Source of the DNA: Thermoleophilaceae bacterium
Lineage (GTDB): Bacteria > Actinomycetota > Thermoleophilia > Solirubrobacterales > Thermoleophilaceae
Assembly (NCBI GenBank): GCA_036269895.1
Contig: DATBDN010000004.1
Location: 4,759-68,758 of the forward strand
Direction of reading: 5' to 3'
DNA length: 64,000 nt
In this document: in pieces, positions 1-64,000 of the stretch
How positions within the stretch are numbered: the stretch's first letter is position 1
Layout: each line of letters opens with the position of its first letter
Program-made: the position numbers and the translations under genes
Notes under the pieces: generated by a model
The model's input: the letters and a program-made list of their open reading frames with translations, nothing else
Told to the model about the DNA's origin: nothing
Databases searched by the model: none

Positions 1-357
1 CGCCAGATGGACCCGGATGCATGACTCGTAATCCATCACCGTCGAGGTCGCGAGCTGGCGACGGCGGCAGTCGCGGATGAACTCCGTGCCGGCTTCCGCG
101 AGCGTCACGCGCTCGGCTACGGGCGGTGGGGCCGCCGTCTGGATTAGTTCCCGCAGGCGCTTCTCGGCTTGGACGCGGGTCAGCCCCTCGCGAGATCCGA
201 CAGCACGCTTAGGACCGAGCGCACGACGAACGACGCGCCCGTCGACCCGAACCTGCCCGTACCACGTCTCGCCGCCGCGGGCGTTGCGCCGGGTCCAGAG
301 CGACCCGCTGCCGTAACCCCTCGCTGTGCCGCCGCGCCTGGCCGTCACGAGCCACAT
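1..357 (-). CDS. int: Tyrosine recombinase / phage-type integrase, N-terminal part (gene runs off the left edge)
   Basis: Own translation of the minus strand from ATG at 355-357: MWLVTARRGGTARGYGSGSLWTRRNARGGETWYGQVRVDGRVVRRALGPK..GLTRVQAEKRLRELI..VTLAEAGTEFIRDCRRRQLATSTVMDYESCIRVHLA. This looks like an integrase arm plus core-binding region. It is absent from the ORF track because there is no stop inside the window. It lies 45 bp downstream of xis. Confidence 0.7.
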   Translation of the reverse strand, partial: MWLVTARRGGTARGYGSGSLWTRRNARGGETWYGQVRVDGRVVRRALGPKRAVGSREGLTRVQAEKRLRELIQTAAPPPVAERVTLAEAGTEFIRDCRRRQLATSTVMDYESCIRVHLA

Positions 358-402
358 CGTGCGGGCCGCCTGGCGAGACCGCCAGCAGTTGTCGCAGAGT
401 TG

Positions 403-609
403 TTACACACCGCGCGCGTACGCCCGGGCGCCTCGCGCCGGCGCCTCGATCTCTGCGATCCAGGCCTCGATCGCGTCGCGCCGGTAGCGGCGGTAGCGGC
501 CGAGCGTGACGGTCGGGATCCGCCCGCGACGCGACTGCTCGTACACCCACGAGGTGGGAACGCCAAGCAGCGTCGCCACCTCTCCGGCGGTGAGCAAGGA
601 AGGGCTCAC
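403..609 (-). CDS. xis: Excisionase-family helix-turn-helix DNA-binding protein
   Basis: 68 aa: LLTAGEVATLLGVPTSWVYEQSRRGRIPTVTLGRYRRYRRDAIEAWI matches the excisionase/MerR-like HTH_17 pattern. It sits directly upstream of int on the same strand. Confidence 0.8.
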   Translation of the reverse strand: MSPSLLTAGEVATLLGVPTSWVYEQSRRGRIPTVTLGRYRRYRRDAIEAWIAEIEAPARGARAYARGV

Positions 610-872
610 ACGCTCTCCTTTGCCGCCGAACGCGAGCGCGCACCGTGCCAGGTCACACGACTCAGCGCGACGCGCGCCGGGTCCCAGATGGTTACATGCG
701 GCGTGAAGACGAGCTCGTCTTTGCTGAGGCCCCGAGCGGTCGCGTAGCCCTCGTAGCCCTTGACCTCGATGTAGGCGATGTCGCCCGGTCTGATGTCGAG
801 GTTGCCGCGGCGCCGCCCGATCCTTCGCGAGCTACTTCTCACCGGACGAATGACTTCGCTGATCGTCGCCAT
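606..872 (-). CDS. Hypothetical 88-aa protein, translationally coupled to xis
   Basis: Internal ATG (MATISEVIRPV..) is preceded by GGAAAGG. Its stop TGA overlaps the xis GTG start (GTGA at 606-609). The longer track ORF (to 1094) has an Arg/Pro-rich, non-coding-looking N-terminus. Confidence 0.45.
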   Translation of the reverse strand: MATISEVIRPVRSSSRRIGRRRGNLDIRPGDIAYIEVKGYEGYATARGLSKDELVFTPHVTIWDPARVALSRVTWHGARSRSAAKESV

Positions 873-1399
873 GGTCACCTTTCCGGCACCACTCACGGGC
901 GGCACCTTGTCGGGGGTCAGGACTAGGTCGTGTGTGGCCCTCACCTCCTCGACGCCTCGTGGCGCCGGGGGTGCCCTCGCCCCTAGAGCGAGTGGTCGGG
1001 ACCGCAAGAGTCCCGGCCGAGCCGAACCGCGCGGTCTCGTCCCGCGCGTCTTAGGAGCCCGCCGGCCGGTCGCCACCCTCGGCTGTTCACCCACCCCGGC
1101 TGGCCGGTCTATCGCCCGCGCCGGGGGGCCTGCGGCCGCGGAGCTCCGCTGTGGCGAAATGCGCTGGGGCGCGGCACGGCTTGCTCCTGCAGAGCACTGG
1201 CCGACTTCACGGCTCTGCGCGCCTCCGCAGGCGACTTGTCACTCTCGGGAATTGCGCGACGCCTGCGCGGCTGCTGCTTTCCACTGCTGACCGTGACTTG
1301 CAGCCCATCGGTCTCCGGCTTGTGCCTGTCGGTCTCTGACGCGTGCTTCTTCGGCAGGGCCGGCTTGCGCTGCTGGCCACGCGCACAAGCCTTACCGGG

Positions 1400-1617
1400 C
1401 TAATGCTCGTTCGTGCTTCTTCTGTCTTCTTGTTCGTCGTTTGGCTTTTTCGTTTCGGGTCGACGCGCTTCTTGGCTTCTTAGAATTTCTGTCTTTGTGT
1501 TTCTTGTGTCTTGATCAATTTCTTGACCTTTGACATCTGGAATATTCAGTTGCTGCTCTCTGTCTCTGTTTGTCTCTTTGTCTCTGTAGTTCTTCTCGAC
1601 AACCACATCGATCTCTT
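1400..1617. other. Anomalous low-GC (~40-47%), T/C-skewed segment inside a ~70% GC region
   Basis: Hand counts of 60-nt blocks give 24-28 G+C. The plus strand is almost all pyrimidine. It contains short direct repeats (TGTCTCT at 1561-1567, 1571-1577, 1579-1585) and several TTCTTG units. Confidence 0.8.
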
Positions 1618-1708
1618 CCGCTCCCGCCGATCCGACCCCGGTTCCCCACCTTGTGTGGGGGGGCGGGGTCGGATCGGCGGGAGCGGACCACCAGCGCTGA
1701 TTCGCCAC
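1400..1708 (-). CDS. Questionable ORF encoding a highly charged low-complexity peptide
   Basis: 102-aa track ORF (..VVVEKNYRDKETNRDREQQLNIPDVKGQEIDQDTRNTKTEILRSQEARRPETKKPNDEQEDRRSTNEH). It uses AT-rich codons (AGA, ACA, AAA, GAA) that are atypical for this genome. Its N-terminal part is read through the 23-bp hairpin. Confidence 0.2.
   Translation of the reverse strand: MANQRWWSAPADPTPPPHTRWGTGVGSAGAEEIDVVVEKNYRDKETNRDREQQLNIPDVKGQEIDQDTRNTKTEILRSQEARRPETKKPNDEQEDRRSTNEH
1618..1686. repeat. Perfect 23-bp inverted repeat with a nested 6-bp stem in the loop
   Basis: CCGCTCCCGCCGATCCGACCCCG (1618-1640) is the exact reverse complement of CGGGGTCGGATCGGCGGGAGCGG (1664-1686). The loop contains CCCCAC (1644-1649) and GTGGGG (1655-1660). 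There is no T-tract on either side. Confidence 0.9.
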
Positions 1709-1998
1709 CGAAACCCCCAGCGCGGCGCTGGGGCGCCAACTGGGGGTCTAGGTAGCCCGCGGAGAAACGCCTCGCGACCGAGAGCCCTGGCCTCCACGAG
1801 GCCAGGCCCGAAACCGGCTGTGCAAGTCCGGGTCGTCAACTCCGCCGCCCGGTGACTTCGGACTCGCCGAGAAGCCGGGATGCCACGTTGAGCGACGGAG
1901 TTGCAATGGGCTGGGGGCGACCCCGGTCGAGCAAGAGGACCTCAAGCGGATGGCGGCGGGAGGTCACCATCCTCCTGAGCCGCCAGTCGTGCGCGTCG

Positions 1999-2328
1999 CT
2001 AGCCCAACTGAACGACGGCGGTACGCCCGTCGGCGGACAGTGCGAGCGCACCGACCGCCGACCCGACTCCGGGTTCGAAGACGGTTTCACCTCGCTGACT
2101 GCCGCCATAGGTCCCGCGATAGCGGAACCGAAGCCCGGTCTCGTCGTGTAATTGTATGTTCGAGAACAGCTCTCGTCCCACGCGAACGGTCTCCGGGAGG
2201 TCATCGGTGCCGTTCGGAAGCCGCCACTGAATACGCACGCGCGCCTCCTCGAGGACCATCGCATCCACGACGAGGCGGCCGAGTTCGAGCGGCGGGTTGA
2301 GATCGACCTGCATGTCACGTGGATTCAT
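1999..2328 (-). CDS. Hypothetical 109-aa protein, translationally coupled to the giant surface protein
   Basis: ATG overlaps the stop of the 2325..6713 gene (ATGA, 2325-2328). Third-position GC is high and the amino-acid composition is balanced. I recognise no family. Confidence 0.55.
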   Translation of the reverse strand: MNPRDMQVDLNPPLELGRLVVDAMVLEEARVRIQWRLPNGTDDLPETVRVGRELFSNIQLHDETGLRFRYRGTYGGSQRGETVFEPGVGSAVGALALSADGRTAVVQLG

Positions 2329-5300
2329 GGCTTCTCCACCCCCTCCTTACAAGCGACATCGCCGACGGGTTCGGGTTCTTCCCCGCCCTCGATGTACGCC
2401 TTTACTTCCCACGTGACGCAATCCCGGTCTCCCAGAACTACGTTCACGTTGTCCGAGTAAAACGCCGGTCCGCAATGCTGTGTATTAGTACACGACCAAT
2501 CCGGCGGCGGGGGACTCGGCGTGCTCTCTACCTTCTCTATGAAGAAGCGGATCCTGATAAAGCTCGCCGGCTGGTCGCAGTCAACGGTCGCACCAAGAAT
2601 CAACAACCACTCATCACCGGACGGTGCCAGATCTTCGCCGCCCTCCGTCGACAGAGTGCAATGGTTCGGGTCCTCCTGCAAGTTGTCCCGCGTGTTCCAA
2701 GATCCGCAGAAACTTAGGCTTCCGCTTAGCACGGTCGTCTGACTACCGGGGCGGTTCACGCGAAGGAAACAGATCCGAGTGGTCCCAGACCCTTGATCCT
2801 TGGTGAGCAGGCCGTGGTTCACAAGCGCGGCCAGTTCGGGTCCGCTGCCCGTATCCATTGCGCCAGCCTCGGACCGGGCTCGGAATGTGCCAACGTTAGA
2901 AACGATCGCTCCTGTCAGACCCTGCAGCGCCCCGGAAGACCACGTCAGGTCTCCCCGATTGACTAACCATCTGCGGTTAAGCGTGACACTCCCACCAGTT
3001 GGCCCGCCGATCGTTCCGGTGTTCGTCGGGCATAACACCGTCTTGCCCGTGCCCGACATCGTTCCGCCGGTCCAATACAGCGAGCCGCAGATGTCGAGCT
3101 CGGCTGAACCCGTGAGCGCCCCCGAGAACAGTTTCAGGTTCCGCAGGGTCGAGGCCGTGGATGTCCCCTCGAGATCGAGCGTGCCGCCGTTGATCGCGAT
3201 GTTGCCGTCCGGCGCGTCGAGCGTCACCGTGGAGATCGTCCCGCTATCGATGTCGATCTCGCCGTCGCCGTATGTCCTCAGCGAAGCGGGAGCGAGACAC
3301 TGGTCGGGCGTCATCCCGAAGGTGAGCACGCCGCCCGCCTGCCAGGCCCCAGTCGGGCTCGTTAACGAGCACTGCGGGTCGTAGAGGCTTTCAATACCGA
3401 GCGCGCCGGCCTCGACGTCGACCGTGCCATGATTGTCGACCGGGATCTTGACGGTCGTCGTCGACGCGTCGCTCTTGCGCAAGGTCCCGGTGATGTGCAA
3501 CCGAGGGAGCGGGCCGCTCGGGTAGACGTCGAGGGCGTTGCCAGAGCCGTTCAGAGTGAACGTCCCCGGGTCGTCGATCAACGCCGCCTTGTCGGCCAGG
3601 ATCTGCCCGCCCGTGTAGGTCAGCGTGCCCTGGTTGCGGAAGGTGGCGCCGTCGATCGAGAGCGTGCCGCCGGAGACGGTGGCAGTCGCCGTCGGAGCGA
3701 CGATCAGCGTGGCGCCGGGGTATGCGGTCATCCAGGCGCCCGAACCGACGGCGTCGAGCCGGCTCGCGACCGTGAGCGGCCCGGCGCCGCCGAAGCCGCC
3801 GCCGCGCCAGGTCAGCGAGTCGACCGTCGAACCGGTCTGCGCGTCGGTAAGGGTGAGGAAAGGCGCGTTGACGTTCGCCTCGAGCGCGCCGCCATGGATC
3901 GAGCCGGCGGTCGCGTCGCCGCCGTCGAAGAGCATGTGGCCGATGAGCTGCGCCGACTGGCCGAGGTAGAACGAGCCGCCGTTGAAATCGACGGTCGCGC
4001 CCGACTCCGCCTGCCATGAGCCGCCGGCCGGCTGGCCGGCGCCGCCGCCGCCCTTAAAGCGGAGCGTGCCGGTCTGGGCATCGATCGTGCCCGTGCCCTC
4101 GTTGTCGACCGCGAACTCGACCGTCGTCGTCGCGCCGCCCTGGCTCTTGCGGATCACGCCAGTGTTGCGCAGCTGCGGGCGTGTGCCGCTCGGGTAGTAC
4201 CAGAGCGCGGTTCCCTCACCGTTCAGAACGAGCGTCCCGGAGTTGTCGAGCAGCCCGGCGTTGTCGCCGGCGATCTGCCCGCCCGTGTAGGTCAGCGTGC
4301 CCTGGTTGCGGAAGGTGGCGCCGTCGATCGAGAGCGTGCCGCCGGAGACGGTGGCAGTCGCCGTCGGAGCGACGATCAGCGTGGCGCCGGGGTATGCGGT
4401 CATCCAGGCGCTGCCATCGCCGAGCGCGCGGAGTTGACTCGTGATCGTCAACGTGCCCGCGACGGAGATTCCGCCGCCGTGCCAGGTCAGGGAGCCAACG
4501 GTCGAGGCCGTCTGTGAGTCGGCGAGCGTGAGCGCCGTGCCGTGGCTTGAGACGTCGAGGGCGGCAGCGCCGCCGAGCGAGCCGGCCGTGGCCCCGTCGC
4601 CGACGTAGATCGTGGCGCCGTCGGCCGCGCACGCGCGGTCGCTCGAGCCCGGCGCGCGGCTCGCCGACCAGTTCCCCGCAGTCGTCCACTGGCCGTCGCC
4701 GGCGCGGCCGTTCCAGACATCGGTGCAGCTGCCGGCTGCCGCCGGGGCGACGACGCCCGAGGCGGCGCTGGTCGCCGAGACGCCGGCGGGCGAAGCCGAG
4801 TTCGAAGCGGTCACGACCGCGCGCAGCGTGTTGCCGACGTCGGCCGCGACGACGACGTAGGTCGTCTTGGTCGCACCGGCGATGTCGGCGCAGCTCGCCC
4901 CGCTCGCGTCGCAGCGGCGCCACTGGTAGCTGTAGGTCTGCGGCGTCGTCCCGCCCCAGGCGCCGCGGTGGACGATCGTCGTCTGGCCCTGCTCGGGCGT
5001 GCCGACGAGCGTCGGCAGCCGGGTATTGACAGGAGCCGCGGCTCCGACGACCGCCGTGGCGGCGGAGCTCGCCGTCGTCGAGCCGCCGGAGTTGGCGGCG
5101 GTGACGGCCAGGCGCAGCGTCCCGCCGACATCGGCCGAGACGAGCACGTACGTCGAGCTGGTCGCGCCGGCGATGTCGGCGCAGCTCGCGCCGCCGGAGT
5201 CGCAACGGCGCCACTGGTAGGCATATGAGATCGGCGCGGCGCCGGACCAGCTGCCGGCGTCGCCCGTGAGCGTCTGGCCATCCTGCGCGCCGCCTGAGAT

Positions 5301-6713
5301 CGTCGGCGACGAGTTATTGGTCGGCGCGCCGCCGGTCACGACCGCGCTCGCCGGTGACGGCTTGTTGGCGGAGCCGGCGACGTTGCTGGCGCTGACGACG
5401 ACGCGCACGGTCTGGCCGACGTCGGCGCCGGCGACCGCATAGGTGTCTTGGGTCGCGCCAGTGATGTCGGCGCAGCCCGCGCCGCCGGAATCGCAGCGCT
5501 GCCACTGGTAGGCGTAGCTGAGCGGGGTCGTACCGCTCCAGCTGCCCTTGTCGGCGGTCAGCGTCTGGCCGGCCGCCGCGGTCCCTGCTAGCGACGGCGC
5601 CGCCGTGTTGGCGGGCGCCGTGCCGGCAACGGTCGCCGTCTGCCCCGAGGTCGCCGTCGAGTTGCCGGCGCTGTTCGTGCCCTTGACCTTTACCTGCAGC
5701 TTCTGGCCGACGTCCGGGCTCGTCAGCGCGTAGGTCGCGCCGGTGGCGCCGGAAACGTCGGCGCAGTTTGCGCCGGCTGAGTCGCAGCGCTGCCACTGGT
5801 AGCCGAACGTGATCGGGCTGAGCCCCGACCAGCTGCCGTCCGAGGTCGTCAGCATCTGGCCGTCCTGCGCCGTTCCCGTCAGCTGCGGCAGCGCCGTGTT
5901 GACCGGGAAGTTGGCGGCGTTCCAGTGCGCCTCGATCTGGGCGGCGCTGAGCGCGCTCGTGTAGAAGGCGACGTTCGAGAGCGAGCCCGCGAAGAGCGGG
6001 TCGCTCGTCGAGCGCGACTTACCGAGCCAACTGTTGGTCGTCGCGCCGAGCGTCGCCGGGTTGATCGTGGCGCCGCTCTGGCTCGCCGCGAGCGCGCCGT
6101 CGACGTAGAGGCGCAGCGTGCCGGCGCTGTCCTCGGTAACGGCGAGGTAGTGCCAGGCGCCAGCGGCGAGCGTCGTCGTGTCGACACTGAAGACGGTGCT
6201 CGAGCTCGAGCGGATCTCGAAGCGCAGCGGGTGATTGGTCGCCGTCGAGGCCGGCGTCAGGAACATGTAGCTCGTGTTCGACGAGCCGAAGTAGAAGACG
6301 CGCTGGTTGTACGAGGCGCCGCCGGTCCAGTTGACCCAGGCCTCGGCGCTGAAGGCGCTCGCGCCAGACAAGGGCGTTGACGGGATCGTCGCCACCGAGC
6401 TCGAGCCGTTGAAGCTCCCGGCCTTCGAGCCGCCGAACGGCCCGGCGCCGCCGAGCGTGATCGCGGTGTTGGTGGCGTTGCGGGTGCCGGCTGAATCGCT
6501 GAGGGTCGTGGCGCCGGCCGCCTCGTCGAAGCGGTACTGGGTCGCGGGACTGTCGCCCGCGACTGTGGTCTCGTAGGTCGTGTAGGGCTCGACCGGGCCG
6601 GACGCTGTCGCGGCGACGACGGCGAGCAAGGCGACGGCGAGGGCGGTAGCGAGGCCGAGCTTGCGCGTCCGTGCGAGCGCAGCCGTCAGCGTCCGGCGAA
6701 GACCAGCGAGCAT
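2325..6713 (-). CDS. 1462-aa secreted/anchored multidomain protein: N-terminal signal/TM, LamG (concanavalin-A-like) domain, 4 Ig-like repeats, repeated beta-helix-like modules, Cys-rich C-terminal domain
   Basis: Hydrophobic LGLATALAVALLAVVAATASG lies near the N-terminus. The LamG_3-like segment is FNGSSS..AEAWVNW..WHYLAVTEDSAGTLRLYVDGAL..GSLSNVAFY. Four ~95-aa repeats carry G.WSG..P..Y.YQW.RCD..G..C.DI.GAT..TY. Gly/Thr-rich ~160-aa modules are duplicated at 224-aa spacing. Confidence 0.9.
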   Translation of the reverse strand: MLAGLRRTLTAALARTRKLGLATALAVALLAVVAATASGPVEPYTTYETTVAGDSPATQYRFDEAAGATTLSDSAGTRNATNTAITLGGAGPFGGSKAGSFNGSSSVATIPSTPLSGASAFSAEAWVNWTGGASYNQRVFYFGSSNTSYMFLTPASTATNHPLRFEIRSSSSTVFSVDTTTLAAGAWHYLAVTEDSAGTLRLYVDGALAASQSGATINPATLGATTNSWLGKSRSTSDPLFAGSLSNVAFYTSALSAAQIEAHWNAANFPVNTALPQLTGTAQDGQMLTTSDGSWSGLSPITFGYQWQRCDSAGANCADVSGATGATYALTSPDVGQKLQVKVKGTNSAGNSTATSGQTATVAGTAPANTAAPSLAGTAAAGQTLTADKGSWSGTTPLSYAYQWQRCDSGGAGCADITGATQDTYAVAGADVGQTVRVVVSASNVAGSANKPSPASAVVTGGAPTNNSSPTISGGAQDGQTLTGDAGSWSGAAPISYAYQWRRCDSGGASCADIAGATSSTYVLVSADVGGTLRLAVTAANSGGSTTASSAATAVVGAAAPVNTRLPTLVGTPEQGQTTIVHRGAWGGTTPQTYSYQWRRCDASGASCADIAGATKTTYVVVAADVGNTLRAVVTASNSASPAGVSATSAASGVVAPAAAGSCTDVWNGRAGDGQWTTAGNWSASRAPGSSDRACAADGATIYVGDGATAGSLGGAAALDVSSHGTALTLADSQTASTVGSLTWHGGGISVAGTLTITSQLRALGDGSAWMTAYPGATLIVAPTATATVSGGTLSIDGATFRNQGTLTYTGGQIAGDNAGLLDNSGTLVLNGEGTALWYYPSGTRPQLRNTGVIRKSQGGATTTVEFAVDNEGTGTIDAQTGTLRFKGGGGAGQPAGGSWQAESGATVDFNGGSFYLGQSAQLIGHMLFDGGDATAGSIHGGALEANVNAPFLTLTDAQTGSTVDSLTWRGGGFGGAGPLTVASRLDAVGSGAWMTAYPGATLIVAPTATATVSGGTLSIDGATFRNQGTLTYTGGQILADKAALIDDPGTFTLNGSGNALDVYPSGPLPRLHITGTLRKSDASTTTVKIPVDNHGTVDVEAGALGIESLYDPQCSLTSPTGAWQAGGVLTFGMTPDQCLAPASLRTYGDGEIDIDSGTISTVTLDAPDGNIAINGGTLDLEGTSTASTLRNLKLFSGALTGSAELDICGSLYWTGGTMSGTGKTVLCPTNTGTIGGPTGGSVTLNRRWLVNRGDLTWSSGALQGLTGAIVSNVGTFRARSEAGAMDTGSGPELAALVNHGLLTKDQGSGTTRICFLRVNRPGSQTTVLSGSLSFCGSWNTRDNLQEDPNHCTLSTEGGEDLAPSGDEWLLILGATVDCDQPASFIRIRFFIEKVESTPSPPPPDWSCTNTQHCGPAFYSDNVNVVLGDRDCVTWEVKAYIEGGEEPEPVGDVACKEGVEKP
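3600..3739 (-). repeat. Copy 1 of a 140-bp perfect intragenic direct repeat
   Basis: Identical to 4272-4411. The offset is 672 bp (224 codons). It encodes ..AWMTAYPGATLIVAPTATATVSGGTLSIDGATFRNQGTLTYTGGQI in both copies. Confidence 0.9.
4272..4411 (-). repeat. Copy 2 of the 140-bp perfect intragenic direct repeat
   Basis: Same 140 nt as 3600-3739. The flanking module sequence is clearly diverged. Confidence 0.9.
4749..5894 (-). repeat. Four tandem Ig-like coding repeats (aa ~274-655 of the giant protein)
   Basis: Protein-level repeats each contain SWSG..P..Y.YQW.RCD..GA.CADI.GAT..TY.....DVG..L...V.A.N. Confidence 0.8.
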
Positions 6714-6979
6714 CCAAGCCCTCCTCGGTGCGGGACGGCCGCGGGCAGCCGCCGCAAGTCCAGATTCCGTCCCCGGCGCACCGAAAACGGATGATCTGTC
6801 GACGGTAACACCAGACGACGCGGTGTGGCATTTTTTGGGTAAGCAGCTTGTCTAGTGGGCGAACCCCGCCGCGCCGCGCGACGGACCAGGTGTCGCGTCG
6901 GACTTGGGCCGAGGCTCGGGGGCCACAATCCGATGCAGACGCAAGTGTCCGGTCATTGGCCGCCGATCTGTGCGACCTC

Positions 6980-7030
6980 TGGAAGCAGGCCCGGCAGGAT
7001 TCGAACCTGCAGACCTAGGGACTAGGAGCG
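6980..7030 (-). pseudogene. tRNA-like 3' fragment (T-arm, acceptor 3' strand, hairpin resembling a variable arm); no 5' half
   Basis: Minus strand reads ..CCTAGTCCCTAGGTCTGCAGGTTCGAATCCTGCCGGGCCTGCTTCCA, with a canonical GCAGG-TTCGAAT-CCTGC T-arm. No complementary 5' acceptor strand or foldable anticodon arm lies within 100 nt. Confidence 0.4.
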
Positions 7031-7057
7031 CCTCACTTCGAAGTCCGCGTTCCGAGA

Positions 7058-7079
7058 ATCGATGTCATATCGATGTCAC
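7058..7079. repeat. Tandem 11-bp direct repeat ATCGATGTCA(T/C) x2
   Basis: ATCGATGTCA occurs at 7058-7067 and at 7069-7078. Confidence 0.7.
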
Positions 7080-7108
7080 GCCGGAGCACCGAACAGCTGG
7101 ACCGAACG

Positions 7109-7134
7109 AAAAAACCCCGCCGTAGCGGGGCTTT
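7109..7134 (-). terminator. Intrinsic terminator downstream of tRNA-His
   Basis: Minus strand is GCCCCGC-TACG-GCGGGG followed by TTTTTT (stem 7115-7120 / 7125-7130, A-run 7109-7114 on the plus strand). Confidence 0.75.
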
Positions 7135-7140
7135 ACGAGG

Positions 7141-7214
7141 GGTGAGCGAGGGGACTCGAACCCCCGACCGCCTGGACCACAACCAGGAGCTCTACCAGCT
7201 GAGCTACGCCCACC
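7141..7214 (-). tRNA. trnH: tRNA-His (anticodon GTG), CCA not encoded
   Basis: Minus strand is G(-1)GTGGGCG TAGCTCAGCTGGTAGAGC T CCTGG-TTGTGGT-CCAGG .. GGGGGTTCGAGTCCCC(T) CGCTCAC C. It has the extra 5' G paired with discriminator C, and the acceptor, D, anticodon and T arms all fold. Confidence 0.9.
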
Positions 7215-7260
7215 AAGCGGGGCCGAAGTCTAGCCCGGCCCCGCCCGGCGTTCGTAACAG

Positions 7261-8028
7261 TTACAAGCTGCGCCAGTGCGTCGCGCTGTAGCCCGAGCCC
7301 GAGCGCATGTCGGTGTGCCAGTGCGGGCCGCGGCCGCCGCCACCCGACGTATCGAGCCGCAGGCCGGCGATCACTGCATAGGCGTGGCCGCCGTTGTAGT
7401 AGACGGTCATCCAGCTGCCCTTGCCGCCAACGCCCCAGCTGCCGAACTCGCCCGACGACAGCGCCCGGTTCAGCAGGCCGGCGCCATGCAGTGCGTAGGA
7501 GACGGTGCCCGAGCAGTCGTAGCCCGAGTCCTCCCACTGGCCGTGGCCGCCGCCGTACTTGTACGGCTTGCCGACGATCCGGTTGGCCGCGGCGATCGCG
7601 TCCTTCACCTCCTGCGGCGCGTCCGATGGCGCGACGGCGTGCAGGCCGTCGGACGACATCGTCGCGTGCGAGCCCGGACCGACCTCGGTGGTGGGCGGCT
7701 CGTCGGCCGTGTACGAGTAATGCGCCGCCATCGCGCGCCGCATCACCGCCGCGTCGGAGCGCGTCAGCACGCCGTTGACCGGCAGGTGCTGGGCCTGCTC
7801 GAAGCGACGGACGTTCCAGCGCGTGTTGCGCCCGAAGTTGCCGTCGACGCTCGTGTTGAAGCCCATGTGGTTGAGCCACGACTGCAAGACCTTTACGTCG
7901 TGGCCGGTTGAGCCCGTCGACAGCGTGTGATCGCCGAACTGCGCGAACGCCGTCGCGGGCATGACTACAAGCGCCGCCACCGCGACGGCTGTTGCAATGC
8001 GAGCACCTGCCCGCAACCCCAGTTTCAT
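7261..8028 (-). CDS. Secreted peptidoglycan-binding / NlpC-P60 (C40) cell-wall hydrolase
   Basis: Signal peptide (..VVMPATAFA). PG_binding_1-like GHDVKVLQSWLNHMGF..VDGNFGRNT. C-terminal GKPYKYGGGHGQWEDSGYDCSGTVSYAL carries the catalytic Cys motif. Confidence 0.85.
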   Translation of the reverse strand: MKLGLRAGARIATAVAVAALVVMPATAFAQFGDHTLSTGSTGHDVKVLQSWLNHMGFNTSVDGNFGRNTRWNVRRFEQAQHLPVNGVLTRSDAAVMRRAMAAHYSYTADEPPTTEVGPGSHATMSSDGLHAVAPSDAPQEVKDAIAAANRIVGKPYKYGGGHGQWEDSGYDCSGTVSYALHGAGLLNRALSSGEFGSWGVGGKGSWMTVYYNGGHAYAVIAGLRLDTSGGGGRGPHWHTDMRSGSGYSATHWRSL

Positions 8029-8056
8029 GTTTGGACCGGCTCCTCTCTTCCAAGAG

Positions 8057-8188
8057 CGCCTCCGGGGTTAGCTGACGGGCTCGCACGGGAAAGAGTCGCG
8101 CTACGCCTTTTTCAAGGCGATTCGCCCCTACAACCAACATTTGGGTCCCCCGGTCGCGTCCCCGCTAGGGGCGGGTCGGCGATTAGGC
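8057..8188 (-). promoter_or_regulatory. ydaO/yuaA-class (c-di-AMP) riboswitch in the leader of the NlpC/P60 gene
   Basis: The minus-strand leader contains, in order: GCCUAAUCGCC, hairpin CCCGC-CCCUA-GCGGG, CGGGGGACCCAA, GGGGCGAAUC, hairpin GCCUU-GAAAA-AGGC, GCCCGUCAGCUAACCCCGGAGGCG. These match the conserved blocks of the ydaO motif as I recall the B. subtilis example. AGGAG and the ATG (8028) follow. Confidence 0.75.
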
Positions 8189-8303
8189 AAAGGTTCCGTT
8201 TTCATGCCGAACACCCACAGGCATGCGGTTGTTGCGGCGCGGAAAAGGTAGCGCAGATCGCAACGAGAGGCTCAGCCGCCGGGGGCGAGGCTACGATCGC
8301 CGC

Positions 8304-9152
8304 GTGCCGAGGACTCTGCTGGCTCTCCTCGCGGGCGCCTTTGCGCTGGGGCTGATCGGCGTGGCGATGGCCTCCGGCCACGACGCCAGCCGCCCCGGCG
8401 GTGCGCCGCTCGCGATCAATCCTGCTGCCGTCGTGACCGACACGGTGTCCGTGCCGGCTGCACGCGGAACCGTGCTTGCGGAGATGACACGGCGGCTGGG
8501 CACGCCGCGGCGCGTCATTCTCGAGGCGCGCAAGCATGCTCGCCAGCTCGCGCGCCTGATGGCACAGGTACGCGCGCGCGAAGCCGCTGCACGCGCGGCG
8601 GCTGCCGCAGCCGCGGCGACGCGCCGAGCCGCTGCCCAGCGCGCGGCGCCACAACCGTCGTACTGGTTCGACTCGCAGGCGGCTGCCGTCGCGAACTCGA
8701 CCCCGGGCTCGCCGGCAGAGAACGCCTGGCTTCGGGGTGGCCGCGGCGGCTGGGTCGAGGGCAGCGGCTTCGCTCGTGCGCCGGTGAACGCGCCCGCCGC
8801 GATCAAGCGCGTGGTCCAGGCCGGTAACCAGATCGCTCGCTCGCCGTATCTCTGGGGCGGCGGCCACGGAGCGTGGCAGGACAAGGGCTACGACTGCTCG
8901 GGATCGGTCAGCTATGCACTTGCGGCGGGCGGAATGCTCGGCTACACGCAAACGTCGGGCCAACTCATGAACTGGGGCGTGCAGGGCCCTGGTCGCTTGC
9001 TCACGATCTACGCCAGCGCGACCCACGTCTTCATGTACGTCGCCGGCATGCGCTTCGACACGAGCGGCCGCGCCGGCGACCATGCCAGCCGCTGGCAGCT
9101 GGCCAACCGCTCTGCAGACGGCTTCGTCGCACGGCACTATCCCGGCTTGTGA
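8304..9152 (+). CDS. Secreted NlpC/P60-like hydrolase (paralog of the C-terminal domain of 7261..8028)
   Basis: ARSPYLWGGGHGAWQDKGYDCSGSVSYAL..THVFMYVAGMRFDTS. The start is moved to GTG 8304 (VPRTLLALLAGAFALGLIGVAMA signal peptide). ATG 8223 would add an Arg-rich extension. Confidence 0.8.
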   Translation: MPRTLLALLAGAFALGLIGVAMASGHDASRPGGAPLAINPAAVVTDTVSVPAARGTVLAEMTRRLGTPRRVILEARKHARQLARLMAQVRAREAAARAAAAAAAATRRAAAQRAAPQPSYWFDSQAAAVANSTPGSPAENAWLRGGRGGWVEGSGFARAPVNAPAAIKRVVQAGNQIARSPYLWGGGHGAWQDKGYDCSGSVSYALAAGGMLGYTQTSGQLMNWGVQGPGRLLTIYASATHVFMYVAGMRFDTSGRAGDHASRWQLANRSADGFVARHYPGL

Positions 9153-10000
9153 GCAAGGGCTACATACTCATCACGGGCACCTCGTCGGGAATCGGCGAGG
9201 CCTGCACCCACCATCTCGCCGGCCTCGGCTTCAACGTCTTCGCGGGCGTCCGCAAGCAGGAGGACGCCGAGCGCATCGCCGGGCCGCGCGTCGAGCCGGT
9301 GATAGTCGATGTGACCGACGATGCGTCGGTGTCCGCAGCCGCCGAGCACATCCGCGCAGGCGCGGGCAACACCGGCCTGGCGGGACTTGTCAACAACGCC
9401 GGCATCGCGGTCGCCGGGCCGCTCGAGTTCGTCGCGCTCGACGAGTTCCAGCGCCAGCTCGAGGTCAACGTGACCGGGGTGCTGCGCACAACGCAGGCGA
9501 TGATCCCGCTGCTGCGTCAAGCCCGCGGGCGGATCGCCAACATCAGCTCGATAGGGGGCCGGGTCGCGATCCCGCTGGTGGGCCCCTACAACGCGTCGAA
9601 GTTCGCGCTCGAGGGGATGAGCGACGCGCTGCGGCGTGAATTGCGGCCGTGGGGCATCCGCGTAGCGCTGATCGAGCCGGGTGCCGTCGCCACGCCCATC
9701 TGGGACAAGGGCGTCGACCAGGCAGAGACGCTCGAGCGCGAGGCACCGCCTGAGGTTCGCGAGCGCTACGGCGAGGTCATGGACGCGATTCGCAAGCAGT
9801 CCGAGAAGAACCGCACCGACGGCGTGCCGCCACAGGAGGTCGCCGAGGCGGTCGCGCACGCGCTGACCGCCGACAAGCCCAAGACGCGCTACCTGATCGG
9901 TCGCGACGCGAAGATGCGCGGACCGGTGGCGAAGATGCTGCCCGACCGCTTGATGGATGCGGCGATTGCGCGCGCGCTTGGGCAACGCAAGGCAGGCTGA
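9149..10000 (+). CDS. Short-chain dehydrogenase/reductase (SDR)
   Basis: TGTSSGIG NAD(P)-binding motif, NNAG, YNASK catalytic motif. The GTG start overlaps the upstream stop (GTGA). Confidence 0.9.
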   Translation: MSKGYILITGTSSGIGEACTHHLAGLGFNVFAGVRKQEDAERIAGPRVEPVIVDVTDDASVSAAAEHIRAGAGNTGLAGLVNNAGIAVAGPLEFVALDEFQRQLEVNVTGVLRTTQAMIPLLRQARGRIANISSIGGRVAIPLVGPYNASKFALEGMSDALRRELRPWGIRVALIEPGAVATPIWDKGVDQAETLEREAPPEVRERYGEVMDAIRKQSEKNRTDGVPPQEVAEAVAHALTADKPKTRYLIGRDAKMRGPVAKMLPDRLMDAAIARALGQRKAG

Positions 10001-10032
10001 TCGACATCGACGCGCAGGAGATCCGCGAGCTC

Positions 10033-10410
10033 GTGGAGCGATGGTTCACCGCGCTTGACGAGCGGCGCGCGGACGTCCTGGTCGGGATGTGCAACTCCGA
10101 CGTTGCCATCCGCCCGTTCCTGGCGCGCCAGACCGTCGACGCCGTCGGCTACTACGGACACGACGGGATCCGCCAGTGGGTCGACAGCCTGGACGCCGAC
10201 ACGCGGATCGAGCTCGAGCTGATCTCGATCGAGGTCACCACCGAGCAGTCGGCCGTCGTCGAAGCCGAGGTGTGGTTCGCGCGCGAAGCGACGCGTACGG
10301 GTGGGCTGACGTTCTCGCTGTGGCGGTTCGACGCCGGCAAGGTCTCCGAAGCGATCGGCTACGGCAGCAAGGAAGAGGCGCTCGACGCCGAAGCCGGCGG
10401 CTGGCACTAG
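10033..10410 (+). CDS. SnoaL/NTF2-like small protein
   Basis: 125 aa: ERWFTALDERRADVLVGMC..DVAIRP.. has the cone-like alpha+beta pattern typical of SnoaL-like domains. The match is weak. Confidence 0.55.
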   Translation: MERWFTALDERRADVLVGMCNSDVAIRPFLARQTVDAVGYYGHDGIRQWVDSLDADTRIELELISIEVTTEQSAVVEAEVWFAREATRTGGLTFSLWRFDAGKVSEAIGYGSKEEALDAEAGGWH

Positions 10411-10416
10411 CGCGCC

Positions 10417-10656
10417 TTGCCTGCCTACATGGGGACGCTGGATCCGGGAATAAAGCAGCACATGCAGCGCTATATCCAGTCCCTGGGGCTTTCTGCGCGC
10501 TGGTGGTGGGGTGCCGTCGGCGGCTGCGTCCTCATCGCGCTCATCTTCCTGGCCGCCGGCTCGACAGCCGCGGCGCTCGTTTGCATCGTCTGCGCCATCG
10601 GGATTGCAGCACTCGCGCTCTACGCAGGGTCCTCTCGCTCGACCGAGCAGCCCTGA
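10417..10656 (+). CDS. Small membrane protein (2 predicted TM helices)
   Basis: 79 aa with WWWGAVGGCVLIALIFLAAG and ALVCIVCAIGIAALALYAG hydrophobic spans. Confidence 0.4.
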   Translation: MPAYMGTLDPGIKQHMQRYIQSLGLSARWWWGAVGGCVLIALIFLAAGSTAAALVCIVCAIGIAALALYAGSSRSTEQP

Positions 10657-10722
10657 CGGCCCGCGTCTCCGCGGCCCTCGGCGTGAAAGGAACCGGCCCA
10701 AGCCGGACACTTAGCCAAGGGA

Positions 10723-11241
10723 ATGGACGAGCAGGCCTTTGAACAGCTCTACAGCGAGCACGCCGGCGCCGTGCGGCGGTATGTCCGGCGTCGGCTCGCT
10801 GCGGACGACCTTGACGATGCCCTGGCCGAGATCTGGCTCACCGCCTGGCGGCGGCGCGACGATCTGCCTCCCAGTCCCCTGCCCTGGCTCTACGGGACCG
10901 CGCGCCGCGTCCTCGCCAATCAACGCCGCGGGCGCTCGCGGCTGCGCGCACTCATCGACCGAGTCGCCGCATCGCGGCCGGCCGGCGGCACCGCTCCCGC
11001 ACTCGCCGACGCCCCACTCGGTGAGGCTTTGGCACGACTGCCGGAACGGGATCGCGAGGCGCTGCTGCTGACGAGCTGGGAGGGGTTGAGCTCTCGCGAC
11101 GCGGCAGTGGCGATCGGCTGCTCGCCCGCCGCGTTCAACAGCCGGCTCCATCGCGCGCGGACGCGCCTCGCCGCGGAGCTGGCGGCTACCGACGTGCCAC
11201 CGGACCGAGCACCACTGATGACCGTGGAGGCCAAGCCATGA
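10723..11241 (+). CDS. ECF-type RNA polymerase sigma factor
   Basis: Region 2 (FEQLYSEHAGAVRRYVRRRL..DDALAEIWLTAWRR) and region 4 HTH (LPERDREALLLTSWEGLSSRDAAVAIGCSPAAFNSRLHRAR). Confidence 0.9.
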   Translation: MDEQAFEQLYSEHAGAVRRYVRRRLAADDLDDALAEIWLTAWRRRDDLPPSPLPWLYGTARRVLANQRRGRSRLRALIDRVAASRPAGGTAPALADAPLGEALARLPERDREALLLTSWEGLSSRDAAVAIGCSPAAFNSRLHRARTRLAAELAATDVPPDRAPLMTVEAKP

Positions 11242-12041
11242 CCGATGCGCTGATGACACGGCTGCGCGCCGCCGATCCGCTCACCGGTGACGACCCCGCG
11301 CGCGATGACGCGGTCTGGCAGGTCGTGGCCCGCGAGCTCCGGCACCGCCCTGCCGCTCCACCGCGGCGACGCTGGACCGTTGCCGCCGCGGCGGCGCTGA
11401 CCCTCGCGGTTCTGGTCGGTCTGTTCGCCCTCGGCTTCGCGCCGGGCGGGACCAGTGGGAACGGCGGCTCGACCCTTGACGCCGGCGCCAAGGCAAACGC
11501 GGCGCTCGGCGGCAGGCGATCCGTCTATCACTTCTTCTCCGTCTCGCGCCTGGCCGAGGACCCCCACGGCGAGAGCTTCACCGTCGCCTTCCGCTACCCG
11601 ATCGGGTTCGCGACCCGGATCGGCAAGCCGGCGTACGAGGAGTACTGGATCGCCGCCGACGGCAGCAGGGTTCGCGGCGCTCAGTACCGCGGGCCGCAGG
11701 GGCCTGCAAACGGCACGATCCACTCGTTCACCGTGCAGATCCCGATTCACGATCCCAGCTACATCCGAGGCGCCGGGGAGCTCGACCCCGTGCATGCCTT
11801 CCGCGCGGCCTACCGGGCGAAGCTCCTGCATTCGATCGGCGCGACCACCCTGGCCGGCGTCCCGGCGTGGCGGTTCACCGCCAAACACGGGAAGCACGGC
11901 CTGTGGCAGGAGTGGATCGTCGACCGCAGGCGCTGGCTGCCACTGCGGTACCGCTACGTGGACCACAACCGGCAGGGCAGGTACAAGGTCACGAACCGGC
12001 TTACGATTCGCTTCCTGCGGTTCGAGGTTCTGCGCGGCTGA
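11238..12041 (+). CDS. Putative anti-sigma factor / membrane protein (one TM, extracytoplasmic domain)
   Basis: ATGA overlap with the ECF sigma gene. One TM helix (WTVAAAAALTLAVLVGLFALGF) follows a short cytoplasmic N-terminus. Confidence 0.6.
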   Translation: MTDALMTRLRAADPLTGDDPARDDAVWQVVARELRHRPAAPPRRRWTVAAAAALTLAVLVGLFALGFAPGGTSGNGGSTLDAGAKANAALGGRRSVYHFFSVSRLAEDPHGESFTVAFRYPIGFATRIGKPAYEEYWIAADGSRVRGAQYRGPQGPANGTIHSFTVQIPIHDPSYIRGAGELDPVHAFRAAYRAKLLHSIGATTLAGVPAWRFTAKHGKHGLWQEWIVDRRRWLPLRYRYVDHNRQGRYKVTNRLTIRFLRFEVLRG

Positions 12042-12044
12042 CCG

Positions 12045-12320
12045 CTACTCGACCAGCGGAACGACCTGCTCGGATACAGCCTCGACGACCTCCTGCTCCT
12101 CTTCCTCGAGGCCAGGCTCGTCGCCTCCGCAGATGATCCGGAAAGAGCCGGTGCCCACGTTGGGATCCTGGCGGATCGGCAGACCGCGTATCTCCTCCCA
12201 GCCGAGGCGCTCGACTTCGAACGGATTCATCGCCACCGCGACAGCCGGAAACGGGCAGTTGCGGTTGTGAGTGTCAATCGCCTTGCTGATCGCTTCGAGG
12301 TTCTTGGCTTCCGAGCTCAT
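12045..12320 (-). CDS. Hypothetical 91-aa protein with acidic C-terminus
   Basis: Track ORF with good coding composition. No family recognised. Confidence 0.45.
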   Translation of the reverse strand: MSSEAKNLEAISKAIDTHNRNCPFPAVAVAMNPFEVERLGWEEIRGLPIRQDPNVGTGSFRIICGGDEPGLEEEEQEVVEAVSEQVVPLVE

Positions 12321-12334
12321 CGCGTTCCCTCTCC

Positions 12335-13279
12335 CTACGCCGGCCGCGCCAGCTCCTTCATAGCGTGCTCGATCGTCTTCGACAAACCCTGGCGCAGCTC
12401 CACCTGCGGCTCCCAGCCCAGCAGGTCCTTCGCCCGCGAGATGTCCGGCTGACGCACCTTCGGGTCGTCGACCGGCAGCGCCTCGAAGACGATCTCAGAG
12501 CGCGACTCCGTCAACTCGATGACGGCCTTCGCCATCTCGAGCAGCGTCATCTCGTTCGGATTGCCGATGTTGACCGGCTCGTGCACGCCCGACTCCGTCA
12601 GCGCGATCAGCCCCCGCACGAGGTCATCGACGTAACAGAACGAGCGCGTCTGAGAGCCGTCGCCGAACACCGTGACCGGCTTCTCCGACAGGGCCTGGCG
12701 CAGGAAAGTCGGAATCGCTCGCCCGTCGTGAGGTCTCATTCGAGGGCCATAGGTATTGAAAATGCGCACGATCCCCGTGTCCACGCCCTGCTGCCGCAAG
12801 TACGCCATCGTCATCGCCTCGGCATACCGCTTCGCCTCGTCGTAGACGCCGCGCGGCCCGATCGGGTTCACGTTGCCCCAATAGGTCTCCTTCTGCGGAT
12901 GCACCTCGGGGTCGCCGTAGACCTCCGACGTCGACGCCAACAGGAAGCGCGCTCGCTTCGCCTTCGCCAGCCCGAGCGTGTTGTGGGTGCCGTAGGCGCC
13001 CACCTTCAGCGTGTGCAGCGGCAGCCGCGCGTAGTCGATCGGGCTCGCCGGCGACGCCATGTGGTAGACGAAGTCGAGCGGCTCGTCGATCTCGTAGTGC
13101 TCGGTGATGTCGGCCTGGACGAAGCGGAAGTTGTCTCCGTCCTTGATGTGGCTGATGTTGTTGAGGTTGCCCGTCTCGAGGTTGTCGACGCAGATGACGC
13201 GGTAGCCCTTCGCAATCAGGTTGTCGCACAGGTGCGAACCGAGAAAGCCGGAACCGCCGGTTACGAGACAGGTCGCCAT
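12335..13279 (-). CDS. UDP-glucuronate decarboxylase (UDP-xylose synthase) family NAD-dependent epimerase/dehydratase
   Basis: [14 protein letters not shown]..; [40 protein letters not shown] is the characteristic UXS signature, including YxxxK. Confidence 0.85.
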
Positions 13280-13320
13280 GGGATGCAGACTAGTACTGCC
13301 CCGGTCTTAGAGTCCGACAG

Positions 13321-13761
13321 GTGATTTGGTTGCTGCGCCACGGCGACGCCGACGACGGCGAGCCTGATTTCGAGCGCAAATTGACAGAGAAGGGCGAGCG
13401 TCAGTCGCGCGACGCAGGCGCAGCGCTCGCCGCGCTCGGCGTCGAGCCGGAGCTCTGCCTGACGAGTCCGCGCGTGCGGGCGCGTGACACGGCGCGGCTC
13501 GCGTGCGAAGCGCTCGGCGTCGAGGTGACGGAAGACGAGCGCCTGGCCGGCGGCCGCTTCGATCCGCTCGACGTGGCGGCCGGCCTCGACGAAGTGCTGC
13601 TCGTGGGCCACGAGCCCGACTTCTCGAACGCGATCGCCGAGCTCACGGGCGCCCGCGTGGACATGAAGAAGGGCGGCCTGGCCGGCGTCCAGGACGGCGA
13701 GCTGCGCGTGCTGCTGCGCCCGAAGGAGACGAAGCTCATCGCTACCGTGAACAGGAGATGA
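13321..13761 (+). CDS. Histidine phosphatase family protein (SixA-like)
   Basis: LLRHGDA catalytic RHG motif, short ~146-aa size, ..LLVGHEPD.. Confidence 0.75.
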   Translation: MIWLLRHGDADDGEPDFERKLTEKGERQSRDAGAALAALGVEPELCLTSPRVRARDTARLACEALGVEVTEDERLAGGRFDPLDVAAGLDEVLLVGHEPDFSNAIAELTGARVDMKKGGLAGVQDGELRVLLRPKETKLIATVNRR

Positions 13762-14228
13762 GTACTGAGCCGACCCAGATCACTGCCGAAGGGCTTGCCG
13801 AGCTCAAGGCAGAGTTAGAGCACCTCGAGACAACGCGCCGCAAGGAGATCTCCGAGCGGATCAAGATCGCGCGCGACTTCGGTGACCTCAAGGAGAACTC
13901 CGAGTACCACGACGCCAAGAACGAGCAGGCGTTCCTCGAGACCAAGATCCTGAAGCTGCGCGAGCGCCTTACGACCGCCGTGGTCGTCGTCGAGGACGAG
14001 GAAGGCGCGCACGCGCGCTTCGGCTCCCAGGTCAAGCTCCGCGACGAGGAGTCCGGCAAGGAGCTGACCTACCGGCTTGTAGGCGCAACCGAGGCCAGCC
14101 TGGCCGACGGCAAGCTGTCGGTCGAGTCGCCCGTCGCTCAGGCGATCGTCGGCAAGATGGCGGGCGAGAAGGTTGTCGTCCCGACGCCGCGCGGCGACCG
14201 CGGCTACACCCTCATAAGCGTCGACTGA
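13758..14228 (+). CDS. greA: Transcription elongation factor GreA
   Basis: ITAEGLAELKAELEHLE..RKEISERIKIARDFGDLKENSEYHDAKNEQAFLE..I..L. The ATG overlaps the upstream stop (ATGA). Confidence 0.95.
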   Translation: MSTEPTQITAEGLAELKAELEHLETTRRKEISERIKIARDFGDLKENSEYHDAKNEQAFLETKILKLRERLTTAVVVVEDEEGAHARFGSQVKLRDEESGKELTYRLVGATEASLADGKLSVESPVAQAIVGKMAGEKVVVPTPRGDRGYTLISVD

Positions 14229-14242
14229 GGGCGCCCTTCCGG

Positions 14243-14677
14243 GTGTACGTTCGGGTCATGCCCAAGGCCCGCGCTGCGCTCCTCGTCCTACTGATCGCGG
14301 CGCTCGCGCCGATGACCGTCGGCGCCGCGATCCCGCGACCCACTCCGGTCTCGCCGAAGAACGGCGCGCAGTTGACGGTTGACAAGACACCTACCTTCCA
14401 GGTGCGCTCCACGGGTGAGGGAACGGTTTGGGTCCACGTCTCGAAGTCGGCCAAGCGCTCCGGCGACGGCGTCATCGGCAACGACGCGGTCATCGTCCAG
14501 GCCCACAAGAAGGGCAAGTACTACGTCGTCAAGCCGAAGTTCTTCAACTACCCCGGGTTCTGGGCCAACCAGAAGAAGAAGTGGTACTGGCAGGCCTACC
14601 GGATCGCGTGCGGCGAGGAGCCGAAGTCGAGCGACTGCAAGGTCGAGGGCCCGGTGCGCAGGTTCAGGTTGCGCTAG
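14243..14677 (+). CDS. Secreted hypothetical protein
   Basis: Signal peptide MPKARAALLVLLIAALAPMTVGAA (the start may be ATG 14258). Lys-rich mature part with 2 Cys. Confidence 0.55.
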   Translation: MYVRVMPKARAALLVLLIAALAPMTVGAAIPRPTPVSPKNGAQLTVDKTPTFQVRSTGEGTVWVHVSKSAKRSGDGVIGNDAVIVQAHKKGKYYVVKPKFFNYPGFWANQKKKWYWQAYRIACGEEPKSSDCKVEGPVRRFRLR

Positions 14678-15491
14678 ACCCGGTCGCCACGAGCACCACG
14701 ATCACGATCAACGCCAGCGCGACGCGATAGGGCACGAACCAGCTGATCGGGTTGTGCGCGACGAAACGCAGCAGCCACGCGATCGTCGCGTACGCGACGA
14801 CGAACGAGACGACGGTGCCGACCAGTGTCGGCGCAAAGCCGACGCCCTGGCCCACGTCCTTCAGCTCGAACAGGCCGGCGGCGACGAGCGCCGGGATCGC
14901 CAGGAAGAATGACAGCCGCGTCGCGGCGACCCGGTCGAAGCCGCGCAGCAGGCCCGCGCTGATCGTCGCGCCCGAACGGGACACGCCCGGGATGAGCGCG
15001 AGACACTGGTAGAGGCCGATCACAATCGCATCGCGTGGCCTCAGCTGGGCCTCGCCGCGGTTCTGACGCGCCTGGCGCTCCGCGTAGACCATCACCGGCG
15101 ACCACAGGAGCAGGCCAGCGGCGACCACCCAGAGGTTGCGCAGGTGGTCCTCGATGAAGTGCCGCAGGAGGAAGCCGACGATGCCGATCGGGATCGAGCC
15201 GATCACGATCAGCCAGGCGAAGCGCCAGTTCGGGTCCCGCCGCCGTCGCTCCTCGTTGCGGAAGCCGCCGAAGACGGCGCTCAGCAGCTTGAGGATGTCG
15301 TCGCGGAAGTACAGGAGCACGGCGACGATCGCTCCAACCTGGATCACGGCGGTGAACGCCGTCAGCGACTTGTCATCCAGGTTCATGCCGAGCAGCTTCT
15401 CGGCGATCGTGAGATGCCCGGTCGACGAGATCGGCAGGAACTCCGTCAATCCCTCGACGACGCCGAGGATGATCGCGTCGAGGATGCTCAC
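14664..15491 (-). CDS. uppP: Undecaprenyl-diphosphate phosphatase
   Basis: ILGVVEGLTEFLPISSTGHL and PGVSRSGATI motifs of BacA/UppP. Multi-TM. Confidence 0.95.
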   Translation of the reverse strand: MSILDAIILGVVEGLTEFLPISSTGHLTIAEKLLGMNLDDKSLTAFTAVIQVGAIVAVLLYFRDDILKLLSAVFGGFRNEERRRRDPNWRFAWLIVIGSIPIGIVGFLLRHFIEDHLRNLWVVAAGLLLWSPVMVYAERQARQNRGEAQLRPRDAIVIGLYQCLALIPGVSRSGATISAGLLRGFDRVAATRLSFFLAIPALVAAGLFELKDVGQGVGFAPTLVGTVVSFVVAYATIAWLLRFVAHNPISWFVPYRVALALIVIVVLVATGSSAT

Positions 15492-15612
15492 GCTTCGGTC
15501 ACCACGAAGCGCGGCAGGCTAACCGCGAAAGATGAGAAATGGCGTGCTCGGGCTCCGGCCGACGTCCCGAATCGGTAGCGTTCACCGAAACCCGGGAGAG
15601 CACACCTGGCGG

Positions 15613-15639
15613 GGTTCACTTTCCCACCAGCCCGGGCAC
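15613..15639 (+). promoter_or_regulatory. Possible SigB/SigF-type promoter (GGTTC-N16-GGGCAC) upstream of the STAS gene
   Basis: GGTTC at 15613-15617, a 16-nt spacer, GGGCAC at 15634-15639. GGGAGGG ribosome-binding site lies before GTG 15680. It resembles the actinobacterial GGTTT-N15-17-GGGTAT consensus only partly. Confidence 0.25.
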
Positions 15640-15679
15640 TAGTCAACCGACCAAGTCCGCCGCCAGGGAGGGCTGATTT

Positions 15680-16072
15680 GTGAGTTCCGCTTCCCATGAC
15701 GACCTAGCTCGCTCGACGTTCAACGTCAGCGACGAGGAGATCGATCAGACCACTCAGGTGGTCGACGTCTCCGGAGAGGTCGACCTCTACTCCGCGCCCG
15801 ATCTCAAGAAGCACGTGATCGGCGCGATCGAGGGCGGGAAGACCAACATCGTCGTAGACCTGTCGAAGGCCACGTTCATCGACTCGACCACGCTCGGCGT
15901 CCTCGTGGGCGCGCGAAAACGACTCCGCACCCACGGCGGCTCGCTCGCGGTCGTCTGCCCCGACCCCGACCAGCTCGGGCTGTTCGAGATGACCGGCCTC
16001 GATCGCGTGTTCTCGATCCACTCCGATCGCGCGTCGGCGCTGAGCGCCGTCCAGGCCGGGCACACGGACTGA
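15680..16072 (+). CDS. STAS-domain anti-sigma-factor antagonist
   Basis: VDVSGEVDLYSAPDLKKHV...IVVDLSKATFIDSTTLGVLVGA.KRLR..GG.L.VVC has the conserved phosphorylatable Ser context (DST). Confidence 0.85.
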   Translation: MSSASHDDLARSTFNVSDEEIDQTTQVVDVSGEVDLYSAPDLKKHVIGAIEGGKTNIVVDLSKATFIDSTTLGVLVGARKRLRTHGGSLAVVCPDPDQLGLFEMTGLDRVFSIHSDRASALSAVQAGHTD

Positions 16073-16111
16073 CACGACTACGCGCGGGCCCGGGGCGGGT
16101 AATACGGATGA

Positions 16112-16957
16112 ATGGCCAGCATCCCCAACATCGAACTCAACGACGGAAACTCGATACCCCAGCTCGGCTTCGGTGTCTTCCAGATCGAACCCGGCCAGAC
16201 CGCTGAAGCGGTCACGCACGCGCTGAACGTCGGCTACCGCCACATCGACACAGCCGAGATGTACCGGAACGAGCGCGGCGTCGCGGACGGCATCCGCGCG
16301 GCCAGCATCGACCGCGGCGAGGTCTACATCACCAGCAAGCTCAACAACGGCGCGCACGAGCCGGACGCCGCGCGTGCGGCGTTCGAGCAGACGCTGTCGG
16401 AGCTGCAGTCGGACTACGTCGACCTGTTCCTGATCCATTGGCCGCTGCCGACGCTCTCCGACGGTGACTTCGTCTCGACTTGGAACGTGCTCGAGGAGTT
16501 CAAGCGCGACGGCCGCGCGCGCTCGATCGGCGTCTCGAACTTCGAGCCGGAACACCTGGAGCGGCTGATCGAGGAGTGCGAGGTCGTGCCGGCCGTCAAC
16601 CAGATCGAACTGCACCCGTACTTCCAGAACGCAGAGGCGCGCGCCTCCGACGAAACGCACGGAATCGCCACTGAGGCGTGGTCACCGATCGCGCAGGGTG
16701 AGGTGCTCGACGACGCGGTCATTGTTGAGATCGCCGAGAGCGCCGGGAAGACGCCGGCGCAGGTCGTGCTGCGCTGGCATGTCCAACGGGGCAACATCGT
16801 CTTCCCGAAGTCGACGACCCCGGACCGGATCGAAGAGAACTTCGAGATCTTCGACTTCGAGCTCGACGACGATCAGATCGAGCAGATCGACTCGCTCGAC
16901 AAGGGCGAAAGCGGGCGCACCGGGCCGCACCCTGAGTCGTTTGCCTACGTGCCGTAG
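16112..16957 (+). CDS. Aldo/keto reductase (2,5-diketo-D-gluconate reductase-like)
   Basis: IPQLGFGVFQ..GYRHIDTAEMYRNE..; LFLIHWP; SIGVSNF motifs. Confidence 0.9.
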   Translation: MASIPNIELNDGNSIPQLGFGVFQIEPGQTAEAVTHALNVGYRHIDTAEMYRNERGVADGIRAASIDRGEVYITSKLNNGAHEPDAARAAFEQTLSELQSDYVDLFLIHWPLPTLSDGDFVSTWNVLEEFKRDGRARSIGVSNFEPEHLERLIEECEVVPAVNQIELHPYFQNAEARASDETHGIATEAWSPIAQGEVLDDAVIVEIAESAGKTPAQVVLRWHVQRGNIVFPKSTTPDRIEENFEIFDFELDDDQIEQIDSLDKGESGRTGPHPESFAYVP

Positions 16958-18126
16958 GAGCCGAGCTCGGCCAGGCGCCGCTCGAGCGTGCGGCGTTCCG
17001 CCTCAGAGTGCACGAGCTCGAGCGCGCGCTGGTAGGCGGCGCGCGCTTCGTCCACTCGCGCCAGGCGCCGCAGCAGCTCGGCGCGCGTGGCGTGCAGGTA
17101 GTGGTAACCGTCGAGCTCGAGCCCGTCGACGATGCCGAGCGCGCTCTCGGTGTTGCCGGCTTCGGCGAGTGCGGCGGCGCGGTTCAGCTCGACCACCGGT
17201 GATCGGGTGAGGCGCCCGAGCTCGCCGTAGAGCGCGGCGATCTGCGGCCAGTCCGGCGGATCGTCCAGGTGCAGCGACGCGAGCGCCGCTTGGAGCACAT
17301 ACGTGCCGCGACCGCCGAGCGCCAGCGCGCGATCCAGGTCCGCTCGCCCCGCGGCGATCTGGTCCAGGTCCCATTTCGACCGGTCCTGGTCGCGCAGCAG
17401 CACTGCCGCGCCGTCGGCGAAGCGCGCGTCGCGGCGGGCGTCGTTCATCAGCATCAGCGCCACGAGCGCGTGCACCTCGGGCTCGTCCGGCATCAGCTCC
17501 GCCAGGGCGCGACCGAGCCAGATCGCCTCCCCCGCCAGGTCGCCGCGGCCGCTGTAGCCCTCGTTGAAGATCAGGTAGACGACCGCCAGCACCGCCACGA
17601 GCCGGTCCGGCAGCAGGTGTGCAGGTGGCACGCGGAACGGGATGCCGGCGGCAGCGATCTTGCGCTTGGCGCGCACCAGCCGCTTCGCCATCGTCGGCTC
17701 GGGAACGAGGAACGCGCGCGCAATCTCCTCCGTCGTCAGGCCGCCGAGCGTGCGCAGGGTGAGCGCGACCTGCGCGTCGAGCGCCAGTGCCGGGTGGCAG
17801 CAGGTGAAGATGAGCTCCAGGCGCTCGTCGGGAATTTCGGTCTCGTCCACGGTGTCCTCGATCCACTCCTCGACTTCGAGCAACCTGGTCTTCTCGCTGA
17901 GCGTGCGGTTGCGGCGGATCCGGTCGACCGCGCGGTTGCGCGCTGTCGTCACGAGCCATGCGCGCGGATTCGACGGCGTGCCCTCGCGGGGCCAGCGCTC
18001 GGCGGCCGCCGCGAACGCATCCTGGGCGGCCTCCTCGGCGAGCTCGAAGTCGCCGAGGAAGCCGATCAGGGCAGCCAGGACGCGGCCCCACTCGTCGCGG
18101 AAGACCTGCTCGAGGATCCCTACCAC
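16945..18126 (-). CDS. ECF-family sigma factor with long C-terminal extension (the type usually paired with YciI/DGPF proteins)
   Basis: N-terminal regions 2 and 4 (WGRVLAALIGFLGDFELAEEAAQDAF; LGGLTTEEIARAFLVPEPTMAKRLVRAKRKI) plus a ~220-aa TPR-like tail. It overlaps the YciI gene by 7 nt. Confidence 0.85.
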   Translation of the reverse strand: MVGILEQVFRDEWGRVLAALIGFLGDFELAEEAAQDAFAAAAERWPREGTPSNPRAWLVTTARNRAVDRIRRNRTLSEKTRLLEVEEWIEDTVDETEIPDERLELIFTCCHPALALDAQVALTLRTLGGLTTEEIARAFLVPEPTMAKRLVRAKRKIAAAGIPFRVPPAHLLPDRLVAVLAVVYLIFNEGYSGRGDLAGEAIWLGRALAELMPDEPEVHALVALMLMNDARRDARFADGAAVLLRDQDRSKWDLDQIAAGRADLDRALALGGRGTYVLQAALASLHLDDPPDWPQIAALYGELGRLTRSPVVELNRAAALAEAGNTESALGIVDGLELDGYHYLHATRAELLRRLARVDEARAAYQRALELVHSEAERRTLERRLAELGSYGT

Positions 18127-18479
18127 TCCTGGACTGGCCGCACCTCGATCGCGCCGCCCAGGCGCGCCGCGGGGATCCGTCCCGCCAGCTCGATTGCCGC
18201 GTCGAGATCGTCGGCCTCGTAAACGAGGTAGCCGTTGAGCGCTTCCTTGACAGCGACGAACGGGCCGTCGGTGGTGAGCGTCTGGCCGTCCTGAACGCGG
18301 ACGGTCGTCGCGGTCTCCGCCGGCTGCAGTCCCACGCCCGGCGTAACGCCCGGCGTCTGGTTGATCGCCTGGTAGTCCGTGTAGACCGCCTTCTGCTCGT
18401 CCGGCGACAACGTCGCCCAGGCCTCCTGGTCGAGCGGCGTCGGGGCGTCGCCCTGGTGAATCAGCAGCATGTACTTCAT
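18120..18479 (-). CDS. YciI-family protein
   Basis: MKYMLLIH...DGPFAE-like TTDGPFVAVKEALNGYLVYEADDLDAAIELA. Confidence 0.85.
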   Translation of the reverse strand: MKYMLLIHQGDAPTPLDQEAWATLSPDEQKAVYTDYQAINQTPGVTPGVGLQPAETATTVRVQDGQTLTTDGPFVAVKEALNGYLVYEADDLDAAIELAGRIPAARLGGAIEVRPVQEW

Positions 18480-18527
18480 CGCTTTGTCCTTTCCTCGTGG
18501 TTCGGGTTCGCCATCTAGACGAACGAG

Positions 18528-20405
18528 CTAACGGGAAATGGACACCTCCATCTGCGGCGGCTTTGCCAGTTCCCGCGCCAGCCGGCGAAGCAGCGGGTCG
18601 AGCTCGGGATCGCCCTGCGGCTCCCAGTCCGCGATCAGCTCACGCAGGCAGTCCGTGCGCGCCGCGACGAGCTGGTCACGGATCGCATTCCCCGCGGGCG
18701 TGAGCCCGTCGCCGTCGTACCAGCCGCGTTCACGGACTGCGACGAGGGTCGCCTGGAACGACTCCGGATCGACGTGCGGCAGCATCTTGATCTCGTCGTG
18801 TTCGTCCGGGCCTGGTGCGCGCAGCAGGAACCAAGCCTGCCGCGGCGGGACGTCCAGTCCCGCGCGGGCTGTGGCGCCTTCGAGGAACTGCATCGTCCTT
18901 TCGCGCCCGACCAGGCGCGTGAGCCCACGGGTGACCTCGCGCAGTGAGTCGGTGTCGACCGGCGCGCCGAACGACTCGCCCACACCCGCGGACGTCTCAA
19001 CGGTCTGGCGCAGCGGCTTCTCCTCGATCAGCCACGCGAGCGCGAAGGCGACGAGCACCACGATGGTCGCGACCGTGAAGACCAGTTGCAGCGCGTCGGT
19101 GAAGGCGGTCGTCCGGGACAGGTGCGCGTGCAGCCCGTCGGTCAGCTTCGCGTTGAAGATCGCGCCGAGTACTGCCGTGCCGAGCGAACCGCCAATCGAA
19201 CGGAACAGCGTCGCGCCGGAAGTGGCAACGCCGAGCTGCTCGTACGAGACGGCGTTCTGGGTCGCCAGGACCAGCACCTGCATGACCATGCCGAGGCCAA
19301 GGCCGAGGATGAGCATGTGCAGCGCGGTCACGCCCGTGCTGGTCGATGCATCGAGCGACGACAAGAGCCACAGTCCAACCGCGGCGACCGCCGTGCCGAG
19401 GATCGGAAAGATCTTGTAGCGGCCGGTGCGCGTTATGAGCTGACCCGACACGATCGACGAGACCAGCAGCCCGCCGATCACCGGCAGCAGCTGCAGGCCC
19501 GACGCCGTCGGGCTCAGCCCGCGCACCACCTGCTGGAACAGCGGCAGGTAGGTGAGCGCGCCGAACAGCGCGAACCCGACCACCAGGCCGACGGCGCTGC
19601 AGATCACGAAGACACGGTTGTGGAACAGCTCCAGCGGCAGGATCGGCTCGGCCGCGCGGCCCTCGACGCGCACGAATGCGATTAGGGCAAGGACGCCGAT
19701 CACGCCCAGGCCGACGGTCTCGGGCGAGCCCCAGGCATAGGTGTTGCCACCCAGCGTCGTCAGCAGCACGAGCGCGGTGAGGGCGATCGCCAGCAGGACG
19801 GTGCCGGCGTAGTCGATCGCGTGGCTGCGCCGCTCCGCGACGCTCGGCAGTGTGACGGCGATCACCGCGAACGCGATCAGGCCGAGCGGCAGGTTCACGT
19901 AGAAGATCGACTGCCACGAGACGTGGGTGGTCAGGAAGCCGCCGATCAGCGGGCCGGCGACGCTGGAGACGCCGAAGACGGCACCGAAGAGGCCGGTGTA
20001 GCGGCCACGCTCGCTCGGCGGAACCACGTCGCCGATCGCGGCCTGTGCGCTGACCAACAGGCCACCGCCGCCGAGGCCCTGGATCGCGCGGAACGCGATC
20101 AGCTCGGTCATGCTTGTCGCGAGGCCGCAGAGCGCCGAGCCGATCAGGAACAGCACCAGCGCGCCCTGCAGCACGACCTTGCGGCCGAACAGGTCGCCGA
20201 GCTTCCCGTACAGCGGCGTCACGATCGTCACAGCCAGCAGGTATGCCGTAACGACCCACGACAGGTGCGCGAGCCCCCCGAGGTCGCGGACGATCGTGGG
20301 CAGCGCCGTCGACACGATCGTCTGGTCGAGCGACGCCAGCAGCATCACCAGCATCAGGCCCGCCATCACCAGGCGGACGTGCGTGCGCTGCGCGGTAGCG
20401 GGCAT
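18528..20405 (-). CDS. MFS transporter (DHA2/EmrB-QacA type, 14 TM) with ~160-aa soluble C-terminal extension
   Basis: LASLDQTIVSTALPTIVRDLGG, GKLGDLFGRK. The start is moved to ATG 20405 (MPATAQRTHV), 10 nt after the upstream gene. Confidence 0.9.
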   Translation of the reverse strand: MPATAQRTHVRLVMAGLMLVMLLASLDQTIVSTALPTIVRDLGGLAHLSWVVTAYLLAVTIVTPLYGKLGDLFGRKVVLQGALVLFLIGSALCGLATSMTELIAFRAIQGLGGGGLLVSAQAAIGDVVPPSERGRYTGLFGAVFGVSSVAGPLIGGFLTTHVSWQSIFYVNLPLGLIAFAVIAVTLPSVAERRSHAIDYAGTVLLAIALTALVLLTTLGGNTYAWGSPETVGLGVIGVLALIAFVRVEGRAAEPILPLELFHNRVFVICSAVGLVVGFALFGALTYLPLFQQVVRGLSPTASGLQLLPVIGGLLVSSIVSGQLITRTGRYKIFPILGTAVAAVGLWLLSSLDASTSTGVTALHMLILGLGLGMVMQVLVLATQNAVSYEQLGVATSGATLFRSIGGSLGTAVLGAIFNAKLTDGLHAHLSRTTAFTDALQLVFTVATIVVLVAFALAWLIEEKPLRQTVETSAGVGESFGAPVDTDSLREVTRGLTRLVGRERTMQFLEGATARAGLDVPPRQAWFLLRAPGPDEHDEIKMLPHVDPESFQATLVAVRERGWYDGDGLTPAGNAIRDQLVAARTDCLRELIADWEPQGDPELDPLLRRLARELAKPPQMEVSISR

Positions 20406-20415
20406 CACGGATGTT

Positions 20416-21549
20416 CTAGCGACAGAGGCGCTCGGCCACAGCGACCAGGATCTCGGCGACCGCCTCCGTCGCCCGCAGGCTGACCCACTCCTCGAGCGCA
20501 TGTGCGCCTTCGCCGCCCGGGCCGAACATCACGGTTGGGATGCCGGCGGCGGCGATGAAGGCTGCATCGGCCCAGTAACTGGCGCCGGCGATCGGCGGCG
20601 CCTCCCCAGTCACCGCGACGGCGGCTTCGCGCACGGCCGTCACGGGCTCCGCCTGTTCGTCGACCTCGAACGGCTCGCGCACGAGCAGGGTGCGCTGCTC
20701 CGCCTGCAGCTCGGGATCGCGTGCGCGGCAACGCTCGAGGAGCGCTTCGACCTCCGCTTCGACCCCGGCGCCCGTCTCGCCGGGCAGCGTCCGCCGCTCG
20801 AGCCCGAGCACGCAGCGTCCCGGATAGCTCGACAGCTCCACCCCGCCCTCGATGACCGACGCGTGCATGGATCCGCGTCCGAGCAACGGATGCGTGGGTT
20901 CGCCAAGGGCGGCGTCGAGCGCCGCGAGCTCCGTCAGGATGGGTCCCATCTTCGCGATCGCGTCGACGCCCAGGTCCGGGCGCGACCCGTGAGCGGGACG
21001 CCCCGTGACCTCGATCTCGGTCCAGACGAAGCCCTTGTGCGCGACGACGAGCTCCATCTCGGTCGGCTCGGTCACGACCGCGGCGTCCGCCTGCACCGAG
21101 CGGAGCGCGTCCTGGACACCAAGGCTGGCGTGCTCCTCGTCGGCAACGGCGGCGACCACGACGTCGCCGCGCAGCCCGGCGCGCGCAGCGTCGCGTGCGG
21201 CGATCAGCGCCGCGGCGACGCCGGCCTTCATGTCGTAGGCGCCCCGTCCGTAGAGGCGGTCGCCGTCGACGCGCGGCACGTGGGCGTCAGTCATTCCCTC
21301 GACGTTGACCGTGTCGATGTGGCCGCACAGCAGCAGCGTGCGACCGCCGCTGCTGCCGGGCGCGCGCACCAGGACGCTCGGCCGGCCGGGCGTGTCCTCG
21401 AGCACGTCGGCAACCAGTCCCTGATCGCGGGCCCAGCGCGCGATGAAGGCGGCAATCTCGCTCTCGCCGGCGCCACCGGGGACGATCGATGGATTGACGG
21501 AGTCGATGGCGACCAGGTCGGACAGCAGCGTGACGAGCTCTGACGGCAT
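20416..21549 (-). CDS. M20-family metallopeptidase (ArgE/DapE/ACY1-like deacylase)
   Basis: LLLCGHIDTV, GRGAYDMKAG, ADEEHASLG metal-ligand motifs. The start is moved to ATG 21549 (MPSELVTLLSDLVAIDSVNP). Confidence 0.85.
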   Translation of the reverse strand: MPSELVTLLSDLVAIDSVNPSIVPGGAGESEIAAFIARWARDQGLVADVLEDTPGRPSVLVRAPGSSGGRTLLLCGHIDTVNVEGMTDAHVPRVDGDRLYGRGAYDMKAGVAAALIAARDAARAGLRGDVVVAAVADEEHASLGVQDALRSVQADAAVVTEPTEMELVVAHKGFVWTEIEVTGRPAHGSRPDLGVDAIAKMGPILTELAALDAALGEPTHPLLGRGSMHASVIEGGVELSSYPGRCVLGLERRTLPGETGAGVEAEVEALLERCRARDPELQAEQRTLLVREPFEVDEQAEPVTAVREAAVAVTGEAPPIAGASYWADAAFIAAAGIPTVMFGPGGEGAHALEEWVSLRATEAVAEILVAVAERLCR

Positions 21550-21687
21550 CCGCGAATGGTCGTTGAAACGGGCCCAGCTGGGTAGCCGAGGCGCATGCAG
21601 TCGCACGCCGATGGCAATACGCAGCGCGGAGCCGGACCAGCCGGGACCGGATCGCGGATGGAAGCCGCCGGGGTCGCGGTTGACCCC

Positions 21688-22344
21688 ATGGCCGTTACCC
21701 GCATCACCCTGCGGCCGATAGCGTCGCCACTGCCACTCGGCCTGCTCGCCGTGATGACCGGCGGCCTGCTGCTGGCGTGCGAGCAGATCGGGGCGCTGGC
21801 GCCCGCGGAGCAGCACACGATCGCGCTGATCCTGCTTGGCTTCGTCGTGCCGCTCGAGCTGCTCGCGACTGTGTTCTGCTTCCTGGCGCGCGATACCGTC
21901 GCCGCCACCGGGCTCGGCCTGTTCTCAGGAGCGTGGTTGGCAAGCGGGTTGACCTTGCTGAGCGCTCAGCCCGGCCAGACCGACAAGGCCTTCGGGGTGT
22001 TCATGCTGTCGCTCGCCGCGGCGCTGTTCGTGATCGTCGCGGGCGCCTCGTTCGGCAAGGCGGGCGCGGCGTTCGTGATGGTGTTTGGGTCCGCACGCTT
22101 CGCGCTGGCCGGCCTATACGAGCTAACGGGCAGCGCGGGTGTGGAGCACGCGGCGGCGATCGTGGGCTTCCTACTCGTGGCAACTGCCCTCTACACGGCA
22201 GTCGCGACCGAGATCGAGGACGTGCGCGGCGAGCGGAAGCTCCCGATCGGTCGCAAGCGCGAGGCGGCGATGGCACTCGACGAGCCGCTGCCCAGCCAGC
22301 TGAAGCGGCTGGAACACGAGGCGGGAGTCCGACAGCAGCTGTAA
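21688..22344 (+). CDS. GPR1/FUN34/YaaH-family (acetate/succinate channel, SatP-like) membrane protein
   Basis: Six hydrophobic spans. N-terminal IASPLPLGLLAVMTGGLLL resembles the family NP(A/L)PLGL motif. The start is moved to ATG 21688. Confidence 0.7.
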   Translation: MAVTRITLRPIASPLPLGLLAVMTGGLLLACEQIGALAPAEQHTIALILLGFVVPLELLATVFCFLARDTVAATGLGLFSGAWLASGLTLLSAQPGQTDKAFGVFMLSLAAALFVIVAGASFGKAGAAFVMVFGSARFALAGLYELTGSAGVEHAAAIVGFLLVATALYTAVATEIEDVRGERKLPIGRKREAAMALDEPLPSQLKRLEHEAGVRQQL

Positions 22345-22379
22345 CCAGCCGTCCTGGCCTTCGCCGATGATGGACGGGC

Positions 22380-23036
22380 TTGCCGTACCAGGCCCTCCCC
22401 CTTGCACTTGCCGCGGCCTTCTTCCCCTTCGGCCTGATCGTGTTCACGCTGCTCGTCTCGAGCGAGCCGTTCCGGGCGCGCGCCGTGAGCTTCCTCGCCG
22501 GCGCGTTGGCCATGACGTTCGGCTGCGGCGTCGTCGGCGTGACGCTCGCGCACGACCTCGACCTGGCCGGCGTGCGCGGCTCGCATCACGTCAGCGGCGT
22601 CGTGGACATCGCGGTCGGCGCATTGCTGCTGATCGCCTTCGTCGTCATCCGCCGGCGACCTGCGAAGGAGCGCGCCGCCCGCGAGCCCGCGCCGTGGATC
22701 CGCGCGCTCATGCGCTCGCCGCTGCTCGCATTCTTGCTCGGTGCGGGGCTCTACGCCCCGTCGCCGCTTTATCTCGGAGCGTTGACGATCGTCGCCGACG
22801 CCGGCCTGTCGACAGCGGGCGACGTCGTGTGGGTCGCAATCCTGACTGTCATCGTCACCTCGCTGATCGAGGTGCCCGTGATCCTGATGCTGCGCGAGCC
22901 CGAACGCGGGCGCGCCGGGCTCGTGCGGCTCAACGGCTGGATGAGCAGCAACGGCAGAGCGCTGTTGATGTGGCTCGTCCTAGCGGCAGGCGTCTACCTG
23001 GTGGTACGCGGGGTGGCCCGCGTCAGTGCTCTGTGA
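22380..23036 (+). CDS. GAP-family (Sap-like) integral membrane protein
   Basis: 218 aa with about 6 TM and a central basic loop (RRRPAKERAAREP). It has the same architecture as 45982..46665. Confidence 0.55.
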   Translation: MPYQALPLALAAAFFPFGLIVFTLLVSSEPFRARAVSFLAGALAMTFGCGVVGVTLAHDLDLAGVRGSHHVSGVVDIAVGALLLIAFVVIRRRPAKERAAREPAPWIRALMRSPLLAFLLGAGLYAPSPLYLGALTIVADAGLSTAGDVVWVAILTVIVTSLIEVPVILMLREPERGRAGLVRLNGWMSSNGRALLMWLVLAAGVYLVVRGVARVSAL

Positions 23037-25653
23037 TGCCCGGGTTGAGCAGGCGGAGCTCGCGCCCCCGGCGGACCGCATCGCGGCGGTCGGCCACGTC
23101 GAGCTTGCGGTAGACGTGCTTGAGGTGCGTCTTCACCGTGTTGACGGAGACGAACATCTCAGACGCAATCTCGGTGTTCGACATCATCGTCGGCAGGAAG
23201 CGCAGCACGGCGATCTCCCGCTCGGTGAGGGGCTCGAGCAACGGCCCGTTCGACTGACGCTCCGACGCTCCGTTGCCGTCGAGGTGGGCCAGCACGTCGC
23301 CTGCCAGCGCACGGTGCGAGGTGCCTCGCCGGATGTGGCGGCGGACCAGTGACCGCACCGGCGCGCCATTGCGCGTGAGCGGCCACACGAGCCCGCGCGG
23401 CTCGGCCAGATCGAGCGCGCGCTCCAGGGCGCGCAGTGCGCCGTCCTCATCACGCAGTTCGTCGCGGGCGATCGCGTCGAGCGCCCAAGCATCGACCCGC
23501 GCCGTCGGCCCCATCGCGTCGCGCTCGTCGGCGAGGAAATCCGCGACCGCGCGGATGGCCGCCTCGGGAGCGCCGCTCGCGAGCTCGATCCGCGCCAGCC
23601 CAACGGCCGGGTCGGACGCGTCCTCGTGCGCGTCGAGGTCGACCAGCAGCTTTCGTGCCTGGGCGGACTCGCCGAGCGTCATGAGCAGATCTGCCTCGAC
23701 CAGCGCCGCGACGACGCGCAGGAACGTCGGCAGCAGGTCGCCGGCGGCGCCTCGCGCGGCGCGGACCATGTCGAGAGCGACGAGCGGGTTACGGGTGGCG
23801 ACGAGCTCCGCTTCGAGGAGCGCAAGCGAAAGTGCCAAAAGCGGCTCTTCCGGAACGGACAGAGCGGCTTTCGCGCGACCCGCAAACTGAGCCGCGGTCG
23901 CCGGGTCGTTCGCGAGCAGCGCGAGCGACCCCAGCGTGACGCATGCCGCGGCTGCCGCCGCCGTCTTCGTCCACCCGCGCAGCTCCGCGATGTCGAGTGC
24001 GCCGAACGCGCGCACCCGTGCCTCTTCGAGCTGGTCGGTCCGCAGCGCGGCCAGCGACCCCCAGCCCTGCGCGCCGAACAGCAGGTAGTCGTTCTCACAG
24101 TCCCTGGCAAGGCCGGCGGCCTCTTGAAGGTGCTGGAGCGCCGAACTCGCGTCGCCGGTCCAGAACTCGGCCACACCGAGGCTGCCGAGCGTCAGCGCCC
24201 GCACGTCCTGCGAGACCGCGCGGTCCCAGTGGCCGCTGAGCACGGTCCGCGCCGCGCGCAGTGCGTCCTCGAGCTCGCGGCCGAAGCGCGCGCGGTAGAG
24301 CTGCGTCGAGGTGGCGGCGATGTCGAAGTGGCGGCGGCGCGCCTCCGGCAGCGGGTCGGCCGCCGCGATCGCGCCGTCGATCAGCTCCCCCACATCCATG
24401 ACGCCTGCGTCCAGCTGGATCCCTGCGAGCGCCAGCGCCAGCTCGGGACTCGCTCGCGTCACATCCTCGGGAATGGCGGCCAGAGCATCGCGCAGCATCG
24501 GACCCTCACCGCGGATCACCAGATGAACCCAGTGCTCGCCGATGATCTCGGCGCTCAGGTCCCAATCGTGGGCGGCGACGGCGTGGCGGATCGCCTCGTG
24601 CGGACTGTCCTGCGTGCGGAACCACAGTGCCGCTCGGCGGTGCAGTGGTGCGACCTCGTCCGGCATGGCCCGCGCCAGCTCGAGGCGGAGCACCTCGAGG
24701 AACATCGGGTGGTAGCTGTACCACCCTCCCGCGCCGTCGAGGGGCGTTATCAGGCCGTCGCGGTGCATGAGCGCGGACAGCAGGTCATCGCCGTCGCTTT
24801 GCTGCGTGAGCGCCTTGACGAGATCAGCGGTAAAGCGATCGGGGACTGACGTCCTGAGCAGGAACGTGCGCGCCGCGGGCGCCTGGCGCGAGATGACCTC
24901 GGACATCAGGTAGTCGCTGACGGCGTGGTCGGTGCCGGCGAAGCCATCGATGAAGGCGTGCGGGTCGGGATCGCCCTCGAGCGACAGCGCCGCCAGGCGC
25001 AGCCCGGCAGCCCAGCCCGCCGTGCTCTTGCAGAGAGTGTCGAGATCGTCGTCGGCCACTGCGAGGTCCAGCGCCGCGATCAGCTCGCGCGTCTCCTCGA
25101 GCGTGAACGCCAGGTCCTGTGCGCGGATCTCGCACATGCGGCCAGCCACGCGCAGCCGCTGGAGCCTGAGTGGAGGATCCGATCGCGTCAGTACGACCAG
25201 CCGCAGCCGGCTCGGCGCATAGTCGAGCAGGGTCTGGAGGTCGTCCATGACCGCCAGCTGCTCGACCTCGTGGAAGTCGTCGAGCACCAGGACAACGGGG
25301 TCGCCCGGCTCGGCGAGCGCCTCAACCAGAGCCGGCAGGAGCAGGTCGATGCGCACGCGCGGCGGCGCGGCAGGACCCCGTGCGATCGCGAGCGCCGGTT
25401 TCAGCGCCGTCACGACCGCGGTCCAGAAGCCACGCCGATCGTCGTCCTCCTTGCCGAGTGAGAGCCATGCGACCGTCCCGGGTGCCCTGCCTTCGCTCAG
25501 CCATGAAGCGACCAACGCGGTCTTCCCGGAGCCTGCGGGCGCCGAGACGAGCGTGAACGGATGGGTCGCGGCGCCGTCGAGCGCGTCGAGCAGCCGTGGC
25601 CTGCGCACCGTGACGGGTGGCGGCTGAGGCACGACGAGCTTCGTGGCGAACAA
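23023..25653 (-). CDS. Large ATP-binding LuxR-family regulator (LAL / MalT-like)
   Basis: N-terminal Walker A (SAPAGSGKT), a long TPR-like middle part, and a C-terminal LuxR HTH (LTEREIAVLRFLPTMMSNTEIASEMFVSVNTVKTHLKHVYRKLDV). Confidence 0.9.
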   Translation of the reverse strand: MFATKLVVPQPPPVTVRRPRLLDALDGAATHPFTLVSAPAGSGKTALVASWLSEGRAPGTVAWLSLGKEDDDRRGFWTAVVTALKPALAIARGPAAPPRVRIDLLLPALVEALAEPGDPVVLVLDDFHEVEQLAVMDDLQTLLDYAPSRLRLVVLTRSDPPLRLQRLRVAGRMCEIRAQDLAFTLEETRELIAALDLAVADDDLDTLCKSTAGWAAGLRLAALSLEGDPDPHAFIDGFAGTDHAVSDYLMSEVISRQAPAARTFLLRTSVPDRFTADLVKALTQQSDGDDLLSALMHRDGLITPLDGAGGWYSYHPMFLEVLRLELARAMPDEVAPLHRRAALWFRTQDSPHEAIRHAVAAHDWDLSAEIIGEHWVHLVIRGEGPMLRDALAAIPEDVTRASPELALALAGIQLDAGVMDVGELIDGAIAAADPLPEARRRHFDIAATSTQLYRARFGRELEDALRAARTVLSGHWDRAVSQDVRALTLGSLGVAEFWTGDASSALQHLQEAAGLARDCENDYLLFGAQGWGSLAALRTDQLEEARVRAFGALDIAELRGWTKTAAAAAACVTLGSLALLANDPATAAQFAGRAKAALSVPEEPLLALSLALLEAELVATRNPLVALDMVRAARGAAGDLLPTFLRVVAALVEADLLMTLGESAQARKLLVDLDAHEDASDPAVGLARIELASGAPEAAIRAVADFLADERDAMGPTARVDAWALDAIARDELRDEDGALRALERALDLAEPRGLVWPLTRNGAPVRSLVRRHIRRGTSHRALAGDVLAHLDGNGASERQSNGPLLEPLTEREIAVLRFLPTMMSNTEIASEMFVSVNTVKTHLKHVYRKLDVADRRDAVRRGRELRLLNPGITEH

Positions 25654-25744
25654 CGGCGCTCCCTTCCGTGTGCATCGTCCCTCCTGCCCTGGGGCCGTAC
25701 ACCACTGACAGAGTCAGCATAGTGACGTCGTGTTAAGTAGGAAG

Positions 25745-26101
25745 CTACCCCAAGCGGCAGTCACGCCACAATCCCTGCAACGCGCTTGGCGTCAACTCCG
25801 CTTTCGCCGTGTGGGCTGCGGCCCCAGCCGCCTCCCGAGCCGGCTCTGAGACCGGCACTCCGTCGGACAAGAGGATCACAACCGTGCGCGGCCTGACCGC
25901 GACGAGTCGCTGACAAGTCTCGTACCCGTCGAGGCCGGGCATGTCGACATCTACGATCGCCAGATCGGGCTCCAACTCGATCACGGCCTCGATCGCCTCC
26001 TCTCCCGACGCGACCTCGCCGACCGACGTGAAGCCCGGCGCCGCGACAACCACCGCCCGTGCCGCCCGCCGGGCAGCCTCGTCGTCATCGACGGTGAGCA
26101 C
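25745..26101 (-). CDS. Stand-alone response-regulator receiver domain
   Basis: TVDDD acidic pocket, DLAIVDVDMPGLDG phospho-acceptor Asp, VVILLSD, conserved Lys (AKAEL). No output domain. Confidence 0.8.
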   Translation of the reverse strand: MLTVDDDEAARRAARAVVVAAPGFTSVGEVASGEEAIEAVIELEPDLAIVDVDMPGLDGYETCQRLVAVRPRTVVILLSDGVPVSEPAREAAGAAAHTAKAELTPSALQGLWRDCRLG

Positions 26102-26134
26102 CGTGATCTGCGTCGCCGCGCTGATGAGCCGAGA

Positions 26135-26353
26135 CTAGCCGCCGCCGGGCTCGTCGAGGCGGCGTACCTCGATCAACTCGAGCCCGAGCGAGCGGATCCG
26201 CTCGAGCACGCCGTGCAGCTCGGCCTGGTCACGCAGGTCGCCGCGCACGATCGTCTCGGCGGGCTTCACCGACGTCGTGAAGTCCTGGAAGGCGTCGGTG
26301 ACGGAGTCGCTCAGCCTGCCTTTGATCCGGAACTCGTAGCTGGAATCCGGCAC
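26135..26353 (-). CDS. Small conserved actinobacterial protein (~72 aa) of unknown function
   Basis: YEFRIKGRLSDSVTDAFQDF..PAETIVRGDLRDQAELHGVLERIRSLGLELIEVRRL matches a family I recognise by pattern only. The start is moved to GTG 26353, because the longer ORF would be translated across the operator array. Confidence 0.5.
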   Translation of the reverse strand: MPDSSYEFRIKGRLSDSVTDAFQDFTTSVKPAETIVRGDLRDQAELHGVLERIRSLGLELIEVRRLDEPGGG

Positions 26354-26388
26354 GCCAGCAACATCCCCGCGAAGGGGGTGATCTTGCG

Positions 26389-26405
26389 TCACCCCCACCG
26401 GGTGA
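26389..26405. promoter_or_regulatory. Palindromic site P1: TCACCC-CCACC-GGGTGA
   Basis: Perfect 6+5+6 inverted repeat in the divergent region between 26353(-) and 26502(+). It is preceded by GGGGGTGA (26374-26381). Confidence 0.7.
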
Positions 26406-26426
26406 GAGAGCAATGCCAACAGCGGC

Positions 26427-26443
26427 TCACCCACGGTGGGTGA
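26427..26443. promoter_or_regulatory. Palindromic site P2: TCACCC-ACGGT-GGGTGA
   Basis: Perfect inverted repeat. It is followed 24 bp later by the half-conserved site TCACCC-GCGCG-CCCCAG (26451-26467). Confidence 0.7.
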
Positions 26444-26501
26444 AGCCTGCTCACCCGCGCGCCCCAGAGGATCGCCGGACAGGCAACGAAGGAGGACGCG
26501 A

Positions 26502-26996
26502 ATGAGCAATCTCGTGGCGATCGCCTACGAGGACGAGGCAACTGCGCAGGAAGTGATGTCGGGACTGGCGCGGTTGCAGACCGAACATGCGATCGAGCTC
26601 GAGGATGCGGTGCTCGCGACACGCGACTCAGACGGAAAGGTCAAGCTCCATCAGCCGAGCACGGCCGGCGCCGGAGCGGCGGGCGGTGCGCTGTGGGGCG
26701 GCCTGATCGGCCTGCTCTTCCTCGCACCACTGCTCGGAATGGCGATCGGGGCGGCGACCGGCGCAGCCGCGGGAGCGCTTACCGACGTCGGCGTCGACGA
26801 CAACTTCCTGAAGGAGCTCGGCGGCAAGCTGGGTGAGGGCAACGCCGCGGTGATCGTCCTCGTGCGGAAGGCGACGCCCGACAAGGTGCTCGCCGAGATC
26901 GGCCACTATGGGGGCCACGTCCTTCAGACCTCGCTCAGCAACGAGCGCGAGGCGGAGCTGCAGGCCGCGCTCGACCGGCGCGGGGCGGCCGCCTGA
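26502..26996 (+). CDS. DUF1269-family membrane protein
   Basis: MSNLVAIAYEDEATAQEVMSGLARLQ..IELEDAVLATRDSDGKVKL., a Gly-rich TM segment, then VGVDDNFLKELG..L..G.AA.IVLV. The start is moved to ATG 26502 with a GAAGGAGGA ribosome-binding site. Confidence 0.8.
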   Translation: MSNLVAIAYEDEATAQEVMSGLARLQTEHAIELEDAVLATRDSDGKVKLHQPSTAGAGAAGGALWGGLIGLLFLAPLLGMAIGAATGAAAGALTDVGVDDNFLKELGGKLGEGNAAVIVLVRKATPDKVLAEIGHYGGHVLQTSLSNEREAELQAALDRRGAAA

Positions 26997-27007
26997 GGCC
27001 TCATGGG

Positions 27008-28081
27008 ATGCGCCGCCTGCCGGGAATACTCGTCGTACTCGCGAGCTTCGTCTTGTTCTTCGCAGCGCTCTCGGTGTGGGTCGCGCGCCAGGCGCTCGAC
27101 ACGAGCGACTGGGTCACCACCTCGAACGCGCTGGTACGCGATCCCCACATCCAGCAGGAGACGGCCAGCTACGTAGCCGACCAGCTCGTCGACCAGGCGG
27201 CAATCACGGACCGCATCCGGCAGGTCCTGCCGCCGCGCGCCGACAAGCTCGCTCCGACGATCGCCGGCGCGGTTCCCGAGCTGGCGGAGCGCGCGACGCT
27301 GCGCGCGCTGCGCTCGGGCGCGTTCCAGAAGCTCTGGGAGAACACGAATCGCCTCGCCCACAGGCAGCTGGTCAGGGCGGTCACCGGAGATACCAGCCGC
27401 ACGGTCGTGTTCGACCTGCGGCCGATGCTCGGCCAGGTCGCCACGCGCATCGGCCTGGGGCCGGACGTCGTCAACAAGCTCCCCCCGGACCGCGGCAAGA
27501 TCACGATCGTGCGGCCCAACCAGCTGGTGACCGCGCGTAAGATCGCGCACGCCCTGAGGACGCTGGCGATCGTTCTCGTCCTGCTTGCGCTGGTGTTGAT
27601 GGTGGCGGCCGTGTGGAGCTCGCACGATCGTCGCCGGACGCTCATGCAGACGGGGCTCGGCATCCTCTTCGCGGGACTGCTCGTGCTGGTGCTCAGGCGG
27701 GTCCTCGGCCACGTGATCGTGGATGACCTCACATCGGGCGGGGCATCCGAGCCAGCGGCCCAGTCGACCTGGGACATCGGCACGTCGTTGCTGCGCCAGA
27801 TCGCGGCCAGCGTCGTCGCGCTGGGGATCGTGGTGATGTTCTGCGCGTGGCTCGCGGGGCCGGCCCGGTGGGCGACCCGCGCTCGCGGCTGGATCAGCCC
27901 ATCGCTGCGGGAGCAGCCCGCGATCGCGTACACGATCGCCCTGGTGTTCCTCGTCCTGCTGCTCGCACTCGGCGTGATCCCGGGCAGCAGCCGGCCGGTG
28001 CTCGTGCTGATCTACGTCGTCTTGGTGGTCGCGGGCGTCGCGGCGCTGCGGCGTCAGGTGCAGGCCGAGGCCGGCCCCTGA
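27008..28081 (+). CDS. Integral membrane protein of unknown function
   Basis: 357 aa with an N-terminal TM, a soluble middle part and 4-5 C-terminal TMs. It starts 11 nt after the DUF1269 gene. Confidence 0.65.
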   Translation: MRRLPGILVVLASFVLFFAALSVWVARQALDTSDWVTTSNALVRDPHIQQETASYVADQLVDQAAITDRIRQVLPPRADKLAPTIAGAVPELAERATLRALRSGAFQKLWENTNRLAHRQLVRAVTGDTSRTVVFDLRPMLGQVATRIGLGPDVVNKLPPDRGKITIVRPNQLVTARKIAHALRTLAIVLVLLALVLMVAAVWSSHDRRRTLMQTGLGILFAGLLVLVLRRVLGHVIVDDLTSGGASEPAAQSTWDIGTSLLRQIAASVVALGIVVMFCAWLAGPARWATRARGWISPSLREQPAIAYTIALVFLVLLLALGVIPGSSRPVLVLIYVVLVVAGVAALRRQVQAEAGP

Positions 28082-28090
28082 CGAGATGCC

Positions 28091-28495
28091 TCAGCCGTCG
28101 TAGCCCTCTTCGAAGCCACGCCAGAACTCGTTTGCCGCCGAATCGTGGCTATGGCGGAAGGCGTCCGCCTGCGCACGGACCTCCTGGGCTGAGTCCTTGA
28201 CCTGCGTCAAGTTGCCCTGCTTGAGCCCCTGAGCCGCCTGCTGCAGCGTGTCGCCCTGCGTTGCGACCTGCGTACGGACCGTCTTGCGCACGTCGTCACT
28301 GATGCCGTTCACCGTGTTGCGGAGCTCCTTCACCGCGTTCCGCGCATCGTCGACCGAGCGCGAGTCGAACACCGCCCGCGTCGCCTGGCCGACCTTCTTG
28401 CCGTCGTTGTGCGCCTTGTCCTCGGGCGAGTCGCCACAGGCGCCGAGCACGACGACTGCGGCGAGAGCAGCCGCGACCAAGCGAGCGCGCCTCAT
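28091..28495 (-). CDS. Lipoprotein (helical, Gln/Ala-rich)
   Basis: MRRARLVAAALAAVVVLGAC has a lipobox. Its ATG overlaps the stop of the HdeD-like gene (ATGA). Confidence 0.7.
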   Translation of the reverse strand: MRRARLVAAALAAVVVLGACGDSPEDKAHNDGKKVGQATRAVFDSRSVDDARNAVKELRNTVNGISDDVRKTVRTQVATQGDTLQQAAQGLKQGNLTQVKDSAQEVRAQADAFRHSHDSAANEFWRGFEEGYDG

Positions 28496-29064
28496 GCAAT
28501 CCCCGCCTTGTGCAGGTCGCGCAGCTGCCAGCCGGCCACCGCCTCGAGCGTGCCCTGAAGGATCAGGCCGATCGCCGAGATCAGCACGAGCGTGGCGAGG
28601 CCGATTGTCGGCTCCGCGAGGATGATCGTGCCCGCCGCGATCCCGAGGATCCCGAGGCCGATGTTCCAGGCACGCCCGTACGGGATGACGATCCCGCGAG
28701 TCAGCTGTACCACGCCGCTCACGACCCACCAGAAGCCGATCACCCATGCGATCGCGAGCACCGAGTCGGCGGGACGAACAACCAGGAAGAGGCCGGCCAG
28801 CACCGTTATCAAGCCCAGCAGCACGAGCGCGATCCGCAGCCCGACGCTCATCGCGTCCGAGCCGCCGATACCACGCACGAGCGTCGCGACTCCAACGACA
28901 AGCAGGTACGCGCCGATGATCACCCCCACCACCAGCAGGCTCGGACCCGGCCAGACGAGGATGATGATCCCGATCAGGATCGTCAATAAGCCTGCCATGA
29001 ACGGGATCCACCAGTACTGCCCTGGATTGGCCGGCTGAAGAGCGGTGGGGTCCACCATTGCCAT
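28492..29064 (-). CDS. HdeD-family (DUF308) membrane protein
   Basis: Six TM helices with the repeated G..L...G pattern (WWIPFMAGLLTILIGIIILVWPG.SLLVVGVIIGAYLLVVG). Confidence 0.8.
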   Translation of the reverse strand: MAMVDPTALQPANPGQYWWIPFMAGLLTILIGIIILVWPGPSLLVVGVIIGAYLLVVGVATLVRGIGGSDAMSVGLRIALVLLGLITVLAGLFLVVRPADSVLAIAWVIGFWWVVSGVVQLTRGIVIPYGRAWNIGLGILGIAAGTIILAEPTIGLATLVLISAIGLILQGTLEAVAGWQLRDLHKAGIA

Positions 29065-29100
29065 ACGCAGAATGGTCCGTCCGCGTGGAGGCAGCGGGCA

Positions 29101-29117
29101 TCACCCGCGGTGGGTGA
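29101..29117. promoter_or_regulatory. Palindromic site P3: TCACCC-GCGGT-GGGTGA
   Basis: Perfect inverted repeat. Its centre is 45 nt upstream of the HdeD-like start (29064, minus strand). Confidence 0.7.
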
Positions 29118-29176
29118 TCAGACCGCGTGGCGGGCGCTGCACGGCTGTGGCTCCTCGGTCCCCCTAGGGCGGCTTC

Positions 29177-29401
29177 TCAATGCGACAGGAGCTTGCGCTT
29201 GGCGGCGCCGAACTCCTGCGGCGTGAGCGAGCCTGCGTCGAGCATCGCCTTCAGCTGCGTGAGCTGCGCGGCCATGTCGGGTGGTTGGGTAGGCGGCTGG
29301 GCGTGGCGCGCGCGGACGCGGCGCCGGGCATACCAGGTGCCGCCGATCACAGCCGCTCCCAGGAACGGGCGCCGCCCGAACACTGGCGGACGTAAAAGCA
29401 T
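29177..29401 (-). CDS. SHOCT-domain small membrane protein
   Basis: C-terminal QLTQLKAMLDAGSLTPQEFGAAKRKLL matches the SHOCT pattern. There is one N-terminal TM. The start is moved to ATG 29401. Confidence 0.6.
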   Translation of the reverse strand: MLLRPPVFGRRPFLGAAVIGGTWYARRRVRARHAQPPTQPPDMAAQLTQLKAMLDAGSLTPQEFGAAKRKLLSH

Positions 29402-29436
29402 GCGCAGAGCGTCCTGAAGACGGGGGTGACGGCGGA

Positions 29437-29453
29437 TCACCCCCGCTGGGTGA
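29437..29453. promoter_or_regulatory. Palindromic site P4: TCACCC-CCGCT-GGGTGA
   Basis: Perfect inverted repeat in the divergent region between 29401(-) and 29480(+). It is preceded by GGGGGTGA (29422-29429). Confidence 0.7.
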
Positions 29454-29479
29454 GCCTCGCGCAGATACCGTCCCCGCCG

Positions 29480-30565
29480 ATGGCACAGGGCGTGCGCCTA
29501 GGCGACAGGGTCGAGCAGGCGATCGAAGAGCATGCGGACGCCGAGCTCGAGATCGCACGCGGCGAGCACGAAGCGCAGCGGACGCACCCCCGCAGCCTGC
29601 GGCGCACGATCATCTGGCTCGCTATCACGGGCATCTCCCTCTACCTGGTGGCCCCCAGCGTCCTGGACACACTCGCGTCGTGGCGCGACATCAAGAGGTT
29701 CGCCCCACAGTGGCTGCTCGTGATGCTGGTCGCTCAGACGGCCGCCATGGCGTGCCTGTGGGCGCTCCAACACATCGCGATCGGCGTCGCCAGGTGGTCT
29801 GCCGTGATCACGTCCCAACTGGCGGGGAACGCGATGGCCAAGGTCGCCCCCGGCGGCGGCGCGGTCGGCTCGGCGCTGCAATACCGGATGCTCGTCACGG
29901 CCGAGGTGCCACCGCGGCCGGCGGTCTCGGGCCTCACCGCAGCCAACGTCCTCACCTTCGCCGTCGTCCTTGCGCTGCCCGTGCTCGCGATCCCGGCTCT
30001 CATCCGCGGCTCCGTCGACCGCACCCTGACGGAGACGGGGATCGCGGGGCTCGTCGTCTTCGTCGTCCTCGCCGCGCTCGGTGTCGTCGTCCTCGCGCTC
30101 GACGGGCCATTGCGGTGGATCGGCCGAACGGCGCAGCGAATCCGCAACCGCGTGCGGCGCAACTGCGAGCCGTTGCAGACGCTGCCCGACCGCCTCATCC
30201 GCGAGCGCGACCGGCTCCTGAACACGCTCGGTCCGCGCTGGAAGCGGGCGCTGCTGGCCACCGTCGGCCGCTGGGCCTTCGACTACGCAACGCTGCTGGC
30301 CGCGCTCGCCGCTGTCGGCGTGCATGCGCGCCCCGCGCTCGTGTTGCTCGCGTTCTGCGCCGCTCAGCTGCTCGCGCAGATTCCTATCACCCCGGGCGGA
30401 CTCGGATTCGTCGAGGCCGGGCTGACGGCGATGCTCTCACTCGCCGGCGTCGGCCCGGGCAACGCCGTGCTGGCGACATTCGCGTACCGGCTGTTCTCGT
30501 ACTGGCTGCCGATGCCGGTGGGGCTTGGCGCCTGGGTCTGGCACCGCCGCCGCTACGGCGCCTGA
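29480..30565 (+). CDS. Lysylphosphatidylglycerol-synthase-TM-region (UPF0104, flippase-like) membrane protein
   Basis: Multi-TM protein with the C-terminal motif QIPITPGGLGFVEAGLTAML. The start is moved to ATG 29480. Confidence 0.75.
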   Translation: MAQGVRLGDRVEQAIEEHADAELEIARGEHEAQRTHPRSLRRTIIWLAITGISLYLVAPSVLDTLASWRDIKRFAPQWLLVMLVAQTAAMACLWALQHIAIGVARWSAVITSQLAGNAMAKVAPGGGAVGSALQYRMLVTAEVPPRPAVSGLTAANVLTFAVVLALPVLAIPALIRGSVDRTLTETGIAGLVVFVVLAALGVVVLALDGPLRWIGRTAQRIRNRVRRNCEPLQTLPDRLIRERDRLLNTLGPRWKRALLATVGRWAFDYATLLAALAAVGVHARPALVLLAFCAAQLLAQIPITPGGLGFVEAGLTAMLSLAGVGPGNAVLATFAYRLFSYWLPMPVGLGAWVWHRRRYGA

Positions 30566-30586
30566 CCGCCGATGGACAGCGGGGAA

Positions 30587-30603
30587 TCACCCGTTCCGGG
30601 TGA
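30587..30603. promoter_or_regulatory. Palindromic site P5: TCACCC-GTTCC-GGGTGA
   Basis: Perfect inverted repeat, 22 nt after the upstream stop. Its centre is 45 nt before ATG 30640. The degenerate site TCACTC-CGGCT-GGGCAT follows at 30611-30627. Confidence 0.7.
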
Positions 30604-30639
30604 GCGCCGGTCACTCCGGCTGGGCATACCGTCGAACGC

Positions 30640-32646
30640 ATGATCCTGAGGCGCCTGCCCGCGATGCTGGCCATCTGGGTCTCGGCAGCGCTCGCGGTCC
30701 TGCTCTGCAGCTGGATCTTCTCGAGCGTCAACGTGACCACCTTCGGAGCGGCGCTGGTCGCCGCGCTCGCGATTGGCCTGGCCAACGCGCTCCTCTGGCC
30801 GCTGCTGATCCGCCTGACGCTTCCGCTCACGGTGCTCACGCTTGGACTCGGCGCGCTGGTCCTGAACGGCGCGATCGTGCTGCTCGTCGCCGCCATAACC
30901 CCAGGTCTGACTGTCAAGGGCCTCGGCGGCGGGATCGTGTTGGCGCTGGCCATGACCGCCGTCACGACGTTCGCCTCGTCGATCTTCTTCATCGACGACG
31001 ACGCACGCGTGGCGCGTCATCTGGTCCGCCGCGCGGCGGAGCGGCGCGACGAGGTGATCAAGACCGACGTGCCCGGCGTTCTGTTCCTCGAGATCGACGG
31101 GCTCGCGCACGAAGTGCTGCGCCGCGCGATGCGCGACGGCAACGCGCCCGAGCTGGCGCGCTGGGTGCGGGACGGATCTCACCATCTGATCGGCTGGGAG
31201 ACTGACTGGTCGTCGCAGACAGGTGCATGTCAAGCCGGTTTGCTCCACGGCAACAACGACGACATGCCTGCCTTCCGCTGGTGGGAGAAGGACCGCGACG
31301 CCCCGATCGTCACGAACCACCCGCGCGACGCTGCCGAGCTCGAACGCCGGGTGTCGAACGGCCGCGGGCTGCTGCACGCCGACGGCGCCAGCAGGGCCAA
31401 CATCCTGTCCGGCGACGCGGTGTATTCGCTGCTCACGATGAGCCGCGTGCTCGACGCACGCGTACGTGGCTACGGTCGCGACTACTTCACGTACTTCGCG
31501 AGCCCCTTCAACACGGCGCGCACGCTGCTGTTGTCGATAGTGGACATCGCCGCCGAGCTGCGCGCTGCCGCGGTGCAGCGACGGCGCGACGTGCGCCCGC
31601 GAATCGAACGCGACTGGAAGTACGCGCTCGTGCGCGCGTGGGGCACGACCGTGCAGCGTGATCTGCAGGTCGAGTCGGTGCTCGGAGACGTGTACACCGG
31701 CCGGCCGGTCGTCTACTCGACGTTCCTTGCCTACGACGAGGTGGCGCATCATTCCGGCCTGGAGCGTGCGGACACGCTGGGGGTGCTGCGGCACGTCGAT
31801 CAGGCGATCGGGCGCATCGCGCGCGCGGCACGCAACGCTCCGCGTCCTTACGAGATCGTCGTGCTCTCGGATCACGGCCAGACCCAGGGCGAGACCTTCC
31901 TGCAGCGCTACGGCGAGACGCTCGAGCAGCTCGTCCAGGCCGCGTGCGCGACCGAGGACGTGCGGGCGGACAGCTCCGGCGAGGACGAGGCGATGGGCCG
32001 GCTCTCGGCGGCGCTCACGGAGGCGGGCGGCACCGGCAACACGGCGGGCCGCGCGGTTGCCCGCGTCACCCGCGGGCGCCAAGTCGACGGCGAGGTGAGG
32101 CTCGAGAAGAGCGACCGCAAGGAAGGCGACGAGATCCCCGAGATCAGCGTGATGGCCTCGGGCTGCCTTGGGCTGATCACGTTCCCGCGGATGCCTGGCC
32201 GCGCGACCTACGCTCAGATCACCGAGCGATACCCGAGCCTGATCGACACGCTCCGCAACCACCCCGGCATCGGCTTCGTGATGGTCGACGGCGTGGTCTA
32301 CGGCGCCCACGGCACGCGCAATGTCCGCGCCGGCGACGAGGCCGAGGGCCAGGACCCGCTCGCGCCGTACGGGCCCAACACCGCGCAACACGTGGGGCGC
32401 ACCGATGGGTTCCCTCACTGCCCGGACATCGTGGTCAACAGCACGTGGTGGGCAGAGACCGAGGAAGTTGCCGCGTTCGAGGAATTGGTCGGCTCGCACG
32501 GCGGCCTCGGCGGACCGCAGTCGTACCCATTCGTGCTGGGCCCGGCAAAGCTGCCGCAGCCTGAGGGTGCGGTGGTCGGCGCCGAGTCGATGCACCGCGT
32601 CCTGCGGGGGTGGCTCGCGCACCTCGGGCAGGACGCCTACCGATGA
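30640..32646 (+). CDS. Fusion protein: N-terminal 4-TM holin-family-4-like domain plus alkaline-phosphatase/nucleotide-pyrophosphatase superfamily domain
   Basis: N-terminal ~120 aa form 4 TM helices (LANALLWPLLIRLTLPL..). The rest has metal-site motifs LFLEIDGL, YDEVAHHSG, VVLSDHGQ and GSHGGLGG. Confidence 0.8.
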   Translation: MILRRLPAMLAIWVSAALAVLLCSWIFSSVNVTTFGAALVAALAIGLANALLWPLLIRLTLPLTVLTLGLGALVLNGAIVLLVAAITPGLTVKGLGGGIVLALAMTAVTTFASSIFFIDDDARVARHLVRRAAERRDEVIKTDVPGVLFLEIDGLAHEVLRRAMRDGNAPELARWVRDGSHHLIGWETDWSSQTGACQAGLLHGNNDDMPAFRWWEKDRDAPIVTNHPRDAAELERRVSNGRGLLHADGASRANILSGDAVYSLLTMSRVLDARVRGYGRDYFTYFASPFNTARTLLLSIVDIAAELRAAAVQRRRDVRPRIERDWKYALVRAWGTTVQRDLQVESVLGDVYTGRPVVYSTFLAYDEVAHHSGLERADTLGVLRHVDQAIGRIARAARNAPRPYEIVVLSDHGQTQGETFLQRYGETLEQLVQAACATEDVRADSSGEDEAMGRLSAALTEAGGTGNTAGRAVARVTRGRQVDGEVRLEKSDRKEGDEIPEISVMASGCLGLITFPRMPGRATYAQITERYPSLIDTLRNHPGIGFVMVDGVVYGAHGTRNVRAGDEAEGQDPLAPYGPNTAQHVGRTDGFPHCPDIVVNSTWWAETEEVAAFEELVGSHGGLGGPQSYPFVLGPAKLPQPEGAVVGAESMHRVLRGWLAHLGQDAYR

Positions 32647-33389
32647 AGCTGACCTGGCTCGGCCACGCCACCGTCGTGATCGACACCGCCGGCGGCCGGC
32701 TGGTGACCGACCCGCTCCTGCGCTCGCGCGTCGCACACCTCCGCCGGCACGCCGCGCCGGTCAGGGCCCCGGAGAAGGTCGACGTGGTGCTCTTGTCGCA
32801 CCTTCACTACGACCACCTCGACGTGCCGTCGCTGCGCAAGCTGAAAGCGCCCGTTGTCGCGCCGCCGGGCAGCGAGCGGACGCTGCAGCGGCTGCACTTG
32901 GAGGTCTCCGAGCTGGCGGCGGGCGAGCAGATCGCAGTCGGCGGCGCCGAGGTCACCGCCGTCCGCGCGGTGCACGACGGCCGCCGCTCGCCGTTGGCGG
33001 GGCGCCGCGACGACGACTCGATCGGGTACCTCGTCGAGGGCGACGACCAACGCGTCTACTTCGCCGGCGACACCGAGGTCTTCGCCGGCATGCAGGATTT
33101 CGGGCCGCTGGACGCCGCGCTCGTCCCGATCTGGGGCTGGGGGCCGCGGCTGGGGCCCGGCCACATGGACCCGAGCCAGGCCGCCGAAGCGCTGACGCTG
33201 CTGCGGCCGGCGGTCGCCGTGCCGATCCATTGGGGCACGTTCCTGCCGATAGGGGGCTACCGCCGCCACCACGACCTGCTGCATACGCCGGTCGAGCAGT
33301 TCCGCCTGCGCGCCGCCGAGCTGGCGCCCGACGTCCGCATCGAGGTCCTGGACCCCGGCGGTTCCCTCGTCATCACCCAGCGTGGGTGA
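32643..33389 (+). CDS. MBL-fold metallo-hydrolase
   Basis: MKLTWLGHATVVI..; VLLSHLHYDHLD (HxHxDH). ATGA overlap with the upstream gene. Confidence 0.85.
   Translation: MKLTWLGHATVVIDTAGGRLVTDPLLRSRVAHLRRHAAPVRAPEKVDVVLLSHLHYDHLDVPSLRKLKAPVVAPPGSERTLQRLHLEVSELAAGEQIAVGGAEVTAVRAVHDGRRSPLAGRRDDDSIGYLVEGDDQRVYFAGDTEVFAGMQDFGPLDAALVPIWGWGPRLGPGHMDPSQAAEALTLLRPAVAVPIHWGTFLPIGGYRRHHDLLHTPVEQFRLRAAELAPDVRIEVLDPGGSLVITQRG
33373..33389. promoter_or_regulatory. Palindromic site P6: TCACCC-AGCGT-GGGTGA (occupies the last 17 nt of the MBL gene, stop codon included)
   Basis: Perfect inverted repeat. The half-conserved site TCACCC-GTCGA-GCGCCC follows at 33397-33413. Confidence 0.7.
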
Positions 33390-33445
33390 TGGCCCGTCAC
33401 CCGTCGAGCGCCCAGGATTGAACAACGACCGAAAGGAGTTCGTGG

Positions 33446-33859
33446 ATGTCGACGCAGTACGACATACCCCCGCAGGAGGAGCCGTCAGCTTGGGCCAGCG
33501 GCGGCTTGGTGTTCGCCGGGACACTGCTGGTACTCGGTGGGATCTTCCAGGCGATCGACGGGATCGTCGCGATCGCCAACGACGACTTCTTCGTCAAGAC
33601 CCAGCACTACACGTTCAACCTGGACGTGACGGCGTGGGGATGGATCCACCTGATCCTCGGCATCCTGATGTTCGCTATCGGGCTCGGCCTATTCAGCCAG
33701 GCCGCCTGGGCCGGCGTCGGCGCGATCGCGATCGCGATGTTGAGCGCGATCGCGAACTTCTTCTTCATCCCCCACTACCCGATCTGGTCGCTGGTCATCA
33801 TCGGGCTCGACATCTGGGTGATCTGGGCCCTGACGCGCCCAGGCGTTATTCGCACCTAG
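33446..33859 (+). CDS. 137-aa four-TM membrane protein (paralog A)
   Basis: MSTQYDIPPQEEPSAWASGGLVFAG..FFVKTQHYTFNLDVTAWGWIHLILG..IANFFFIPHYPIWSLVIIGLDIWVIWAL. It is clearly homologous over its full length to 35216..35629. Confidence 0.75.
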   Translation: MSTQYDIPPQEEPSAWASGGLVFAGTLLVLGGIFQAIDGIVAIANDDFFVKTQHYTFNLDVTAWGWIHLILGILMFAIGLGLFSQAAWAGVGAIAIAMLSAIANFFFIPHYPIWSLVIIGLDIWVIWALTRPGVIRT

Positions 33860-35119
33860 GCCGACGAGCCAGGCGGTCACGGCCGCCAGAATCGCGATCG
33901 GCGCGGTCTCTGCGGCAACGCTGCCTGCGAGCAGCGTCGCCAGCACCGCCCCGAAAAACGGCAGGCCGGAGACTGCCGCTGATCCCGCTGCGATGCCGGC
34001 GACGGCCGCCGGGGTGAGCGCAAAGCCGGGCAGGACGTGCGAGCCAAGCACGCCGGCCGCACAGCCGAGCGAGATCGCCGGGAAGATCGGGCCCCCGCGA
34101 AAGCCGCTGGCCAGCGACAGCAGGTAGCCCGCGCCCTTGAACGCGAGAACGGCGAGCAGGACACCGGCGGAGCCCTCGGCGATGTAGTCCCCCGAAGCGG
34201 CTTGGCCGGAGAAGAGCACGAAGTCCACCGGGCGGTCGGTAAGCCCGCGGAACACGGCCGCCAGGCTGCCGATCGCGAGGCCCGCGACCACGAGACGCGA
34301 GAGCACGGGCGCCGACCAGCGAGCAGCGACCGCCGCGGCTGCCGGGCGGAAACTTGCGATTGCCACGGCGACGATCGCCGCGACCGGCAGCGACCACAGG
34401 ATGTCGACGACGTGAACAGTCGGATAGTCGGGCAGCCCTGGCAGGCCGAGCGACTGCTCGTGAACCCCAGGCCAGCCGGCCACACCGGTGAAGACGAGTG
34501 AGCCGACGCCGGCGGCCACGAACCCTGGGAGCAGCGCCCGCCCGACGACTGCCGCGGGCACCCTGCCGGAAGCGGAGACCGCCTCGAAGAAGAAAAGCAG
34601 GACCGGCAGCGGCCCTCCGAACAGCCCGGCCATCGCCGCGAACGCCCCTGCCAGCGCAAGCGGCATCGCCTGCGGCCCTGTCGCGCGCAGGGCGCGCGCC
34701 GCGACTACCCCGACCGTCAGCCCCAGCGCCAGGAGCGGCGCCTCGGGGCCAAGCACGATGCCGCCTGCCAGGGCGATCAGGGTGACAGCAAGCACCGAAA
34801 CGACGTTGATCGGCGGGGCTTGCTCCATCGACAAGCCCTGTAGCGGTGAATGGCCGCCGTGGCCGGGCAGTCGCAACGCGAGCGCCACGATGACGCCGGC
34901 GAGCGCGGGCACCAGCACGACATACCACCACGACGGCTCCTGCCAGCCGAACCAATCCGGCACGTCGTTCCAGACCAGCGTTGTGGCGCCGTGGAGCACC
35001 GACTCGAAGATCGCGGCTGCCGCCGCCGCGGGCACGCCGATGAGCGCGCCGGCCACGAGACCGCCCACGAGCGTGCGAGTCCCGTCACTCGTGTTCACGG
35101 CCACCGGCCCGACGTTCAC
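33689..35119 (-). CDS. ClC-family voltage-gated chloride channel / H+-Cl- antiporter
   Basis: GHGGHSPL(QG), GGIVLGPEAPL and GFRGGPIFP selectivity-filter-like motifs, 10+ TM. The last ~55 codons are antisense to 33446..33859. Confidence 0.85.
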   Translation of the reverse strand: MNVGPVAVNTSDGTRTLVGGLVAGALIGVPAAAAAAIFESVLHGATTLVWNDVPDWFGWQEPSWWYVVLVPALAGVIVALALRLPGHGGHSPLQGLSMEQAPPINVVSVLAVTLIALAGGIVLGPEAPLLALGLTVGVVAARALRATGPQAMPLALAGAFAAMAGLFGGPLPVLLFFFEAVSASGRVPAAVVGRALLPGFVAAGVGSLVFTGVAGWPGVHEQSLGLPGLPDYPTVHVVDILWSLPVAAIVAVAIASFRPAAAAVAARWSAPVLSRLVVAGLAIGSLAAVFRGLTDRPVDFVLFSGQAASGDYIAEGSAGVLLAVLAFKGAGYLLSLASGFRGGPIFPAISLGCAAGVLGSHVLPGFALTPAAVAGIAAGSAAVSGLPFFGAVLATLLAGSVAAETAPIAILAAVTAWLVGLGANNAWARQGPDHPDVEPDDDQRPDRVVGDEEEVRDRAQHRDRDRADAGPGGLAE

Positions 35120-35140
35120 GGCCGCCAGGGTGACGACGCG

Positions 35141-35157
35141 TCACCCTCGCCGGGTGA
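35141..35157. promoter_or_regulatory. Palindromic site P7: TCACCC-TCGCC-GGGTGA
   Basis: Perfect inverted repeat flanked by TCACGG-N6-GGGTGA (35116-35133) and TCACCC-GCGGT-GGCCCG (35165-35181). Confidence 0.7.
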
Positions 35158-35215
35158 GGCCCGATCACCCGCGGTGGCCCGACTATGGGCTCAAATCCGA
35201 GTGAGGAGCGGCTCG

Positions 35216-35629
35216 ATGAGTACTCAATACGACCCGCCGCGGACTGACCAGCCCTCAGGCTGGGCGACCGGCGGTCTGATGTTCGCGGCATGCGCGCTGA
35301 CGCTGGTCGGGATCTTCCAGTTTCTCACCGGGCTCGTCGCGATCATCAACGACAACTTCTTCGTCGTCTCGCACAACTACACGTTCAACCTCGACACGAC
35401 CGCATGGGGCTGGATCCATCTGCTGATCGGCGTCGCGGTGTTCCTCGTCGGTCTCGGCCTGTTCACCGGCAGGGAGTGGGCGGCTGTCGGCGGCATCGCC
35501 CTCGCGATGCTGAGCGCAATCGCCAACTTCTTCTTCATCCCCTACTACCCCATCTGGTCGCTGCTCATCATCGGGCTCGACGTCTGGGTCATCTGGGCGC
35601 TGTCGCGGGCGGGCGTGCTACGCAGCTGA
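35216..35629 (+). CDS. 137-aa four-TM membrane protein (paralog B)
   Basis: MSTQYDPPRTDQPSGWATGGLMFAA..FFVVSHNYTFNLDTTAWGWIHLLIG..IANFFFIPYYPIWSLLIIGLDVWVIWAL. GAGGAG ribosome-binding site. Confidence 0.75.
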   Translation: MSTQYDPPRTDQPSGWATGGLMFAACALTLVGIFQFLTGLVAIINDNFFVVSHNYTFNLDTTAWGWIHLLIGVAVFLVGLGLFTGREWAAVGGIALAMLSAIANFFFIPYYPIWSLLIIGLDVWVIWALSRAGVLRS

Positions 35630-36718
35630 TCTCTCGCCGGCGCCGCTCAGGTCGTGCGATATGTGCACGATCGCCGAGGTGACCGGCGCCGCCAGCACCA
35701 GGCCGGCCATCCCGAACAGCGCGCCGCCCGCGAGCGTCACAACGAGCACGGCCAGCGGGTGTATGTCAAGCGCAGCGCCATACGCAAACGGCTGTACTAG
35801 CTGCTGAAGCACGCCGTTGCCAAGCAACGCGATCACGGCCATCGCGAGGGCACCGTCGGCACCCTGTGCTCCGAGGGCCAGCAGCACCGCGAACACCCCC
35901 GCCGTCCATGCGCCTAGGTACGGCACGTAGGCGCCGAGGAAGGTGACAATCGCGATCGCTCCTGCAAGGGGCACGCCGATGATCAACGCGCCGAGCCCGA
36001 TCACGACCGCGTTGAAGGCGGCCACAACGGTGACACCGCGGAAGTAGCCGCGCAGCGCGCGCAGCATCTCGCTGACGACCGTGTGCGCGATCGGCCGCGG
36101 CACGCCCGCGTGACGCTCGACCCAGTCGCGCAGCGACGGGCCGTCTTTGAGCAGGAAGAACAGCGCCAAAGCGGTGAACGCGGCGAACGCGGCCAGCGAC
36201 GCCAGCGCCGACAAGCCGCTTGCCACACCGTGGAGCAGCGCCGCGCCCGCCGACGAGACCGACGACTTGGCCTCGGCCTCTCCGTTGTCCGCGGCCGACT
36301 GGTCCACGCCCACGTCCTTCACGGCCGTCCCGACCTTGTCGACCGCCGCAGAGAGACCGTTGCTGATCCGGTCCGACTGCCCCGTGATCCCGCCGATCAC
36401 GACGACCGCGACGACGGCGCCGAGCGCGACGATCGCCAGGAGCACCGACGCGCTACCGAGCGCGCGCGGCACACGGTGGTGCGCGAGCCACCCGATCACC
36501 GGGGCCGCCACCGCAGCGATGATCGTCGCAGTCAGCAGTGGCAAGACGATGACGCTCGTGAGGGCGAGCAGCCAAACCGCGCCCACGACGATCAGGACGA
36601 TGCCGACCAGCAGCCACGCGACCCCGCCGGCATCTCGCAGCCATTTCGGGGCTGCGAACACGCCCGTCAGTTCGCCTGCGTCGACAGCGCCGGTGTCAGC
36701 AGCCGCGTCCTCCACCAC
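35618..36718 (-). CDS. AI-2E family (PerM-like) transporter
   Basis: 8 TM with the characteristic FLGAYVPYLGAW and LLGNGVLQQLVQP segments. Confidence 0.85.
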   Translation of the reverse strand: MVEDAAADTGAVDAGELTGVFAAPKWLRDAGGVAWLLVGIVLIVVGAVWLLALTSVIVLPLLTATIIAAVAAPVIGWLAHHRVPRALGSASVLLAIVALGAVVAVVVIGGITGQSDRISNGLSAAVDKVGTAVKDVGVDQSAADNGEAEAKSSVSSAGAALLHGVASGLSALASLAAFAAFTALALFFLLKDGPSLRDWVERHAGVPRPIAHTVVSEMLRALRGYFRGVTVVAAFNAVVIGLGALIIGVPLAGAIAIVTFLGAYVPYLGAWTAGVFAVLLALGAQGADGALAMAVIALLGNGVLQQLVQPFAYGAALDIHPLAVLVVTLAGGALFGMAGLVLAAPVTSAIVHISHDLSGAGERSAA

Positions 36719-36751
36719 CCAGATCCTGCGAGCGCAGCGGGTGAGCCAGCA

Positions 36752-36768
36752 TCACCCCGCGCGGGTGA
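36752..36768. promoter_or_regulatory. Palindromic site P8: TCACCC-CGCGC-GGGTGA
   Basis: Perfect inverted repeat in the divergent region between 36718(-) and zwf. It is preceded by GGGTGA at 36739-36744. Confidence 0.7.
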
Positions 36769-36792
36769 GGCCCAGGTCGAGGCCGACCCAAG

Positions 36793-36809
36793 TCACCCGT
36801 GATGGGTGA
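36793..36809. promoter_or_regulatory. Palindromic site P9: TCACCC-GTGAT-GGGTGA
   Basis: Perfect inverted repeat. Its centre is 43-46 nt upstream of the zwf start (GTG 36844 / ATG 36847). Confidence 0.7.
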
Positions 36810-36846
36810 TTGACGGCGCAATGACCACCTGAAATGAATCGCGGTG

Positions 36847-38286
36847 ATGGCAACCACAACGGCCCCGCGCGCGGCTGACGCCCAGGTCACGCGCGATTCT
36901 GGCCCACTTCAAGCCGACGTGTTCGTCGCATTCGGCATCACGGGCGACCTGGCAAAGGTCATGACGCTTCGCTCGCTCTACCGCCTCGAGCGGCGCGGCC
37001 TCCTCGAGTGCCCGATCGTCGGCGTCGCCGTCGACGATTGGACCGTCGACGACCTGCGCGAACGGGCGCGCAGCGCGATCGTCGACGGCGGCGACGAACT
37101 CGACGAAGCCGTCTTCAAGCGGTTCGCGGACCGACTCTCATACGTCAGCGGCGATTTCGGCGATCCGGAGACGTTCGAACGGCTCAAGAAACACCTGGGC
37201 GAGGTGCAATCGCCGGTCTTCTACCTCGAAATCCCGCCGTTCCTCTTCGGTCGCGTCGTGAAGGGCCTGCATGACGCCGGCATGACGAAGAATGCGCGCG
37301 TCGTCGTCGAAAAGCCGTTCGGCCACGACCTCGGGTCCGCCCACGAGCTCGCGGACGAGCTGCACCAGTACATCGACGAGTCGCAGCTGTTCAGGATCGA
37401 CCACTTCCTCGGAAAGATGGGACTGGTCGAGATCCTCTACCTCCGGTACGCGAACGCGATGTTCGAACCGGTCTGGAACCGCAACTACATCGGCTCCGTC
37501 CAGATCACGATGGCGGAGTCCTTCGGCGTGGCCGACCGTGGGCATTTCTATGACCCGGTTGGCGCCCTGCGCGACGTGGTGGTCAACCACCTGATGCAGG
37601 TGGTCGCGGCCACCGCAATGGAGCCGCCGGGCGCGCGCGACGCACGGGCACTGAAGGACGCGATCTACTCGCTGTTCTCCTCGATCCCGGCGGCAGACCC
37701 GCACCATTACGTGCGCGGCCAGCACGACGGCTACCTCGACATCGACGGCGTCGCTCCCAACTCGACCACCGAGACCTACGCGGCGCTGCGCATCGACATC
37801 GACAACTGGCGCTGGTCGGGCGTCCCGTTCTTCATCCGCACCGGGAAGCTGATGCCGGCGACCCAGACCGAGGTGCGCGTCGTGTTCCGCGAGCCGCCAC
37901 GGCTTGGCTTCCACCACGGCAATCGGCGGCCGGAGCCGAACCAGCTAGTCGTCAGGCTCGACCCGACGACCGGGATCCGCCTGCAGGTCGACGCGAAGCG
38001 CCACGACGCCGCCGACGCGGGCGAGATCGCGCTGGACATGGAGTTCGCGCTCGAGGGCGGCGAGGGCGCGGCTCCGTACGAGGTCCTGCTGCTCGCCGCG
38101 ATGCGCGGCGACGCGACGCGCTTCACCCGCCAGGACGGAATCGAGCAGGCGTGGCGGATCATGGCTCCGCTGCTCGAATCGCCGCCGCCGGTGCATCCGT
38201 ACGCGCCCAGCACATGGGGGCCGAAGGAGGCTGACGAAGTCGTCGCGGGCTTCGGCCGCTGGCACGAGCCCTGGATCGTCCAATGA
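36847..38286 (+). CDS. zwf: Glucose-6-phosphate 1-dehydrogenase
   Basis: FGITGDLAK dinucleotide motif, EKPFGHD, RIDHFLGK active-site signature. The start could be GTG 36844. Confidence 0.9.
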   Translation: MATTTAPRAADAQVTRDSGPLQADVFVAFGITGDLAKVMTLRSLYRLERRGLLECPIVGVAVDDWTVDDLRERARSAIVDGGDELDEAVFKRFADRLSYVSGDFGDPETFERLKKHLGEVQSPVFYLEIPPFLFGRVVKGLHDAGMTKNARVVVEKPFGHDLGSAHELADELHQYIDESQLFRIDHFLGKMGLVEILYLRYANAMFEPVWNRNYIGSVQITMAESFGVADRGHFYDPVGALRDVVVNHLMQVVAATAMEPPGARDARALKDAIYSLFSSIPAADPHHYVRGQHDGYLDIDGVAPNSTTETYAALRIDIDNWRWSGVPFFIRTGKLMPATQTEVRVVFREPPRLGFHHGNRRPEPNQLVVRLDPTTGIRLQVDAKRHDAADAGEIALDMEFALEGGEGAAPYEVLLLAAMRGDATRFTRQDGIEQAWRIMAPLLESPPPVHPYAPSTWGPKEADEVVAGFGRWHEPWIVQ

Positions 38287-40232
38287 CGACCTCCAAGACA
38301 CGCAGTGACGGTGCGAAGCCGAAGTCGAAGCCGCTCGAGTCGCTTCCGGTCACCGCTTCGATCCCGCAGAGCGCCGCCGCACCGTCACCGTTCACCCCGA
38401 TCGCCGACTATGCGTTCCTGTCGAACTGCCACACCGGGGCGCTTGTAGCGCCGGATGGCGCCATCGACTGGCTGTGCGTGCCGCGCTTCGACTCGCCCAG
38501 CGTCTTCGGCGCCCTCGTCGACCGTGAGGCTGGCTTCTTTCGACTGGGGCCATACGGCACCCGCGTCCCCGACTCGCGCATCTACGAGCCGGGCACCAAC
38601 ACGCTGCTCACGACCTGGCGCGCGCCCGGCGGCTGGATCATGGTGCGCGACGCGCTCACAATGGGGCCGCGTCGCGGCGAGGACAACGTAACGCCGCACA
38701 CTCGCCCGCCGACCGACGAGGACGCCGATCACGTGCTGCTGCGCAGCGTGCTCTGCTTGGAGGGCTCTGTAGAGCTCGAGCTGGTCTGCGAACCCGGCTT
38801 CGACTATGGCCGTGCACCCGGAGAGTGGGAGCTGCTCGGCAACGACCGACACACCGCCGACGTCAGCGGCGCGGGTCTGACTATCCGCCTGACCACCGAC
38901 CTGCCGATTGGCATCGAGGGCAACCGCGCGCGCTGCCGCCACGTGCTGCGGCAGGGCGAGCAGGCCTTCTGCGCGCTCTCCTGGGCGGAGGACTCCGGCG
39001 CGCCGCGGACTATCGACGAGGCGAACGCTTCGCTTGCCGCAACCACGCGTTTCTGGCGTGACTGGATCGCGCGCGCCCGCATCATCGACCACCGCTGGCG
39101 CGCCCCGGTCCAGCGCTCGGCGCTGGTGATCAAGGGCCTCACCTACATGCCAACCGGAGCGACAGTCGCGGCGCTCACGACATCGCTTCCGGAGACGCCG
39201 GGCGGCGCCCGTAACTGGGACTACCGCTTCACGTGGATGCGCGACTCGACGTTCACGCTGCAGGCGCTCCACTGGCTCCAGCTGGACTGGGAGGCAGACG
39301 AGTTCATGCAGTTCATCGCCGACCTCGAGCCGAACGACGACGGCGGTCTGCAGATCATGTACGGGATCGACGGGCGCCGCGACCTGACCGAATCGACACG
39401 CGACGAGCTCTCCGGCTACGCCGGCGCCTCCCCCGTCCGCGTCGGCAACGGCGCCTTCGATCAGCGCCAGAACGACGTCTTCGGCGCCGTTCTCGACTCG
39501 ATCTACGTCCACACGCAACACAGTCAGCGCCTGCCGCGGCGGCTGTGGCCGATCGTCCAGGCGCAGGCGGAGTGTGCGACCGCCGTCTGGCAGAACCCCG
39601 ACCAGGGGATTTGGGAGGCGCGCGGTGCGCCGCAGCACTACGTGTCGTCGAAGCTGATGTGTTGGGTCGCGCTCGATCGCGCCGCCAAGCTCGCCGACGT
39701 GCGCGGCGATTCGGACTCGAAGAAGCGCTGGGCGGCGACTGCCGAGGCGATCAAGGCGGACATCCTTGAACACGGCGTGGACAAGCGCGGCGTGCTCCGC
39801 CAGCACTACGCGACCGACTCACTCGATGCCTCGACGCTGCTGGCGGCGGTCTTCGGCTTCCTGCCCGCCGACGACCAGCGGCTGCGCGCGACCGTCGAGG
39901 CGATCGCGAGCGAGCTGACCGAGGACGGCTTCGTCCTCCGTTACCGCACCGACGAGACCGATGATGGCCTGTCCGGCAAGGAGGGCACCTTCATCATCTG
40001 CTCGTTCTGGCTCGTCTCCGCGCTGGCCGTGATCGGTGAAGTCCAACGCGCACGCGACCTGTTCGAGCGACTGCTGCGCGAGGCGTCGCCGCTCGGCCTC
40101 TACGCCGAGGAGTTCGACGCCGTGACCGGCCGTCACCTGGGCAACTACCCGCAGGCCTTCTCACACCTCGCGCTGATCGAAGCGGCGGCCCGGATCGTCC
40201 TGCACGAGCGACTGGAGGAGATGGATCGATGA
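38283..40232 (+). CDS. Glycoside hydrolase family 15 (glucoamylase/trehalase-like)
   Basis: IADYAFLSNCHTGALVAPDGAIDWLC.PRFDS.., NWDYRFTWMRDS, EEFD..TG..LGNYPQAFSHLALI. ATGA overlap with zwf. Confidence 0.85.
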   Translation: MTTSKTRSDGAKPKSKPLESLPVTASIPQSAAAPSPFTPIADYAFLSNCHTGALVAPDGAIDWLCVPRFDSPSVFGALVDREAGFFRLGPYGTRVPDSRIYEPGTNTLLTTWRAPGGWIMVRDALTMGPRRGEDNVTPHTRPPTDEDADHVLLRSVLCLEGSVELELVCEPGFDYGRAPGEWELLGNDRHTADVSGAGLTIRLTTDLPIGIEGNRARCRHVLRQGEQAFCALSWAEDSGAPRTIDEANASLAATTRFWRDWIARARIIDHRWRAPVQRSALVIKGLTYMPTGATVAALTTSLPETPGGARNWDYRFTWMRDSTFTLQALHWLQLDWEADEFMQFIADLEPNDDGGLQIMYGIDGRRDLTESTRDELSGYAGASPVRVGNGAFDQRQNDVFGAVLDSIYVHTQHSQRLPRRLWPIVQAQAECATAVWQNPDQGIWEARGAPQHYVSSKLMCWVALDRAAKLADVRGDSDSKKRWAATAEAIKADILEHGVDKRGVLRQHYATDSLDASTLLAAVFGFLPADDQRLRATVEAIASELTEDGFVLRYRTDETDDGLSGKEGTFIICSFWLVSALAVIGEVQRARDLFERLLREASPLGLYAEEFDAVTGRHLGNYPQAFSHLALIEAAARIVLHERLEEMDR

Positions 40233-41818
40233 CCGAGCACTACGACGTGATCGTGATTGGCAGCGGCGCAGGCGGCGGGACGCTCGTCCACAAGCTCGCG
40301 CCGTCCGGCAAGAAGATCCTGCTGCTGGAGCGCGGGGACTGGCTCCCGCGGGAGCCCTCCAACTGGAGCGCGTACGACGTGTTCGTGGACAACCGCTACG
40401 TCTCCCCCGACACGTGGTACGACGCCAACGACAAGGCGTTCCAGCCACAGATCCATTACTTCGTCGGCGGCGCCACCAAGCTGTACGGAGCAGCGCTCTA
40501 CCGGCTGCGCGCCGAGGACTTCGGCGAGCTGCAGCACCACGACGGCGTGTCTCCCGCGTGGCCGATCTCATACGACGAGCTCGAGCCTCACTACACGGAG
40601 GCCGAGCAGCTCTACGAGGTCCACGGAGCGCGCGGCGAGGACCCGACGGAGCCGCCGGCGAGCGCGCCGTACCCGTTCCCGGCGGTATCGCACGAGCCGC
40701 GGATCCAACAACTCTCCGACGATCTTGCAGCGCTCGGCTTGAACCCCTTCCACGCCCCGTGCGGCATCCGCTTGAACGAGCAGAACATGCCGTACAGCGT
40801 CTGCGTGCGCTGCCAGGACTGCGATGGGTTCCCCTGCGTGCTGCACGCGAAGTCCGATGCCGAGGTCATGGCCGTGCGGCCCGCGCTCGAGAACGACAAT
40901 GTCACGCTCCTCACCGGCGCACACGTCGTGAGGCTCGAAACCGACGCGACGGGCACCTCTGTGGCCCGGGTTGTGGTCGAGCGCGACGGCTTGGTGCTGG
41001 GCTACTCAGGCGACATCGTCGTCGTCGCCTGCGGCGCGGCGAACACAGCGAAGCTGCTGCTCGCATCGGCGAACGACAAGCACCCGAACGGGCTGGCGAA
41101 CAGCTCGGACCAGGTCGGGCGCAACTACATGTTCCACAACAGCCAGGCCGTGCTCGCGCTGTCACGTGAGGAGAACCCGACGATCTTCCAGAAGACGCTC
41201 GGGCTGAACGACTTCTACCTCGGCGCCGACGACTTCGACTACCCGCTCGGCAACATCCAGATGGTCGGGAAGTCGCAGGCGGACATGTTCCGCGGGGAGA
41301 AGCCGCTCGAGACGCTGCTGGCTCCGCAGGGGGCGCTCAAGCGGGTCGCCACCCACGCAGTCGACTTCTGGCTCTCGACCGAGGATCTGCCACGGTCGGA
41401 GAACAGAGTCACGCTGCGCGATGACGGCAGCGTCCGGCTGCGCTACACGCCCAACAACGACGAACCGAAGCGACGGCTGTTCGAGCGGCTGAAGGCGATG
41501 CTCGGCAAGCTCGGGATGGAGGAGGGTCACCTCCACCACCGCCACGCCTACCTCAAGAACGACATCCCCGTCGCCGGCGTCGCCCACCAGGCGGGTACCT
41601 GCCGCTTCGGCAACGATCCTGCGACGTCGGTCCTGAATCCAGAGTGCCGCGCACACGAGCTCGACAACCTCTACGTGACCGACACGAGCATCTTCCCGTC
41701 GATCGGCGCGGTGAACCCTGCGCTGACCGCGATGGCGAATGCGCTGCGGGTGGGCGACCACCTGCTCGAACGGCTCGGCGCGACCGCCGAGAGGGAGGTG
41801 CAGCATGTCCAGAAGTAA
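40229..41818 (+). CDS. GMC-family FAD-dependent oxidoreductase
   Basis: YDVIVIGSGAGGG FAD motif. C-terminal GTCRFG..P..SV....CR.HE..NLYV.D.S.FPS motif. ATGA overlap upstream. Confidence 0.85.
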   Translation: MTEHYDVIVIGSGAGGGTLVHKLAPSGKKILLLERGDWLPREPSNWSAYDVFVDNRYVSPDTWYDANDKAFQPQIHYFVGGATKLYGAALYRLRAEDFGELQHHDGVSPAWPISYDELEPHYTEAEQLYEVHGARGEDPTEPPASAPYPFPAVSHEPRIQQLSDDLAALGLNPFHAPCGIRLNEQNMPYSVCVRCQDCDGFPCVLHAKSDAEVMAVRPALENDNVTLLTGAHVVRLETDATGTSVARVVVERDGLVLGYSGDIVVVACGAANTAKLLLASANDKHPNGLANSSDQVGRNYMFHNSQAVLALSREENPTIFQKTLGLNDFYLGADDFDYPLGNIQMVGKSQADMFRGEKPLETLLAPQGALKRVATHAVDFWLSTEDLPRSENRVTLRDDGSVRLRYTPNNDEPKRRLFERLKAMLGKLGMEEGHLHHRHAYLKNDIPVAGVAHQAGTCRFGNDPATSVLNPECRAHELDNLYVTDTSIFPSIGAVNPALTAMANALRVGDHLLERLGATAEREVQHVQK

Positions 41819-43133
41819 CGGGAGCGGTGAGCATCCACACGTCCTCGTGGTTGGCGGCGGCTTCGCAGGTGTCGGCTGCGTCCGCGAGCTCGCCGAGCAC
41901 GACGACGTTCGCGTCACCTTGATCGACGCGAACAACTACCACCAGTTCCAGCCTTTGCTCTACCAGGTAGCAACTTCGCAGCTGGCGCCCGGCGACATTG
42001 CCTTCTCGCTGCGCCGGCTGTTCCAGGACAACCCGAACGTCGACGTGAAGATGGCCACGGTCGAAGCGATCGATCCGGTTGCGCACACCGTCACGTCCAC
42101 CGACGGCCATGTCTACGAGGGCGACGCGGTCGTGCTTGCCGCCGGGTCACAGCCGAACTTCTTCCGTACAGCGGGCGCGCGCGAGCACGCGTTCCCGCTC
42201 TACTCGCTGACCGACGCGGAAGCGCTGCGCTCGCGAATCCTCGGTGTCTTCGAGGACGCGGATCGGGACCCGTCGCTGGTCGAGCAGGGTGCGCTCAACT
42301 TCGTGATCGTCGGCGGCGGACCGACCGGTGTCGAGATGTCGGGCGCGCTCGCCGACCTGATCCACAACACGATGGTGCGTGAGTACACCGACTTCGCGGT
42401 CAGCGCGGCCGAGATCCACATCGTCGACCTTGGTCACGCACTGCTCGGGCCGTTCTCCGAGACCGCCCACGACTACGTCTCCAAGGTCCTCGGGAAGCGC
42501 GGGGTGCGCATCCACCTCGGCACAGCCGTCAAGGAGATCAGCCCCGGCCACGTGACCCTCGCGGACGGGACGACGATCAGGACGCGCTGCGTGGTCTGGG
42601 GTGGCGGCATCAAGGCGCCCGACGTAGCGGGCTATGCCGGCGTGCCGCAGGGCCGCGGCGGCCGGATCGATGTGGAGCCCGACCTGACCGTCGAAGGCTT
42701 CCCCGGCGTCTACGTGATAGGCGACGCGGCGAACATCCCGGCGCCAGATGGCAGCACGTGGCCGCAGCTCGGCTCCGTCGCGCTGCAATCGGGCACCTGG
42801 GCGGCTCGCAACCTGCTCGCCGACTTCGCCGGCAAGCAGCGCAAACCGTTCCACTACAAGGACAAGGGCATCATGGCGATGATCGGCCGCGGCTCTGCAA
42901 TCGCCGAGGTCGGGCCCCACCGCCACGAGTTGCACGGGGTGATTGCGTTCTCCGCATGGATCGGCGTGCACGCGATGTTGATGACGGGCGTGCACAATCG
43001 CATCGACGCGTTCGTGAACTGGGCTTGGGACTACTTCTCGACCAACTCCGGGCCGCAGGTGCTCGACCGCGCGGGCGCGGCACGCATCGACTGGGGAGAG
43101 GACCGCGTTGAAGTTCCCGTGGCCCATTCGTAG
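41805..43133 (+). CDS. ndh: Type II NADH:quinone oxidoreductase (NDH-2)
   Basis: HVLVVGGGFAGV, YHQFQPLLYQVA, VIVGGGPTGVE, GDAA motifs. The start is moved to ATG 41805. Confidence 0.9.
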   Translation: MSRSNGSGEHPHVLVVGGGFAGVGCVRELAEHDDVRVTLIDANNYHQFQPLLYQVATSQLAPGDIAFSLRRLFQDNPNVDVKMATVEAIDPVAHTVTSTDGHVYEGDAVVLAAGSQPNFFRTAGAREHAFPLYSLTDAEALRSRILGVFEDADRDPSLVEQGALNFVIVGGGPTGVEMSGALADLIHNTMVREYTDFAVSAAEIHIVDLGHALLGPFSETAHDYVSKVLGKRGVRIHLGTAVKEISPGHVTLADGTTIRTRCVVWGGGIKAPDVAGYAGVPQGRGGRIDVEPDLTVEGFPGVYVIGDAANIPAPDGSTWPQLGSVALQSGTWAARNLLADFAGKQRKPFHYKDKGIMAMIGRGSAIAEVGPHRHELHGVIAFSAWIGVHAMLMTGVHNRIDAFVNWAWDYFSTNSGPQVLDRAGAARIDWGEDRVEVPVAHS

Positions 43134-43557
43134 CGTCATCGCCGGCGCCGCGGGAACCGCGGCCATGACCGCCGCATACAACCTCGAGCGCCGCTGGCGC
43201 CACGCGCGCGGCCCCTTGGACTACGACGACTCGCTCGTACCCGGCGAGATCGTCGCGGGGATCATGCACCTCCCGCATGTGACGGCCAAGGAGGACTACG
43301 AGCTCGGCATGGCGCTGCGCTGGGGCTATGGCTCGGTGTTCGGCATCTGGCACGGCATCCTGCGCCGCCGCGTCGGCGAACCACGCGCCAGCCTGGGTTT
43401 CTTCGCCACGCTGATGACGGCAACCCTGTCGCTGTTCCCGATCCTCGGGCGCACGCCGCCGCCGTGGCGATGGCGGAAGGACGTCATGGCGACGGCCGTC
43501 GGTACGCACGTTGCCTACGTGACCGGGCTCGCAGCCGTCGACGACCTGCTCGCCTGA
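43108..43557 (+). CDS. Hypothetical membrane protein
   Basis: 149-aa track ORF (TTG start) with 3-4 hydrophobic segments. It fills the gap between ndh and cydA in the same orientation. Confidence 0.45.
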   Translation: MKFPWPIRSVIAGAAGTAAMTAAYNLERRWRHARGPLDYDDSLVPGEIVAGIMHLPHVTAKEDYELGMALRWGYGSVFGIWHGILRRRVGEPRASLGFFATLMTATLSLFPILGRTPPPWRWRKDVMATAVGTHVAYVTGLAAVDDLLA

Positions 43558-43565
43558 GGCCCGCC

Positions 43566-44951
43566 GTGCTCGTCCACTCGTTGCCGATCGCCGCATCGCA
43601 GCTCGAGGCGGCGCGCAGCCAGATGGCCTTCACGCTCGGCTTCCACATCATCCTCGCGTCGTTCGGCGTGGCATTCCCGGCGATGATGCTGATCGCCAAC
43701 TACCGCGGCCTGAAGCGCGACGATGCCGACGCGCTGCTCCTCGCGCGACGCTGGTCGAAGGTGGTCGCCGTGACGTTCGCCGTCGGCGCGGTCACCGGCA
43801 CCGTCCTGTCGTTCGAGTTCGGCCTGCTCTGGCCGGCGTTCACGGGGCGCTTCGGCAAGGTCTTCGGCGTCCTGTTCGCAATCGAGGGGATCTTCTTCTT
43901 CCTGGAGGCGATCTTCATCGCGATCTACATCTTCGGCTGGGAGCGCCTGAAGCCGTGGCATCACTTCTGGGCCGGCGTCCCCGTTGTCGTCTGTGGCCTC
44001 GGCGGCGCGTTCTCTGTGGTCGCGGTCAACTCGTGGATGAACCAGCCGCAGGGGTTCTCGCCTACCAGTGGCAATGTCACGTCGGTCCAGCCGCTCAAGG
44101 TGATCTTCAACAAGGCGGTGCCGTACGAGGTGCCGCACATGATCCTGGCGGCCTACCTGGTCACCGGCTTCATCGTGGCGTCGGTCTACGCCGTCGGGAT
44201 GCTGCGCGGGCGACGCGACCGCTACCACCGGCTCGGCCTCTTGATCCCGCTGACGGTGGCCTGCATCGCGACGCCGATCCAGTTCGTCGTCGGCGACACC
44301 GCGGCGCGCGCGATCGCCAGCGACCAGCCGCTCAAGTTCGCTGCCATCGAGTGCGTCCAGAAGACCTCGACCGACGTCACCGAGTACATCTACGGCCGCT
44401 GCACCGCGAAGGGGATCAAGGGCGGGATCGGCATCCCGGGCTTCGACTCCTTCCTCGTCGGGGGCAGCAGCTCGACCCAGGTGACCGGGCTCAACACGGC
44501 ACCGGCTAGCAACGAGCCACAGGCGAAGACGCTGCTGCACTGGGCCTTCGACACGATGGTCGGGATCTGCACCGTGCTGATCGCGCTCGGGCTCTGGCTC
44601 GGCTTCGTCTGGTGGCGCAGGCGCGACATCCCGCAGACGAAATGGTTCCTGCGCGCCGTCGCGCTGTCGGGCATCTCCGCCGTCGTCGCGCTCGAGTCGG
44701 GCTGGATCGTGACCGAGGTCGGCCGCCAGCCGTGGATCGTCTACAACGTGATGCGGACGAAGGACGCCGTCACGAACTCCAACGGGATCTGGGTGACGTT
44801 CGCGCTCGTGCTGCTGCTGTACGCGCTGCTCGCCGCCGTGCTCGTGACCACGTTGCGTGCAATGTCGCGGCGTTGGCGCGCTGCCGACGAGAGTGAGTCG
44901 GATGTGCCGTACGGGCCGTCCGGAGCAGTTCCGTCGGAGGTGGTCTCTTGA
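43566..44951 (+). CDS. cydA: Cytochrome bd ubiquinol/menaquinol oxidase subunit I
   Basis: LEAARSQMAFTLGFHIILASFGV, GWIVTEVGRQPW signature. The start is moved to GTG 43566. Confidence 0.9.
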   Translation: MLVHSLPIAASQLEAARSQMAFTLGFHIILASFGVAFPAMMLIANYRGLKRDDADALLLARRWSKVVAVTFAVGAVTGTVLSFEFGLLWPAFTGRFGKVFGVLFAIEGIFFFLEAIFIAIYIFGWERLKPWHHFWAGVPVVVCGLGGAFSVVAVNSWMNQPQGFSPTSGNVTSVQPLKVIFNKAVPYEVPHMILAAYLVTGFIVASVYAVGMLRGRRDRYHRLGLLIPLTVACIATPIQFVVGDTAARAIASDQPLKFAAIECVQKTSTDVTEYIYGRCTAKGIKGGIGIPGFDSFLVGGSSSTQVTGLNTAPASNEPQAKTLLHWAFDTMVGICTVLIALGLWLGFVWWRRRDIPQTKWFLRAVALSGISAVVALESGWIVTEVGRQPWIVYNVMRTKDAVTNSNGIWVTFALVLLLYALLAAVLVTTLRAMSRRWRAADESESDVPYGPSGAVPSEVVS

Positions 44952-45985
44952 GCACGGCCGATGCAGTCGCGGCCGCCCTGTGGATCGGCGTGACCGCGTA
45001 TGCGGTCTTCGGCGGCGCTGACTTCGGCGCGGGGTTCTGGAGTCTGGTCTCGGGGCAACACGAACAGGGGAAACGCGCGCGGGAGCTCTGCGACTGGGCG
45101 ATCGGCCCGGTATGGGAGGGAAACCACGTCTGGCTGATCTTCGTGCTCGTCGTGCTCTGGACCGGGTTCTCGTCGACGTTCGAGGCTGTCTTCTCGACAC
45201 TCTTCATCCCGCTCAGCCTCGCGGCATTCGGGATCGTGCTGCGCGGCGCGGGTTTCGCCTTTCACAAGACGGCACGGCGGCTGGCGGGTCGAAGCATTTC
45301 GGAGCGCGTGTTCGGGATCTCGTCGCTGTTCACGCCGTTCTTCATGGGTACGGTCGTCGGCGCCGTGGCGTCCGGCCGGGTTCCACTCGGCAACGCTGCC
45401 GGCGATCCCGTCACGAGCTGGCTCAATCCGCTGTCGGTCGTGATCGGCGCGCTGTTCGTCGCGACCTCCGCGTACCTGGCCGCGGTGTTCCTGGTCAGCG
45501 ACGCCCGGCGCGCAGGCGCGCGCGACCTCGAGCGCTACTTCACCAACCGTGCGCTGGTGGCCGCCGTTGCCGCGGGCGCGCTGGCGGTGGCCGGGCTGTT
45601 CGCGCTGCACTCGCACGCCCGCTACGTCTACGACCGGCTGATGAGCAACGCGCTGCCGCTCGTGATCGCGTCGGCCATCTGCGGGGTCGCGGTGGTCGTG
45701 CTGCTGTGGCGCGGGGCGCGGCGGGCAACTCGCCCACTCGCGATCGGCGCGGTCGTCGCAATCGTCTGGGGCTGGGGCGTCGCGCAGCATCCGTATCTCC
45801 TGCCCAAGCACCTGACGATCAGCGCAGGCGCGGCTCCGAACTCGACGCTGATCGGGATCCTGATCGTGTTCGCGGCAGCCGTGGTTCTGGTGATCCCCTC
45901 GATCGCCCTGCTCTACATGCTCGCGCAGCGGGGAATGGTCGAGGAGTCCGCCGGTCCGGACGCCGTCCCACACGGCCCGCCGTGA
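44948..45985 (+). CDS. cydB: Cytochrome bd oxidase subunit II
   Basis: YAVFGGADFGAG, GPVWEGNHVWLI. 4-nt overlap with cydA. Confidence 0.9.
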   Translation: MSTADAVAAALWIGVTAYAVFGGADFGAGFWSLVSGQHEQGKRARELCDWAIGPVWEGNHVWLIFVLVVLWTGFSSTFEAVFSTLFIPLSLAAFGIVLRGAGFAFHKTARRLAGRSISERVFGISSLFTPFFMGTVVGAVASGRVPLGNAAGDPVTSWLNPLSVVIGALFVATSAYLAAVFLVSDARRAGARDLERYFTNRALVAAVAAGALAVAGLFALHSHARYVYDRLMSNALPLVIASAICGVAVVVLLWRGARRATRPLAIGAVVAIVWGWGVAQHPYLLPKHLTISAGAAPNSTLIGILIVFAAAVVLVIPSIALLYMLAQRGMVEESAGPDAVPHGPP

Positions 45986-46665
45986 TCGGCGACGTCATCC
46001 TCCTCGCCCTCACGGCGTCGCTCAACCCGACGCTCGTGGCAGCGACGACCGTGATGCTGCTGCTTCCCAACCCGAAGCGGCTCATGATCGGCTACCTGCT
46101 CGGGGCGTACTTCACCAGCCTCACGCTCGGGCTGATCATCGTCTTCGCGCTGCCGAGCTCGAGCGCGACGAAAACGACGCAGCACACCCTCAGCCCGGCC
46201 GTGGACATAGGCCTCGGTTGCATCGCGATCGCGGGCGCGTTCGTGCTGTCAGGCAGTCGTCGCGAACGACGCGTTGCAAGGCGGCACGCCAAGAAAGCGG
46301 CGCACGACGACCGGCCGCCGCGGTGGCGACGCGAGCTGGCAAAGGGGTCGCCGCGGACGACCTTCGTGGTCGGCGCGCTGTTGACACTGCCCGGCGCGTC
46401 GTACCTGGCCGGCCTGACCGAAATCCACAAGCTCGGCGACTCCACAGTCGCGACCGTGCTGCTCGTGATCGGCTTCAACGTTGTGATGCTCTGGCTGCTC
46501 GAGGTGCCGCTGGCGTCCTTCGCGATCGCGCCGGATTGGACGCGGCAAACGATCGACCGCGTGACGGCCTGGGTGAGCCGCCACATCCACCAGGTCGCGG
46601 TCTGGGGCTTGACCGTCGTCGGCTCACTGCTCGTGATCAAGGGAATCGTCGGGCTGATCGCCTAG
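45982..46665 (+). CDS. GAP-family (Sap-like) integral membrane protein
   Basis: GTGA overlap with cydB. VIGDVILLALTASLNPTLVAATTVMLLLP.., central basic loop. Same architecture as 22380..23036. Confidence 0.6.
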   Translation: MIGDVILLALTASLNPTLVAATTVMLLLPNPKRLMIGYLLGAYFTSLTLGLIIVFALPSSSATKTTQHTLSPAVDIGLGCIAIAGAFVLSGSRRERRVARRHAKKAAHDDRPPRWRRELAKGSPRTTFVVGALLTLPGASYLAGLTEIHKLGDSTVATVLLVIGFNVVMLWLLEVPLASFAIAPDWTRQTIDRVTAWVSRHIHQVAVWGLTVVGSLLVIKGIVGLIA

Positions 46666-46672
46666 CGGCCGA

Positions 46673-46693
46673 CCGCCCACGTGGGTGGTTGAT
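46673..46693 (+). terminator. Weak candidate terminator hairpin after the zwf-cydAB operon
   Basis: CCGCCC-ACGT-GGGTGG followed by TTGAT. The U-tract is poor. Confidence 0.25.
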
Positions 46694-46740
46694 GGCGATA
46701 CGTGCCTATTCACCCGCGCGGGCACGGAGAAGATCACCAT

Positions 46741-46989
46741 GTGATCCTCACCGACGCCGCACGTTTCTCGGTTGACGACATGGACGCACTCGTCACCGCG
46801 TCGTTTGCGTGCCCGTACTGCCTGAGGACGCCGTCCACGGCGGTCTTCAACTACGAGGAGCCGAACGGTTCGGCGGTCCTGTGCCATTGCGACGACTGCC
46901 AGGCCAACTGGGTCATCGCCGTGAACGTCGGCCAGGCCATGCGGCTGGCGATTGCGCCGCCGGAGGGCCTCGAGCTGGAGGCGGCATGA
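46741..46989 (+). CDS. Small Cys-rich (zinc-ribbon-like) protein
   Basis: 82 aa with CPYC..(19)..CHCDDC. GTG start after GGAGAAG. Confidence 0.4.
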   Translation: MILTDAARFSVDDMDALVTASFACPYCLRTPSTAVFNYEEPNGSAVLCHCDDCQANWVIAVNVGQAMRLAIAPPEGLELEAA

Positions 46990-47222
46990 GCGCGGTCGTG
47001 TCGCTGTTCCCAGACCCGCAGCATTCGTCGGCCGCCGCGCAGATGGTCGGGCGCGTCGCTCGCGCGCTGGACGTCGAGCCGCGCGCCGGCGCAGACGGGT
47101 CCTGGGAGCTCTGCTTCGAGCTTCCCTACGCGCAGGCTCACGCACGCGTGGCGGACGCACTCGCGGCTATCGACGGCGAGTGGCCGTCGACCGTGACGCT
47201 CGACTACGTGCTGGCGGTCTGA
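46986..47222 (+). CDS. Hypothetical 78-aa protein, coupled to the Cys-rich ORF
   Basis: ATGA overlap at 46986-46989. No family recognised. Confidence 0.35.
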   Translation: MSAVVSLFPDPQHSSAAAQMVGRVARALDVEPRAGADGSWELCFELPYAQAHARVADALAAIDGEWPSTVTLDYVLAV

Positions 47223-48280
47223 GCCGCACGCGAGCGCGCGGCCTCGCGCGAAAGCATCCGCTTGCCCCAGCGGGCGGCCCGTGCGTACTCGAGGATCTGC
47301 GGCAGGTAGTCGAACGGCTCGGGCGCAGGTCCGGCGAGGTCGCGTGCACGGCGATCGTCGAAGCGGGTCTTCACGTCGAAATAGGCGGCGAAGACCCCGG
47401 CCGGGTGGTCGGCAGGCAGGCTCCCGGGCTCGCTGAGCGTCGGCACGCGCCGATCCATCTCGCGGCAGATCTCCGTGATCAGCTCGTGCACGCTCGGCGC
47501 ACGCTCCCCGGCCACCGCGTGGAAGCGGCCGCTCACCTCGGGGGCGAACACCACGCGCTCGATCACCTCGGCCACGTGATCGACCGGGACCATGTCGACG
47601 ACCCCGTCCGGATCGGCCGGCACGGTCTCGAGCAGTCCGCGCGTGAATGCCTGCAGCGGCCAGTAGAGAACGTTGAAGGCCGAGGTCCAGCCGCTGTCGG
47701 ACTCGCCGACGACGATGCTCGGACGCACGATTGCGCTCGGCAGGTCGGACTGCGTGACCGCGCGTTCGGCCTCGAGCTTGGTCTGCTCGTAGGTGTTGCG
47801 AAAGCTGCTGCCGCCGGCGTCGTCTTCGCTGAACAGCGCCGGGGATCGGCCGGCGACGTAGGCCGTCGACACGTGCACGAAGCGCTCGAGGCGCGGTAGC
47901 CGGCGCGCCAGTTCCATGACGCGACGCGTGCCCTCGACGTTGATCTCGCGCGCTTCCTCCAGCGGCAGCGTGAACGAGATCGACGCGGCGCAGTGCACCA
48001 CGCGCTCCACGTTCGCGCGCAGCTCTGTCCGGTGGTGCGAGTTGACGCCGAGGCCTGCCGCCGTCAGTTCTGCGGGGATCGGACGCAAGCGGTCGACCGC
48101 GTCCGGCCAGGTGTCGTAGAGGCGGCCGAGGATCTCGTCGACCCGACCGCGGGCGCCATCCATGTCGGGCGCTCGCACCGCCAGGTAGATGTCCGGCCCG
48201 TCGCCCGTCTCGAGCATGCGGGCGATCAGCTCCATGCCCAGGAAGCCGGTGCCGCCGGTGAGGAGCAGCGCGCCGCTCAT
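47204..48280 (-). CDS. Extended-SDR / fatty-acyl (thioester) reductase-like protein (NAD_binding_4 type)
   Basis: LLTGGTGFLGMELI, VHCAASISF, STAYV, YEQTK (YxxxK). The start is moved to ATG 48280, overlapping the upstream stop. Confidence 0.75.
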   Translation of the reverse strand: MSGALLLTGGTGFLGMELIARMLETGDGPDIYLAVRAPDMDGARGRVDEILGRLYDTWPDAVDRLRPIPAELTAAGLGVNSHHRTELRANVERVVHCAASISFTLPLEEAREINVEGTRRVMELARRLPRLERFVHVSTAYVAGRSPALFSEDDAGGSSFRNTYEQTKLEAERAVTQSDLPSAIVRPSIVVGESDSGWTSAFNVLYWPLQAFTRGLLETVPADPDGVVDMVPVDHVAEVIERVVFAPEVSGRFHAVAGERAPSVHELITEICREMDRRVPTLSEPGSLPADHPAGVFAAYFDVKTRFDDRRARDLAGPAPEPFDYLPQILEYARAARWGKRMLSREAARSRAAQTAST

Positions 48281-49089
48281 CCGGCCGGCGCACCCATCGC
48301 GTGATAGCCGCCGTCCACGTGGATGATCTCGCCGGTCACGCCGCGCGACAGATCCGACAGCAGGTAGCAGACCGTCCCGGCCACCGACGACGGATCGCTC
48401 GTGTCCCAGCCGAGCGGCGCCGTTTCGCCCCAGATCCCAGCCAGCTTTTCGAAGCCGGGGATGCCGCCTGCCGCGAGCGTCTCGATCGGGCCGGCTGAGA
48501 CCAGGTTCACGCGCACCTTGCGCGGGCCGACGTCGCGGGCGAGGTAGCGGGCGACGGCTTCCAGCCCCGCCTTGGCCACCCCCATCCAGTCGTACACCGG
48601 CCACGCGACCGACGCGTCGAAGTCCAGGCCAACCACGCTGGCGCCGCGCTCGGAGCGCTCGAGCAGCGGCAGCAGCGCCGCCGTCAGCGTCTTCAGCGAC
48701 ACTGCGCTCGTCTCGAAGGCGGTCAAGGCGCTTGTCGTCGGCGTGTCGAGGAAGCCGCCCCCCAGCGCGTCGCCGGGCGCAAACGCGATCGCGTGCAGCA
48801 CGCCATCGAGCGCGCCCCAGCGCGACTCGAGCTCGTCCTTGACGACCGCCAGGTCGTCGTCTGAGTTGACGTCGAGCTCGAGCACGTCGACCGGCTCGGG
48901 CAGCTTCGCCGCCGCGCGCTCGGTCATGCGCCGCGCGCGGCCGAACCCCGTCAGCACGATCTCCGCGCCCGCCTCCTGCGCCTGGCGCGCCACCTCGAAC
49001 GCAATCGAGTCGCGCGTGACGACGCCGGTGATCAGCAGCTTCTTGCCCTCCAGAATCAGGCCGCGTCCGTTTCCGTTTCCATTCAGCAT
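48277..49089 (-). CDS. fabI: Enoyl-[acyl-carrier-protein] reductase (NADH), FabI/InhA type
   Basis: LEGKKLLITGV..DSIAF, HAIAFAP, MGVAKAGLEA (Y/M-x6-K region), GEIIHVDGGYH. Confidence 0.9.
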   Translation of the reverse strand: MLNGNGNGRGLILEGKKLLITGVVTRDSIAFEVARQAQEAGAEIVLTGFGRARRMTERAAAKLPEPVDVLELDVNSDDDLAVVKDELESRWGALDGVLHAIAFAPGDALGGGFLDTPTTSALTAFETSAVSLKTLTAALLPLLERSERGASVVGLDFDASVAWPVYDWMGVAKAGLEAVARYLARDVGPRKVRVNLVSAGPIETLAAGGIPGFEKLAGIWGETAPLGWDTSDPSSVAGTVCYLLSDLSRGVTGEIIHVDGGYHAMGAPAG

Positions 49090-49505
49090 CAGGCGGTCAC
49101 CTCCGAGCGTTCCCTGCACAGCGCTTCGATCACGAGACGACAGACCATCTCGCCGTCCTGGTTGACGATCCGCCAGTTCCAGGCGACGAGCGCGGTGTCG
49201 TCGCCGATCTCGCGGCGCTCGGCCTCGCTTCCCTCGACATGAATCGTGTCCCCGAGCCGAACGGGCCGCTTGAACACGACCTCGCGCAGCCGCCGCAGCG
49301 CGACGACCTCCTCCGGGTCGAACGCAACGAGCCCGACGGCGAAGCTGACGATCAGCATGCCGTGCGCGATGCGCTCGCCGAAGGCGCTCTCGGCGGCCCA
49401 GGTGGCGTCCGAGTGCTGCGGGTGCCAGTCGCCGGTGAGGGCCGAGAACGCGACCACGTCGGCCTCGGTGACGGTGCGGGCACGGCTTGTGAACGGCGCG
49501 CTCAC
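49089..49505 (-). CDS. MaoC-like (R)-specific enoyl/3-hydroxyacyl dehydratase
   Basis: Hot-dog fold motif SALTGDWHPQHSD...FGERIAHGML. Confidence 0.85.
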   Translation of the reverse strand: MSAPFTSRARTVTEADVVAFSALTGDWHPQHSDATWAAESAFGERIAHGMLIVSFAVGLVAFDPEEVVALRRLREVVFKRPVRLGDTIHVEGSEAERREIGDDTALVAWNWRIVNQDGEMVCRLVIEALCRERSEVTA

Positions 49506-50953
49506 AGCGGCAGGTTCCCCGCCGGCGTGGGCGTGCGCCGGGCTGTTTCCATGCTCGCGAGGCCGGCCGCAATGCGCGAGCGCGTGTCGACCGGCCAGAC
49601 GATCTCGTCGACGTGGCCGTCGCCGACCGCCGCCGCCGCGCTCAGGTTCTCACGAGCGTAGATGCGCGCCAGTCGCTGCCGCTCGCGCGCGGGATCGGGC
49701 GCGGCGGCGATCGCGCGCCGCTCGACGATCCCGACGGCCTGCTCCGGGCCCATCACGCCGATCTGCGCGTCGGGCCAGGCGAAGACCAGGTCGGAACCCA
49801 GGTCCTTCGAGTTCATCGCGATGAAGGCGCCGCCGAACGCCTTGCGCGTGATCACGGTGACGCGCGGAACTGTCGCCTCGGAGAACGCGTAAACGAGCTT
49901 CGCGCCGTGGCGGATGACGCCGGCCTGCTCCTGCTTGGTGCCGGGCAGGAAGCCGGGGGTGTCGACCAGCACCACGAGCGGCAGGCCGAACAGGTTGCAG
50001 GTGCGTACGAAGCGCGCCGCCTTCTGCGACGCGTCGGCGTCGAGGACGCCGCCGAGGTAGCGGGGGTTGTTCGCAACCACGCCGACCGCACGTCCGTCGA
50101 GGCGCGCGAAGGCGCAGAAGACGTTGCGAGCCCAGCGTGCCGACACCTCCTGGAAGCGCCCACCGTCGACCAGGCTGCGCGCCAGGTCGGCCACGTCGTA
50201 GACCTTGCGCGGGTTCTCCGGCACGGTGTCAACAGGACTGACATCAGGTGGCGCCACCGCCGGCCAGCGGCGCGGCGAGTCGGCGGAGTTCTGCGGCAGG
50301 TAATCGAGCAGGTCGCGCACCAGGAGGCCGGCGTCGACCTCGGTCGGCGCAGTCATGTGGCAGACGCCCGAGCGCTCATGCACCTTGGGGCCGCCGAGTT
50401 CCTGGGCTGTCACCGTCTCGCCCATGACCTCGGCCACGACGCCGGGCCCGGTCAGGAACATGCTGGCGCGGCCAGTCATGATCACGAAGTCGGTGAGCGC
50501 CGGCGCGTACGAGCCACCACCGGCGGACGCGCCGCAGATGACCGAGATCTGCGGAACCTCGCCCGACAGCATCACGTGCTGGCGGAAGATGCGCCCGTAG
50601 CCGGACAGGCCCTCGAGGCCCTCCTGCATGCGCGCACCGGCCGACTCGATGAAGCCGACGACCGGCACCCGGGCGCGCTTGGCGAGCTCCAGCACGCGCA
50701 CGACCGAGTCGGCGTGCGCCTCGCCGAGCGAGCCGCCCGCGAACGACGGGTCCTGCGCGAAGCAGAAGATCTGGCGGCCGTCGACCGCGCCGGCGGCGGC
50801 CAGGATGCCGTCGCCCTCGCGGGCCTTGTCGCCCATGCGACGTGACCGCACCTGCGTGCGGATCAGTTGCAGCGAGCCGGGGTCGCACAGGACCTCGAGC
50901 CGCTCAAGCGCGCTGAGGCGCTCGTCCTGGCGTTCGACGAGTGTGAGGGTCAC
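49502..50953 (-). CDS. accD: Acyl-CoA carboxylase carboxyltransferase beta subunit (AccD-type)
   Basis: FAGGSLGE, GARMQEG, ICGASAGGGSY, TRKAFGGAFIAM motifs. Confidence 0.9.
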   Translation of the reverse strand: MTLTLVERQDERLSALERLEVLCDPGSLQLIRTQVRSRRMGDKAREGDGILAAAGAVDGRQIFCFAQDPSFAGGSLGEAHADSVVRVLELAKRARVPVVGFIESAGARMQEGLEGLSGYGRIFRQHVMLSGEVPQISVICGASAGGGSYAPALTDFVIMTGRASMFLTGPGVVAEVMGETVTAQELGGPKVHERSGVCHMTAPTEVDAGLLVRDLLDYLPQNSADSPRRWPAVAPPDVSPVDTVPENPRKVYDVADLARSLVDGGRFQEVSARWARNVFCAFARLDGRAVGVVANNPRYLGGVLDADASQKAARFVRTCNLFGLPLVVLVDTPGFLPGTKQEQAGVIRHGAKLVYAFSEATVPRVTVITRKAFGGAFIAMNSKDLGSDLVFAWPDAQIGVMGPEQAVGIVERRAIAAAPDPARERQRLARIYARENLSAAAAVGDGHVDEIVWPVDTRSRIAAGLASMETARRTPTPAGNLPL

Positions 50954-52149
50954 GCTGCCTCCAATACGAGGACGGCGTTGTGTCCGCCGAACCCGAACGA
51001 GTTGGTGATTGCGATCGGCGCATGGCCGTTGCGCTGCTCGAGCGGGCGCGACGAGCCCGGCACGTAGTCCAGATCGAGCCCCTCGTCGGGCTGCTCGTAT
51101 CCAAGCGTGGGCGCCACGACACCCGCGCGCAGCGAGGCGATCGTTGCGATCGCTTCGACCGCGCCCGCGGCGCCGAGCAGGTGGCCGATCGCCGATTTCG
51201 TCGAGCTGACGGGAATCTCGTGAGCGTGGTCGCCGAGCGCCTTCTTGATCGCCACCGTCTCGGAGCGGTCGTTGAGTGGCGTCGACGTGCCGTGCGCGTT
51301 CACGTAGTCCACGTCCTCGGGGCCGATGCCGGCGTCCGCGAGCGCGGCCTCGATCGCCGCGGCCGCGCCTTCGCCGTCGGCGCGCGGCGCGGTCAGGTGA
51401 TGCGCATCAGAGGTTTGCCCGATGCCGCGAACGACAGCGAGGATCTCGGCGCCGCGCGCGCGCGCCTTCTCACCGTCCTCCAGCACCAGCACGCCTGCGC
51501 CCTCGCCCATGATGAAACCGTCGCGACGCGCGTCGAACGGGCGCGAGACGCCGACCGTCGAGGTCGCGTCGAGCGCGCCGAAGGCCGCCCGCGAAAGCGG
51601 CGTGAGCGCTGCCTCCGAGCCGCCCGTGAGCACGGCGTCGGCGTCGCCCGTCTGGATCATGCGGACCGACGTGGCAAACGCGTTCGCGCCCGCTGCGCAG
51701 GCGGAGACGATGCCGAAGACGGGGCCGCGCAGGTCATGGCGCATCGCTATCGCGGCCGAGCCCGCGTTGCCCATCATCAGGGGGACCGCCAAAGGCGCGA
51801 CCTTCTCCGGCCCACCGTCGTACAGCGCCTCGACGTTCTGCTCGAGCGTGATCAGCCCGCCGATGCCGGTGCCGAGCACGCAGCCGACCCGGCTCGGGTC
51901 GTACGGGCGATCGTCACTCCAGCCCGCCTGGCCGACCGCCTGATCGGCGGACGCCAGCGCGAACTGGGTGAAGCGGTCCGCTCGCCGCGCTTCCTTGCGG
52001 GTGAAGAAGTCGAGCGGGTCGAAGTCCTTGCAAGGAGCTTCTCCGTCCTCGACCGCGACCTCGCCGGCGGCCCATTGCGTGAAGAGAGTGTCGGCGCCCA
52101 CGCCCAGCGGCGTGATGGCGCCAACTCCGGTGACAACGACTTCTCTCAT
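50950..52149 (-). CDS. fabF: Beta-ketoacyl-ACP synthase II (KAS II; FabF/KasA-like)
   Basis: VVVTGVGAITPLG, SACAAGA (active Cys), VNAHGTSTP, NSFGFGGHNAVL. Confidence 0.95.
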   Translation of the reverse strand: MREVVVTGVGAITPLGVGADTLFTQWAAGEVAVEDGEAPCKDFDPLDFFTRKEARRADRFTQFALASADQAVGQAGWSDDRPYDPSRVGCVLGTGIGGLITLEQNVEALYDGGPEKVAPLAVPLMMGNAGSAAIAMRHDLRGPVFGIVSACAAGANAFATSVRMIQTGDADAVLTGGSEAALTPLSRAAFGALDATSTVGVSRPFDARRDGFIMGEGAGVLVLEDGEKARARGAEILAVVRGIGQTSDAHHLTAPRADGEGAAAAIEAALADAGIGPEDVDYVNAHGTSTPLNDRSETVAIKKALGDHAHEIPVSSTKSAIGHLLGAAGAVEAIATIASLRAGVVAPTLGYEQPDEGLDLDYVPGSSRPLEQRNGHAPIAITNSFGFGGHNAVLVLEAA

Positions 52150-52151
52150 GA

Positions 52152-52397
52152 CTACTTGTTGGCGACGATGAAGTCGATCGCGTCGCCGACCGTCTTCAGG
52201 TTCTCGACGTCCGACGACTTGAACTTGACGCCGTACTCGTCCTCGACGATCTGCGACAGCTCGGCGAGGTCGAGCGAGTCGACATCGAGCTGCTCGAACG
52301 TCGCGTCACGCTTGATCTCTGCGGGATCGGCGCCGAAGGTCTCGAGCGACTTGTAGACGGTCGCCTCGACCTGGCTTGTATCGGTGGTGGTGGACAT
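52152..52397 (-). CDS. acpP: Acyl carrier protein
   Basis: 81 aa with LDVDSLDLAEL (phosphopantetheine Ser). Confidence 0.95.
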   Translation of the reverse strand: MSTTTDTSQVEATVYKSLETFGADPAEIKRDATFEQLDVDSLDLAELSQIVEDEYGVKFKSSDVENLKTVGDAIDFIVANK

Positions 52398-52409
52398 TGG
52401 TTTCTCCTT

Positions 52410-53147
52410 TCAGGCGGCCATGCCGCCATCGACATACAGCGTGGTTCCGGTTACGTAGGCGGCCGCGTCGGAGGCGAGGAAGCGCACACATGCGGCAACC
52501 TCTTCGGGTTGACCTGCCCGGCGCGCCGGGACCGCCTCCAGGACCTCGGGGGGCACATCCTTGGTCATCTCGGTGGCGATGAATCCGGGTGCGACGGCGT
52601 TCACCGTCACCCCCTTGCGCGCGACCTCCGCCGCGACCGTTTTCGTCATCCCGATCAGGCCCGCCTTCGAGGCGGCGTAGTTCGCCTGGCCGGGATTCGC
52701 GCGCGGCCCTACTACGGAGGCGACGTTGACGATGCGCCCGTAGCGCGCGCGCAGCATGCCGCGAATCGCCCGTCGCGTCAGCCGGAAGGCCGCGCTCAAG
52801 TTGGTGTCGAGGACCAGCTGCCAGTCCTCGTCGGAGATGGACAGCGCCAGGTTGTCCGCGCGCACGCCTGCGTTGTTGACCAGCCCGAGCACCGGCCCGA
52901 GCGCCTCCTCCGCCGCACCGAACGCCTCGTCGAGCTCGGCCGGCTCGCGCAGGTCGGCGCGAATCGCGACCGCGCGACCGCCGGCGTCGACGATCTGCTC
53001 GGCCAATGCCGTGGCCGCGTTGCCGCCATTGCGGTGCAGCACGGCGACCGCCCAGCCGTCGTCTGCCAGCTGCCCGGCCGTGGCTGCGCCGATGCCGCGA
53101 GCAGCTCCGGTCACGATGACGGCGGCGTTCTCCGGACGTGCGCTCAT
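52410..53147 (-). CDS. fabG: 3-oxoacyl-ACP reductase
   Basis: VTGAARGIG, NNAG, YAASKAG. The start is moved to ATG 53147 (ATGA overlap with the fabH stop). Confidence 0.9.
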   Translation of the reverse strand: MSARPENAAVIVTGAARGIGAATAGQLADDGWAVAVLHRNGGNAATALAEQIVDAGGRAVAIRADLREPAELDEAFGAAEEALGPVLGLVNNAGVRADNLALSISDEDWQLVLDTNLSAAFRLTRRAIRGMLRARYGRIVNVASVVGPRANPGQANYAASKAGLIGMTKTVAAEVARKGVTVNAVAPGFIATEMTKDVPPEVLEAVPARRAGQPEEVAACVRFLASDAAAYVTGTTLYVDGGMAA

Positions 53148-54136
53148 GCGTTCCCCCACTCCACAACGACGGCGCCCCAGGTGAAGCCGGCGCCGACGGC
53201 GCCGAGCAGCACCTTCGCGCCGTCCGCCAGCAGGCCGCGCTCGCGCGCCTCGGCGAGCGCCAGCGGGATGCTCGCGGCAGAGGTGTTCCCCATCTCCGCG
53301 ATCACGTCGAGCACACGCTCGGGCTCGACGCCCAGGCCCTCGGCGACCGCGGCGACGATCCGCCCGTTCGCCTGGTGCAACACGAACAGGTCGATCTCGT
53401 CCAGCTCGAGGCCGTTGGCGGCGACGGTTTCGATCGCGTTGTTGACAAACGTCTTGATAGCCCGCTTGAAGGTCTCGTGGCCGTCCATGCGCATCAGCCC
53501 GGTGTCGCGCGGCGCGAAGATGTACGGCGCGGCCGAGCCGTCTGAGCCGAGCACGCCGCGGCCGACCGTTCCCTGCTCGCGCGGCGCCAGCAGCACTGCG
53601 CCGGCGCCGTCGCCGAAAAGGCCGGCGGTGGAGCGGTCGTCGTAGTTGGTGTGGCGCGAGAGGATCTCAGCGCCGATCACGAGCACGCGCTCGGCGCGCC
53701 CGGACTCGATCAGGCCCGCGGCGAAGTTGAGCCCGCTCACGAAGCCGCTGCAGGCGGCGCCGATGTCGGCGGCGGAGGCGCCGTAGGCCCCGATTGCGTA
53801 CGCCACCTGCGGCGCTGCGTTCGGAGTGACCTCGTCGGCCGACAGCGTCGCCACGAGCACGGTATCCACCTCGCCCGCCTCGACTTCGGCGTCGATCAGC
53901 GCCGCACGCGCGGCGTCGGCGGCCAGGTCGCTTAGCCGTGCATCCGGTGCGGCACGGCGGCGCGACGCGATCCCGGTGCGGCGCTCGATCCAGCCGTGCG
54001 GCACGCCGACGCGCTCCGCGATCGTGTCGCTCGGCACCGCCTCCGGCGGCAGCGCGGCGCCCAGGCCGACGATGCCGGCGGTCACCAGCGAGCGCTCGCC
54101 CTGCGTGGGTGCAGGCGCCTCAACCGGCCAGCGCAT
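53144..54136 (-). CDS. fabH: Beta-ketoacyl-ACP synthase III
   Basis: AACSGF (active Cys), LHQANGRI, EMGNTSAASIP. The start is uncertain: ATG 54136 or GTG 54085. Confidence 0.9.
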   Translation of the reverse strand: MRWPVEAPAPTQGERSLVTAGIVGLGAALPPEAVPSDTIAERVGVPHGWIERRTGIASRRRAAPDARLSDLAADAARAALIDAEVEAGEVDTVLVATLSADEVTPNAAPQVAYAIGAYGASAADIGAACSGFVSGLNFAAGLIESGRAERVLVIGAEILSRHTNYDDRSTAGLFGDGAGAVLLAPREQGTVGRGVLGSDGSAAPYIFAPRDTGLMRMDGHETFKRAIKTFVNNAIETVAANGLELDEIDLFVLHQANGRIVAAVAEGLGVEPERVLDVIAEMGNTSAASIPLALAEARERGLLADGAKVLLGAVGAGFTWGAVVVEWGNA

Positions 54137-54971
54137 GTGCCTTGAGGGTCGGGAGGTTGCGGGGTACGAGGCGCGCAAGCACGCGACCCGGCCCGACATC
54201 GACGAAGTCGCGCGCGCCCATCTCGGACAGCGCCACCATGACCTCGCGCCAGCGCACCGGGGCGATGAGCGCATCCGCGAGCTGCTGCGCGAAGTCCGTG
54301 AACGGCGCCGCCGTGACGCCCGAGACCACGGGCACGCTGGGATCGCTCCAGTCGGTGGCGCGCAGCTCTTCGAGGAACGGCTCGCGCGCCGACGCAACGG
54401 CCGGCGAGTGGAACGCACCCGCGACATCGAGCACCATCGCCTTGAAGCCGGCATCGCGAGCGGCGTGCGTGAGCGCCTCGATCTGGCTGGTGTGGCCGGA
54501 GAGCACGAGCTGACCGGGAGCGTTGTCGTTGGCGATCGCGAGGCCGTGATCGGCTGCGAGTCGTTCCGCGTCCTCAGCGTCGCCGCCGAGCAGCGCGACC
54601 ATGCCGCCATCCGCGCCGTGCTCGACGGCGGCCACCTGCATCAGGCGGCCGCGCAGCACGACGAGGCGGAGCGCGTCTTCGACGGCCACGGCACCGGCGG
54701 CCGCGAGCGCAGACAGCTCGCCCAGCGAGTGGCCTGCCATCGCGAACACGTCGGCGACGTCGTTCTCGCGCCAGCCCGCGATGCTCGCGAGGAAGATCGC
54801 CGGCTGGGCGAACTCGGTGCTCTCGTGGGCGCGCTCGAACGGGTCGCTGCCGACGAGCTCGATGGCCTGATTGACAAGGTCGGGGCACACGGCGCGCGCG
54901 TGATCGCCCGCATCGGACGTCAGGCTGCCTTGCCCCGGAAAGAGGACTGCGGTCGGCGTCATCACAAACAC
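54120..54971 (-). CDS. fabD: Malonyl-CoA:ACP transacylase
   Basis: LFPGQGS, GHSLGE (active Ser), AFHS. Confidence 0.9.
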   Translation of the reverse strand: MFVMTPTAVLFPGQGSLTSDAGDHARAVCPDLVNQAIELVGSDPFERAHESTEFAQPAIFLASIAGWRENDVADVFAMAGHSLGELSALAAAGAVAVEDALRLVVLRGRLMQVAAVEHGADGGMVALLGGDAEDAERLAADHGLAIANDNAPGQLVLSGHTSQIEALTHAARDAGFKAMVLDVAGAFHSPAVASAREPFLEELRATDWSDPSVPVVSGVTAAPFTDFAQQLADALIAPVRWREVMVALSEMGARDFVDVGPGRVLARLVPRNLPTLKAHALAG

Positions 54972-55039
54972 CCAATCCCCGGGGAACTGCGATGGCTACG
55001 CCGGTACGGCCACTAACCCCCCGCCCGGGTGGAAGGCGT

Positions 55040-55666
55040 TCAGGCGAGCAGACCCATCCGCTGGGCGCGCTGTACCGCCTCCGTCCGATTGCGGACCCCG
55101 AGCTTGCGAAACAGCCCGCTTGTGTGCTCCTTGACCGTGTTCGGCGAGAGGTAGAGGCTGCCGGCGATTTCGCGGTTCGTGGCGCCCGACGCCATCAGCT
55201 CGAGCACCTCGCGCTCGCGATCGGTCAGCACGAACGCGGGGCGATCGCTTTGCGGCGGGAACACGGTCTTGCCGAGCCCAACCAGGCGCACCGCACGCAC
55301 GATCTCGGTGCTCGACCAGTCCTTCGACACGAAGCCGGATGCGCCGGCGGCGCGCGCAGCGCTCTTCGAGATACGCCCCGCGCCGGAGATCAGGAGCACC
55401 TTCGGCGCCGGCGCCTCCTGGCGCAGGCGCTCGCAGATCTCGGCGCCCGACTCCTCGCCGACGAACAGGTCGACGAGCGCGACGTGCGGCTCGAAGCGGC
55501 GTGTATGTCCGATCGCCTCCTCGGCCGTGCGCGCGCTCAGGCAGCGCGTGACCCACGGCTGCTGGCTGAAGAGAAGCCGGAAGCCCCAGTGGACCACGTC
55601 GTGGTCATCCACGATCAGGATGGAGAGCTTGCGGCCGCCGTCTTCCACGACTGCCTCAGTCGCCAC
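55040..55666 (-). CDS. NarL/FixJ-family response regulator
   Basis: Receiver (ILIVDDHDVV.., VALVDLF) plus LuxR HTH (LTDREREVLELMASGATNREIAGSLYLSPNTVKEHTSGLFRKLGV). Confidence 0.9.
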   Translation of the reverse strand: MATEAVVEDGGRKLSILIVDDHDVVHWGFRLLFSQQPWVTRCLSARTAEEAIGHTRRFEPHVALVDLFVGEESGAEICERLRQEAPAPKVLLISGAGRISKSAARAAGASGFVSKDWSSTEIVRAVRLVGLGKTVFPPQSDRPAFVLTDREREVLELMASGATNREIAGSLYLSPNTVKEHTSGLFRKLGVRNRTEAVQRAQRMGLLA

Positions 55667-56810
55667 CCGTCGGCACCACCAGCCGAACCTGCCATTTATT
55701 GCCGTCGCGGGCGCCGAACTCGACGAAGCCGCCCACCTGCAGCGCCTCGAACGCAGCCAGGCGCAGGCCCATACCCGTCGATTGCGTCGCTCCTGAGCCG
55801 TTGACGCCGTCGTTGACGACCTCGAGCACGAACACGCCGTCGCGCCGGCCTGCGGTGACGGTTACGAGCGTCGGCTGCGCGTGCTTCTGGGCGTTGCGCA
55901 GGGCCTCGCGCAGGATGGACTGTGCAAGCGGCTCGAGCTCCGCGGGGACTTCCAGGTTCGAGTCGGGGTGCAGCTCGATGCGTGGCTTGGTGTTGCTGCG
56001 AGTGAGGCGCTTCACTTCTTCGGCGAGCGTGGTCGCGGTCGGCCGCGGCGTGCGGCCGAGCGGTTGCTGCACCACCGTCTTCAGCTCGCTGAGCGCGTGC
56101 TGGATCTCACCGGCTGCACGCCTGCGCGCCTCGGCCGGGAAGTCGCCCTGGGAGTCGAGAGCGAGCGACACACCGAACAGTCGCTGCACCACTCGCTCGT
56201 GTACCTCGCGGGCGATGTCGATGCGCTCCTGCAGTTCGCGCGCCCGCTGGCCCTCGAAAGTCGCTATGCGCGCGGCCGACGCCAACGCCGCCGTCTTGCC
56301 GAGCGTCCACAGCAGATGCTGCTCGCGCTGGTCGAGCGCGGCGCCGCTGCGGCGGTCGCACAGTGCGACGCCGATCCAGCGCCCGGCGGCGGCGAGCGGC
56401 ACGCAGACGAGCGTGCCGCCGTGGATGAGCGATCGGTAGCGCTCCGGGACCGCGTCCGGGTCCGGCGACTGAATCTCGATCACGGCGTCGCGCTCGAGCG
56501 CCTGGCGCGCGATCGGAGCCGACTCGACCGACACCTCGTCGTCGTGGAACAGGTTGATGTCGAGGTTGTGCGTGCCCGCCACCGTGACCCGGCGGAGGGC
56601 GTCGTCATAGCGAAAGAGCACCGCCCGGTCCATCGACGCGAGCGTGCAGATCACGTAGCAAAGTCGCCCGTAGAAGGCGTCCTGGCTTGTGCCCGCCTCG
56701 GCGTCCACGAGCACTTCGGCGAAGGCGTCGAGCGCTTCTATTGGGCCTGGTGGATAGGCGGCATTCATTGGCCTGGGCTCAGGGATTGACACATGGTCGC
56801 ACTTCGTCAT
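55656..56810 (-). CDS. Cytoplasmic GAF-domain sensor histidine kinase (HisKA_3 / HATPase_c)
   Basis: No TM segment. GAF-like N-terminal half. H-box IAREVHERVVQRLF. N/G boxes (REALRNAQKHA, GMGLR). It overlaps the regulator gene by 11 nt. The start may be ATG 56768. Confidence 0.85.
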   Translation of the reverse strand: MTKCDHVSIPEPRPMNAAYPPGPIEALDAFAEVLVDAEAGTSQDAFYGRLCYVICTLASMDRAVLFRYDDALRRVTVAGTHNLDINLFHDDEVSVESAPIARQALERDAVIEIQSPDPDAVPERYRSLIHGGTLVCVPLAAAGRWIGVALCDRRSGAALDQREQHLLWTLGKTAALASAARIATFEGQRARELQERIDIAREVHERVVQRLFGVSLALDSQGDFPAEARRRAAGEIQHALSELKTVVQQPLGRTPRPTATTLAEEVKRLTRSNTKPRIELHPDSNLEVPAELEPLAQSILREALRNAQKHAQPTLVTVTAGRRDGVFVLEVVNDGVNGSGATQSTGMGLRLAAFEALQVGGFVEFGARDGNKWQVRLVVPTGGD

Positions 56811-56884
56811 AACCGGCTTCGCAGCACCGGGTACACGTGCATGCGCACTGGCACCCCCCGGTTGGGTGGGTAGCGTGCGCGCAC

Positions 56885-58024
56885 ATGGAGTCCGTGTTCA
56901 TCACGGAGCTTGACACGGACCGCGACGGTCTGACGCTGGCGGTCAAGGACCTGTTCGACACCGCCGGCATCCGGACGACCTACGGCTCGGCCATCTTCCG
57001 CGACCACGTCCCGGATGCGACCGCGTCCGCCGTGGCGCGGTTGGAGGACGCCGGCTACGTGAACGCGGGGAAAGCAAACTTGCATGAATTCGCCTGGGGC
57101 ATCACTTCAGAGAACGAGCACTATGGCTGGGTGCCGAACCCGGTCGCGCCGGGGCGGATCGCCGGCGGCTCGAGCGGCGGCTGTGCGGCCGCACTCGCAG
57201 CCGGGCTCGTGGACGCCGCACTTGGCACCGACTCGGGCGGCTCTGTCCGGATCCCGGCTGCGTGCTGCGGCATCACCGGCTTCAAGCCCACGTACGGGCT
57301 GATCCCACTCGACGGCTGCTTCCCGCTCGCCCGCAGCTACGACCACGCCGGGCCGATGGCTCGCGACGTCGCAGGGTGCGAGCGCATGATGGAGGCGCTC
57401 GTGCCCGGCTTCAGCGTGGCTGAGGTGGCCGTCGACGAGCTCGCGATCGGGGTCGCCTGGACCCAGCTCGCCGATCCCCTGGTGCGCGAACGGGTCGAGC
57501 GGGTGGCCGAGCTGCTGCCCGGCGCACGCTGGCTGGACGTGCCGCTGCCGCCGGGCACGGCCTACCCCGGCTTCCAGCGCGAGGCTGCCGAAGTGCACGA
57601 GCCGCTCTGGCGCGAACACCGCGATCTGTATGGCGAGAACGTGGCGACCAAGCTGCAGCGCGCGCTACGCGTGAGCGACGGCGACGTCGAGCGCGCCGCG
57701 CGCGAGCGGCAGCTCTACCGCGAGCGAGTGGCCGCCGCCATGGAAGGCGTCGACCTGCTGCTCACTCCCACGCTCACGATGGTCGCGCCGCCGGCCGGGG
57801 CCGGCGACCTCGCGCTGCGCGACTCGGTGCTACGGCTGACGCTGCCGTGGAACGCGGTCGGCGCGCCGGCACTCGCTTTTCCCTGCGGCCCAGCGGAACA
57901 CGGCCTGCCGGCATCGGCGCAGTTGGTCGGCCCGCCTGGACGAGACGCGCTCGTGCTTGCGGCGGGACACGCGCTGGAAGAGCGACTGCGTGCTCAGAGG
58001 GGCGGGGGCGGCGGCTCGCGGTAG
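56885..58024 (+). CDS. Amidase-signature family enzyme
   Basis: AVKDLFDTAGIRTTYGS, GGSSGGCAAA. The start is moved to ATG 56885. Confidence 0.85.
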   Translation: MESVFITELDTDRDGLTLAVKDLFDTAGIRTTYGSAIFRDHVPDATASAVARLEDAGYVNAGKANLHEFAWGITSENEHYGWVPNPVAPGRIAGGSSGGCAAALAAGLVDAALGTDSGGSVRIPAACCGITGFKPTYGLIPLDGCFPLARSYDHAGPMARDVAGCERMMEALVPGFSVAEVAVDELAIGVAWTQLADPLVRERVERVAELLPGARWLDVPLPPGTAYPGFQREAAEVHEPLWREHRDLYGENVATKLQRALRVSDGDVERAARERQLYRERVAAAMEGVDLLLTPTLTMVAPPAGAGDLALRDSVLRLTLPWNAVGAPALAFPCGPAEHGLPASAQLVGPPGRDALVLAAGHALEERLRAQRGGGGGSR

Positions 58025-58194
58025 CGCGACCCGCGGCCGAACTCGAGAAACAGGCCGAGGATCAGGCCGACGATGCCGACGACGATCAGGATCGTCCCGA
58101 CCGTCTGGATGTCGACGCCCGCGACCGTCGCGGTTACCGCGTAGTGCAGGATCGCGCCGATCGCGATCATCAGCAGGGAGCCTCCGATCGTCAT
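57994..58194 (-). CDS. Small two-TM membrane protein
   Basis: 66 aa: LLMIAIGAILHYAV.. and TILIVVGIVGLILGLFL. It overlaps the amidase 3' end convergently by 31 nt. Confidence 0.45.
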   Translation of the reverse strand: MTIGGSLLMIAIGAILHYAVTATVAGVDIQTVGTILIVVGIVGLILGLFLEFGRGSRYREPPPPPL

Positions 58195-58235
58195 GCCCCA
58201 CGAGCCTAACGTGCCCTGCCAGTAGCGTGCCGCCC

Positions 58236-59402
58236 ATGGAGAGACGAGGACCGTTGCAGGACGTCCGCGTGCTCGAGATCGCCGGAATCGGACCTGGCCC
58301 GTTTGCAGCGATGATGCTCGCGGACATGGGCGCCGATGTCCTGCGCCTCGACCGTGTTGGCGGCAGTGGGCTCGGCACGGGGCGCGCGGCCCTGCTTAAC
58401 CGCGGCCGCCCGTCCGCAGCCATCGACCTCAAGCATCCGGACGGCCGCGTGCTCGTCCTGCGGCTTGCCAAATCCGCCGACGCGCTGCTCGAGGGCTTCC
58501 GCCCGGGCGTGATGGAGCGCCTCGGGCTCGGCCCCGAGTCGCTGCTCGCAGCCAACCCACGCCTCGTGTACGGGCGGATGACCGGCTACGGCCAGGACGG
58601 GCCGCTCGCGCCGGTCGCCGGACACGACATCAACTACATCTCGATCGCAGGCGCGCTCGGCGCGATCCGGCGCGAGGACGAGCGTCCGCTCGCGCCACTC
58701 AACCTGGTGGCCGACTTCGGCGGCGGCGGGATGTTGCTGGCGTTCGGCGTCGTCTGCGCACTGCTCGAGGCGCGCATGTCGGGGCGCGGCCAGGTGGTTG
58801 ACGCTGCCATGGTCGAGGGGTCCGCGCTGCTGATGACGATGATCCACGGGATGCGCGCCCAGGGCATCTGGGACGGCGCGCCCGGCACGAATTGGCTCGA
58901 CAGCGGCGCGCACTGGTACGACGTCTACGAGGCCGCGGACGGCGGCCATGTCGCGGTCGGCGCGCTCGAGCCGCAGTTCTACGCGGAGCTGTTGAGGCTG
59001 ATGGAGCTAGACCCAGACGACCACCCGCAGTGGGAGCGGGATCGCTGGCCGGAGCTGAAGGAGCGGTTCGCCGCAGTCTTCCGCACGCGCACGCGCGCTG
59101 AGTGGGCGGAGCTGCTCGAGCGCGGTGACGCGTGCGCGACGCCGGTGCTGGAGCTCGAGGAGGCACCCGAGCATCCGCACAACGTCGCCCGCGAAGCGTT
59201 CGTGGCCGTCGACGGCGTAGTCCAGCCGGCGCCGGCGCCGCGCTTCAGCCGCACGCCCGGCGCAGTGCAGCGGCCGCCGGCGGAGCCGGGCGGCGACACC
59301 CGTGAGGCGCTAGCCGACTGGGGGCTCGAGCGGGCCGAGATCGAGGCGCTGCTCGAGAGCGGCGCGATAGCCGAGGCGGCGGTCAGCGCGCGACGAGCGT
59401 GA
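58236..59402 (+). CDS. Family III CoA-transferase (CaiB/BaiF; alpha-methylacyl-CoA racemase-like)
   Basis: GPLQDVRVLEIAGIGPGPFAAMMLADMGADVLRLDR, GHDINYI. The start is moved to ATG 58236. Confidence 0.85.
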   Translation: MERRGPLQDVRVLEIAGIGPGPFAAMMLADMGADVLRLDRVGGSGLGTGRAALLNRGRPSAAIDLKHPDGRVLVLRLAKSADALLEGFRPGVMERLGLGPESLLAANPRLVYGRMTGYGQDGPLAPVAGHDINYISIAGALGAIRREDERPLAPLNLVADFGGGGMLLAFGVVCALLEARMSGRGQVVDAAMVEGSALLMTMIHGMRAQGIWDGAPGTNWLDSGAHWYDVYEAADGGHVAVGALEPQFYAELLRLMELDPDDHPQWERDRWPELKERFAAVFRTRTRAEWAELLERGDACATPVLELEEAPEHPHNVAREAFVAVDGVVQPAPAPRFSRTPGAVQRPPAEPGGDTREALADWGLERAEIEALLESGAIAEAAVSARRA

Positions 59403-59410
59403 AGCGTTCG

Positions 59411-59443
59411 GTTCACAACTTGTTCACGACATGTTCACGTCGG
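59411..59443 (+). promoter_or_regulatory. Three direct GTTCAC repeats at exact 11-bp spacing (PHO-box-like, PhoP/OmpR-family site)
   Basis: GTTCAC occurs at 59411-59416, 59422-59427 and 59433-59438. The units are GTTCACAACTT / GTTCACGACAT / GTTCACGTCGG. They lie directly upstream of the CHAD operon. Confidence 0.5.
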
Positions 59444-59475
59444 CAGGGCTTTCCTGTTGCAAGATTTGGCCGTCT

Positions 59476-61011
59476 GTGTCCCTAGACGACCTCGAGTACC
59501 TCCCCCCTTCCGAGTTCGACCTGACCACGGTCGCGGAGCGCCTGCCTGCGCCGTTGCACCTCGACGGCGCTGAGTCTCAGAGCGGCGAGCGCGCCTTCTA
59601 CGACACGTTCGACCGGCGCCTGCGTGGCAAGGAGCTGCGACTCGTCCACGAGAACGGCTACCTGCGGCTGTTCGGTCCCGGCCGTGAGCTCGCGTCGGTC
59701 TCCTGGTCGTCTCCGTCCGAGACGATCCGCTGCAACGAGCTCGATGCCGGGCCGTTGCGCGACGCGATCGCGCCTGTCTGCGAGGTGCGCGTGCTGATGC
59801 GCACCGCACGCGTGCGCAGCGACCGTCGCGTTACGCCGGTGCTCGACGAGGAGGGCAAGACAGTCGCGCGACTCGTGACCGAGCACGCCGCGGTCGTCGA
59901 TGGCTCCGGCGCGAGCGCGCTGCGGCCGCGGCTACGGCTAGTAGGCGTGCGTGGATACGACAAGGAGCTCGGCCGCGTGCGTGGCGTGCTCGAAGACCAG
60001 TTGGAGCTGACGACAGCGCCCGAGCCGCTCGAGGACGAGGCGGTAATCCGCACGAGCGGCGCGCCGGCGTTCGCTTCGGACTCCGACGTCGAGCTCACGC
60101 CCGACATGCCGGCCGACCGGGCAGCCCAGGCGCTGTCGCTGCGGCTGCTGGCGGTGATCGAAGCGAACGTGCCGGGCACTCTCGCGGACCTCGACACCGA
60201 GTTCCTGCACGACCTACGCGTGTCGGTGCGCCGGACGCGCTCGCTGCAGCGCGAGCTGAAGAAGGTCTTCCCACCGGATGAGCTCAAGCGCTTCCGCGCG
60301 GACTTCAAGTGGATCCAGCAGGTCACGGGGCCGACCCGCGACCTCGACGTGTACCTGCTCGAGTTCGACGAGTTCGCGGCGACGGTGCCGGAGGCCCAGC
60401 GCGCAGACCTTGATCGCCTGCGCGACCTCTTGGCCGACCACCGCACGGCGGAGCGGCGGGCGATGGAAGCCGCCCTGCGCTCGGAGCGGATGACGAGCAC
60501 GCTCCGCGACTGGGAGGCGCTCCTGAAGCGCCTGCCAACCGAGGTGGTCGACGACCGGCCGTTCGGCGTCATGCCGATCAGCGAGGTGGCCGCCCGCCGC
60601 ATCGACAAGGTCTACCGGCAGATGGTCAAGATGGGCAAGGCGATCGACGACGACAGCCCGCACAGCGACCTGCACGAACTGCGCAAGAAAGGCAAGGAGC
60701 TGCGCTACCTGCTGGAGTTCTTCTCCCCGCTGTTCTCGAAGCGGGTGACCAAGCCGATGGTGCGCACGCTGAAGGCGCTCCAGGACACGCTCGGGCGCTT
60801 CCAGGACCGCGAGGTGCAGGTGGCGATGATCCGCGAGGCGGCGTCGGAGGTCGGCCCGCGCGAGGGTGGCTCGCAGGCGCTGATGGCAATGGGCGTCCTG
60901 GTAGAGCGCCTCGAGGAGCAGCAGGACGCTGCACGGGCAGAGTTCCACGACCGGTTCGAGGCGTTCTCGAGCTCTGAGCAGCGCGCACTCGTGAAGAAGA
61001 CGTTCGGATGA
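59476..61011 (+). CDS. CHAD-domain protein with degenerate CYTH-like N-terminal domain
   Basis: FYDTFDRRLRGKELRLVHE (CYTH-like strand, no ExExK). CHAD helices with conserved HDLRVSVRRTRS, TGPTRDLDV, HELRKKGKELRYLLEFF. The start is moved to GTG 59476, because ATG 59431 lies inside the repeat array. Confidence 0.8.
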   Translation: MSLDDLEYLPPSEFDLTTVAERLPAPLHLDGAESQSGERAFYDTFDRRLRGKELRLVHENGYLRLFGPGRELASVSWSSPSETIRCNELDAGPLRDAIAPVCEVRVLMRTARVRSDRRVTPVLDEEGKTVARLVTEHAAVVDGSGASALRPRLRLVGVRGYDKELGRVRGVLEDQLELTTAPEPLEDEAVIRTSGAPAFASDSDVELTPDMPADRAAQALSLRLLAVIEANVPGTLADLDTEFLHDLRVSVRRTRSLQRELKKVFPPDELKRFRADFKWIQQVTGPTRDLDVYLLEFDEFAATVPEAQRADLDRLRDLLADHRTAERRAMEAALRSERMTSTLRDWEALLKRLPTEVVDDRPFGVMPISEVAARRIDKVYRQMVKMGKAIDDDSPHSDLHELRKKGKELRYLLEFFSPLFSKRVTKPMVRTLKALQDTLGRFQDREVQVAMIREAASEVGPREGGSQALMAMGVLVERLEEQQDAARAEFHDRFEAFSSSEQRALVKKTFG

Positions 61012-61769
61012 CGAGCGTTCTCGCGACCTACAACATCAAGGGCGGCGTCGGCAAGACCTCGACGGCGGTCAACCTGGCGTACCTCGCAGCCTCAGGCGGC
61101 GCTCAGACACTGCTGTGGGACCTCGACCCGCAGGGCGGCAGCACCTTCCTGTTCCGGGTCAAGCCGCACGTGAAGGGCGGCGCGCGCAAGCTCGTGCGCG
61201 GGAAGAGCGACGTGGACGCGCTGATCAAGGGCACCGACCACGAGCGACTCGACCTCCTGCCCGCCGACTTCTCGTACCGCCACATGGACCTGGCGCTGGC
61301 CGACACGAAGAAGCCCACACGGCGTCTGGCGCGTGTGGTCGAGCCGCTGCGCGACAGCTACGACTACGTATTCCTGGATTGCCCGCCAAGCATCTCGCTC
61401 GTGTCCGAGGGCGTGTTCGAGGCCGCCGACGCGCTGCTGGTGCCGCTGGTGCCCGCGACGCTGTCCTCGCGGACGTTCGACCAGCTGCGCGACATCGTGT
61501 CGAACGGGGACGGCGGCCCTCAAGTGCTTGCGTTCCTGTCCATGGTCGACCGCCGCAAGCGCCTGCACCGCGACCTGACGCAGAGTCTTCAGGCGGACTA
61601 TCCGGAAGTGCTGCGCGCGGGCATCCCGGCGGCCAGCGACGTCGAGCGGATGGGCGCCTACCGCACTGTGATCGAGGCGTTCGCGCCGCGCAGCCGAGCG
61701 GCTCAGGCGTACCGCGACCTCTGGGTCGAGATCGGCGAGCGCCTGGAGCGACCACAGGCGTCGCCGTGA
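61008..61769 (+). CDS. ParA/MinD-family P-loop ATPase (orphan, no ParB nearby)
   Basis: Deviant Walker A NIKGGVGKTS, YVFLDCPPS (Walker B region). ATGA overlap with the CHAD gene and GTGA overlap with the next gene. Confidence 0.85.
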   Translation: MTSVLATYNIKGGVGKTSTAVNLAYLAASGGAQTLLWDLDPQGGSTFLFRVKPHVKGGARKLVRGKSDVDALIKGTDHERLDLLPADFSYRHMDLALADTKKPTRRLARVVEPLRDSYDYVFLDCPPSISLVSEGVFEAADALLVPLVPATLSSRTFDQLRDIVSNGDGGPQVLAFLSMVDRRKRLHRDLTQSLQADYPEVLRAGIPAASDVERMGAYRTVIEAFAPRSRAAQAYRDLWVEIGERLERPQASP

Positions 61770-63217
61770 CCAAGGCCGACCAGGTCGAGCGCGAGCTCAA
61801 GCTCGGCGCCTGGCCTGAGTTCGTCCTCCCAGACCTGAACGGCTTCGTCGACGGCGCCAAGCCCGGCGAGCCGGAGCGACACGATCTCGACGCCGTCTAC
61901 TACGACACGCCGGACCTCAAGCTCCTGCGCCGCGGGGCCACGCTGCGCTTCCGCCGCGGCGAGCCGCCGAGCGACCTGTGGACGGCAAAGCTCCCCTCCG
62001 ACGCGTCGGCCCAGGGCCTCGCGCGGCGGGAGATCAGCGTGTCAGGCCGCCGCGACGTCGTGCCGAAACAGTTCGTCGACGTGATGCGCGGCTGGGCGCT
62101 GGGGCGTGCGCTGCGACCGGTGGCTCGCGTCTCCACGACGCGCGAGGCGATACCGCTCTGCGACGACGGTGGGCGCATGCTGGCGACGATGGACGACGAC
62201 ACGGTCACGGTGCGGCGCGGGCGCCGCGTGGTCGCGCGCTTCCGCGAGCTCGAGGTCGAACTGGTCGGCGACGCGCCTGCGGAGATCCTCGGCGCCATCG
62301 ACGAGGCCTTGCGCTCGGCCGGGGCCGAGCACGTCGCGCAGATCCCGAAGCTGACGCGTGCGCTCGGCCGTGAGGCAGCGCTGCCCTGGGACCTCGAGGT
62401 GCCGCCACTGGGCTCGAAAACGACGATGGCGCAGGCGGCGCAGTCCCGCTTGCGGGTCAGTGTCGCGCACCTCGTCGACCTGCATGCGCCGCTCGTGCTT
62501 GACGCGGAGGACAGCGCGCAGCGCGCGCGCGATGTGGTGCAGGCGGTGGGCGCCAAGCTCGACCTGTTTGCGGCGCTGCTCGAGCCGGAGCAGTCCGAGC
62601 CGATGCGCGAAGAGCTGCGCCGGCTCGACAATGACCTAGCCCGGGTCGCGGAGCTCGACGCGCTGCTGGCCCGCGCGCCCCAGGCGAGCGACGCACGCAA
62701 GCTGTCGGCTCGCTTGGGCGACGCGCGCGCACGCGCGCACGCGACGCTGCTCAGGTCGCTCCGGGCGCGGCCTTACGTCGCGCTGCTCGAGCGCCTGGCG
62801 GAGATAGCGACCAAGCCGCCGCTGGAAACCGACGCGGGGCGTCGTCGCGCCGCCCCGGCCGCAGGCAAGTTCGTTCGCCCGTTGTGGCGGGAGCTTCGCC
62901 ACGAGGAGGAGGCGCCCGCGCGGCGGGTCGCGAAACTGGAAGCAGCGGTGGAGCTGGCAGCCGCAGTGCTCGACGAGGAAGCGCAGCCGGCGCTCGAGCG
63001 GGTGCGTGAGCTGCGAACGCTCATCGCCGAACACGACCGCCTGCTCGCAATGGCGCGCAGGCTGCGGGCGATCAGGCGCCGCCTCGATCCAGACGAAAGC
63101 TGGGCAGCAGGAATGCTCGCCGGCACGGCGGCGGCGCAGGCGGACGCGATCCGCGCGCGCTTCCCGGCCGTGTGGCAGAACGCGGCCGACAAGGCGATCT
63201 GGAACTGGGCGGACTGA
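61766..63217 (+). CDS. CYTH-domain (triphosphate tunnel metalloenzyme) plus CHAD-domain protein
   Basis: VERELKL (ExExK), YYDTPDLKLLRRGATLRFRR, RELEVEL, then an Arg-rich helical CHAD region. The start is set at GTG 61766 within the longer track ORF. Confidence 0.85.
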   Translation: MTKADQVERELKLGAWPEFVLPDLNGFVDGAKPGEPERHDLDAVYYDTPDLKLLRRGATLRFRRGEPPSDLWTAKLPSDASAQGLARREISVSGRRDVVPKQFVDVMRGWALGRALRPVARVSTTREAIPLCDDGGRMLATMDDDTVTVRRGRRVVARFRELEVELVGDAPAEILGAIDEALRSAGAEHVAQIPKLTRALGREAALPWDLEVPPLGSKTTMAQAAQSRLRVSVAHLVDLHAPLVLDAEDSAQRARDVVQAVGAKLDLFAALLEPEQSEPMREELRRLDNDLARVAELDALLARAPQASDARKLSARLGDARARAHATLLRSLRARPYVALLERLAEIATKPPLETDAGRRRAAPAAGKFVRPLWRELRHEEEAPARRVAKLEAAVELAAAVLDEEAQPALERVRELRTLIAEHDRLLAMARRLRAIRRRLDPDESWAAGMLAGTAAAQADAIRARFPAVWQNAADKAIWNWAD

Positions 63218-63292
63218 CCGAGGCTGCGGCACTGTCGGCGCGAACCCGCTAGAACTCCCTAACGCGGAGGCGTTAGCGGCTTGGGGGAGTCG

Positions 63293-64000
63293 ATGAACAG
63301 ACGGGGTACGTGGGCGTTCGCGCTCGTCACGTGCGCAAGCGTGTTGCTATCGGGAGCGCCGGCTCAGGCGCGGACAGCGGCGCCTCGGATTGCGGTGCTC
63401 TCGAACAGGGCCGACCTGGTCTCAGGCGGCGACGCGCTGGTGCTCGTGACCGTGCCGCCGGGCGTGAACGTCGCCCGGGTCCGGCTGACCGCCGGCGGCC
63501 GCGACGTCACCGGCGTCCTGCAGCGGGTCGGCGCGCGGCGCCTGGAAGGCCTGGTCGACGGGATGCCGGTGGGACGCGTCGCCCTGGTCGCGCGCATCGG
63601 TGGCAGTGCGCCGCACACGCGCGTGCGTCGCCGCACCCGGCGGATCGCCTTCACCGGCCGTGCACGAGCCGGCAGCGCCGCGCGTCTCTACGTCACGAAC
63701 CATCCGATCGGCGGCCCGATCTTCGCGGGCCCGCAGATCCAGCCATGGACGTGCCAGGCGGGAGCGCAGGATGCGCAGTGCGACCAGCCGCCGTCGTATC
63801 GCTTCCTATACCTCCCGAAGGGCGCGTCGACCCAGGGCGCCACGCTGCCGGGCACGAACTCGAACAGCAGCGGCGGCTCGTTCCAGCCCTACGACCCGAA
63901 CAACCCGCCGCCGTCCGACACGGTCGCCACCACGACAACGACTGACGGCGTGACAGTGCCCTTCATCGTACGGCTGGAGTCCGGGTACATCGACCGCGAC
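63293..64000 (+). CDS. Secreted protein, N-terminal 236 aa (runs off the right edge)
   Basis: Own translation gives MNRRGTWAFALVTCASVLLSGAPAQA signal peptide, then ..LYVTNHPIGGPIFAGPQIQPWTCQAGAQDAQCDQPPSYRF... The frame stays open to position 64000, so it is not in the ORF track. Confidence 0.6.
   Translation, partial: MNRRGTWAFALVTCASVLLSGAPAQARTAAPRIAVLSNRADLVSGGDALVLVTVPPGVNVARVRLTAGGRDVTGVLQRVGARRLEGLVDGMPVGRVALVARIGGSAPHTRVRRRTRRIAFTGRARAGSAARLYVTNHPIGGPIFAGPQIQPWTCQAGAQDAQCDQPPSYRFLYLPKGASTQGATLPGTNSNSSGGSFQPYDPNNPPPSDTVATTTTTDGVTVPFIVRLESGYIDRD

What the first reader, a model, noticed from the sequence alone, without database searches (positions are those of the whole stretch)
1999..2711. 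Lower-GC, Cys-rich C-terminal module of the giant surface protein plus a 4-nt-coupled 109-aa ORF: a swappable effector/partner cassette?
- The last ~125 codons of the 1462-aa protein (2328-2711) have about 52-65% GC in my 60-nt hand counts, against about 68-70% upstream.
- This segment contains 8 Cys (..HCTLSTEGG..VDCDQP..WSCTNTQHCGPAFY..DRDCVTWEV..DVACKEG) and is unrelated to the repeat modules.
- The next ORF starts at the ATGA overlap.
- A conserved delivery scaffold with a compositionally distinct C-terminal tip, followed by a small coupled gene, is the layout of polymorphic toxin/immunity cassettes.
- It could equally be a lectin or adhesion tip with a chaperone.
- No Rhs/YD, LXG, WXG or known toxin motif is visible, so the functional call is speculative.
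Basis: partly seen in the sequence, partly recalled or inferred. Interest (0 to 1): 0.6.

Follow-up and report, generated by a model that had tools for sequence, protein, structure and literature searches.

The report
Exchangeable tip-and-partner cassette on giant protein
The last ~265 residues of a giant exported protein, together with the small gene overlapping its stop codon, form a recombined cassette laid out like a bacterial polymorphic toxin with its antidote, carried on an 11.5-kb mobile island at tRNA-His; that the tip is toxic is not shown.

Summary
- The low-GC segment starts near residue 1200-1235 (window ~3020-3125), not at 2711. It therefore includes the last repeat module.
- The stated span holds 7 Cys, not 8.

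**Mosaic gene.** Third-codon-position GC (GC3) falls from 0.92 to 0.67. At the same place the closest relative changes. Residues 1-720 are 56-83% identical to two giant proteins of a same-genus genome. Residues 1201-1260 are 75% identical to rare cassette-type proteins.

**Variable tails.** The same-genus proteins align up to residue 1335, then carry an amidase tail or a glycosidase-like tail. More distant scaffold relatives carry DNase-like or Ntox37-like tails. Each is followed by a small coupled ORF.

**The tip family.** It is very rare: 5 clusters among 1.84 billion representatives. One subtype is followed by the same 81-aa ORF family in 4 of 4 contigs. Copies lacking the gene's 5' part sit at the edge of other tRNA-integrated elements.

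**Island context.** The whole locus lies in an 11.5-kb tRNA-His island.

**Verdict.** The swappable effector/partner cassette reading is supported. Toxin and immunity function is not shown:
- No fold or family match exists for the tip or the 109-aa ORF.
- No conserved catalytic residues are seen in the tip.
- The partner has no export signal.
- Homologous tips pair with non-homologous partners.

Earlier scan notes on this same window flagged the island. Nothing like this was found on other DNA.

The parts
2328..2708 (-). C-terminal tip, residues 1336-1462: acidic (pI 4.1), 7 Cys, predicted all-beta, belonging to no described family
   Evidence: Translation and Cys positions. No Pfam, NCBIfam, PHROGs or PDB match. 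Only 4 relatives besides itself in 1.84 billion representatives. Two further tip-bearing genes turned up later upstream of partner-ORF homologues. Cys positions conserved. pI. All-beta secondary structure in a low-confidence model.
2709..3125 (-). Third beta-rich module, residues ~1197-1335: the conserved arm of the cassette, holding the recombination junction
   Evidence: Identity to the cassette-type proteins P0006 and P0052 jumps from about 30% to 75% at residue ~1200. GC3 change-point at codon 1225-1237. GC3 of this segment 0.71.
1999..2328 (-). 109-aa partner ORF (P0002), start overlapping the giant gene's stop (ATGA), GGAG 5 nt upstream, no signal peptide
   Evidence: No homologue other than itself among 5.8 billion clusters. 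None in 60 relatives' genomes. Codon-usage score. Fold model unusable (pLDDT 33).
3126..6713 (-). Scaffold, residues 1-1196: signal peptide, LamG domain, four Ig-like repeats, two near-duplicate beta-rich modules
   Evidence: Pfam Laminin_G_3, SCAB-Ig and IG_AIR9. Residues 1-720 are 56-83% identical to two giant proteins of same-genus genome G001. GC3 0.92.
7139..7213 (-). Intact tRNA-His; its 3' 48 bases (7138-7185) are the proximal attachment repeat of the island
   Evidence: ARAGORN. A 45/48 direct repeat lies at contig C4:394-441, 11.5 kb away and unique in the assembly. That distal copy is 100% identical over 50 bp to the native tRNA-His 3' end of G001.
6980..7030 (-). 3' half of a tRNA-Arg(TCT), lying between tRNA-His and the giant gene
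   Evidence: 97% identical over 34 nt to the intact tRNA-Arg(TCT) on contig C79. Sequence read.
403..609 (-). Excisionase-type HTH_17 gene of the island
   Evidence: Pfam HTH_17 4.8e-13. PHROGs excisionase families.
1..357 (-). 5' part of the island's tyrosine integrase gene (394 aa), which continues left of the window
   Evidence: Pfam Phage_integrase 1.1e-36. phrog_1 4.8e-77. Gene position.

Best explanation
**What the protein is.** The giant gene encodes a Sec-exported stalk: signal peptide, LamG domain, four Ig-like repeats and beta-rich modules. The family's C-terminal end is exchangeable, as in polymorphic toxin systems.

**What the cassette is.** In this genome the exchangeable unit has three parts:
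- the last beta-rich module, which serves as the homology arm;
- a 126-residue acidic tip with 6-7 Cys;
- the 109-aa ORF that overlaps the stop codon.

**How it got there.** The unit was grafted onto a genus-type scaffold by homologous recombination near residue 1200.

**How it spreads.** Copies of the same cassette type that lack the gene's 5' part travel on other small tRNA-integrating elements.

**Where it sits.** The whole gene lies on an 11.5-kb tRNA-His island.

**Most likely roles.** The tip is the effector displayed or released at the end of the stalk, and it acts on neighbouring cells. The 109-aa protein is its cognate partner, probably an immunity protein made by translational coupling.

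**Shown:** the mosaic structure, the variable tails on a shared scaffold, the discrete tip-plus-partner module in relatives, and carriage on mobile elements.

**Inferred:** export, toxicity, immunity, and the way the tip reaches its target.

**How sure.** I put about 0.7 on an exchangeable cassette in a family with variable C-terminal ends. I put about 0.4 on the narrower claim that the tip is a toxin and the 109-aa protein its immunity factor. The 0.55 given is for the statement as a whole.
For: **Mosaic gene**
- GC3 is 0.918 before codon ~1232 and 0.671 after it.
- Identity to the cassette-type proteins P0006 and P0052 is 27-38% for residues 961-1200 and 75% for residues 1201-1260.
- Residues 1-720 are 56-83% identical to G001's two giant proteins.

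**Variable ends on a shared scaffold**
- The BLASTP alignment of P0001 residues 24-1335 to G001 protein A ends at the tip's first residue.
- Protein A ends in Amidase_6 at 39 bits, above the cut-off. Protein B ends in a weak Glyco_hydro_cc match.
- Distant relatives end in DNase_NucA_NucB at 24.6 bits, in sub-threshold Ntox37, or in other tails.

**Coupled small ORFs**
- Every relative examined has a small ORF 0-70 nt downstream.
- P0014 and P0016 share the same tail type and have homologous downstream ORFs (40% identity, E 3e-30).
- G001's downstream ORFs begin with a membrane or signal segment, as expected if the amidase and glycosidase-like tails act on the cell wall.

**Composition**
- Tail plus downstream ORF have lower GC3 than the body in G001 A and B and in P0019.

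**The tip family behaves as a module**
- An 81-aa ORF family follows the tip gene in 4 of 4 contigs.
- DNA similarity between contigs L036 and L022 stops right at the end of that ORF.
- P0005 and P0006 lack the 5' part and the signal peptide but remain open frames.

**Mobile carriage**
- The tRNA-His island has 48-bp repeats, an integrase and an excisionase.
- In L022 the cassette lies in an 8.1-kb element. That element is bounded by tRNA-Phe and a perfect 44-bp repeat and carries a TrwC relaxase.
- In L023 a tRNA 3' fragment lies directly upstream of the cassette.

**Literature parallel**
- Orphan CT/immunity modules that keep homology to the main gene, and cdi loci on tRNA islands, are described in PMC4927057. 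The general principles are in PMC3482391.
Against: **Nothing identifies the tip as a toxin**
- There is no family, PDB or fold match.
- The invariant residues are Cys, Gly, Pro, hydrophobic residues, one Arg and one Glu. There is no His, Asp or Lys.
- The tip is acidic and probably disulfide-bonded, which fits a binding domain as well as a toxin.

**The partner is poorly supported**
- P0002 has no export signal although the tip is exported. An immunity role would therefore need the tip to act inside cells.
- P0002 has no homologue anywhere, and its model is unusable.

**Pairing is not strict**
- Homologous tips (29-46% identity) are followed by non-homologous ORFs of 81, 109 and at least 214 aa.
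- Only a faint P0002-P0013 similarity exists (5 of 500 shuffles reach the observed score).
- Tip and partner diverging together is expected for any two linked genes, so it does not by itself show functional coupling.

**Divergence is graded, not sharp**
- Identity is about 60% in the module and about 40% in the tip.

**Limited sampling**
- All copies of this exact locus come from one population. The three metagenome contigs match the window's contig at 99.96-100%.
Confidence: 0.55

Rival explanations
1. The tip is a non-toxic binding or adhesion domain (lectin-like or Ig-like, held by disulfides) at the end of a surface stalk. It varies because binding targets vary. The small downstream ORFs are unrelated island or element genes that happen to be co-transcribed.
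For: - The tip is predicted all-beta, and the only weak Foldseek matches are Ig-like sandwiches.
- It has conserved Cys, is acidic, and has no conserved catalytic-type residues.
- P0002 and the 81-aa family lack signal peptides.
- Homologous tips have non-homologous downstream ORFs.
- The scaffold carries LamG and Ig-like domains typical of adhesins.
Against: - Scaffold relatives end in enzyme or toxin-type domains, not binding domains.
- The 81-aa ORF stays next to the tip in 4 of 4 contigs, and DNA homology ends right after it.
- Tip-plus-ORF copies lacking the 5' part stay open on mobile elements, which is hard to explain for an adhesin that cannot be exported.
- The ATGA overlap with a ribosome-binding site suggests co-translation.
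Confidence: 0.25
2. The 3' end is a neutral relic of past recombination. The tip cassette is decaying cargo of integrative elements, and the 109-aa ORF is not a functional gene.
For: - P0002 has no homologue and its model has pLDDT 33.
- Chance ORFs of this length are common here.
- An antisense frame ties its codon-usage score.
- Relatives P0005 and P0006 lack the 5' part.
- The neighbouring 102-aa ORF has no coding signal.
Against: - The tip and the module have no frameshifts or stops, and all Cys are conserved across relatives.
- P0002's frame is the only open one and scores above the tip's true frame.
- It occupies exactly the slot filled by a small ORF in every relative examined.
- It has a start-stop overlap and a GGAG.
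Confidence: 0.12

Closest known systems
CdiA-CT/CdiI and Rhs-CT/RhsI systems with orphan cassettes (PMC4927057; principles in PMC3482391)
   Same: - A long exported stalk ends in an exchangeable C-terminal domain.
- A small gene follows directly downstream.
- Cassettes lacking the 5' part keep a stretch of the conserved stalk as a homology arm.
[quoted passage not shown]
- The cassette differs in base composition from the stalk.
   Different: - No TPS domain, FHA or RHS repeats, or VENN or PxxxxDPxGL junction motif was found.
- No CdiB-type transporter is among the island ORFs scanned.
- The stalk is LamG plus Ig-like repeats plus undescribed beta-rich modules with a Sec signal.
- The truncated cassettes seen so far sit on separate small integrative elements, not in arrays behind the main gene.
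- The tip is not a recognised toxin.
S8-PTS / BetaH polymorphic toxins of Gram-positive bacteria (PMC9424270; PMC13556192)
   Same: - A signal peptide is followed by a beta-rich presumed receptor-binding part.
- A variable C-terminal toxin domain follows, with an immunity gene downstream.
- No dedicated secretion machine is needed.
   Different: - No S8 peptidase gene is among the island ORFs scanned.
- The protein is about ten times longer.
- The scaffold, tip and partner families are all different.
Streptomyces umbrella toxins (PMC11062931)
   Same: An actinobacterial, Sec-type exported polymorphic toxin family with variable C-terminal domains and linked immunity genes. This comparison rests on the abstract and on my own knowledge.
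   Different: - Umbrella particles are assembled from several proteins with ALF repeats and lectins; none of these was found here.
- This locus is a single giant polypeptide.
MuF polymorphic toxins on temperate phages (PMC5576092)
   Same: Polymorphic toxin cassettes are carried by integrating mobile elements.
   Different: The island has no MuF domain and no phage structural genes, only an integrase, an excisionase and a defence-like gene pair.

Membership tests
Polymorphic toxin systems (sensu PMC3482391) | Multi-domain protein with an N-terminal export signal or trafficking domain | tested here: met
   The N-terminus has a basic stretch, then a hydrophobic run, then ATA/SGP. This was read by eye; no signal-peptide predictor was available.
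Polymorphic toxin systems (sensu PMC3482391) | Proteins that share the N-terminal scaffold carry unrelated C-terminal domains | tested here: met
   - The G001 paralogues align up to residue 1335 and then carry Amidase_6 or a glycosidase-like tail.
- More distant relatives carry NucA/NucB-like, Ntox37-like and other tails.
Polymorphic toxin systems (sensu PMC3482391) | The C-terminal domain is a toxin (recognised toxin family or shown toxicity) | tested here: inconclusive
   - No match in Pfam, NCBIfam, PHROGs, PDB sequences or Foldseek.
- The model has pLDDT 47.
- Toxicity cannot be tested with these tools.
Polymorphic toxin systems (sensu PMC3482391) | An immunity gene lies directly downstream and changes with the toxin type | tested here: inconclusive
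   - Adjacency and start-stop overlap are met.
- Partner type changes with tip subtype, and the 81-aa family is linked to the tip in 4 of 4 contigs.
- Linkage alone could explain their joint divergence.
- P0002 is an orphan, and immunity itself is untested.
Polymorphic toxin systems (sensu PMC3482391) | Standalone or truncated cassettes exist, with signs of recombination into the main gene | tested here: met
   - P0005 and P0006 are copies lacking the 5' part.
- The mosaic junction shows in both identity and GC3.
CdiA (T5SS contact-dependent inhibition) | TPS secretion domain, FHA repeats, CdiB partner | tested here: not met
   No such Pfam domains in P0001. No CdiB-like gene among the island ORFs scanned.
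Rhs/YD and LXG/WXG toxins | RHS/YD repeats, or an LXG or WXG100 N-terminal domain | tested here: not met
   None found in P0001 at E <= 1.
tRNA-integrated genomic island with tyrosine integrase | Tyrosine integrase and excisionase, bounded by a direct repeat of the tRNA 3' end | tested here: met
   - Integrase and HTH_17 excisionase.
- A 45/48 direct repeat 11.5 kb apart, unique in the assembly.
- The distal copy equals the sister species' native tRNA-His 3' end.
tRNA-integrated genomic island with tyrosine integrase | An empty site in a close relative | tested here: inconclusive
   - G001 has tRNA-His, but its downstream flank is not syntenic.
- The tip and P0002 were not found in the 60 relatives searched.

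The most novel reading that the evidence does not exclude
Small tRNA-integrating elements act as carriers of warhead-plus-partner cassettes that lack the gene's 5' part. Each cassette keeps one stalk module as a homology arm. After the element arrives, recombination grafts the cassette onto a resident giant stalk gene. The tip itself would be a new, non-enzymatic, disulfide-bonded effector type with a cytoplasmic partner of a new family.
Probability: 0.2. Interest if true: 0.65.

Novelty: new variant of a known kind. Interest (0 to 1): 0.45.

Why it matters
If correct, this extends the polymorphic-toxin principle to a new delivery scaffold: a Sec signal, LamG, Ig-like repeats and undescribed beta-rich modules. 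The host is an uncultured, GC-rich soil lineage. No paper in the searched library links polymorphic toxins with Thermoleophilia, the class to which one source assigns a distant scaffold relative. The window's own taxonomy was not determined.

It would also add one new effector domain family and at least three new partner families. It gives a clear natural example of cassette exchange, with the junction visible both in composition and in which relative is closest.

Carriage of the cassettes on very small integrative elements suggests a route for spreading such modules. By analogy with CDI loci (PMC4927057), it also suggests a way for the island to make itself hard to lose.

It is not a new principle.

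Tried and rejected
- **Spurious tip hits.** P0008 (6163 aa) and P0010 from the exhaustive tip search have no conserved Cys and only repeated low-identity stretches.
- **Structure prediction.** The P0002 model has pLDDT 33. The module-plus-tip model has pLDDT 47 from a 4-sequence alignment.
- **Fold and PDB searches.** Foldseek against PDB gave nothing below E 0.01, only generic Ig-like sandwiches. PDB sequence searches found nothing.
- **Family scans.** PHROGs on the tip and P0002, and PADLOC on P0002, found nothing.
- **Collection scans.** A scan of GTDB species genomes with the cassette alignment found no relative. The metagenome scan found one distant stalk with no tip.
- **Paralogues.** None for the tip, P0002 or the beta-rich modules in the assembly. 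Only the Ig-like repeats recur.
- **Partner ORFs of relatives.** None is present in this island or genome.
- **Third attachment repeat.** None inside the island, so a tandem-element reading was not supported.
- **Terminators.** The consensus scan found none on the gene strand.
- **Population variation.** The three metagenome contigs match the window's contig at 99.96-100%, so dN/dS could not be computed.
Full report
**1. What is in the sequence**

The minus strand carries a 1462-aa gene (2325-6713) and a 109-aa ORF (1999-2328). The ORF's ATG overlaps the giant gene's TGA as ATGA, and a GGAG lies 5 nt upstream.

The giant protein has these parts, in order:
- a signal-peptide-like N-terminus (read by eye);
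- a LamG domain, residues 102-260;
- four Ig-like repeats, residues 280-660;
- three beta-rich modules of about 220 residues that match no family;
- a 126-residue acidic tail.

It begins earlier than stated. GC3 is 0.90-0.96 up to about residue 1140 and about 0.70 from about residue 1200 to the end. The best change-point is codon 1225-1237, with 0.918 before and 0.671 after.

The stated span holds 7 Cys, not 8. The small ORF has GC3 of 0.74. It is the only open frame in its stretch. It scores no worse on the genome's codon usage than the tip's own frame, although an antisense frame ties it.

**2. The locus lies on a mobile island**

- tRNA-His lies at 7139-7213 (-), with its 3' end facing the giant gene.
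- Its last 48 bases recur as a 45/48 direct repeat at contig position C4:394-441. That is 4.3 kb left of the window and 11.5 kb away. The repeat is found nowhere else in the assembly.
- The distal copy is 100% identical over 50 bp to the native tRNA-His 3' end of the same-genus genome G001. This is expected if the element supplied the present 3' end of the tRNA and displaced the original.
- Between the repeats lie the giant gene, the 109-aa ORF, an HTH_17 excisionase, a tyrosine integrase, and a gene pair of 882 aa and 220 aa. The 882-aa protein matches the C-terminal part of the PADLOC Dsr1 model.
- A 3' half of tRNA-Arg(TCT) sits between tRNA-His and the giant gene.
- An empty site could not be shown, because G001's flank is not syntenic.
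- The assembly is a metagenome-derived genome, 84.7% complete.

**3. The giant gene is a mosaic**

G001 has two neighbouring giant genes, A (2052 aa) and B (1410 aa).

| Residues of the window's protein | Identity to G001 A and B | Identity to cassette-type P0006 / P0052 |
|---|---|---|
| 1-720 | 56-83% (43-83% across individual 60-residue bins) | not aligned |
| 721-1200 | 25-46% | 27-38% (from residue 961) |
| 1201-1260 | 39% (A only) | 75% |
| 1261-1320 | 44% (A only) | 48-50% |
| tip, 1336-1462 | no similarity | 37-63% |

The change of closest relative at about residue 1200 coincides with the GC3 break.

The unit of foreign origin is therefore the last module plus the tip, probably with the 109-aa ORF. 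It is not the tip alone.

**4. The scaffold family has exchangeable ends**

The single BLASTP alignment to G001 protein A runs from residue 24 to 1335 and stops at the tip's first residue.

| Protein | C-terminal tail | Downstream ORF |
|---|---|---|
| G001 A | Amidase_6, 39 bits (above cut-off); weak CHAP | 139 aa, starts with a membrane or signal segment |
| G001 B | Glyco_hydro_cc, weak match | 321 aa, starts with a membrane or signal segment |
| P0019 | DNase_NucA_NucB, 24.6 bits (just above cut-off) | 181 aa |
| P0016, P0014 | Ntox37-like, sub-threshold (P0016); P0014's tail looks the same by eye but has no Pfam hit | 190 aa and 193 aa, 40% identical to each other |
| P0015, P0022 | another shared type | 148 aa for P0015 |

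- The distant relatives P0014, P0015, P0016 and P0019 are 33-35% identical in the stalk.
- GC3 falls in the tail plus downstream ORF in G001 A (0.88 to 0.70 and 0.71), G001 B (0.85 to 0.71 and 0.79) and P0019 (0.82 to 0.52 and 0.51).
- This is the layout that defines polymorphic toxin systems (PMC3482391).

**5. The tip family**

An exhaustive search of 1.84 billion representatives found only four relatives besides the protein itself. Two more tip-bearing genes turned up next to homologues of their partner ORF.

All keep the Cys positions and the C-terminal motif. The family splits into three subtypes by what follows the tip:
- an 81-aa family, in 4 of 4 contigs (L022, L023, L035, L036);
- the 109-aa ORF, in the window;
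- an ORF of at least 214 aa, in L024.

| Pair of loci | Tip identity | Partner identity |
|---|---|---|
| L022 - L036 | 85% | 67% |
| L023 - L035 | 71% | 73% |
| other pairs within the 81-aa subtype | 50-55% | 38-43% |
| any pair with the window or L024 (tip 46% or less) | 29-46% | none detectable |

- Linked genes diverge together anyway, so this is weak evidence of functional coupling.
- More telling is that DNA similarity between L036 and L022 ends exactly at the partner's stop codon.
- The partner also stays attached where the gene has lost its 5' part. P0006 has an open frame of 566 codons with no signal peptide. P0005 has 210 aa and starts inside the last module.
- P0002 shows only a faint similarity to the L024 partner: 5 of 500 shuffles reach the observed score.

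**6. Other copies also ride small integrative elements**

- In L022 the truncated gene, its partner and a TrwC relaxase lie between tRNA-Phe and a perfect 44-bp repeat of its 3' part, 8.1 kb apart.
- In L023 a tRNA 3' fragment with its terminator hairpin lies directly upstream of the truncated gene.
- Truncated cassettes that keep a homology arm, and toxin loci on tRNA islands, are both described for CDI and Rhs systems (PMC4927057).

**7. What remains unknown**

Nothing identifies the tip's activity.
- There is no family, PDB or fold match.
- The model has low confidence but is all-beta in the tip.
- The tip has pI 4.1, and no His, Asp or Lys is invariant.

These features fit a binding domain at least as well as an enzyme.

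P0002 and the 81-aa family have no export signal. An immunity role would therefore imply that the tip acts inside cells, which sits oddly with a probably disulfide-bonded domain. P0002 has no homologue in 5.8 billion clusters or in 60 relatives' genomes. Its expression could not be checked.

**8. Verdict**

This is an exchangeable C-terminal cassette with a coupled partner gene, in a family that behaves like polymorphic toxins, and it sits on a mobile island.
- The functional call is the most likely reading but is unproven. I put about 0.4 on toxin plus immunity specifically, and about 0.25 on a binding tip with an unrelated partner.
- This is a new variant of a known kind. The scaffold, tip and partner families are undescribed, but the principle is established.
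- Earlier notes of this scan on the same window had flagged the island and the tRNA fragment. Nothing similar was recorded on other DNA.

Noticed in passing
L021:607-3910 (contig C4, left of the window; inside the island): Two co-oriented genes lie between the integrase and the distal attachment repeat. The 882-aa protein matches the C-terminal part of the PADLOC Dsr1 model (E 1e-33) but has no Pfam hit. The overlapping 220-aa protein gives only faint hits to Argonaute-associated nuclease models. This may be an undescribed two-gene defence cargo.
   Followed up: partly
window 6980-7079: A 3' half of tRNA-Arg(TCT), 97% identical over 34 nt to the intact gene on contig C79, lies next to a tandem 11-mer between tRNA-His and the giant gene. 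No second copy exists in the island. It looks like the scar of an earlier integration at a different tRNA.
   Followed up: partly
window 1400-1708: A stretch of about 200 bp is purine-rich on the minus strand and falls to 0.43 GC. The 102-aa ORF that public gene callers place here has no coding signal (score -0.32, the same as its antisense frame). A GC-rich inverted repeat adjoins it.
   Followed up: partly
L049:4610-17233 (same-genus genome G001): Two neighbouring giant paralogues are 78% identical over their first 880 residues. One ends in an amidase tail and the other in a glycosidase-like tail. Each is followed by a small ORF with a membrane or signal segment. They would make a good comparison set for this protein family.
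   Followed up: partly
L050:1155-4053 (G001): A 413-aa fragment of the same stalk family, with Ig-like repeats and the start of the beta-rich part, lies next to a 577-aa RHS-repeat protein.
   Followed up: no
L022:9443-17660: An 8.1-kb integrative element is bounded by tRNA-Phe and a perfect 44-bp repeat. It holds the truncated tip gene, an 81-aa ORF, a TrwC relaxase-helicase, a weak HTH_17 protein and a 354-aa protein with no Pfam match that sits where an integrase would be expected.
   Followed up: partly
window 3600-4411: The two near-duplicate beta-rich modules share long identical stretches. All three metagenome contigs of this locus break off inside the giant gene (at window 3739, 3704 and 4398), within or at the edge of these modules, so assemblers fail here.
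   Followed up: no
own genome, contigs C30 (~26.2-29.2 kb) and C87 (~28.8-30.7 kb): Two other large open frames (1379 aa and 1087 aa) carry arrays of the same Ig-like repeat at 49-58% identity, but no beta-rich modules.
   Followed up: no

Follow-up and report, generated by a model that had tools for sequence, protein, structure and literature searches.

Promoters under MalT control contain several boxes, have no -35 element and need their activator; the MalT boxes are asymmetric and follow one another as direct repeats, the proximal one lying near -37.5. Half-site repeats that keep a constant, short spacing to the -10 hexamer downstream of them are also found in the pho boxes of PhoB, the SARP/AfsR repeats and the TTGC-N6-TTGC sites of lambda cII, in promoters without a usable -35 element; the cII half-sites flank the -35 position. 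The core of the MalT box is quoted as GGA[TG]GA (PMC9628970), and the whole genome of S. coelicolor holds 14 genes for MalT-like LAL regulators (PMC3282765). The closest described operator is the Group I box of Streptomyces BldM, TCACcCgnncGgGTGA, with an N4 spacer (Al-Bassam et al. 2014, PMC4125116); BldM, a homodimer with a LuxR/GerE-type HTH, footprints on TCACCC-N4-GGGTGA and activates transcription (PMC4125116). As for OsdR, its binding site is AGGGCCGATCGGCCCT (PMC5069765).

The window (the whole stretch of 64,000 nucleotides analysed here) contains half-sites identical to the hexamers of the BldM box and likewise inverted. According to a pattern search of the whole window, TCACCC-N5-GGGTGA has nine perfect matches, at 26389, 26427, 29101, 29437, 30587, 33373, 35141, 36752 and 36793, against a mean of 0.01 in dinucleotide-preserving shuffles. 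One-mismatch copies are absent from the whole window, and a two-mismatch search adds only three matches (1087, 8272 and 54096), each with two mismatches, which is the chance level (2.97 expected). A scan of the whole window for the complete module described below found nothing above chance outside 26.3-36.9 kb. A transcription unit lies downstream of all nine palindromes. These results bear out the sequence-only reading in its nine 17-mers with their coordinates and spacers, its estimate of about 0.01 chance occurrences, its confinement of perfect copies to 26.3-36.9 kb and its placing of each copy ahead of a transcription unit. Its view of the site as an unrecognised motif holds for the spacing, which is N5 in 9 of 9 copies and N4 in none, but not for the half-site pair, already known from the BldM box (PMC4125116). 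Likewise, the palindrome that it took for an operator is real, but the functional unit appears to be a promoter module of about 46 bp with three half-sites and a -10 hexamer.

The reading favoured here, with moderate confidence, is that the nine palindromes form the two upstream half-sites of a composite, activator-dependent promoter module, TCACCC-N5-GGGTGA-N7-TCACCC-N11-A-N3-T, with the LAL regulator of the block as its activator. An exact third, gene-proximal TCACCC follows after a 7-bp spacer (GGGTGA-N7-TCACCC) at seven palindromes; the palindrome at 30587 has a third half-site with one mismatch, and that at 35141 has third half-sites on both sides. A -10 hexamer, nANNNT, stands exactly 11 nt past the third half-site, and the start codon usually about 6 nt past the hexamer, so that the mRNAs should be leaderless; predicted transcription starts fall at the start codon or within about 25 nt of it, which gives leaderless mRNAs or very short leaders. 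Relative to the predicted start, the half-sites occupy about -52..-47, -41..-36 and -28..-23, the centre of the 17-bp palindrome lies near -44, and the place of a -35 hexamer would fall between the second and third half-sites. No -35 hexamer is present in the module, spacer positions carry little information in 166 units, and a sigma-70 consensus scan of 26000-37200 returned zero promoters. The -10 hexamer itself is weak, being without the usual T at -12.

The 166 distinct units were fetched only by the three-half-site pattern. Module position 42 is A in 146 of them and position 46 is T in 145, while flanking positions are unconserved. The distance from the unit to the first in-frame start codon is most often 22-25 nt (45 of 151), and the A42/T46 signature occurs in at least one orientation at 154 of 195 palindromes. 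The window has nine canonical oriented modules and one variant, and its nine palindromes give about eleven promoters or transcription units.

Palindrome 1 (26389-26405, minus strand) supplies half-sites 1 and 2 of the promoter of the leftward small78/receiver/LAL operon. Its third half-site, TCACCC on the minus strand, lies at 26376-26381 and its -10 hexamer, GATGTT, at 26360-26365; the GTG start at 26353 is module position 53, and the mRNA should thus be leaderless. The first gene, small78 (26135-26353, minus), encodes a 72-aa conserved hypothetical protein and is the most frequent module target; its homologues, mostly 69-73 aa, agree with the GTG start. Its AF2 model has a beta-alpha-beta-alpha-beta order, with no significant match to the PDB. 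The two following genes on the same strand encode a receiver-only response regulator (25745-26101; Pfam Response_reg, E=1.7e-16), which is not conserved in other loci, and the LAL/MalT-like regulator (23023-25653; Pfam AAA_16, TPR_MalT and GerE HTH domains), the candidate cognate transcription factor. On the plus strand, a three-half-site unit (26427-26456) with the -10 hexamer GAGGAT (26467-26472) serves a DUF1269 gene (26502-26996) and a gene for a 357-aa membrane protein (27008-28081); the predicted transcription start is about 26479, leaving a 23-nt leader with a GGAGGA Shine-Dalgarno sequence before the ATG at 26502.

The DUF308/HdeD module (29072-29117, minus; palindrome 29101-29117) has a degenerate third half-site, TGCCTC (29088-29093), a -10 hexamer GACCAT (29072-29077) and a leaderless ATG at 29064. 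It heads the DUF308 gene (28492-29064) and a downstream lipoprotein-like gene (28091-29064 for both, minus), and in six units the module target is a DUF308 homologue. In the SHOCT gene module (29408-29453, minus; palindrome 29437-29453) the third half-site lies at 29424-29429, the -10 hexamer GACGCT at 29408-29413 and the leaderless ATG at 29401. The same palindrome overlaps the -35 region of the LPG_synthase_TM gene (29466-30565 with its promoter, plus; -10-like TACCGT at 29466-29471, probable leaderless ATG at 29480) in a non-canonical geometry, whereas a homologue in locus L052 has the canonical arrangement. Further right on the plus strand, the module at 30587-30632, with third half-site TCACTC (30611-30616), -10 hexamer TACCGT (30627-30632) and ATG at 30640, heads an operon (30640-33389) of a Phage_holin_4_2/Phosphodiest fusion gene and an MBL-fold hydrolase gene. 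The module of DUF7144 paralogue a (33373-33418, plus) has its third half-site at 33397-33402, a -10 hexamer CAGGAT at 33413-33418, a predicted start at about 33425 and an ATG at 33446.

The palindrome at 35141 lies in a bidirectional module (35112-35186) with four half-sites (35128-35170). Leftward, its -10 hexamer GAACGT (35112-35117) precedes the GTG at 35104 of a Voltage_CLC channel gene (33689-35104, minus), which the sequence-only reading overlooked; rightward, GACTAT (35181-35186) precedes DUF7144 paralogue b (35216-35629, plus; ATG at 35216). The AI-2E family transporter gene (35618-36718, minus; GTG at 36715/36718) has a module at 36723-36768 on its strand, with palindrome 36752-36768, third half-site 36739-36744 and -10 hexamer CAGGAT 36723-36728. 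The last promoter (36793-36847, plus; palindrome 36793-36809) is a variant in which a -35-like TTGACG (36810-36815) replaces the spacer and third half-site, followed by ATGAAT (36834-36839) and a start at GTG 36844 or ATG 36847. It has neither a third half-site nor a nANNNT hexamer at the canonical position, and because that hexamer is missing its assignment is less confident. Downstream, zwf, GH15, GMC oxidoreductase, NDH-2, a small ORF, cydA and cydB (36844-45985, plus) are co-directional, with overlapping or abutting ends.

Judged by motif linkage and helix/operator covariation, the regulator of the module promoters is most likely the adjacent LAL protein, which had been named earlier for EMSA; the earlier remark that no CsoR/RicR-type gene lies in the window is misleading as regards a regulator, the likely one lying inside the block and being headed by a module. 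MalT-like LAL regulators (STAND ATPase, TPR, LuxR-type HTH) are the commonest gene family near the motif, with genes in 37 of 120 8-kb motif loci from Actinomycetota, Chloroflexota and Dormibacterota, and modules head the LAL gene or its operon, in the window too. In a reverse test, 80 loci selected by LAL homology only contained 38 perfect palindromes and 29 with one mismatch, where shuffles gave 0 and 1.3, and 85 module hits, where shuffles gave 1.7. Two observations count against the LAL reading: only about 30-50% of LAL-homologue loci have a recognisable module in the sequence examined, and for many Micromonospora modules no LAL gene lies within 4 kb. Correlative support for the LAL-site pairing comes from recognition-helix changes that track operator-arm changes, in small counts from phylogenetically related loci: NTVKTHxK pairs with TCACCC-N5, NTVRTH with TCACGC/GCGTGA or TCACAC/GTGTGA, NTVNTH with TCACCG/CGGTGA, and NTVGTH with TCACCA/AGGTGA. 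Whether K or R follows TH goes with the choice between N5 and N4 spacing in the metagenome set; the genome set shows no such agreement, L051, L118, L098 and L121 being exceptions.

The BldM helix, which we take to be DTVKTHARR, has TVKTH in common with the LAL helices; the BldM sequence assumed here matches database Streptomyces response regulators at 100% identity and carries the D54 of BldM. At some LAL loci the site is precisely the 16-mer of BldM type, with N4. In comparison with the BldM box, however, the module has one half-site more and keeps a constant distance to the -10 hexamer. Its linked regulator is a STAND/TPR protein of 876 aa, whereas BldM is an orphan response regulator of 203 aa; stress, membrane and respiration genes take the place of developmental ones among the targets, and the host apparently belongs to Thermoleophilia, not Streptomyces. 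With MalT the window LAL protein shares its architecture (AAA_16/NOD, MalT-type TPR, GerE HTH), its N-terminal 413 residues matching the MalT structure PDB 8bob (E=1.9e-51). The promoters are alike in their several boxes, missing -35 element and presumed activator dependence; GGGTGA is one base from the MalT-box core, and the variant third half-site TCATCC is the exact reverse complement of that core. Unlike MalT boxes, the module combines an inverted pair with a third site at -25.5, and its regulator is accompanied by the conserved small78 partner gene. A literature search found no published LAL operator matching the module. The likeness to PhoB, SARP and cII is analogy only, without implied homology: their folds are unrelated (winged helix in PhoB and SARP, a different HTH tetramer in cII) and their sites are direct repeats.

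DosR/DevR/OsdR resemble the block in a LuxR-type HTH regulator, a G/C-rich palindrome and a clustered, autoregulated stress and respiration regulon (PMC5069765). Their site is of the OsdR type and not TCACCC-N5-GGGTGA, their regulator is a two-component response regulator and not a LAL protein, and USP and nitroreductase genes are absent here; the DosR reading is rejected on the site sequence, as had been proposed. The suggested resemblance to CsoR/RicR operators is rejected as well, CsoR-family Pfam models having zero matches among 30 scanned window proteins and the family not recurring near the motif across loci.

Binding of the LAL protein or its oligomer at -52..-23 might also repress, by occluding the -35/spacer region, induction then being relief of repression. 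The footprint would take in the -35 position together with some of the spacer, the LPG_synthase_TM palindrome covers the -35 region in a different register, and LAL regulators can repress, since one of them, SCO6993, reportedly acts as a repressor and binds the promoter of its own gene (PMC9628970). Nevertheless, repression is unlikely: repressor operators do not need the exact 11-nt distance to the -10 hexamer kept in about 87% of the 166 units across phyla, promoters with no -35 hexamer and no T at -12 should be weak if unoccupied, and the nearest characterised relatives of protein (MalT) and site (BldM) are activators. It is less probable still that another LuxR/NarL-type protein with a TVKTH helix, e.g. 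a BldM-like response regulator encoded elsewhere, is the binder and the LAL gene a mere conserved regulon member, as operator variants following LAL-helix substitutions are unexpected for a mere target. BldM, a NarL/FixJ regulator, does bind the same half-sites, nearby LAL genes are often missing at Micromonospora modules, and the LAL gene, lying downstream of modules, is a target in any case. However, BldM-type sites have the N4 spacer not seen in the window, and near the motif no further regulator family turns up repeatedly in different phyla; the cluster ranked second, OmpR-type regulators and kinases, comes from orthologous Micromonospora loci. The window also encodes a NarL-type regulator (55040-55666), but its helix differs (NTVKEHTSG) and no module is nearby.

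A nucleic-acid structure, in which GGGUGA pairs with the upstream or downstream UCACCC as an RNA hairpin switch, attenuator or DNA cruciform, is very improbable. With the -10 hexamer and leaderless starts downstream, the element's own promoter would not transcribe it; each stem has only 6 bp and no T-tract, and zero Rfam families overlap the palindromes. Although three half-sites could give two alternative 6-bp stems and arm complementarity is kept in variants such as TCACGC/GCGTGA and TCACCG/CGGTGA, these variants correlate with the protein helix, arm sequence is invariant where pairing alone would suffice, and single mismatches in the third half-site are uncompensated. The invariant arms and uncompensated mismatches support the earlier view that the arms are read as sequence by a DNA-binding protein (a dimer there, a multimer here) and do not act as a generic hairpin. 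A REP- or MITE-like palindrome spread through intergenic DNA with no regulatory role would fit the perfect copies and the absence of degenerate intermediates in the window, but flanks and spacers are unrelated, the copies are confined to one functional block, and they are conserved before homologous genes in different phyla; their orientation and fixed distance to -10 hexamers and start codons effectively refute it, and it is the least credible of all.

Under the favoured LAL-dependent reading, the action would be class-II-like activation. The MalT-like LAL protein would bind the module half-sites, its ATP- and signal-dependent oligomerisation allowing LuxR-type HTH domains to fill them, and could then recruit RNA polymerase holoenzyme in a class II, PhoB, SARP or lambda cII manner. 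Activators seldom have a protomer centred at -25.5, within the -35/-10 spacer, which counts against activation, and the deviating zwf and LPG_synthase_TM promoters also count against this reading. The LAL protein may act back on the operon that encodes it (small78, receiver, LAL), with an envelope/stress output of DUF1269, DUF308/HdeD, SHOCT, two copies of DUF7144, AI-2E, ClC, and the holin-like phosphodiesterase with MBL hydrolase, and a respiration/metabolic output through the zwf/GH15/GMC/NDH-2/cydAB operon.

The geometry is kept in the 166 units from Thermoleophilia, Micromonosporaceae, Acidimicrobiia, Chloroflexota and Dormibacterota, where modules precede homologues of window genes (30-67% amino-acid identity of the target proteins). 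Counting sites at most 300 nt before a gene, the motif is upstream of small78 homologues in 20 of 24 loci, of DUF1269 in 9 of 10, of the 357-aa membrane protein in 8 of 9 and of DUF7144 in 13 of 18. Locus L207, picked by its small78 homologue with no use of the motif, contains a LAL gene along with three perfect modules. The same site before homologues in distant genomes supports the proposal that the copies mark a co-regulated gene block. No published description of the module-regulator pair was found, and the genome comparisons show it again in several soil phyla.

The palindrome TCACCC-N5-GGGTGA, which the sequence-only reading had counted nine times, is confirmed by a pattern search: TCACCCNNNNNGGGTGA has exactly nine matches in the whole window, at 26389, 26427, 29101, 29437, 30587, 33373, 35141, 36752, and 36793, versus a mean of 0.01 in dinucleotide-preserving shuffles. 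With up to two mismatches allowed, just three further matches appear elsewhere in the window, each with two mismatches (2.97 are expected by chance), and no one-mismatch copies were found in the window scan. Thus, the observation is correct and lies far beyond chance. G+C content is ~70% throughout the window, and the flanks of the nine palindromes are unrelated to one another.

When all TCACCC and GGGTGA hexamers of the window were listed and their distances compared, the sole recurrent spacings were TCACCC-N5-GGGTGA (nine occurrences) and GGGTGA-N7-TCACCC (seven), each of the latter abutting one of the nine palindromes. The resulting third half-site is always located on the side of the served gene. 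At palindrome 30587 it has one mismatch (TCACTC), and palindrome 35141 carries third half-sites on both sides, four half-sites in total. As for degenerate forms of the complete module (palindrome, N7, third half-site, N11, and an A-N3-T −10 hexamer), the whole-window scan found nothing above chance outside the 26.3–36.9 kb block. A separate observation, unrelated to the palindromes, is a 1462-aa protein at 2325–6713 with Laminin_G_3 and repeated Ig-like (SCAB-Ig / AIR9-type) domains.

The exact three-half-site unit was scanned in one genome per species (GTDB), which gave at least 120 stretches and 166 distinct units among the matches listed; taxon counts for the unit are lower bounds. With the first base of the unit numbered 1, A stands at position 42 in 146 and T at position 46 in 145 of the 166 distinct units among the matches listed (88% and 87%, respectively), with no information content at the neighbouring positions. 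An nANNNT −10 hexamer is therefore located exactly 11 nt 3′ of the third half-site. For codon-biased downstream ORFs, the first in-frame start codon shows a sharp peak 22–25 nt past the unit (45 of 151 units); this peak falls ~6 nt past the hexamer, an arrangement typical of leaderless mRNAs. With the transcription start taken at position 53, the half-sites occupy −52..−47, −41..−36, and −28..−23, the palindrome is centred at −44, and the 7-bp spacer falls on the −35 position. This spacer is weakly patterned, having G at its second position in 120 of the 166 units among the matches listed. Over the loci and the window together, the A42/T46 signature marks one or both orientations of 154 of 195 perfect palindromes (both in 24), and imperfect third half-sites are mostly one mismatch off (e.g., CCACCC, TCATCC, and TCACCT). 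A Shine-Dalgarno reading of the conserved "AGGAT" was rejected, since only its A and T are conserved and the bases between them vary freely (cACAAT, gACAGT, and cACGCT occur).

Canonical modules in the window face leftward at palindromes 26389 (operon of small78, a 72-aa conserved hypothetical protein; leaderless GTG 26353), 29101 (DUF308/HdeD plus lipoprotein, ATG 29064, with a degenerate third half-site), 29437 (SHOCT, ATG 29401), 35141 (ClC channel, GTG 35104), and 36752 (AI-2E transporter, GTG 36715/36718). Rightward modules belong to palindromes 26427 (DUF1269 plus a 357-aa membrane protein, 23-nt leader), 30587 (holin-like/phosphodiesterase plus MBL hydrolase, ATG 30640), 33373 (DUF7144a, ~21-nt leader), and again 35141 (DUF7144b, ATG 35216). 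Two promoters deviate. The zwf promoter (36793) has TTGACG straight after the palindrome, replacing the spacer and the third half-site, and no nANNNT at the canonical position. At LPG_synthase_TM, palindrome 29437 lies over the −35 region, and the gene seems to begin with ATG 29480, preceded by TACCGT (29466–29471). A sigma-70 consensus scan of 26000–37200 reported no promoter with −35 and −10 elements, no Rfam family overlaps any palindrome within 25500–37500, and a terminator scan gave nothing overlapping the palindromes. The sole Rfam match in that interval, P10 sRNA at 37016–37087, is sub-threshold (22.8 bits versus a 37-bit cutoff) and unrelated.

According to the module geometry, leaderless starts are probably located at 26353, 35104, 36715/36718, and 29480, and the longest-ORF calls at 26135–26509, 33689–35119, 35618–36718, and 29426–30565 are probably too long. 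Some public gene callers use the long starts (476 aa for ClC, 124 aa for a small78 homologue). For annotation, the module fixes gene starts: several genes of the block are probably transcribed without a leader and do not extend over the full longest ORF. Palindrome 33373–33389 reaches into the final codons and TGA stop of the MBL hydrolase gene, so that part of the DUF7144a promoter lies within coding sequence. The ClC channel ORF and DUF7144a, on the minus and plus strands, respectively, overlap by ~170 nt at the 3′ end of DUF7144a (33689–33859), and this overlap contains a perfect inverted repeat with an 11-bp stem, TCGCGATCGCGA...TCGCGATCGCGA, and a T-rich tail behind it (33726–33755).

The candidate binder is the MalT-like LAL regulator encoded at 23023..25653 on the minus strand. 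According to Pfam it contains AAA_16 (E=8e-9), TPR_MalT (E=3.5e-13), and GerE (E=3.1e-15) domains, and its N-terminal 413 residues match MalT structure 8bob (E=1.9e-51). This is the LAL architecture of an N-terminal STAND/AAA NTPase, a TPR-like sensor region, and a C-terminal LuxR (GerE) HTH, the HTH of motif-linked LALs being nearly invariant across phyla (...EIAxELFVSVNTVKTHxKxIYRKL). Genes for SatP/YaaH-family and SfLAP (GAP-family) membrane proteins, at 21595–23036, adjoin the LAL gene; the window module scan placed no module at either of them, and SfLAP is a target in other genomes.

Linkage of the regulator to the sites was assessed by clustering, without prior labels, all codon-biased ORFs of 120 motif-selected loci (at least 120 exist). 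LAL is the most frequent family among the matches listed, above every target family, with 46 copies in 37 of the 120 motif-selected loci; the whole genome of S. coelicolor has 14 LAL genes (PMC3282765). Motif-adjacent LALs are hosted by Thermoleophilia, Dactylosporangium, Planosporangium, a Streptomyces, Chloroflexota, and Dormibacterota. Modules stand in front of the small78 / LAL operon or directly in front of the LAL gene, and the regulator gene is in this way linked to or preceded by the sites of its putative regulon. The second-ranked co-occurring family was rejected as a rival binder, since its members are kinases and OmpR-type regulators that come from Micromonospora loci orthologous to one another. 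The reverse test used 80 metagenome loci (689 kb) fetched by LAL homology only, in which perfect palindromes (38 versus 0 in shuffles), one-mismatch palindromes (29 versus 1.3), and module matches scoring at least 15/20 with A42/T46 (85, in 42 loci, versus 1.7) were all enriched.

In the LAL-selected loci, operator variants follow the recognition helix of the LAL (50 modules versus 2 in shuffles), with few counts per class and related loci. Helix NTVKTHxK accompanies TCACCC-N5-GGGTGA and NTVKTH[LM]RH accompanies TCACCC-N4-G(G/T)GTGA, while NTVRTH is found with TCACGC/GCGTGA or TCACAC/GTGTGA, NTVNTH with TCACCG/CGGTGA and third half-site TCACCT, NTVGTH with TCACCA/AGGTGA, and S-T-[VI]-K-T-H with degenerate arms and third half-site TCATCC. 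Half-sites two and three and the −10 hexamer stay in register across the variants, and in the N4 class only the first half-site shifts. A rule pairing THxK with N5 and THxR with N4 fits the metagenome set; however, it fails in the genome set and was dropped as a determinant. Given the small class counts, the related loci, and the failure of K/R after "TH" to predict spacing in the genome set, the covariation is taken as strong support for LAL as the binder, short of proof, and as indirect support for LAL binding and LAL-dependent transcription at the sites. Among loci from other genomes or metagenomes (L-numbers), the NTVKTH[LM]RH subfamily is represented by the metagenome LAL loci L141, L151, L156, L177, L193, and L136, whose TCACCC-N4-G(G/T)GTGA palindrome, a BldM-type 16-mer, is followed by N7, TCACCC, and the −10 hexamer GAGGCT. 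Operators with TCACGC, TCACCG, TCACAC, TCACCA, or degenerate arms plus TCATCC (L133, L158, L164, L170, L157, L163, L196, L147, L150, L143, and L148) accompany LAL helices with R, N, G, or S substitutions.

The proposal that the palindromes mark a co-regulated gene block is supported and extended by other genomes. The window derives from a soil metagenome, its closest genomic relatives are Thermoleophilia MAGs, and the window DUF1269 is 67% identical to Thermoleophilaceae and Solirubrobacteraceae proteins. Among homologues at 30–67% identity in the motif-selected loci, a palindrome was counted if at most 300 nt upstream, and was found for small78 in 20 of 24 loci, DUF1269 in 9/10, the 357-aa membrane protein in 8/9, DUF7144 in 13/18, DUF308 in 4/7, and LPG_synthase_TM in 3/5. 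When only the genes downstream of units were clustered, small78 ranked first (18 units among the matches listed). Locus L207, fetched via a small78 homologue and not via the motif, has three perfect modules, which precede small78 plus holin-phosphodiesterase, DUF1269/LapA, and DUF7144, with a LAL gene 8 kb away. At L199 the site is carried by a GMC oxidoreductase gene (65% identical) and a cydA-like gene; zwf and cyd genes were not seen otherwise as targets in the sampled loci. Further module targets are sulfatase, bPH_2, and SfLAP genes, and in Micromonosporaceae the identical N5 module stands ahead of BON, SCP2, DUF2267, and FGE-sulfatase genes.

The Micromonospora modules at BON (e.g., L017, L026, and L082), SCP2 (L008 and L032), and DUF2267 genes (L041, L053, and L075) have leaderless geometry; these loci have no LAL gene within 4 kb and are adjoined by OmpR-type two-component genes. 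In several Solirubrobacterales MAGs, modules and a LAL gene occur together in contiguous 16–24 kb stretches (L018+L031+L052, L016+L103+L115, L072+L104, and L071+L079), much as in the block of the window, an arrangement suggestive of a conserved regulon island. Judged from family names only, the membership of the regulon points to envelope and stationary-phase stress and to remodelling of respiration and carbohydrate reserves.

As for known systems, MalT boxes are direct repeats with the asymmetric core GGA[TG]GA (as quoted in PMC9628970), whereas the window sites consist of an inverted pair and one further half-site; half-site GGGTGA is one base apart from that core and matches it exactly only in the TCATCC variant class. 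The sites of another LAL, SCO6993, are unrelated to the TCACCC palindrome (PMC9628970). The BldM regulon of Streptomyces development uses the 16-bp TCACCC-N4-GGGTGA, in contrast to the window pairs, of which nine of nine are N5 and none N4. What we take to be the BldM sequence has D54, the residue mentioned in the BldM study, and recognition helix DTVKTHARRLF, and shows 100% identity to NarL/FixJ regulators of Streptomyces in the database. In footprints BldM homodimers bind TCACcCgnncGgGTGA, and they activate Group I promoters (PMC4125116); recognition of TCACCC by a GerE-type HTH that carries TVKTH thus has an experimental precedent. In the literature searched, that study alone has both half-sites in a regulatory context. 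The BldM-type binder is an orphan NarL/FixJ protein of ~200 aa. The window encodes a single NarL-type regulator (55040–55666, helix NTVKEHTSG), which is unlikely to bind the palindromes, as the whole-window module scan placed no module near its gene. A GAF-domain protein is encoded by the adjacent co-directional gene (55656–56810), which shares a few bases with the regulator gene.

The palindrome of the DosR/DevR/OsdR regulon is of the GGGNC-N-GNCCC type (AGGGCCGATCGGCCCT or TTSGGGACTWWAGTCCCSAA) and differs in sequence from the window site, on which ground a DosR/OsdR site was rejected. The resemblance to CsoR/RicR operators drawn in the sequence-only reading is rejected: 0 of 30 window proteins scanned match a CsoR-family Pfam model, no CsoR family recurs near the motif in the motif-selected loci, and the targets are not metal-homeostasis genes. 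An alternative sigma-factor promoter, suggested by the resemblance of GGGTGA to SigB/SigF −10 hexamers, was rejected: the palindrome lies 23 bp and the third half-site 10–11 bp from the conserved nANNNT, distances that fit neither a −35 nor a −10 element. Searches combining the half-site with LuxR/LAL gave BldM only, and no operator of this kind is reported for LAL regulators in the literature searched. The gene set is probably a LuxR/MalT-family regulon, with a promoter architecture that is conserved across phyla and described for no LAL regulator in that literature.

Promoters with neither a −35 element nor T at −12, three half-sites in invariant register, and linkage to a MalT-like STAND regulator make activation by LAL the most economical model. 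On signal and ATP, LAL would oligomerise and place a head-to-head HTH pair on the palindrome at −44, the usual position of class II LuxR-type activators, and a further protomer at −25.5. The protomers would bracket the −35 position and recruit RNA polymerase, and the LAL operon would be under positive feedback. That the same protein instead represses from these sites is unlikely. A different TVKTH-type regulator as binder is less probable still, given the covariation of helix and operator. Explanations by RNA or DNA structure or by REP-like spread are contradicted: the element is upstream of the transcription start, its arm sequence is invariant, mismatches are uncompensated, and orientation statistics disagree. 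REP/MITE-like copies are scattered in intergenic regions without fixed orientation or promoter distance, often with conserved flanks; here the register to the −10 hexamer is fixed (A42 88%, T46 87%), start codons stand at a set distance, and flanks are unrelated.

The partner gene small78 is conserved: its homologues number over 1200, and every one is annotated as hypothetical. Neither Pfam nor PDB gave a match to its sequence, and its AF2 model (beta-alpha-beta-alpha-beta, pLDDT 78) has no significant Foldseek match (best E=0.057). A joint reading, offered tentatively, is that one large subfamily of MalT-like STAND regulators, spread across phyla, has an unrecognised promoter grammar, a helix code, orthogonal paralogous regulons, and small78 as a dedicated partner. 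Under this joint reading, an inverted HTH pair at −44 and a third protomer inside the −35/−10 spacer would act at leaderless promoters, two protomers straddling the −35 position and substituting for its recognition by sigma region 4. The NTV[K/R/N/G]TH residue would specify inner bases 4–6 of the half-site, with N4/N5 spacing as a second dimension, and such a code would prevent cross-talk between paralogous LAL regulons of a single genome; small78 may be a co-sensor or anti-activator.

As an orthogonal part, inducible and leaderless, the module could be used for expression in high-GC hosts. Thermoleophilia, Chloroflexota, and Dormibacterota are mostly uncultured, and to our knowledge nothing is known of their transcriptional control; the module could predict regulons from metagenomes and assign LAL paralogues to targets. 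LAL regulators are abundant in soil Actinomycetota and are called poorly studied, with almost no operators defined. For this family, the finding offers a precise model of operator and promoter, a candidate code that relates helix residues to bases, a conserved protein partner, and a likewise conserved regulon of stress, envelope, and respiration genes.

Follow-up and report, generated by a model that had tools for sequence, protein, structure and literature searches.

Repeated DNA boxes mark about ten promoters in the 64,000-nucleotide stretch of a Thermoleophilaceae genome that we analyzed (the window). Each promoter carries three boxes, a TCACCC-N5-GGGTGA palindrome plus a single extra half-site rather than an array of dimer sites, and four boxes are found where one palindrome serves two divergent promoters (for example at 35128-35170). 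The fixed distance is the one to the -10 hexamer, which begins 40 nt after the palindrome start, and not the one to the start codon. The likely reader of these boxes would be an oligomerising MalT-like activator, and we consider it probable that they are binding sites of the adjacent MalT-like LAL regulator encoded at 23023-25653, which would activate the three-box promoters.

Box promoters in the window

The source genome contains 15 perfect TCACCC-N5-GGGTGA palindromes, nine of which fall within positions 26389-36809 of the window (starts at 26389, 26427, 29101, 29437, 30587, 33373, 35141, 36752 and 36793). This cluster of nine in 10.4 kb adjoins the LAL gene, and only 0.01 sites are expected in the window from shuffled sequence. 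Spacing within the palindrome is strict: across spacers of 0-12 nt, TCACCC-Nx-GGGTGA occurs 15 times genome-wide at x=5 versus 0-2 times at each other length (twice at N4). In the inverse order, GGGTGA-Nx-TCACCC occurs seven times genome-wide at x=7 versus 0-2 times at other lengths. We disregarded as unrelated the palindromes of locus L002, which fall within a repeated stretch of coding sequence.

The promoter units share one order: palindrome, N7, TCACCC, N10, an NANNNT -10 hexamer, 6-7 nt, and the predicted transcription start, which we infer to lie 52-53 nt after the palindrome start. On the plus strand, TCACCC follows the palindromes at 26427, 33373 and 35141 at exactly 24 bp, and TCACTC (30611) follows that at 30587; GGGTGA stands 13 bp before the palindromes at 26389, 29437, 35141 and 36752. 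The units and neighboring genes are as follows.

23023..25653, minus strand: LAL/MalT-like regulator, 876 aa, candidate box reader (STAND NTPase, MalT-type TPR and GerE HTH)
25745..26101, minus strand: putative receiver-only protein, encoded between the gene of the 72-aa protein and that of the LAL regulator (D..DxDMPG pattern, by eye)
26135..26353, minus strand: 72-aa conserved protein with no Pfam family assigned, predicted leaderless GTG at 26353; first gene of a minus-strand three-box promoter
26360..26405, minus strand: promoter unit of the 72-aa protein; palindrome 26389-26405, third box 26376-26381, -10 GATGTT 26360-26365
26427..26472, plus strand: DUF1269 gene promoter unit; palindrome 26427-26443, third box 26451-26456, -10 GAGGAT 26467-26472; ATG 26502 after a predicted leader of about 23 nt with AAGGAGG
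29072..29117, minus strand: DUF308 gene promoter unit; palindrome 29101-29117, third box degenerate, -10 GACCAT 29072-29077, predicted leaderless ATG 29064
29408..29453, minus strand: SHOCT gene promoter unit; palindrome 29437-29453, third box 29424-29429, -10 GACGCT 29408-29413, predicted leaderless ATG 29401
29466..29482, plus strand: LPG_synthase_TM gene start with its own TACCGT -10 hexamer, 8 nt before ATG 29480; palindrome centre 35 nt away
30587..30642, plus strand: holin-like/phosphodiesterase gene promoter unit; palindrome 30587-30603, third box TCACTC 30611-30616, -10 TACCGT 30627-30632, predicted leaderless ATG 30640
33373..33418, plus strand: promoter unit of DUF7144 gene a; palindrome 33373-33389 (overlapping the stop codon of the MBL gene), third box 33397-33402, -10 CAGGAT 33413-33418; ATG 33446
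35102..35186, both strands: bidirectional four-box element; common palindrome 35141-35157, third boxes 35128-35133 (minus) and 35165-35170 (plus)
35112-35117, minus strand: -10 GAACGT of the four-box element, ClC channel side; predicted leaderless GTG 35104
35181-35186, plus strand: -10 GACTAT of the four-box element, DUF7144 gene b side; ATG 35216
36713..36768, minus strand: AI-2E transporter gene promoter unit; palindrome 36752-36768, third box 36739-36744, -10 CAGGAT 36723-36728, predicted leaderless GTG 36715
36793..36849, plus strand: zwf (G6PD) promoter; palindrome 36793-36809, without third box, -10 ATGAAT 36834-36839, predicted leaderless ATG 36847; TTGACG at 36810-36815, where the linker normally sits

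Both the third box and the -10 hexamer recur at their offsets far above background. Of the 30 flanks of perfect palindromes, 7 have an exact TCACCC at offset 24 (background 2.3e-4 per position), and NANNNT stands at offset 40 in all nine units of the source genome that have a third box and in 16 of the 17 relatives' units that carry one (background 0.021 for both). We then aligned 162 units, in which counts at third-box and -10 positions are biased because loci L008-L035 and L041-L120 were picked by patterns that include the third box, and L041-L120 additionally for -10 bases. With that bias in the counts, the half-sites are invariant across the alignment while the N5 loop, linker and N10 are free to vary; T is the first -10 base in 15 of the 162 units versus about a third of genome-wide leaderless candidates, the base being mostly G or C. 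Inside the palindrome spacer, these units prefer G at offset 6 and C at offset 10. The 7-nt linker sits at the -35 position, and a -35 consensus was not found in it across the 162 units.

A first-pass annotation of this DNA, whose coordinates all proved correct, had described a second site 24 bp beyond several of the perfect ones, with an intact left half and a degenerate right half. The left half is present, as TCACCC or TCACTC. The right half is not: offsets 35-40 have background composition in the aligned units and abut the -10 hexamer, ruling out a second palindrome. Right-half-only copies at 26376, 29424, 35128 and 36739 are likewise present, not as upstream elements but as the third boxes of minus-strand promoters. 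The proposed fixed geometry over a promoter stands, and binding by more protein than a single dimer is plausible, but the extra element is one half-site and the suggested array of dimer sites falls away.

We also ruled out two other views of the spacing. The 24-bp step corresponds to 2.3 helical turns, which puts the boxes out of helical phase; with box centres 11 and 13 bp apart, the third box lies about a quarter turn off the palindrome's face. Neither the third box nor the right half of the palindrome can serve as the -35 element of an alternative sigma factor, given gaps of 10 and 23 bp to the -10 hexamer.

Distances to the start codon fall into classes. The palindrome centre lies 44-46 nt from the start codon at seven window promoters, 65-67 nt at three, and 35 nt at the single promoter of the gene at 29480, which the first-pass annotation had set apart as an outlier. 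The uniform 41-46 nt reported there was sound as arithmetic but mixed its reference points, using the centre of the pseudo-site for 26502, 33446 and 35216 and that of the perfect site for the others. At seven promoters the start codon follows 6-7 nt past the -10 hexamer, and we predict these to be leaderless; the three promoters in the 65-67-nt class have predicted leaders of 21-23 nt with a Shine-Dalgarno sequence. Most units are predicted to be leaderless, in place of the short leaders proposed earlier. NANNNT is enriched 6-7 nt ahead of candidate starts genome-wide, which suggests that leaderless transcription is common in the source genome.

Conservation and linkage to the LAL gene

We searched for the layout in other genomes. 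The pattern R-N7-L-N5-R is present in 7 of the 401 genomes from the class; a reversed control matched none. We found the full composite in more than 120 stretches of named genomes, a count taken over phylogenetically non-independent loci, from Solirubrobacterales, Thermoleophilaceae, Gaiellaceae, Conexibacter, Micromonospora, Dactylosporangium and Chloroflexota. The layout, which spans Thermoleophilia, Micromonosporaceae and Chloroflexota, often adjoins homologues of the 876-aa LAL regulator.

By sequence comparison, this regulator has the architecture of MalT. It combines an N-terminal STAND NTPase (Pfam AAA_16, 8e-09; residues 5-413 match E. coli MalT 8BOB, E=1.9e-51) with a sensor region matching TPR_MalT (3.5e-13, 50 bits versus a cut-off of 45) and a C-terminal HTH (GerE, 3.1e-15) that matches the GerE-type HTH domains in the VraR, ChrA and GerE structures. 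The three- and four-box layout is consistent with ATP- and inducer-dependent oligomerisation and multi-box binding by such a protein.

In five genomes (G023, G413, G360, G364 and G225), no more than about 7 kb separate the best LAL homologue from a box. Among 80 loci of up to 8 kb picked by DNA pattern alone, 25 encode a LAL homologue and 19 a homologue of the 72-aa protein, which in the examined cases sits between a box promoter and the LAL gene; the receiver-only protein has no match at 1e-8 in the same loci. In 8-kb Micromonospora loci a LAL gene was not found near the boxes, and in M. tulbaghiae some 11 kb separate the LAL homologue from the nearest perfect palindrome.

The LAL recognition helix co-varies with base 5 of the half-site. 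LAL loci with the helix ..NTVKTH..YRKL have TCACCC boxes, and four LAL loci with ..NTVRTH..Y(A/S)KL have TCACGC-N5-GCGTGA in an identical layout. Exceptions are L031, where an R-type helix adjoins TCACCC boxes, and L036 and L040, which have mixed boxes.

Proposed mechanism and alternatives

In the mechanism we propose, the 17-bp palindrome would have its centre some 44-45 bp ahead of the transcription start, the 7-nt linker would take the place of the -35 hexamer, and the third TCACCC box would lie in the -35/-10 spacer, with the NANNNT hexamer 10 bp beyond it. Transcription would begin 6-7 nt past this hexamer, in many cases right at the start codon, so that the mRNA lacks a leader. The oligomerised regulator may fill the three boxes with three of its GerE-type HTH domains, and with four where one palindrome serves divergent promoters; the bound regulator would then recruit RNA polymerase to intrinsically weak promoters. 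The regulator operon (72-aa protein, receiver and LAL gene) lies behind a three-box promoter of its own and would control its own expression.

More tentatively, the third box may be a functional contact, with protomers of one LAL oligomer on both sides of the -35 position (upstream on the palindrome, and in the spacer on the third box), replacing -35 recognition at weak -10, mostly leaderless promoters and letting one palindrome fire two divergent promoters; this would be a geometry conserved across Actinomycetota and Chloroflexota and not described for MalT-type regulators. A box within the -35/-10 spacer is found more typically with repressors or MerR-type activators than with class II activators, which counts against the proposed activation.

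We think it unlikely that the three-box element is instead a repressor operator, with the LAL protein or another factor on -52 to -24 blocking RNA polymerase until a signal arrives. In favor of such a block, the third box lies in the spacer and the entire element overlaps the core promoter; the gene at 29480 has a canonical TACCGT promoter whose -35 position is directly covered by the palindrome. However, the palindrome abuts the -35 position, arguing against repressor dimers coating the promoter, and units without a -35 consensus, mostly without T as first -10 base, are unlike strong promoters needing repression. The DNA-binding state of MalT-family STAND proteins is the active oligomer. Finally, the Actinoplanes homologue, with the same palindrome format at nearly the same position, is an activator (PMC7567727).

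Somewhat less likely still, the LAL gene could be a mere regulon member of another GerE-type reader, either a NarL-family response regulator resembling BldM or the PAS-LuxR protein encoded behind the contig C6 palindrome. BldM reads the same half-site, and in the source genome palindromes are also found ahead of genes for a HisKA_3 kinase and a PAS-GerE regulator. The strict N5 spacing, versus N4 in the BldM box, makes a BldM-type reader unlikely; only the LAL gene and the 72-aa protein track the boxes across genomes, and it is the LAL helix that co-varies with base 5. We give very little credence to repeats that act in RNA as hairpins or attenuators, or that arose by chance or as mobile elements. 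If transcribed, the palindromes could form 6-bp stems, but half-sites that are invariant without compensatory changes next to a variable loop, linker and N10, all upstream of the inferred transcription start, rule out an RNA hairpin or three-arm element. Chance is countered by the excess over shuffled sequence and the empty reversed-pattern controls.

Comparison with known regulators

The regulator and box type have already been described in Actinoplanes sp. SE50/110, where MalT activates 17 transcription start sites with TCATCC-N5-GGATGA overlapping the -35 (PMC7567727). There, too, a LAL/MalT-like LuxR-family regulator is encoded within the block of genes it regulates, a 6-N5-6 palindrome lies just upstream of or overlapping the -35 at many promoters in one island, and most targets are membrane or enzyme genes with poor annotation. 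The 3' end of the Actinoplanes motif was measured at 34.4 +/- 1.0 nt from the transcription start, compared with a predicted 36-37 nt in our window, and the half-sites (TCATCC/GGATGA versus TCACCC/GGGTGA) are one base apart. Deletion of Actinoplanes MalT lowered expression and overexpression raised it; we infer activation by the Thermoleophilia regulator, known from the sequence of a MAG, because this experimentally studied homologue activates. The text of that paper does not describe a third box at fixed spacing, the N10 spacing to the -10 hexamer, or palindromes shared by two divergent promoters (PMC7567727). In one sampled TCATCC-type cluster, we found a box-like hexamer at the third-box offset in one of three sites.

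E. coli MalT is a STAND ATPase with a GerE HTH that must oligomerise, and its promoters need several boxes. E. coli and Klebsiella MalT resemble the window system in these features and in having a proximal box in place of the -35 element. Their boxes read GGGGA(T/G)GAGG (PMC7567727). These asymmetric decamers form a single proximal box and, further away, direct repeats, whereas the window has a strict palindrome with an inverted third box downstream of the -35 position, and its core hexamer is GGGTGA rather than GGA(T/G)GA.

At phage lambda PRE, the direct TTGC repeats of the activator CII straddle the -35 position. This is a likeness by analogy only, in that activator and sigma region 4 could share DNA; CII is an unrelated protein and its repeats are direct. 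The Group I box bound by BldM in Streptomyces venezuelae is TCACcCgnncGgGTGA (PMC4125116), read by a GerE-type HTH dimer; it has an identical half-site and a similar flanking g/c preference inside the spacer. It differs in its N4 spacer (a 16-bp palindrome) and in its reader, which belongs to the orphan response regulators rather than to the LAL proteins; a third box is not described for BldM. A literature search by motif matched only the BldM paper, and a published TCACCC-N5-GGGTGA LAL box was not found in that search.

LAL/MalT-like regulators are among the most numerous large actinobacterial regulators, many of them controlling antibiotic gene clusters, and to our knowledge very few have defined operators or promoter geometries. 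The box grammar allows LAL regulons to be predicted from sequence alone in uncultured Thermoleophilia, Micromonospora, Dactylosporangium and Chloroflexota, and the layout makes it possible to test concretely how an oligomeric STAND activator sits on DNA. In the source genome, the predicted regulon comprises membrane and stress-type proteins as well as a sugar-oxidation and respiration operon headed by zwf.

Spacing of the palindromes, the third box and the -10 hexamer

The perfect palindrome TCACCC-N5-GGGTGA occurs 15 times in the 3.86-Mb, 69% G+C genome containing the window, and nine of these copies lie at 26389-36809 (0.01 expected from shuffles). Genome-wide, the inward arrangement TCACCC-Nx-GGGTGA has a spacer of N5 in 15 cases and each other spacer from 0 to 12 in 0-2 cases, and the outward arrangement GGGTGA-Nx-TCACCC has N7 in seven cases, all inside the window, with other spacers found 0-2 times. 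We laid out every palindrome in both orientations and derived a single pattern: the palindrome (offsets 0-16), a 7-nt linker, a third TCACCC box (24-29), 10 nt, and a NANNNT hexamer (40-45). Seven of 30 palindrome flanks carry an exact copy of the box at offset 24, far more than chance given a background of 2.3e-4 per position.

The first-pass annotation described this step as a perfect site followed by a degenerate second site. Its coordinates were all correct on recheck, and a step of exactly 24 bp indeed leads from the palindromes at 26427, 33373 and 35141 to TCACCC, and from that at 30587 to TCACTC (30611). The element at +24 is, however, one half-site and no palindrome: across 162 aligned units, offsets 35-40, its supposed right half, have background composition.

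We found NANNNT at offset 40 in 9/9 third-box units of this genome and in 16/17 units from relatives' loci chosen without selecting for the hexamer, the 17th being off by one base (background 0.021). These counts are the sole unbiased test of the hexamer; extracted loci L008-L035 and L041-L120 were picked by patterns including the third box, which introduces bias, and L041-L120 additionally for the A and T of NANNNT. By its position the hexamer behaves as a predicted -10 element. Since the linker shows no -35 consensus across the 162 aligned units and only 15 of them have a -10 hexamer beginning with T, versus about one third of genome-wide leaderless candidates, the box promoters look intrinsically weak. 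The only other preferences in this alignment are weak: A/T immediately outside the palindrome, G and C immediately within it, and G at position 2 of the linker.

Six perfect palindromes lie outside the window (C93:37040, C93:44276, C144:4645, C6:1444, C197:851 and C177:30487), and the genes downstream encode a HisKA_3 histidine kinase, a sulfatase, a PAS-GerE regulator, a DUF1326 protein and several unannotated ORFs. The kinase gene has a predicted leaderless ATG after TAGTGT. Among the six, a third box is present at C197:851 only, with 1 mismatch. Two further perfect palindromes, at 6528 and 13070 of locus L002 from genome G031, fall within a near-identical repeated segment that is apparently coding; neither a third box nor a -10 hexamer was seen at either, so they probably have no part in the regulon.

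Start-codon distances and promoters in the window

Measured uniformly from the palindrome centre to the start codon, the promoters fall into these groups:

Leaderless class: 44-46 nt, 7 promoters
Leadered class: 65-67 nt, 3 promoters
Outlier at 29480: 35 nt, 1 promoter

What stays constant is how far the palindrome lies from the -10 hexamer, which also fixes its distance from the inferred TSS. Relative to that TSS, the palindrome centre lies at about -44/-45, its right half at about -41 to -36, the linker on the -35 position and the third box at about -29 to -24. The fixed 41-46 nt proposed earlier is arithmetically sound but merges two classes: for the leadered genes it was measured from the centre of the pseudo-site, 24 bp closer, which offsets a leader of ~22 nt. 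The 35-nt exception at 29480 was confirmed.

Seven start codons lie 6-7 nt past the hexamer (26353 (GTG), 29064, 29401, 30640, 35104 (GTG), 36715 (GTG) and 36847), and the genes at 26502, 33446 and 35216 have predicted leaders of 21-23 nt with a clear Shine-Dalgarno sequence. Most units are therefore predicted to be leaderless, not to have the short leader suggested earlier. Throughout the genome, NANNNT is over-represented 6-7 nt ahead of candidate starts, its first base often T, G or C, so leaderless transcription appears common in this organism.

GGGTGA lies 13 bp before 26389, 29437, 35141 and 36752, as the first-pass annotation reported; rather than isolated right halves, these copies are third boxes of minus-strand promoters:

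26376, minus strand: divergent promoter of the small-protein/LAL operon
29424, minus strand: divergent promoter of the SHOCT gene
35128, minus strand: divergent promoter of the ClC channel gene
36739, minus strand: divergent promoter of the AI-2E transporter gene

At 35128-35170 one palindrome is flanked on both sides by third boxes and is predicted to serve two divergent promoters; this bidirectional form occurs at at least 8 further loci. Two promoters depart from the pattern:

29480: own TACCGT hexamer 8 nt upstream of the ATG
36793, zwf promoter: no third box, TTGACG exactly at the linker position, -10 hexamer ATGAAT

The palindrome near 29480 would belong primarily to the minus-strand SHOCT promoter.

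The palindromes at 33373-33389 and 30587-30603 are predicted internal promoters within a co-directional gene string; the former overlaps the final codons and TGA stop of an MBL-fold gene, and the latter begins 22 nt past the stop of an LPG_synthase_TM gene. At 33689-33859 the convergent genes for the ClC channel (minus strand) and DUF7144 (plus strand) share ~170 bp at their 3' ends.

The LAL gene and distribution of the boxes

The candidate reader of the boxes, the MalT-like regulator LAL, is encoded beside them:

23023-25653, minus strand: LAL gene, 876 aa, with AAA_16, MalT-type TPR and GerE domains
26135-26353, minus strand: 72-aa protein, first gene after the LAL operon's three-box promoter

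The N-terminal 410 residues of LAL match E. coli MalT (E=1.9e-51), and its gene comes last in an operon encoding the 72-aa protein, a receiver and LAL, which begins at a three-box promoter. The 72-aa protein matches no Pfam family and may assist or modulate the regulator as a partner. Homologues sharing 38-60% identity were found in 19 of 80 loci selected by pattern; in those examined, their gene sits between the promoter and the LAL gene. The same 80 loci, each up to 8 kb and chosen by DNA pattern alone, contain a LAL homologue in 25 cases and regulon genes for DUF7144 (10), the 357-aa membrane protein (7), DUF308 (7) and DUF1269 (6). In genome G023 a 40%-identical LAL orthologue has a three-box site on each flank (two in all), and in G413, G360, G364 and G225 a three-box site lies within ~7 kb of the best LAL homologue.

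Conservation of the 24-bp phasing was borne out in relatives: of 401 genomes sampled from the class, 7 have the three-box pattern, and a reversed-pattern control gave 0 matches. The full composite, searched with S permitted at half-site base 5, was found in >120 stretches of named genomes among the matches listed (by rough estimate, <10 by chance), which include Solirubrobacteraceae, Conexibacter, Baekduia, Thermoleophilaceae, Gaiellaceae, Micromonospora, Dactylosporangium, several Chloroflexota and one Dormiibacterota MAG. From sequence comparison, then, the predicted promoter layout is real, exactly spaced and widely conserved. Cultured strains with the layout include Conexibacter sp. CPCC 205762, Micromonospora tulbaghiae DSM 45142 and Dactylosporangium maewongense JCM 15933. 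D. maewongense has a compact LAL-box island (L161-L165, G431:C8:264879-280995), with 3 LAL paralogues and 5 TCAYCC-N5-GGRTGA-type palindromes in ~15 kb.

Candidate reader and mode of regulation

A variant, TCACGC-N5-GCGTGA, adjoins LAL homologues in G025, G024, G008 and the Solirubrobacter pratensis locus L115, in a layout identical to that of the TCACCC units (N7, third box, NANNNT at offset 40). Comparing LAL with proteins from L038, L039, L040 and L115, we found that the C-terminal recognition helix (window 23023-23260, minus strand) covaries with half-site base 5: proteins adjoining TCACCC boxes carry ..NTVKTH..YRKL, and those adjoining TCACGC boxes carry ..NTVRTH..Y(A/S)KL. Exceptions are L031, with an R-type helix beside TCACCC, and L036 and L040, with mixed boxes. 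This covariation is supporting evidence for LAL as the reader and falls short of proof because the loci are not phylogenetically independent. That a different GerE-type protein reads the boxes is, we think, improbable. The BldM box of Streptomyces has the identical half-site, but its spacer is N4 (PMC4125116), as opposed to exclusively N5 here.

A 51-gene island of Actinoplanes sp. SE50/110 is activated by the LAL regulator MalT (ACSP50_3915): TCATCC-N5-GGATGA occurs at 17 mapped TSS, overlapping -35, and 34.4 +/- 1.0 nt separate its 3' end from the TSS; transcription falls on MalT deletion and rises on overexpression (PMC7567727, 2020). The boxes studied here are alike in format and position (a predicted 36-37 nt versus 34.4), with a half-site differing by one base (TCACCC versus TCATCC). 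By this analogy activation is the likelier sign of LAL action, and we regard a repressor operator as unlikely. To an RNA-level element or a chance arrangement we give almost no credence.

We consider it likely that a MalT-like activator recruits polymerase through three HTH domains bound to the boxes. An oligomerised protein would set these domains on the palindrome and third box, where they would bracket the -35 position and bring polymerase to promoters whose -10 is weak and which lack a -35. The LAL/MalT-box type of system is known; its undescribed features here are the third box and the constant interval before the -10 hexamer. The text of PMC7567727 mentions no third box, half-sites, oligomers or cooperativity, so the three-box grammar, like the shared bidirectional palindromes, appears undescribed there.
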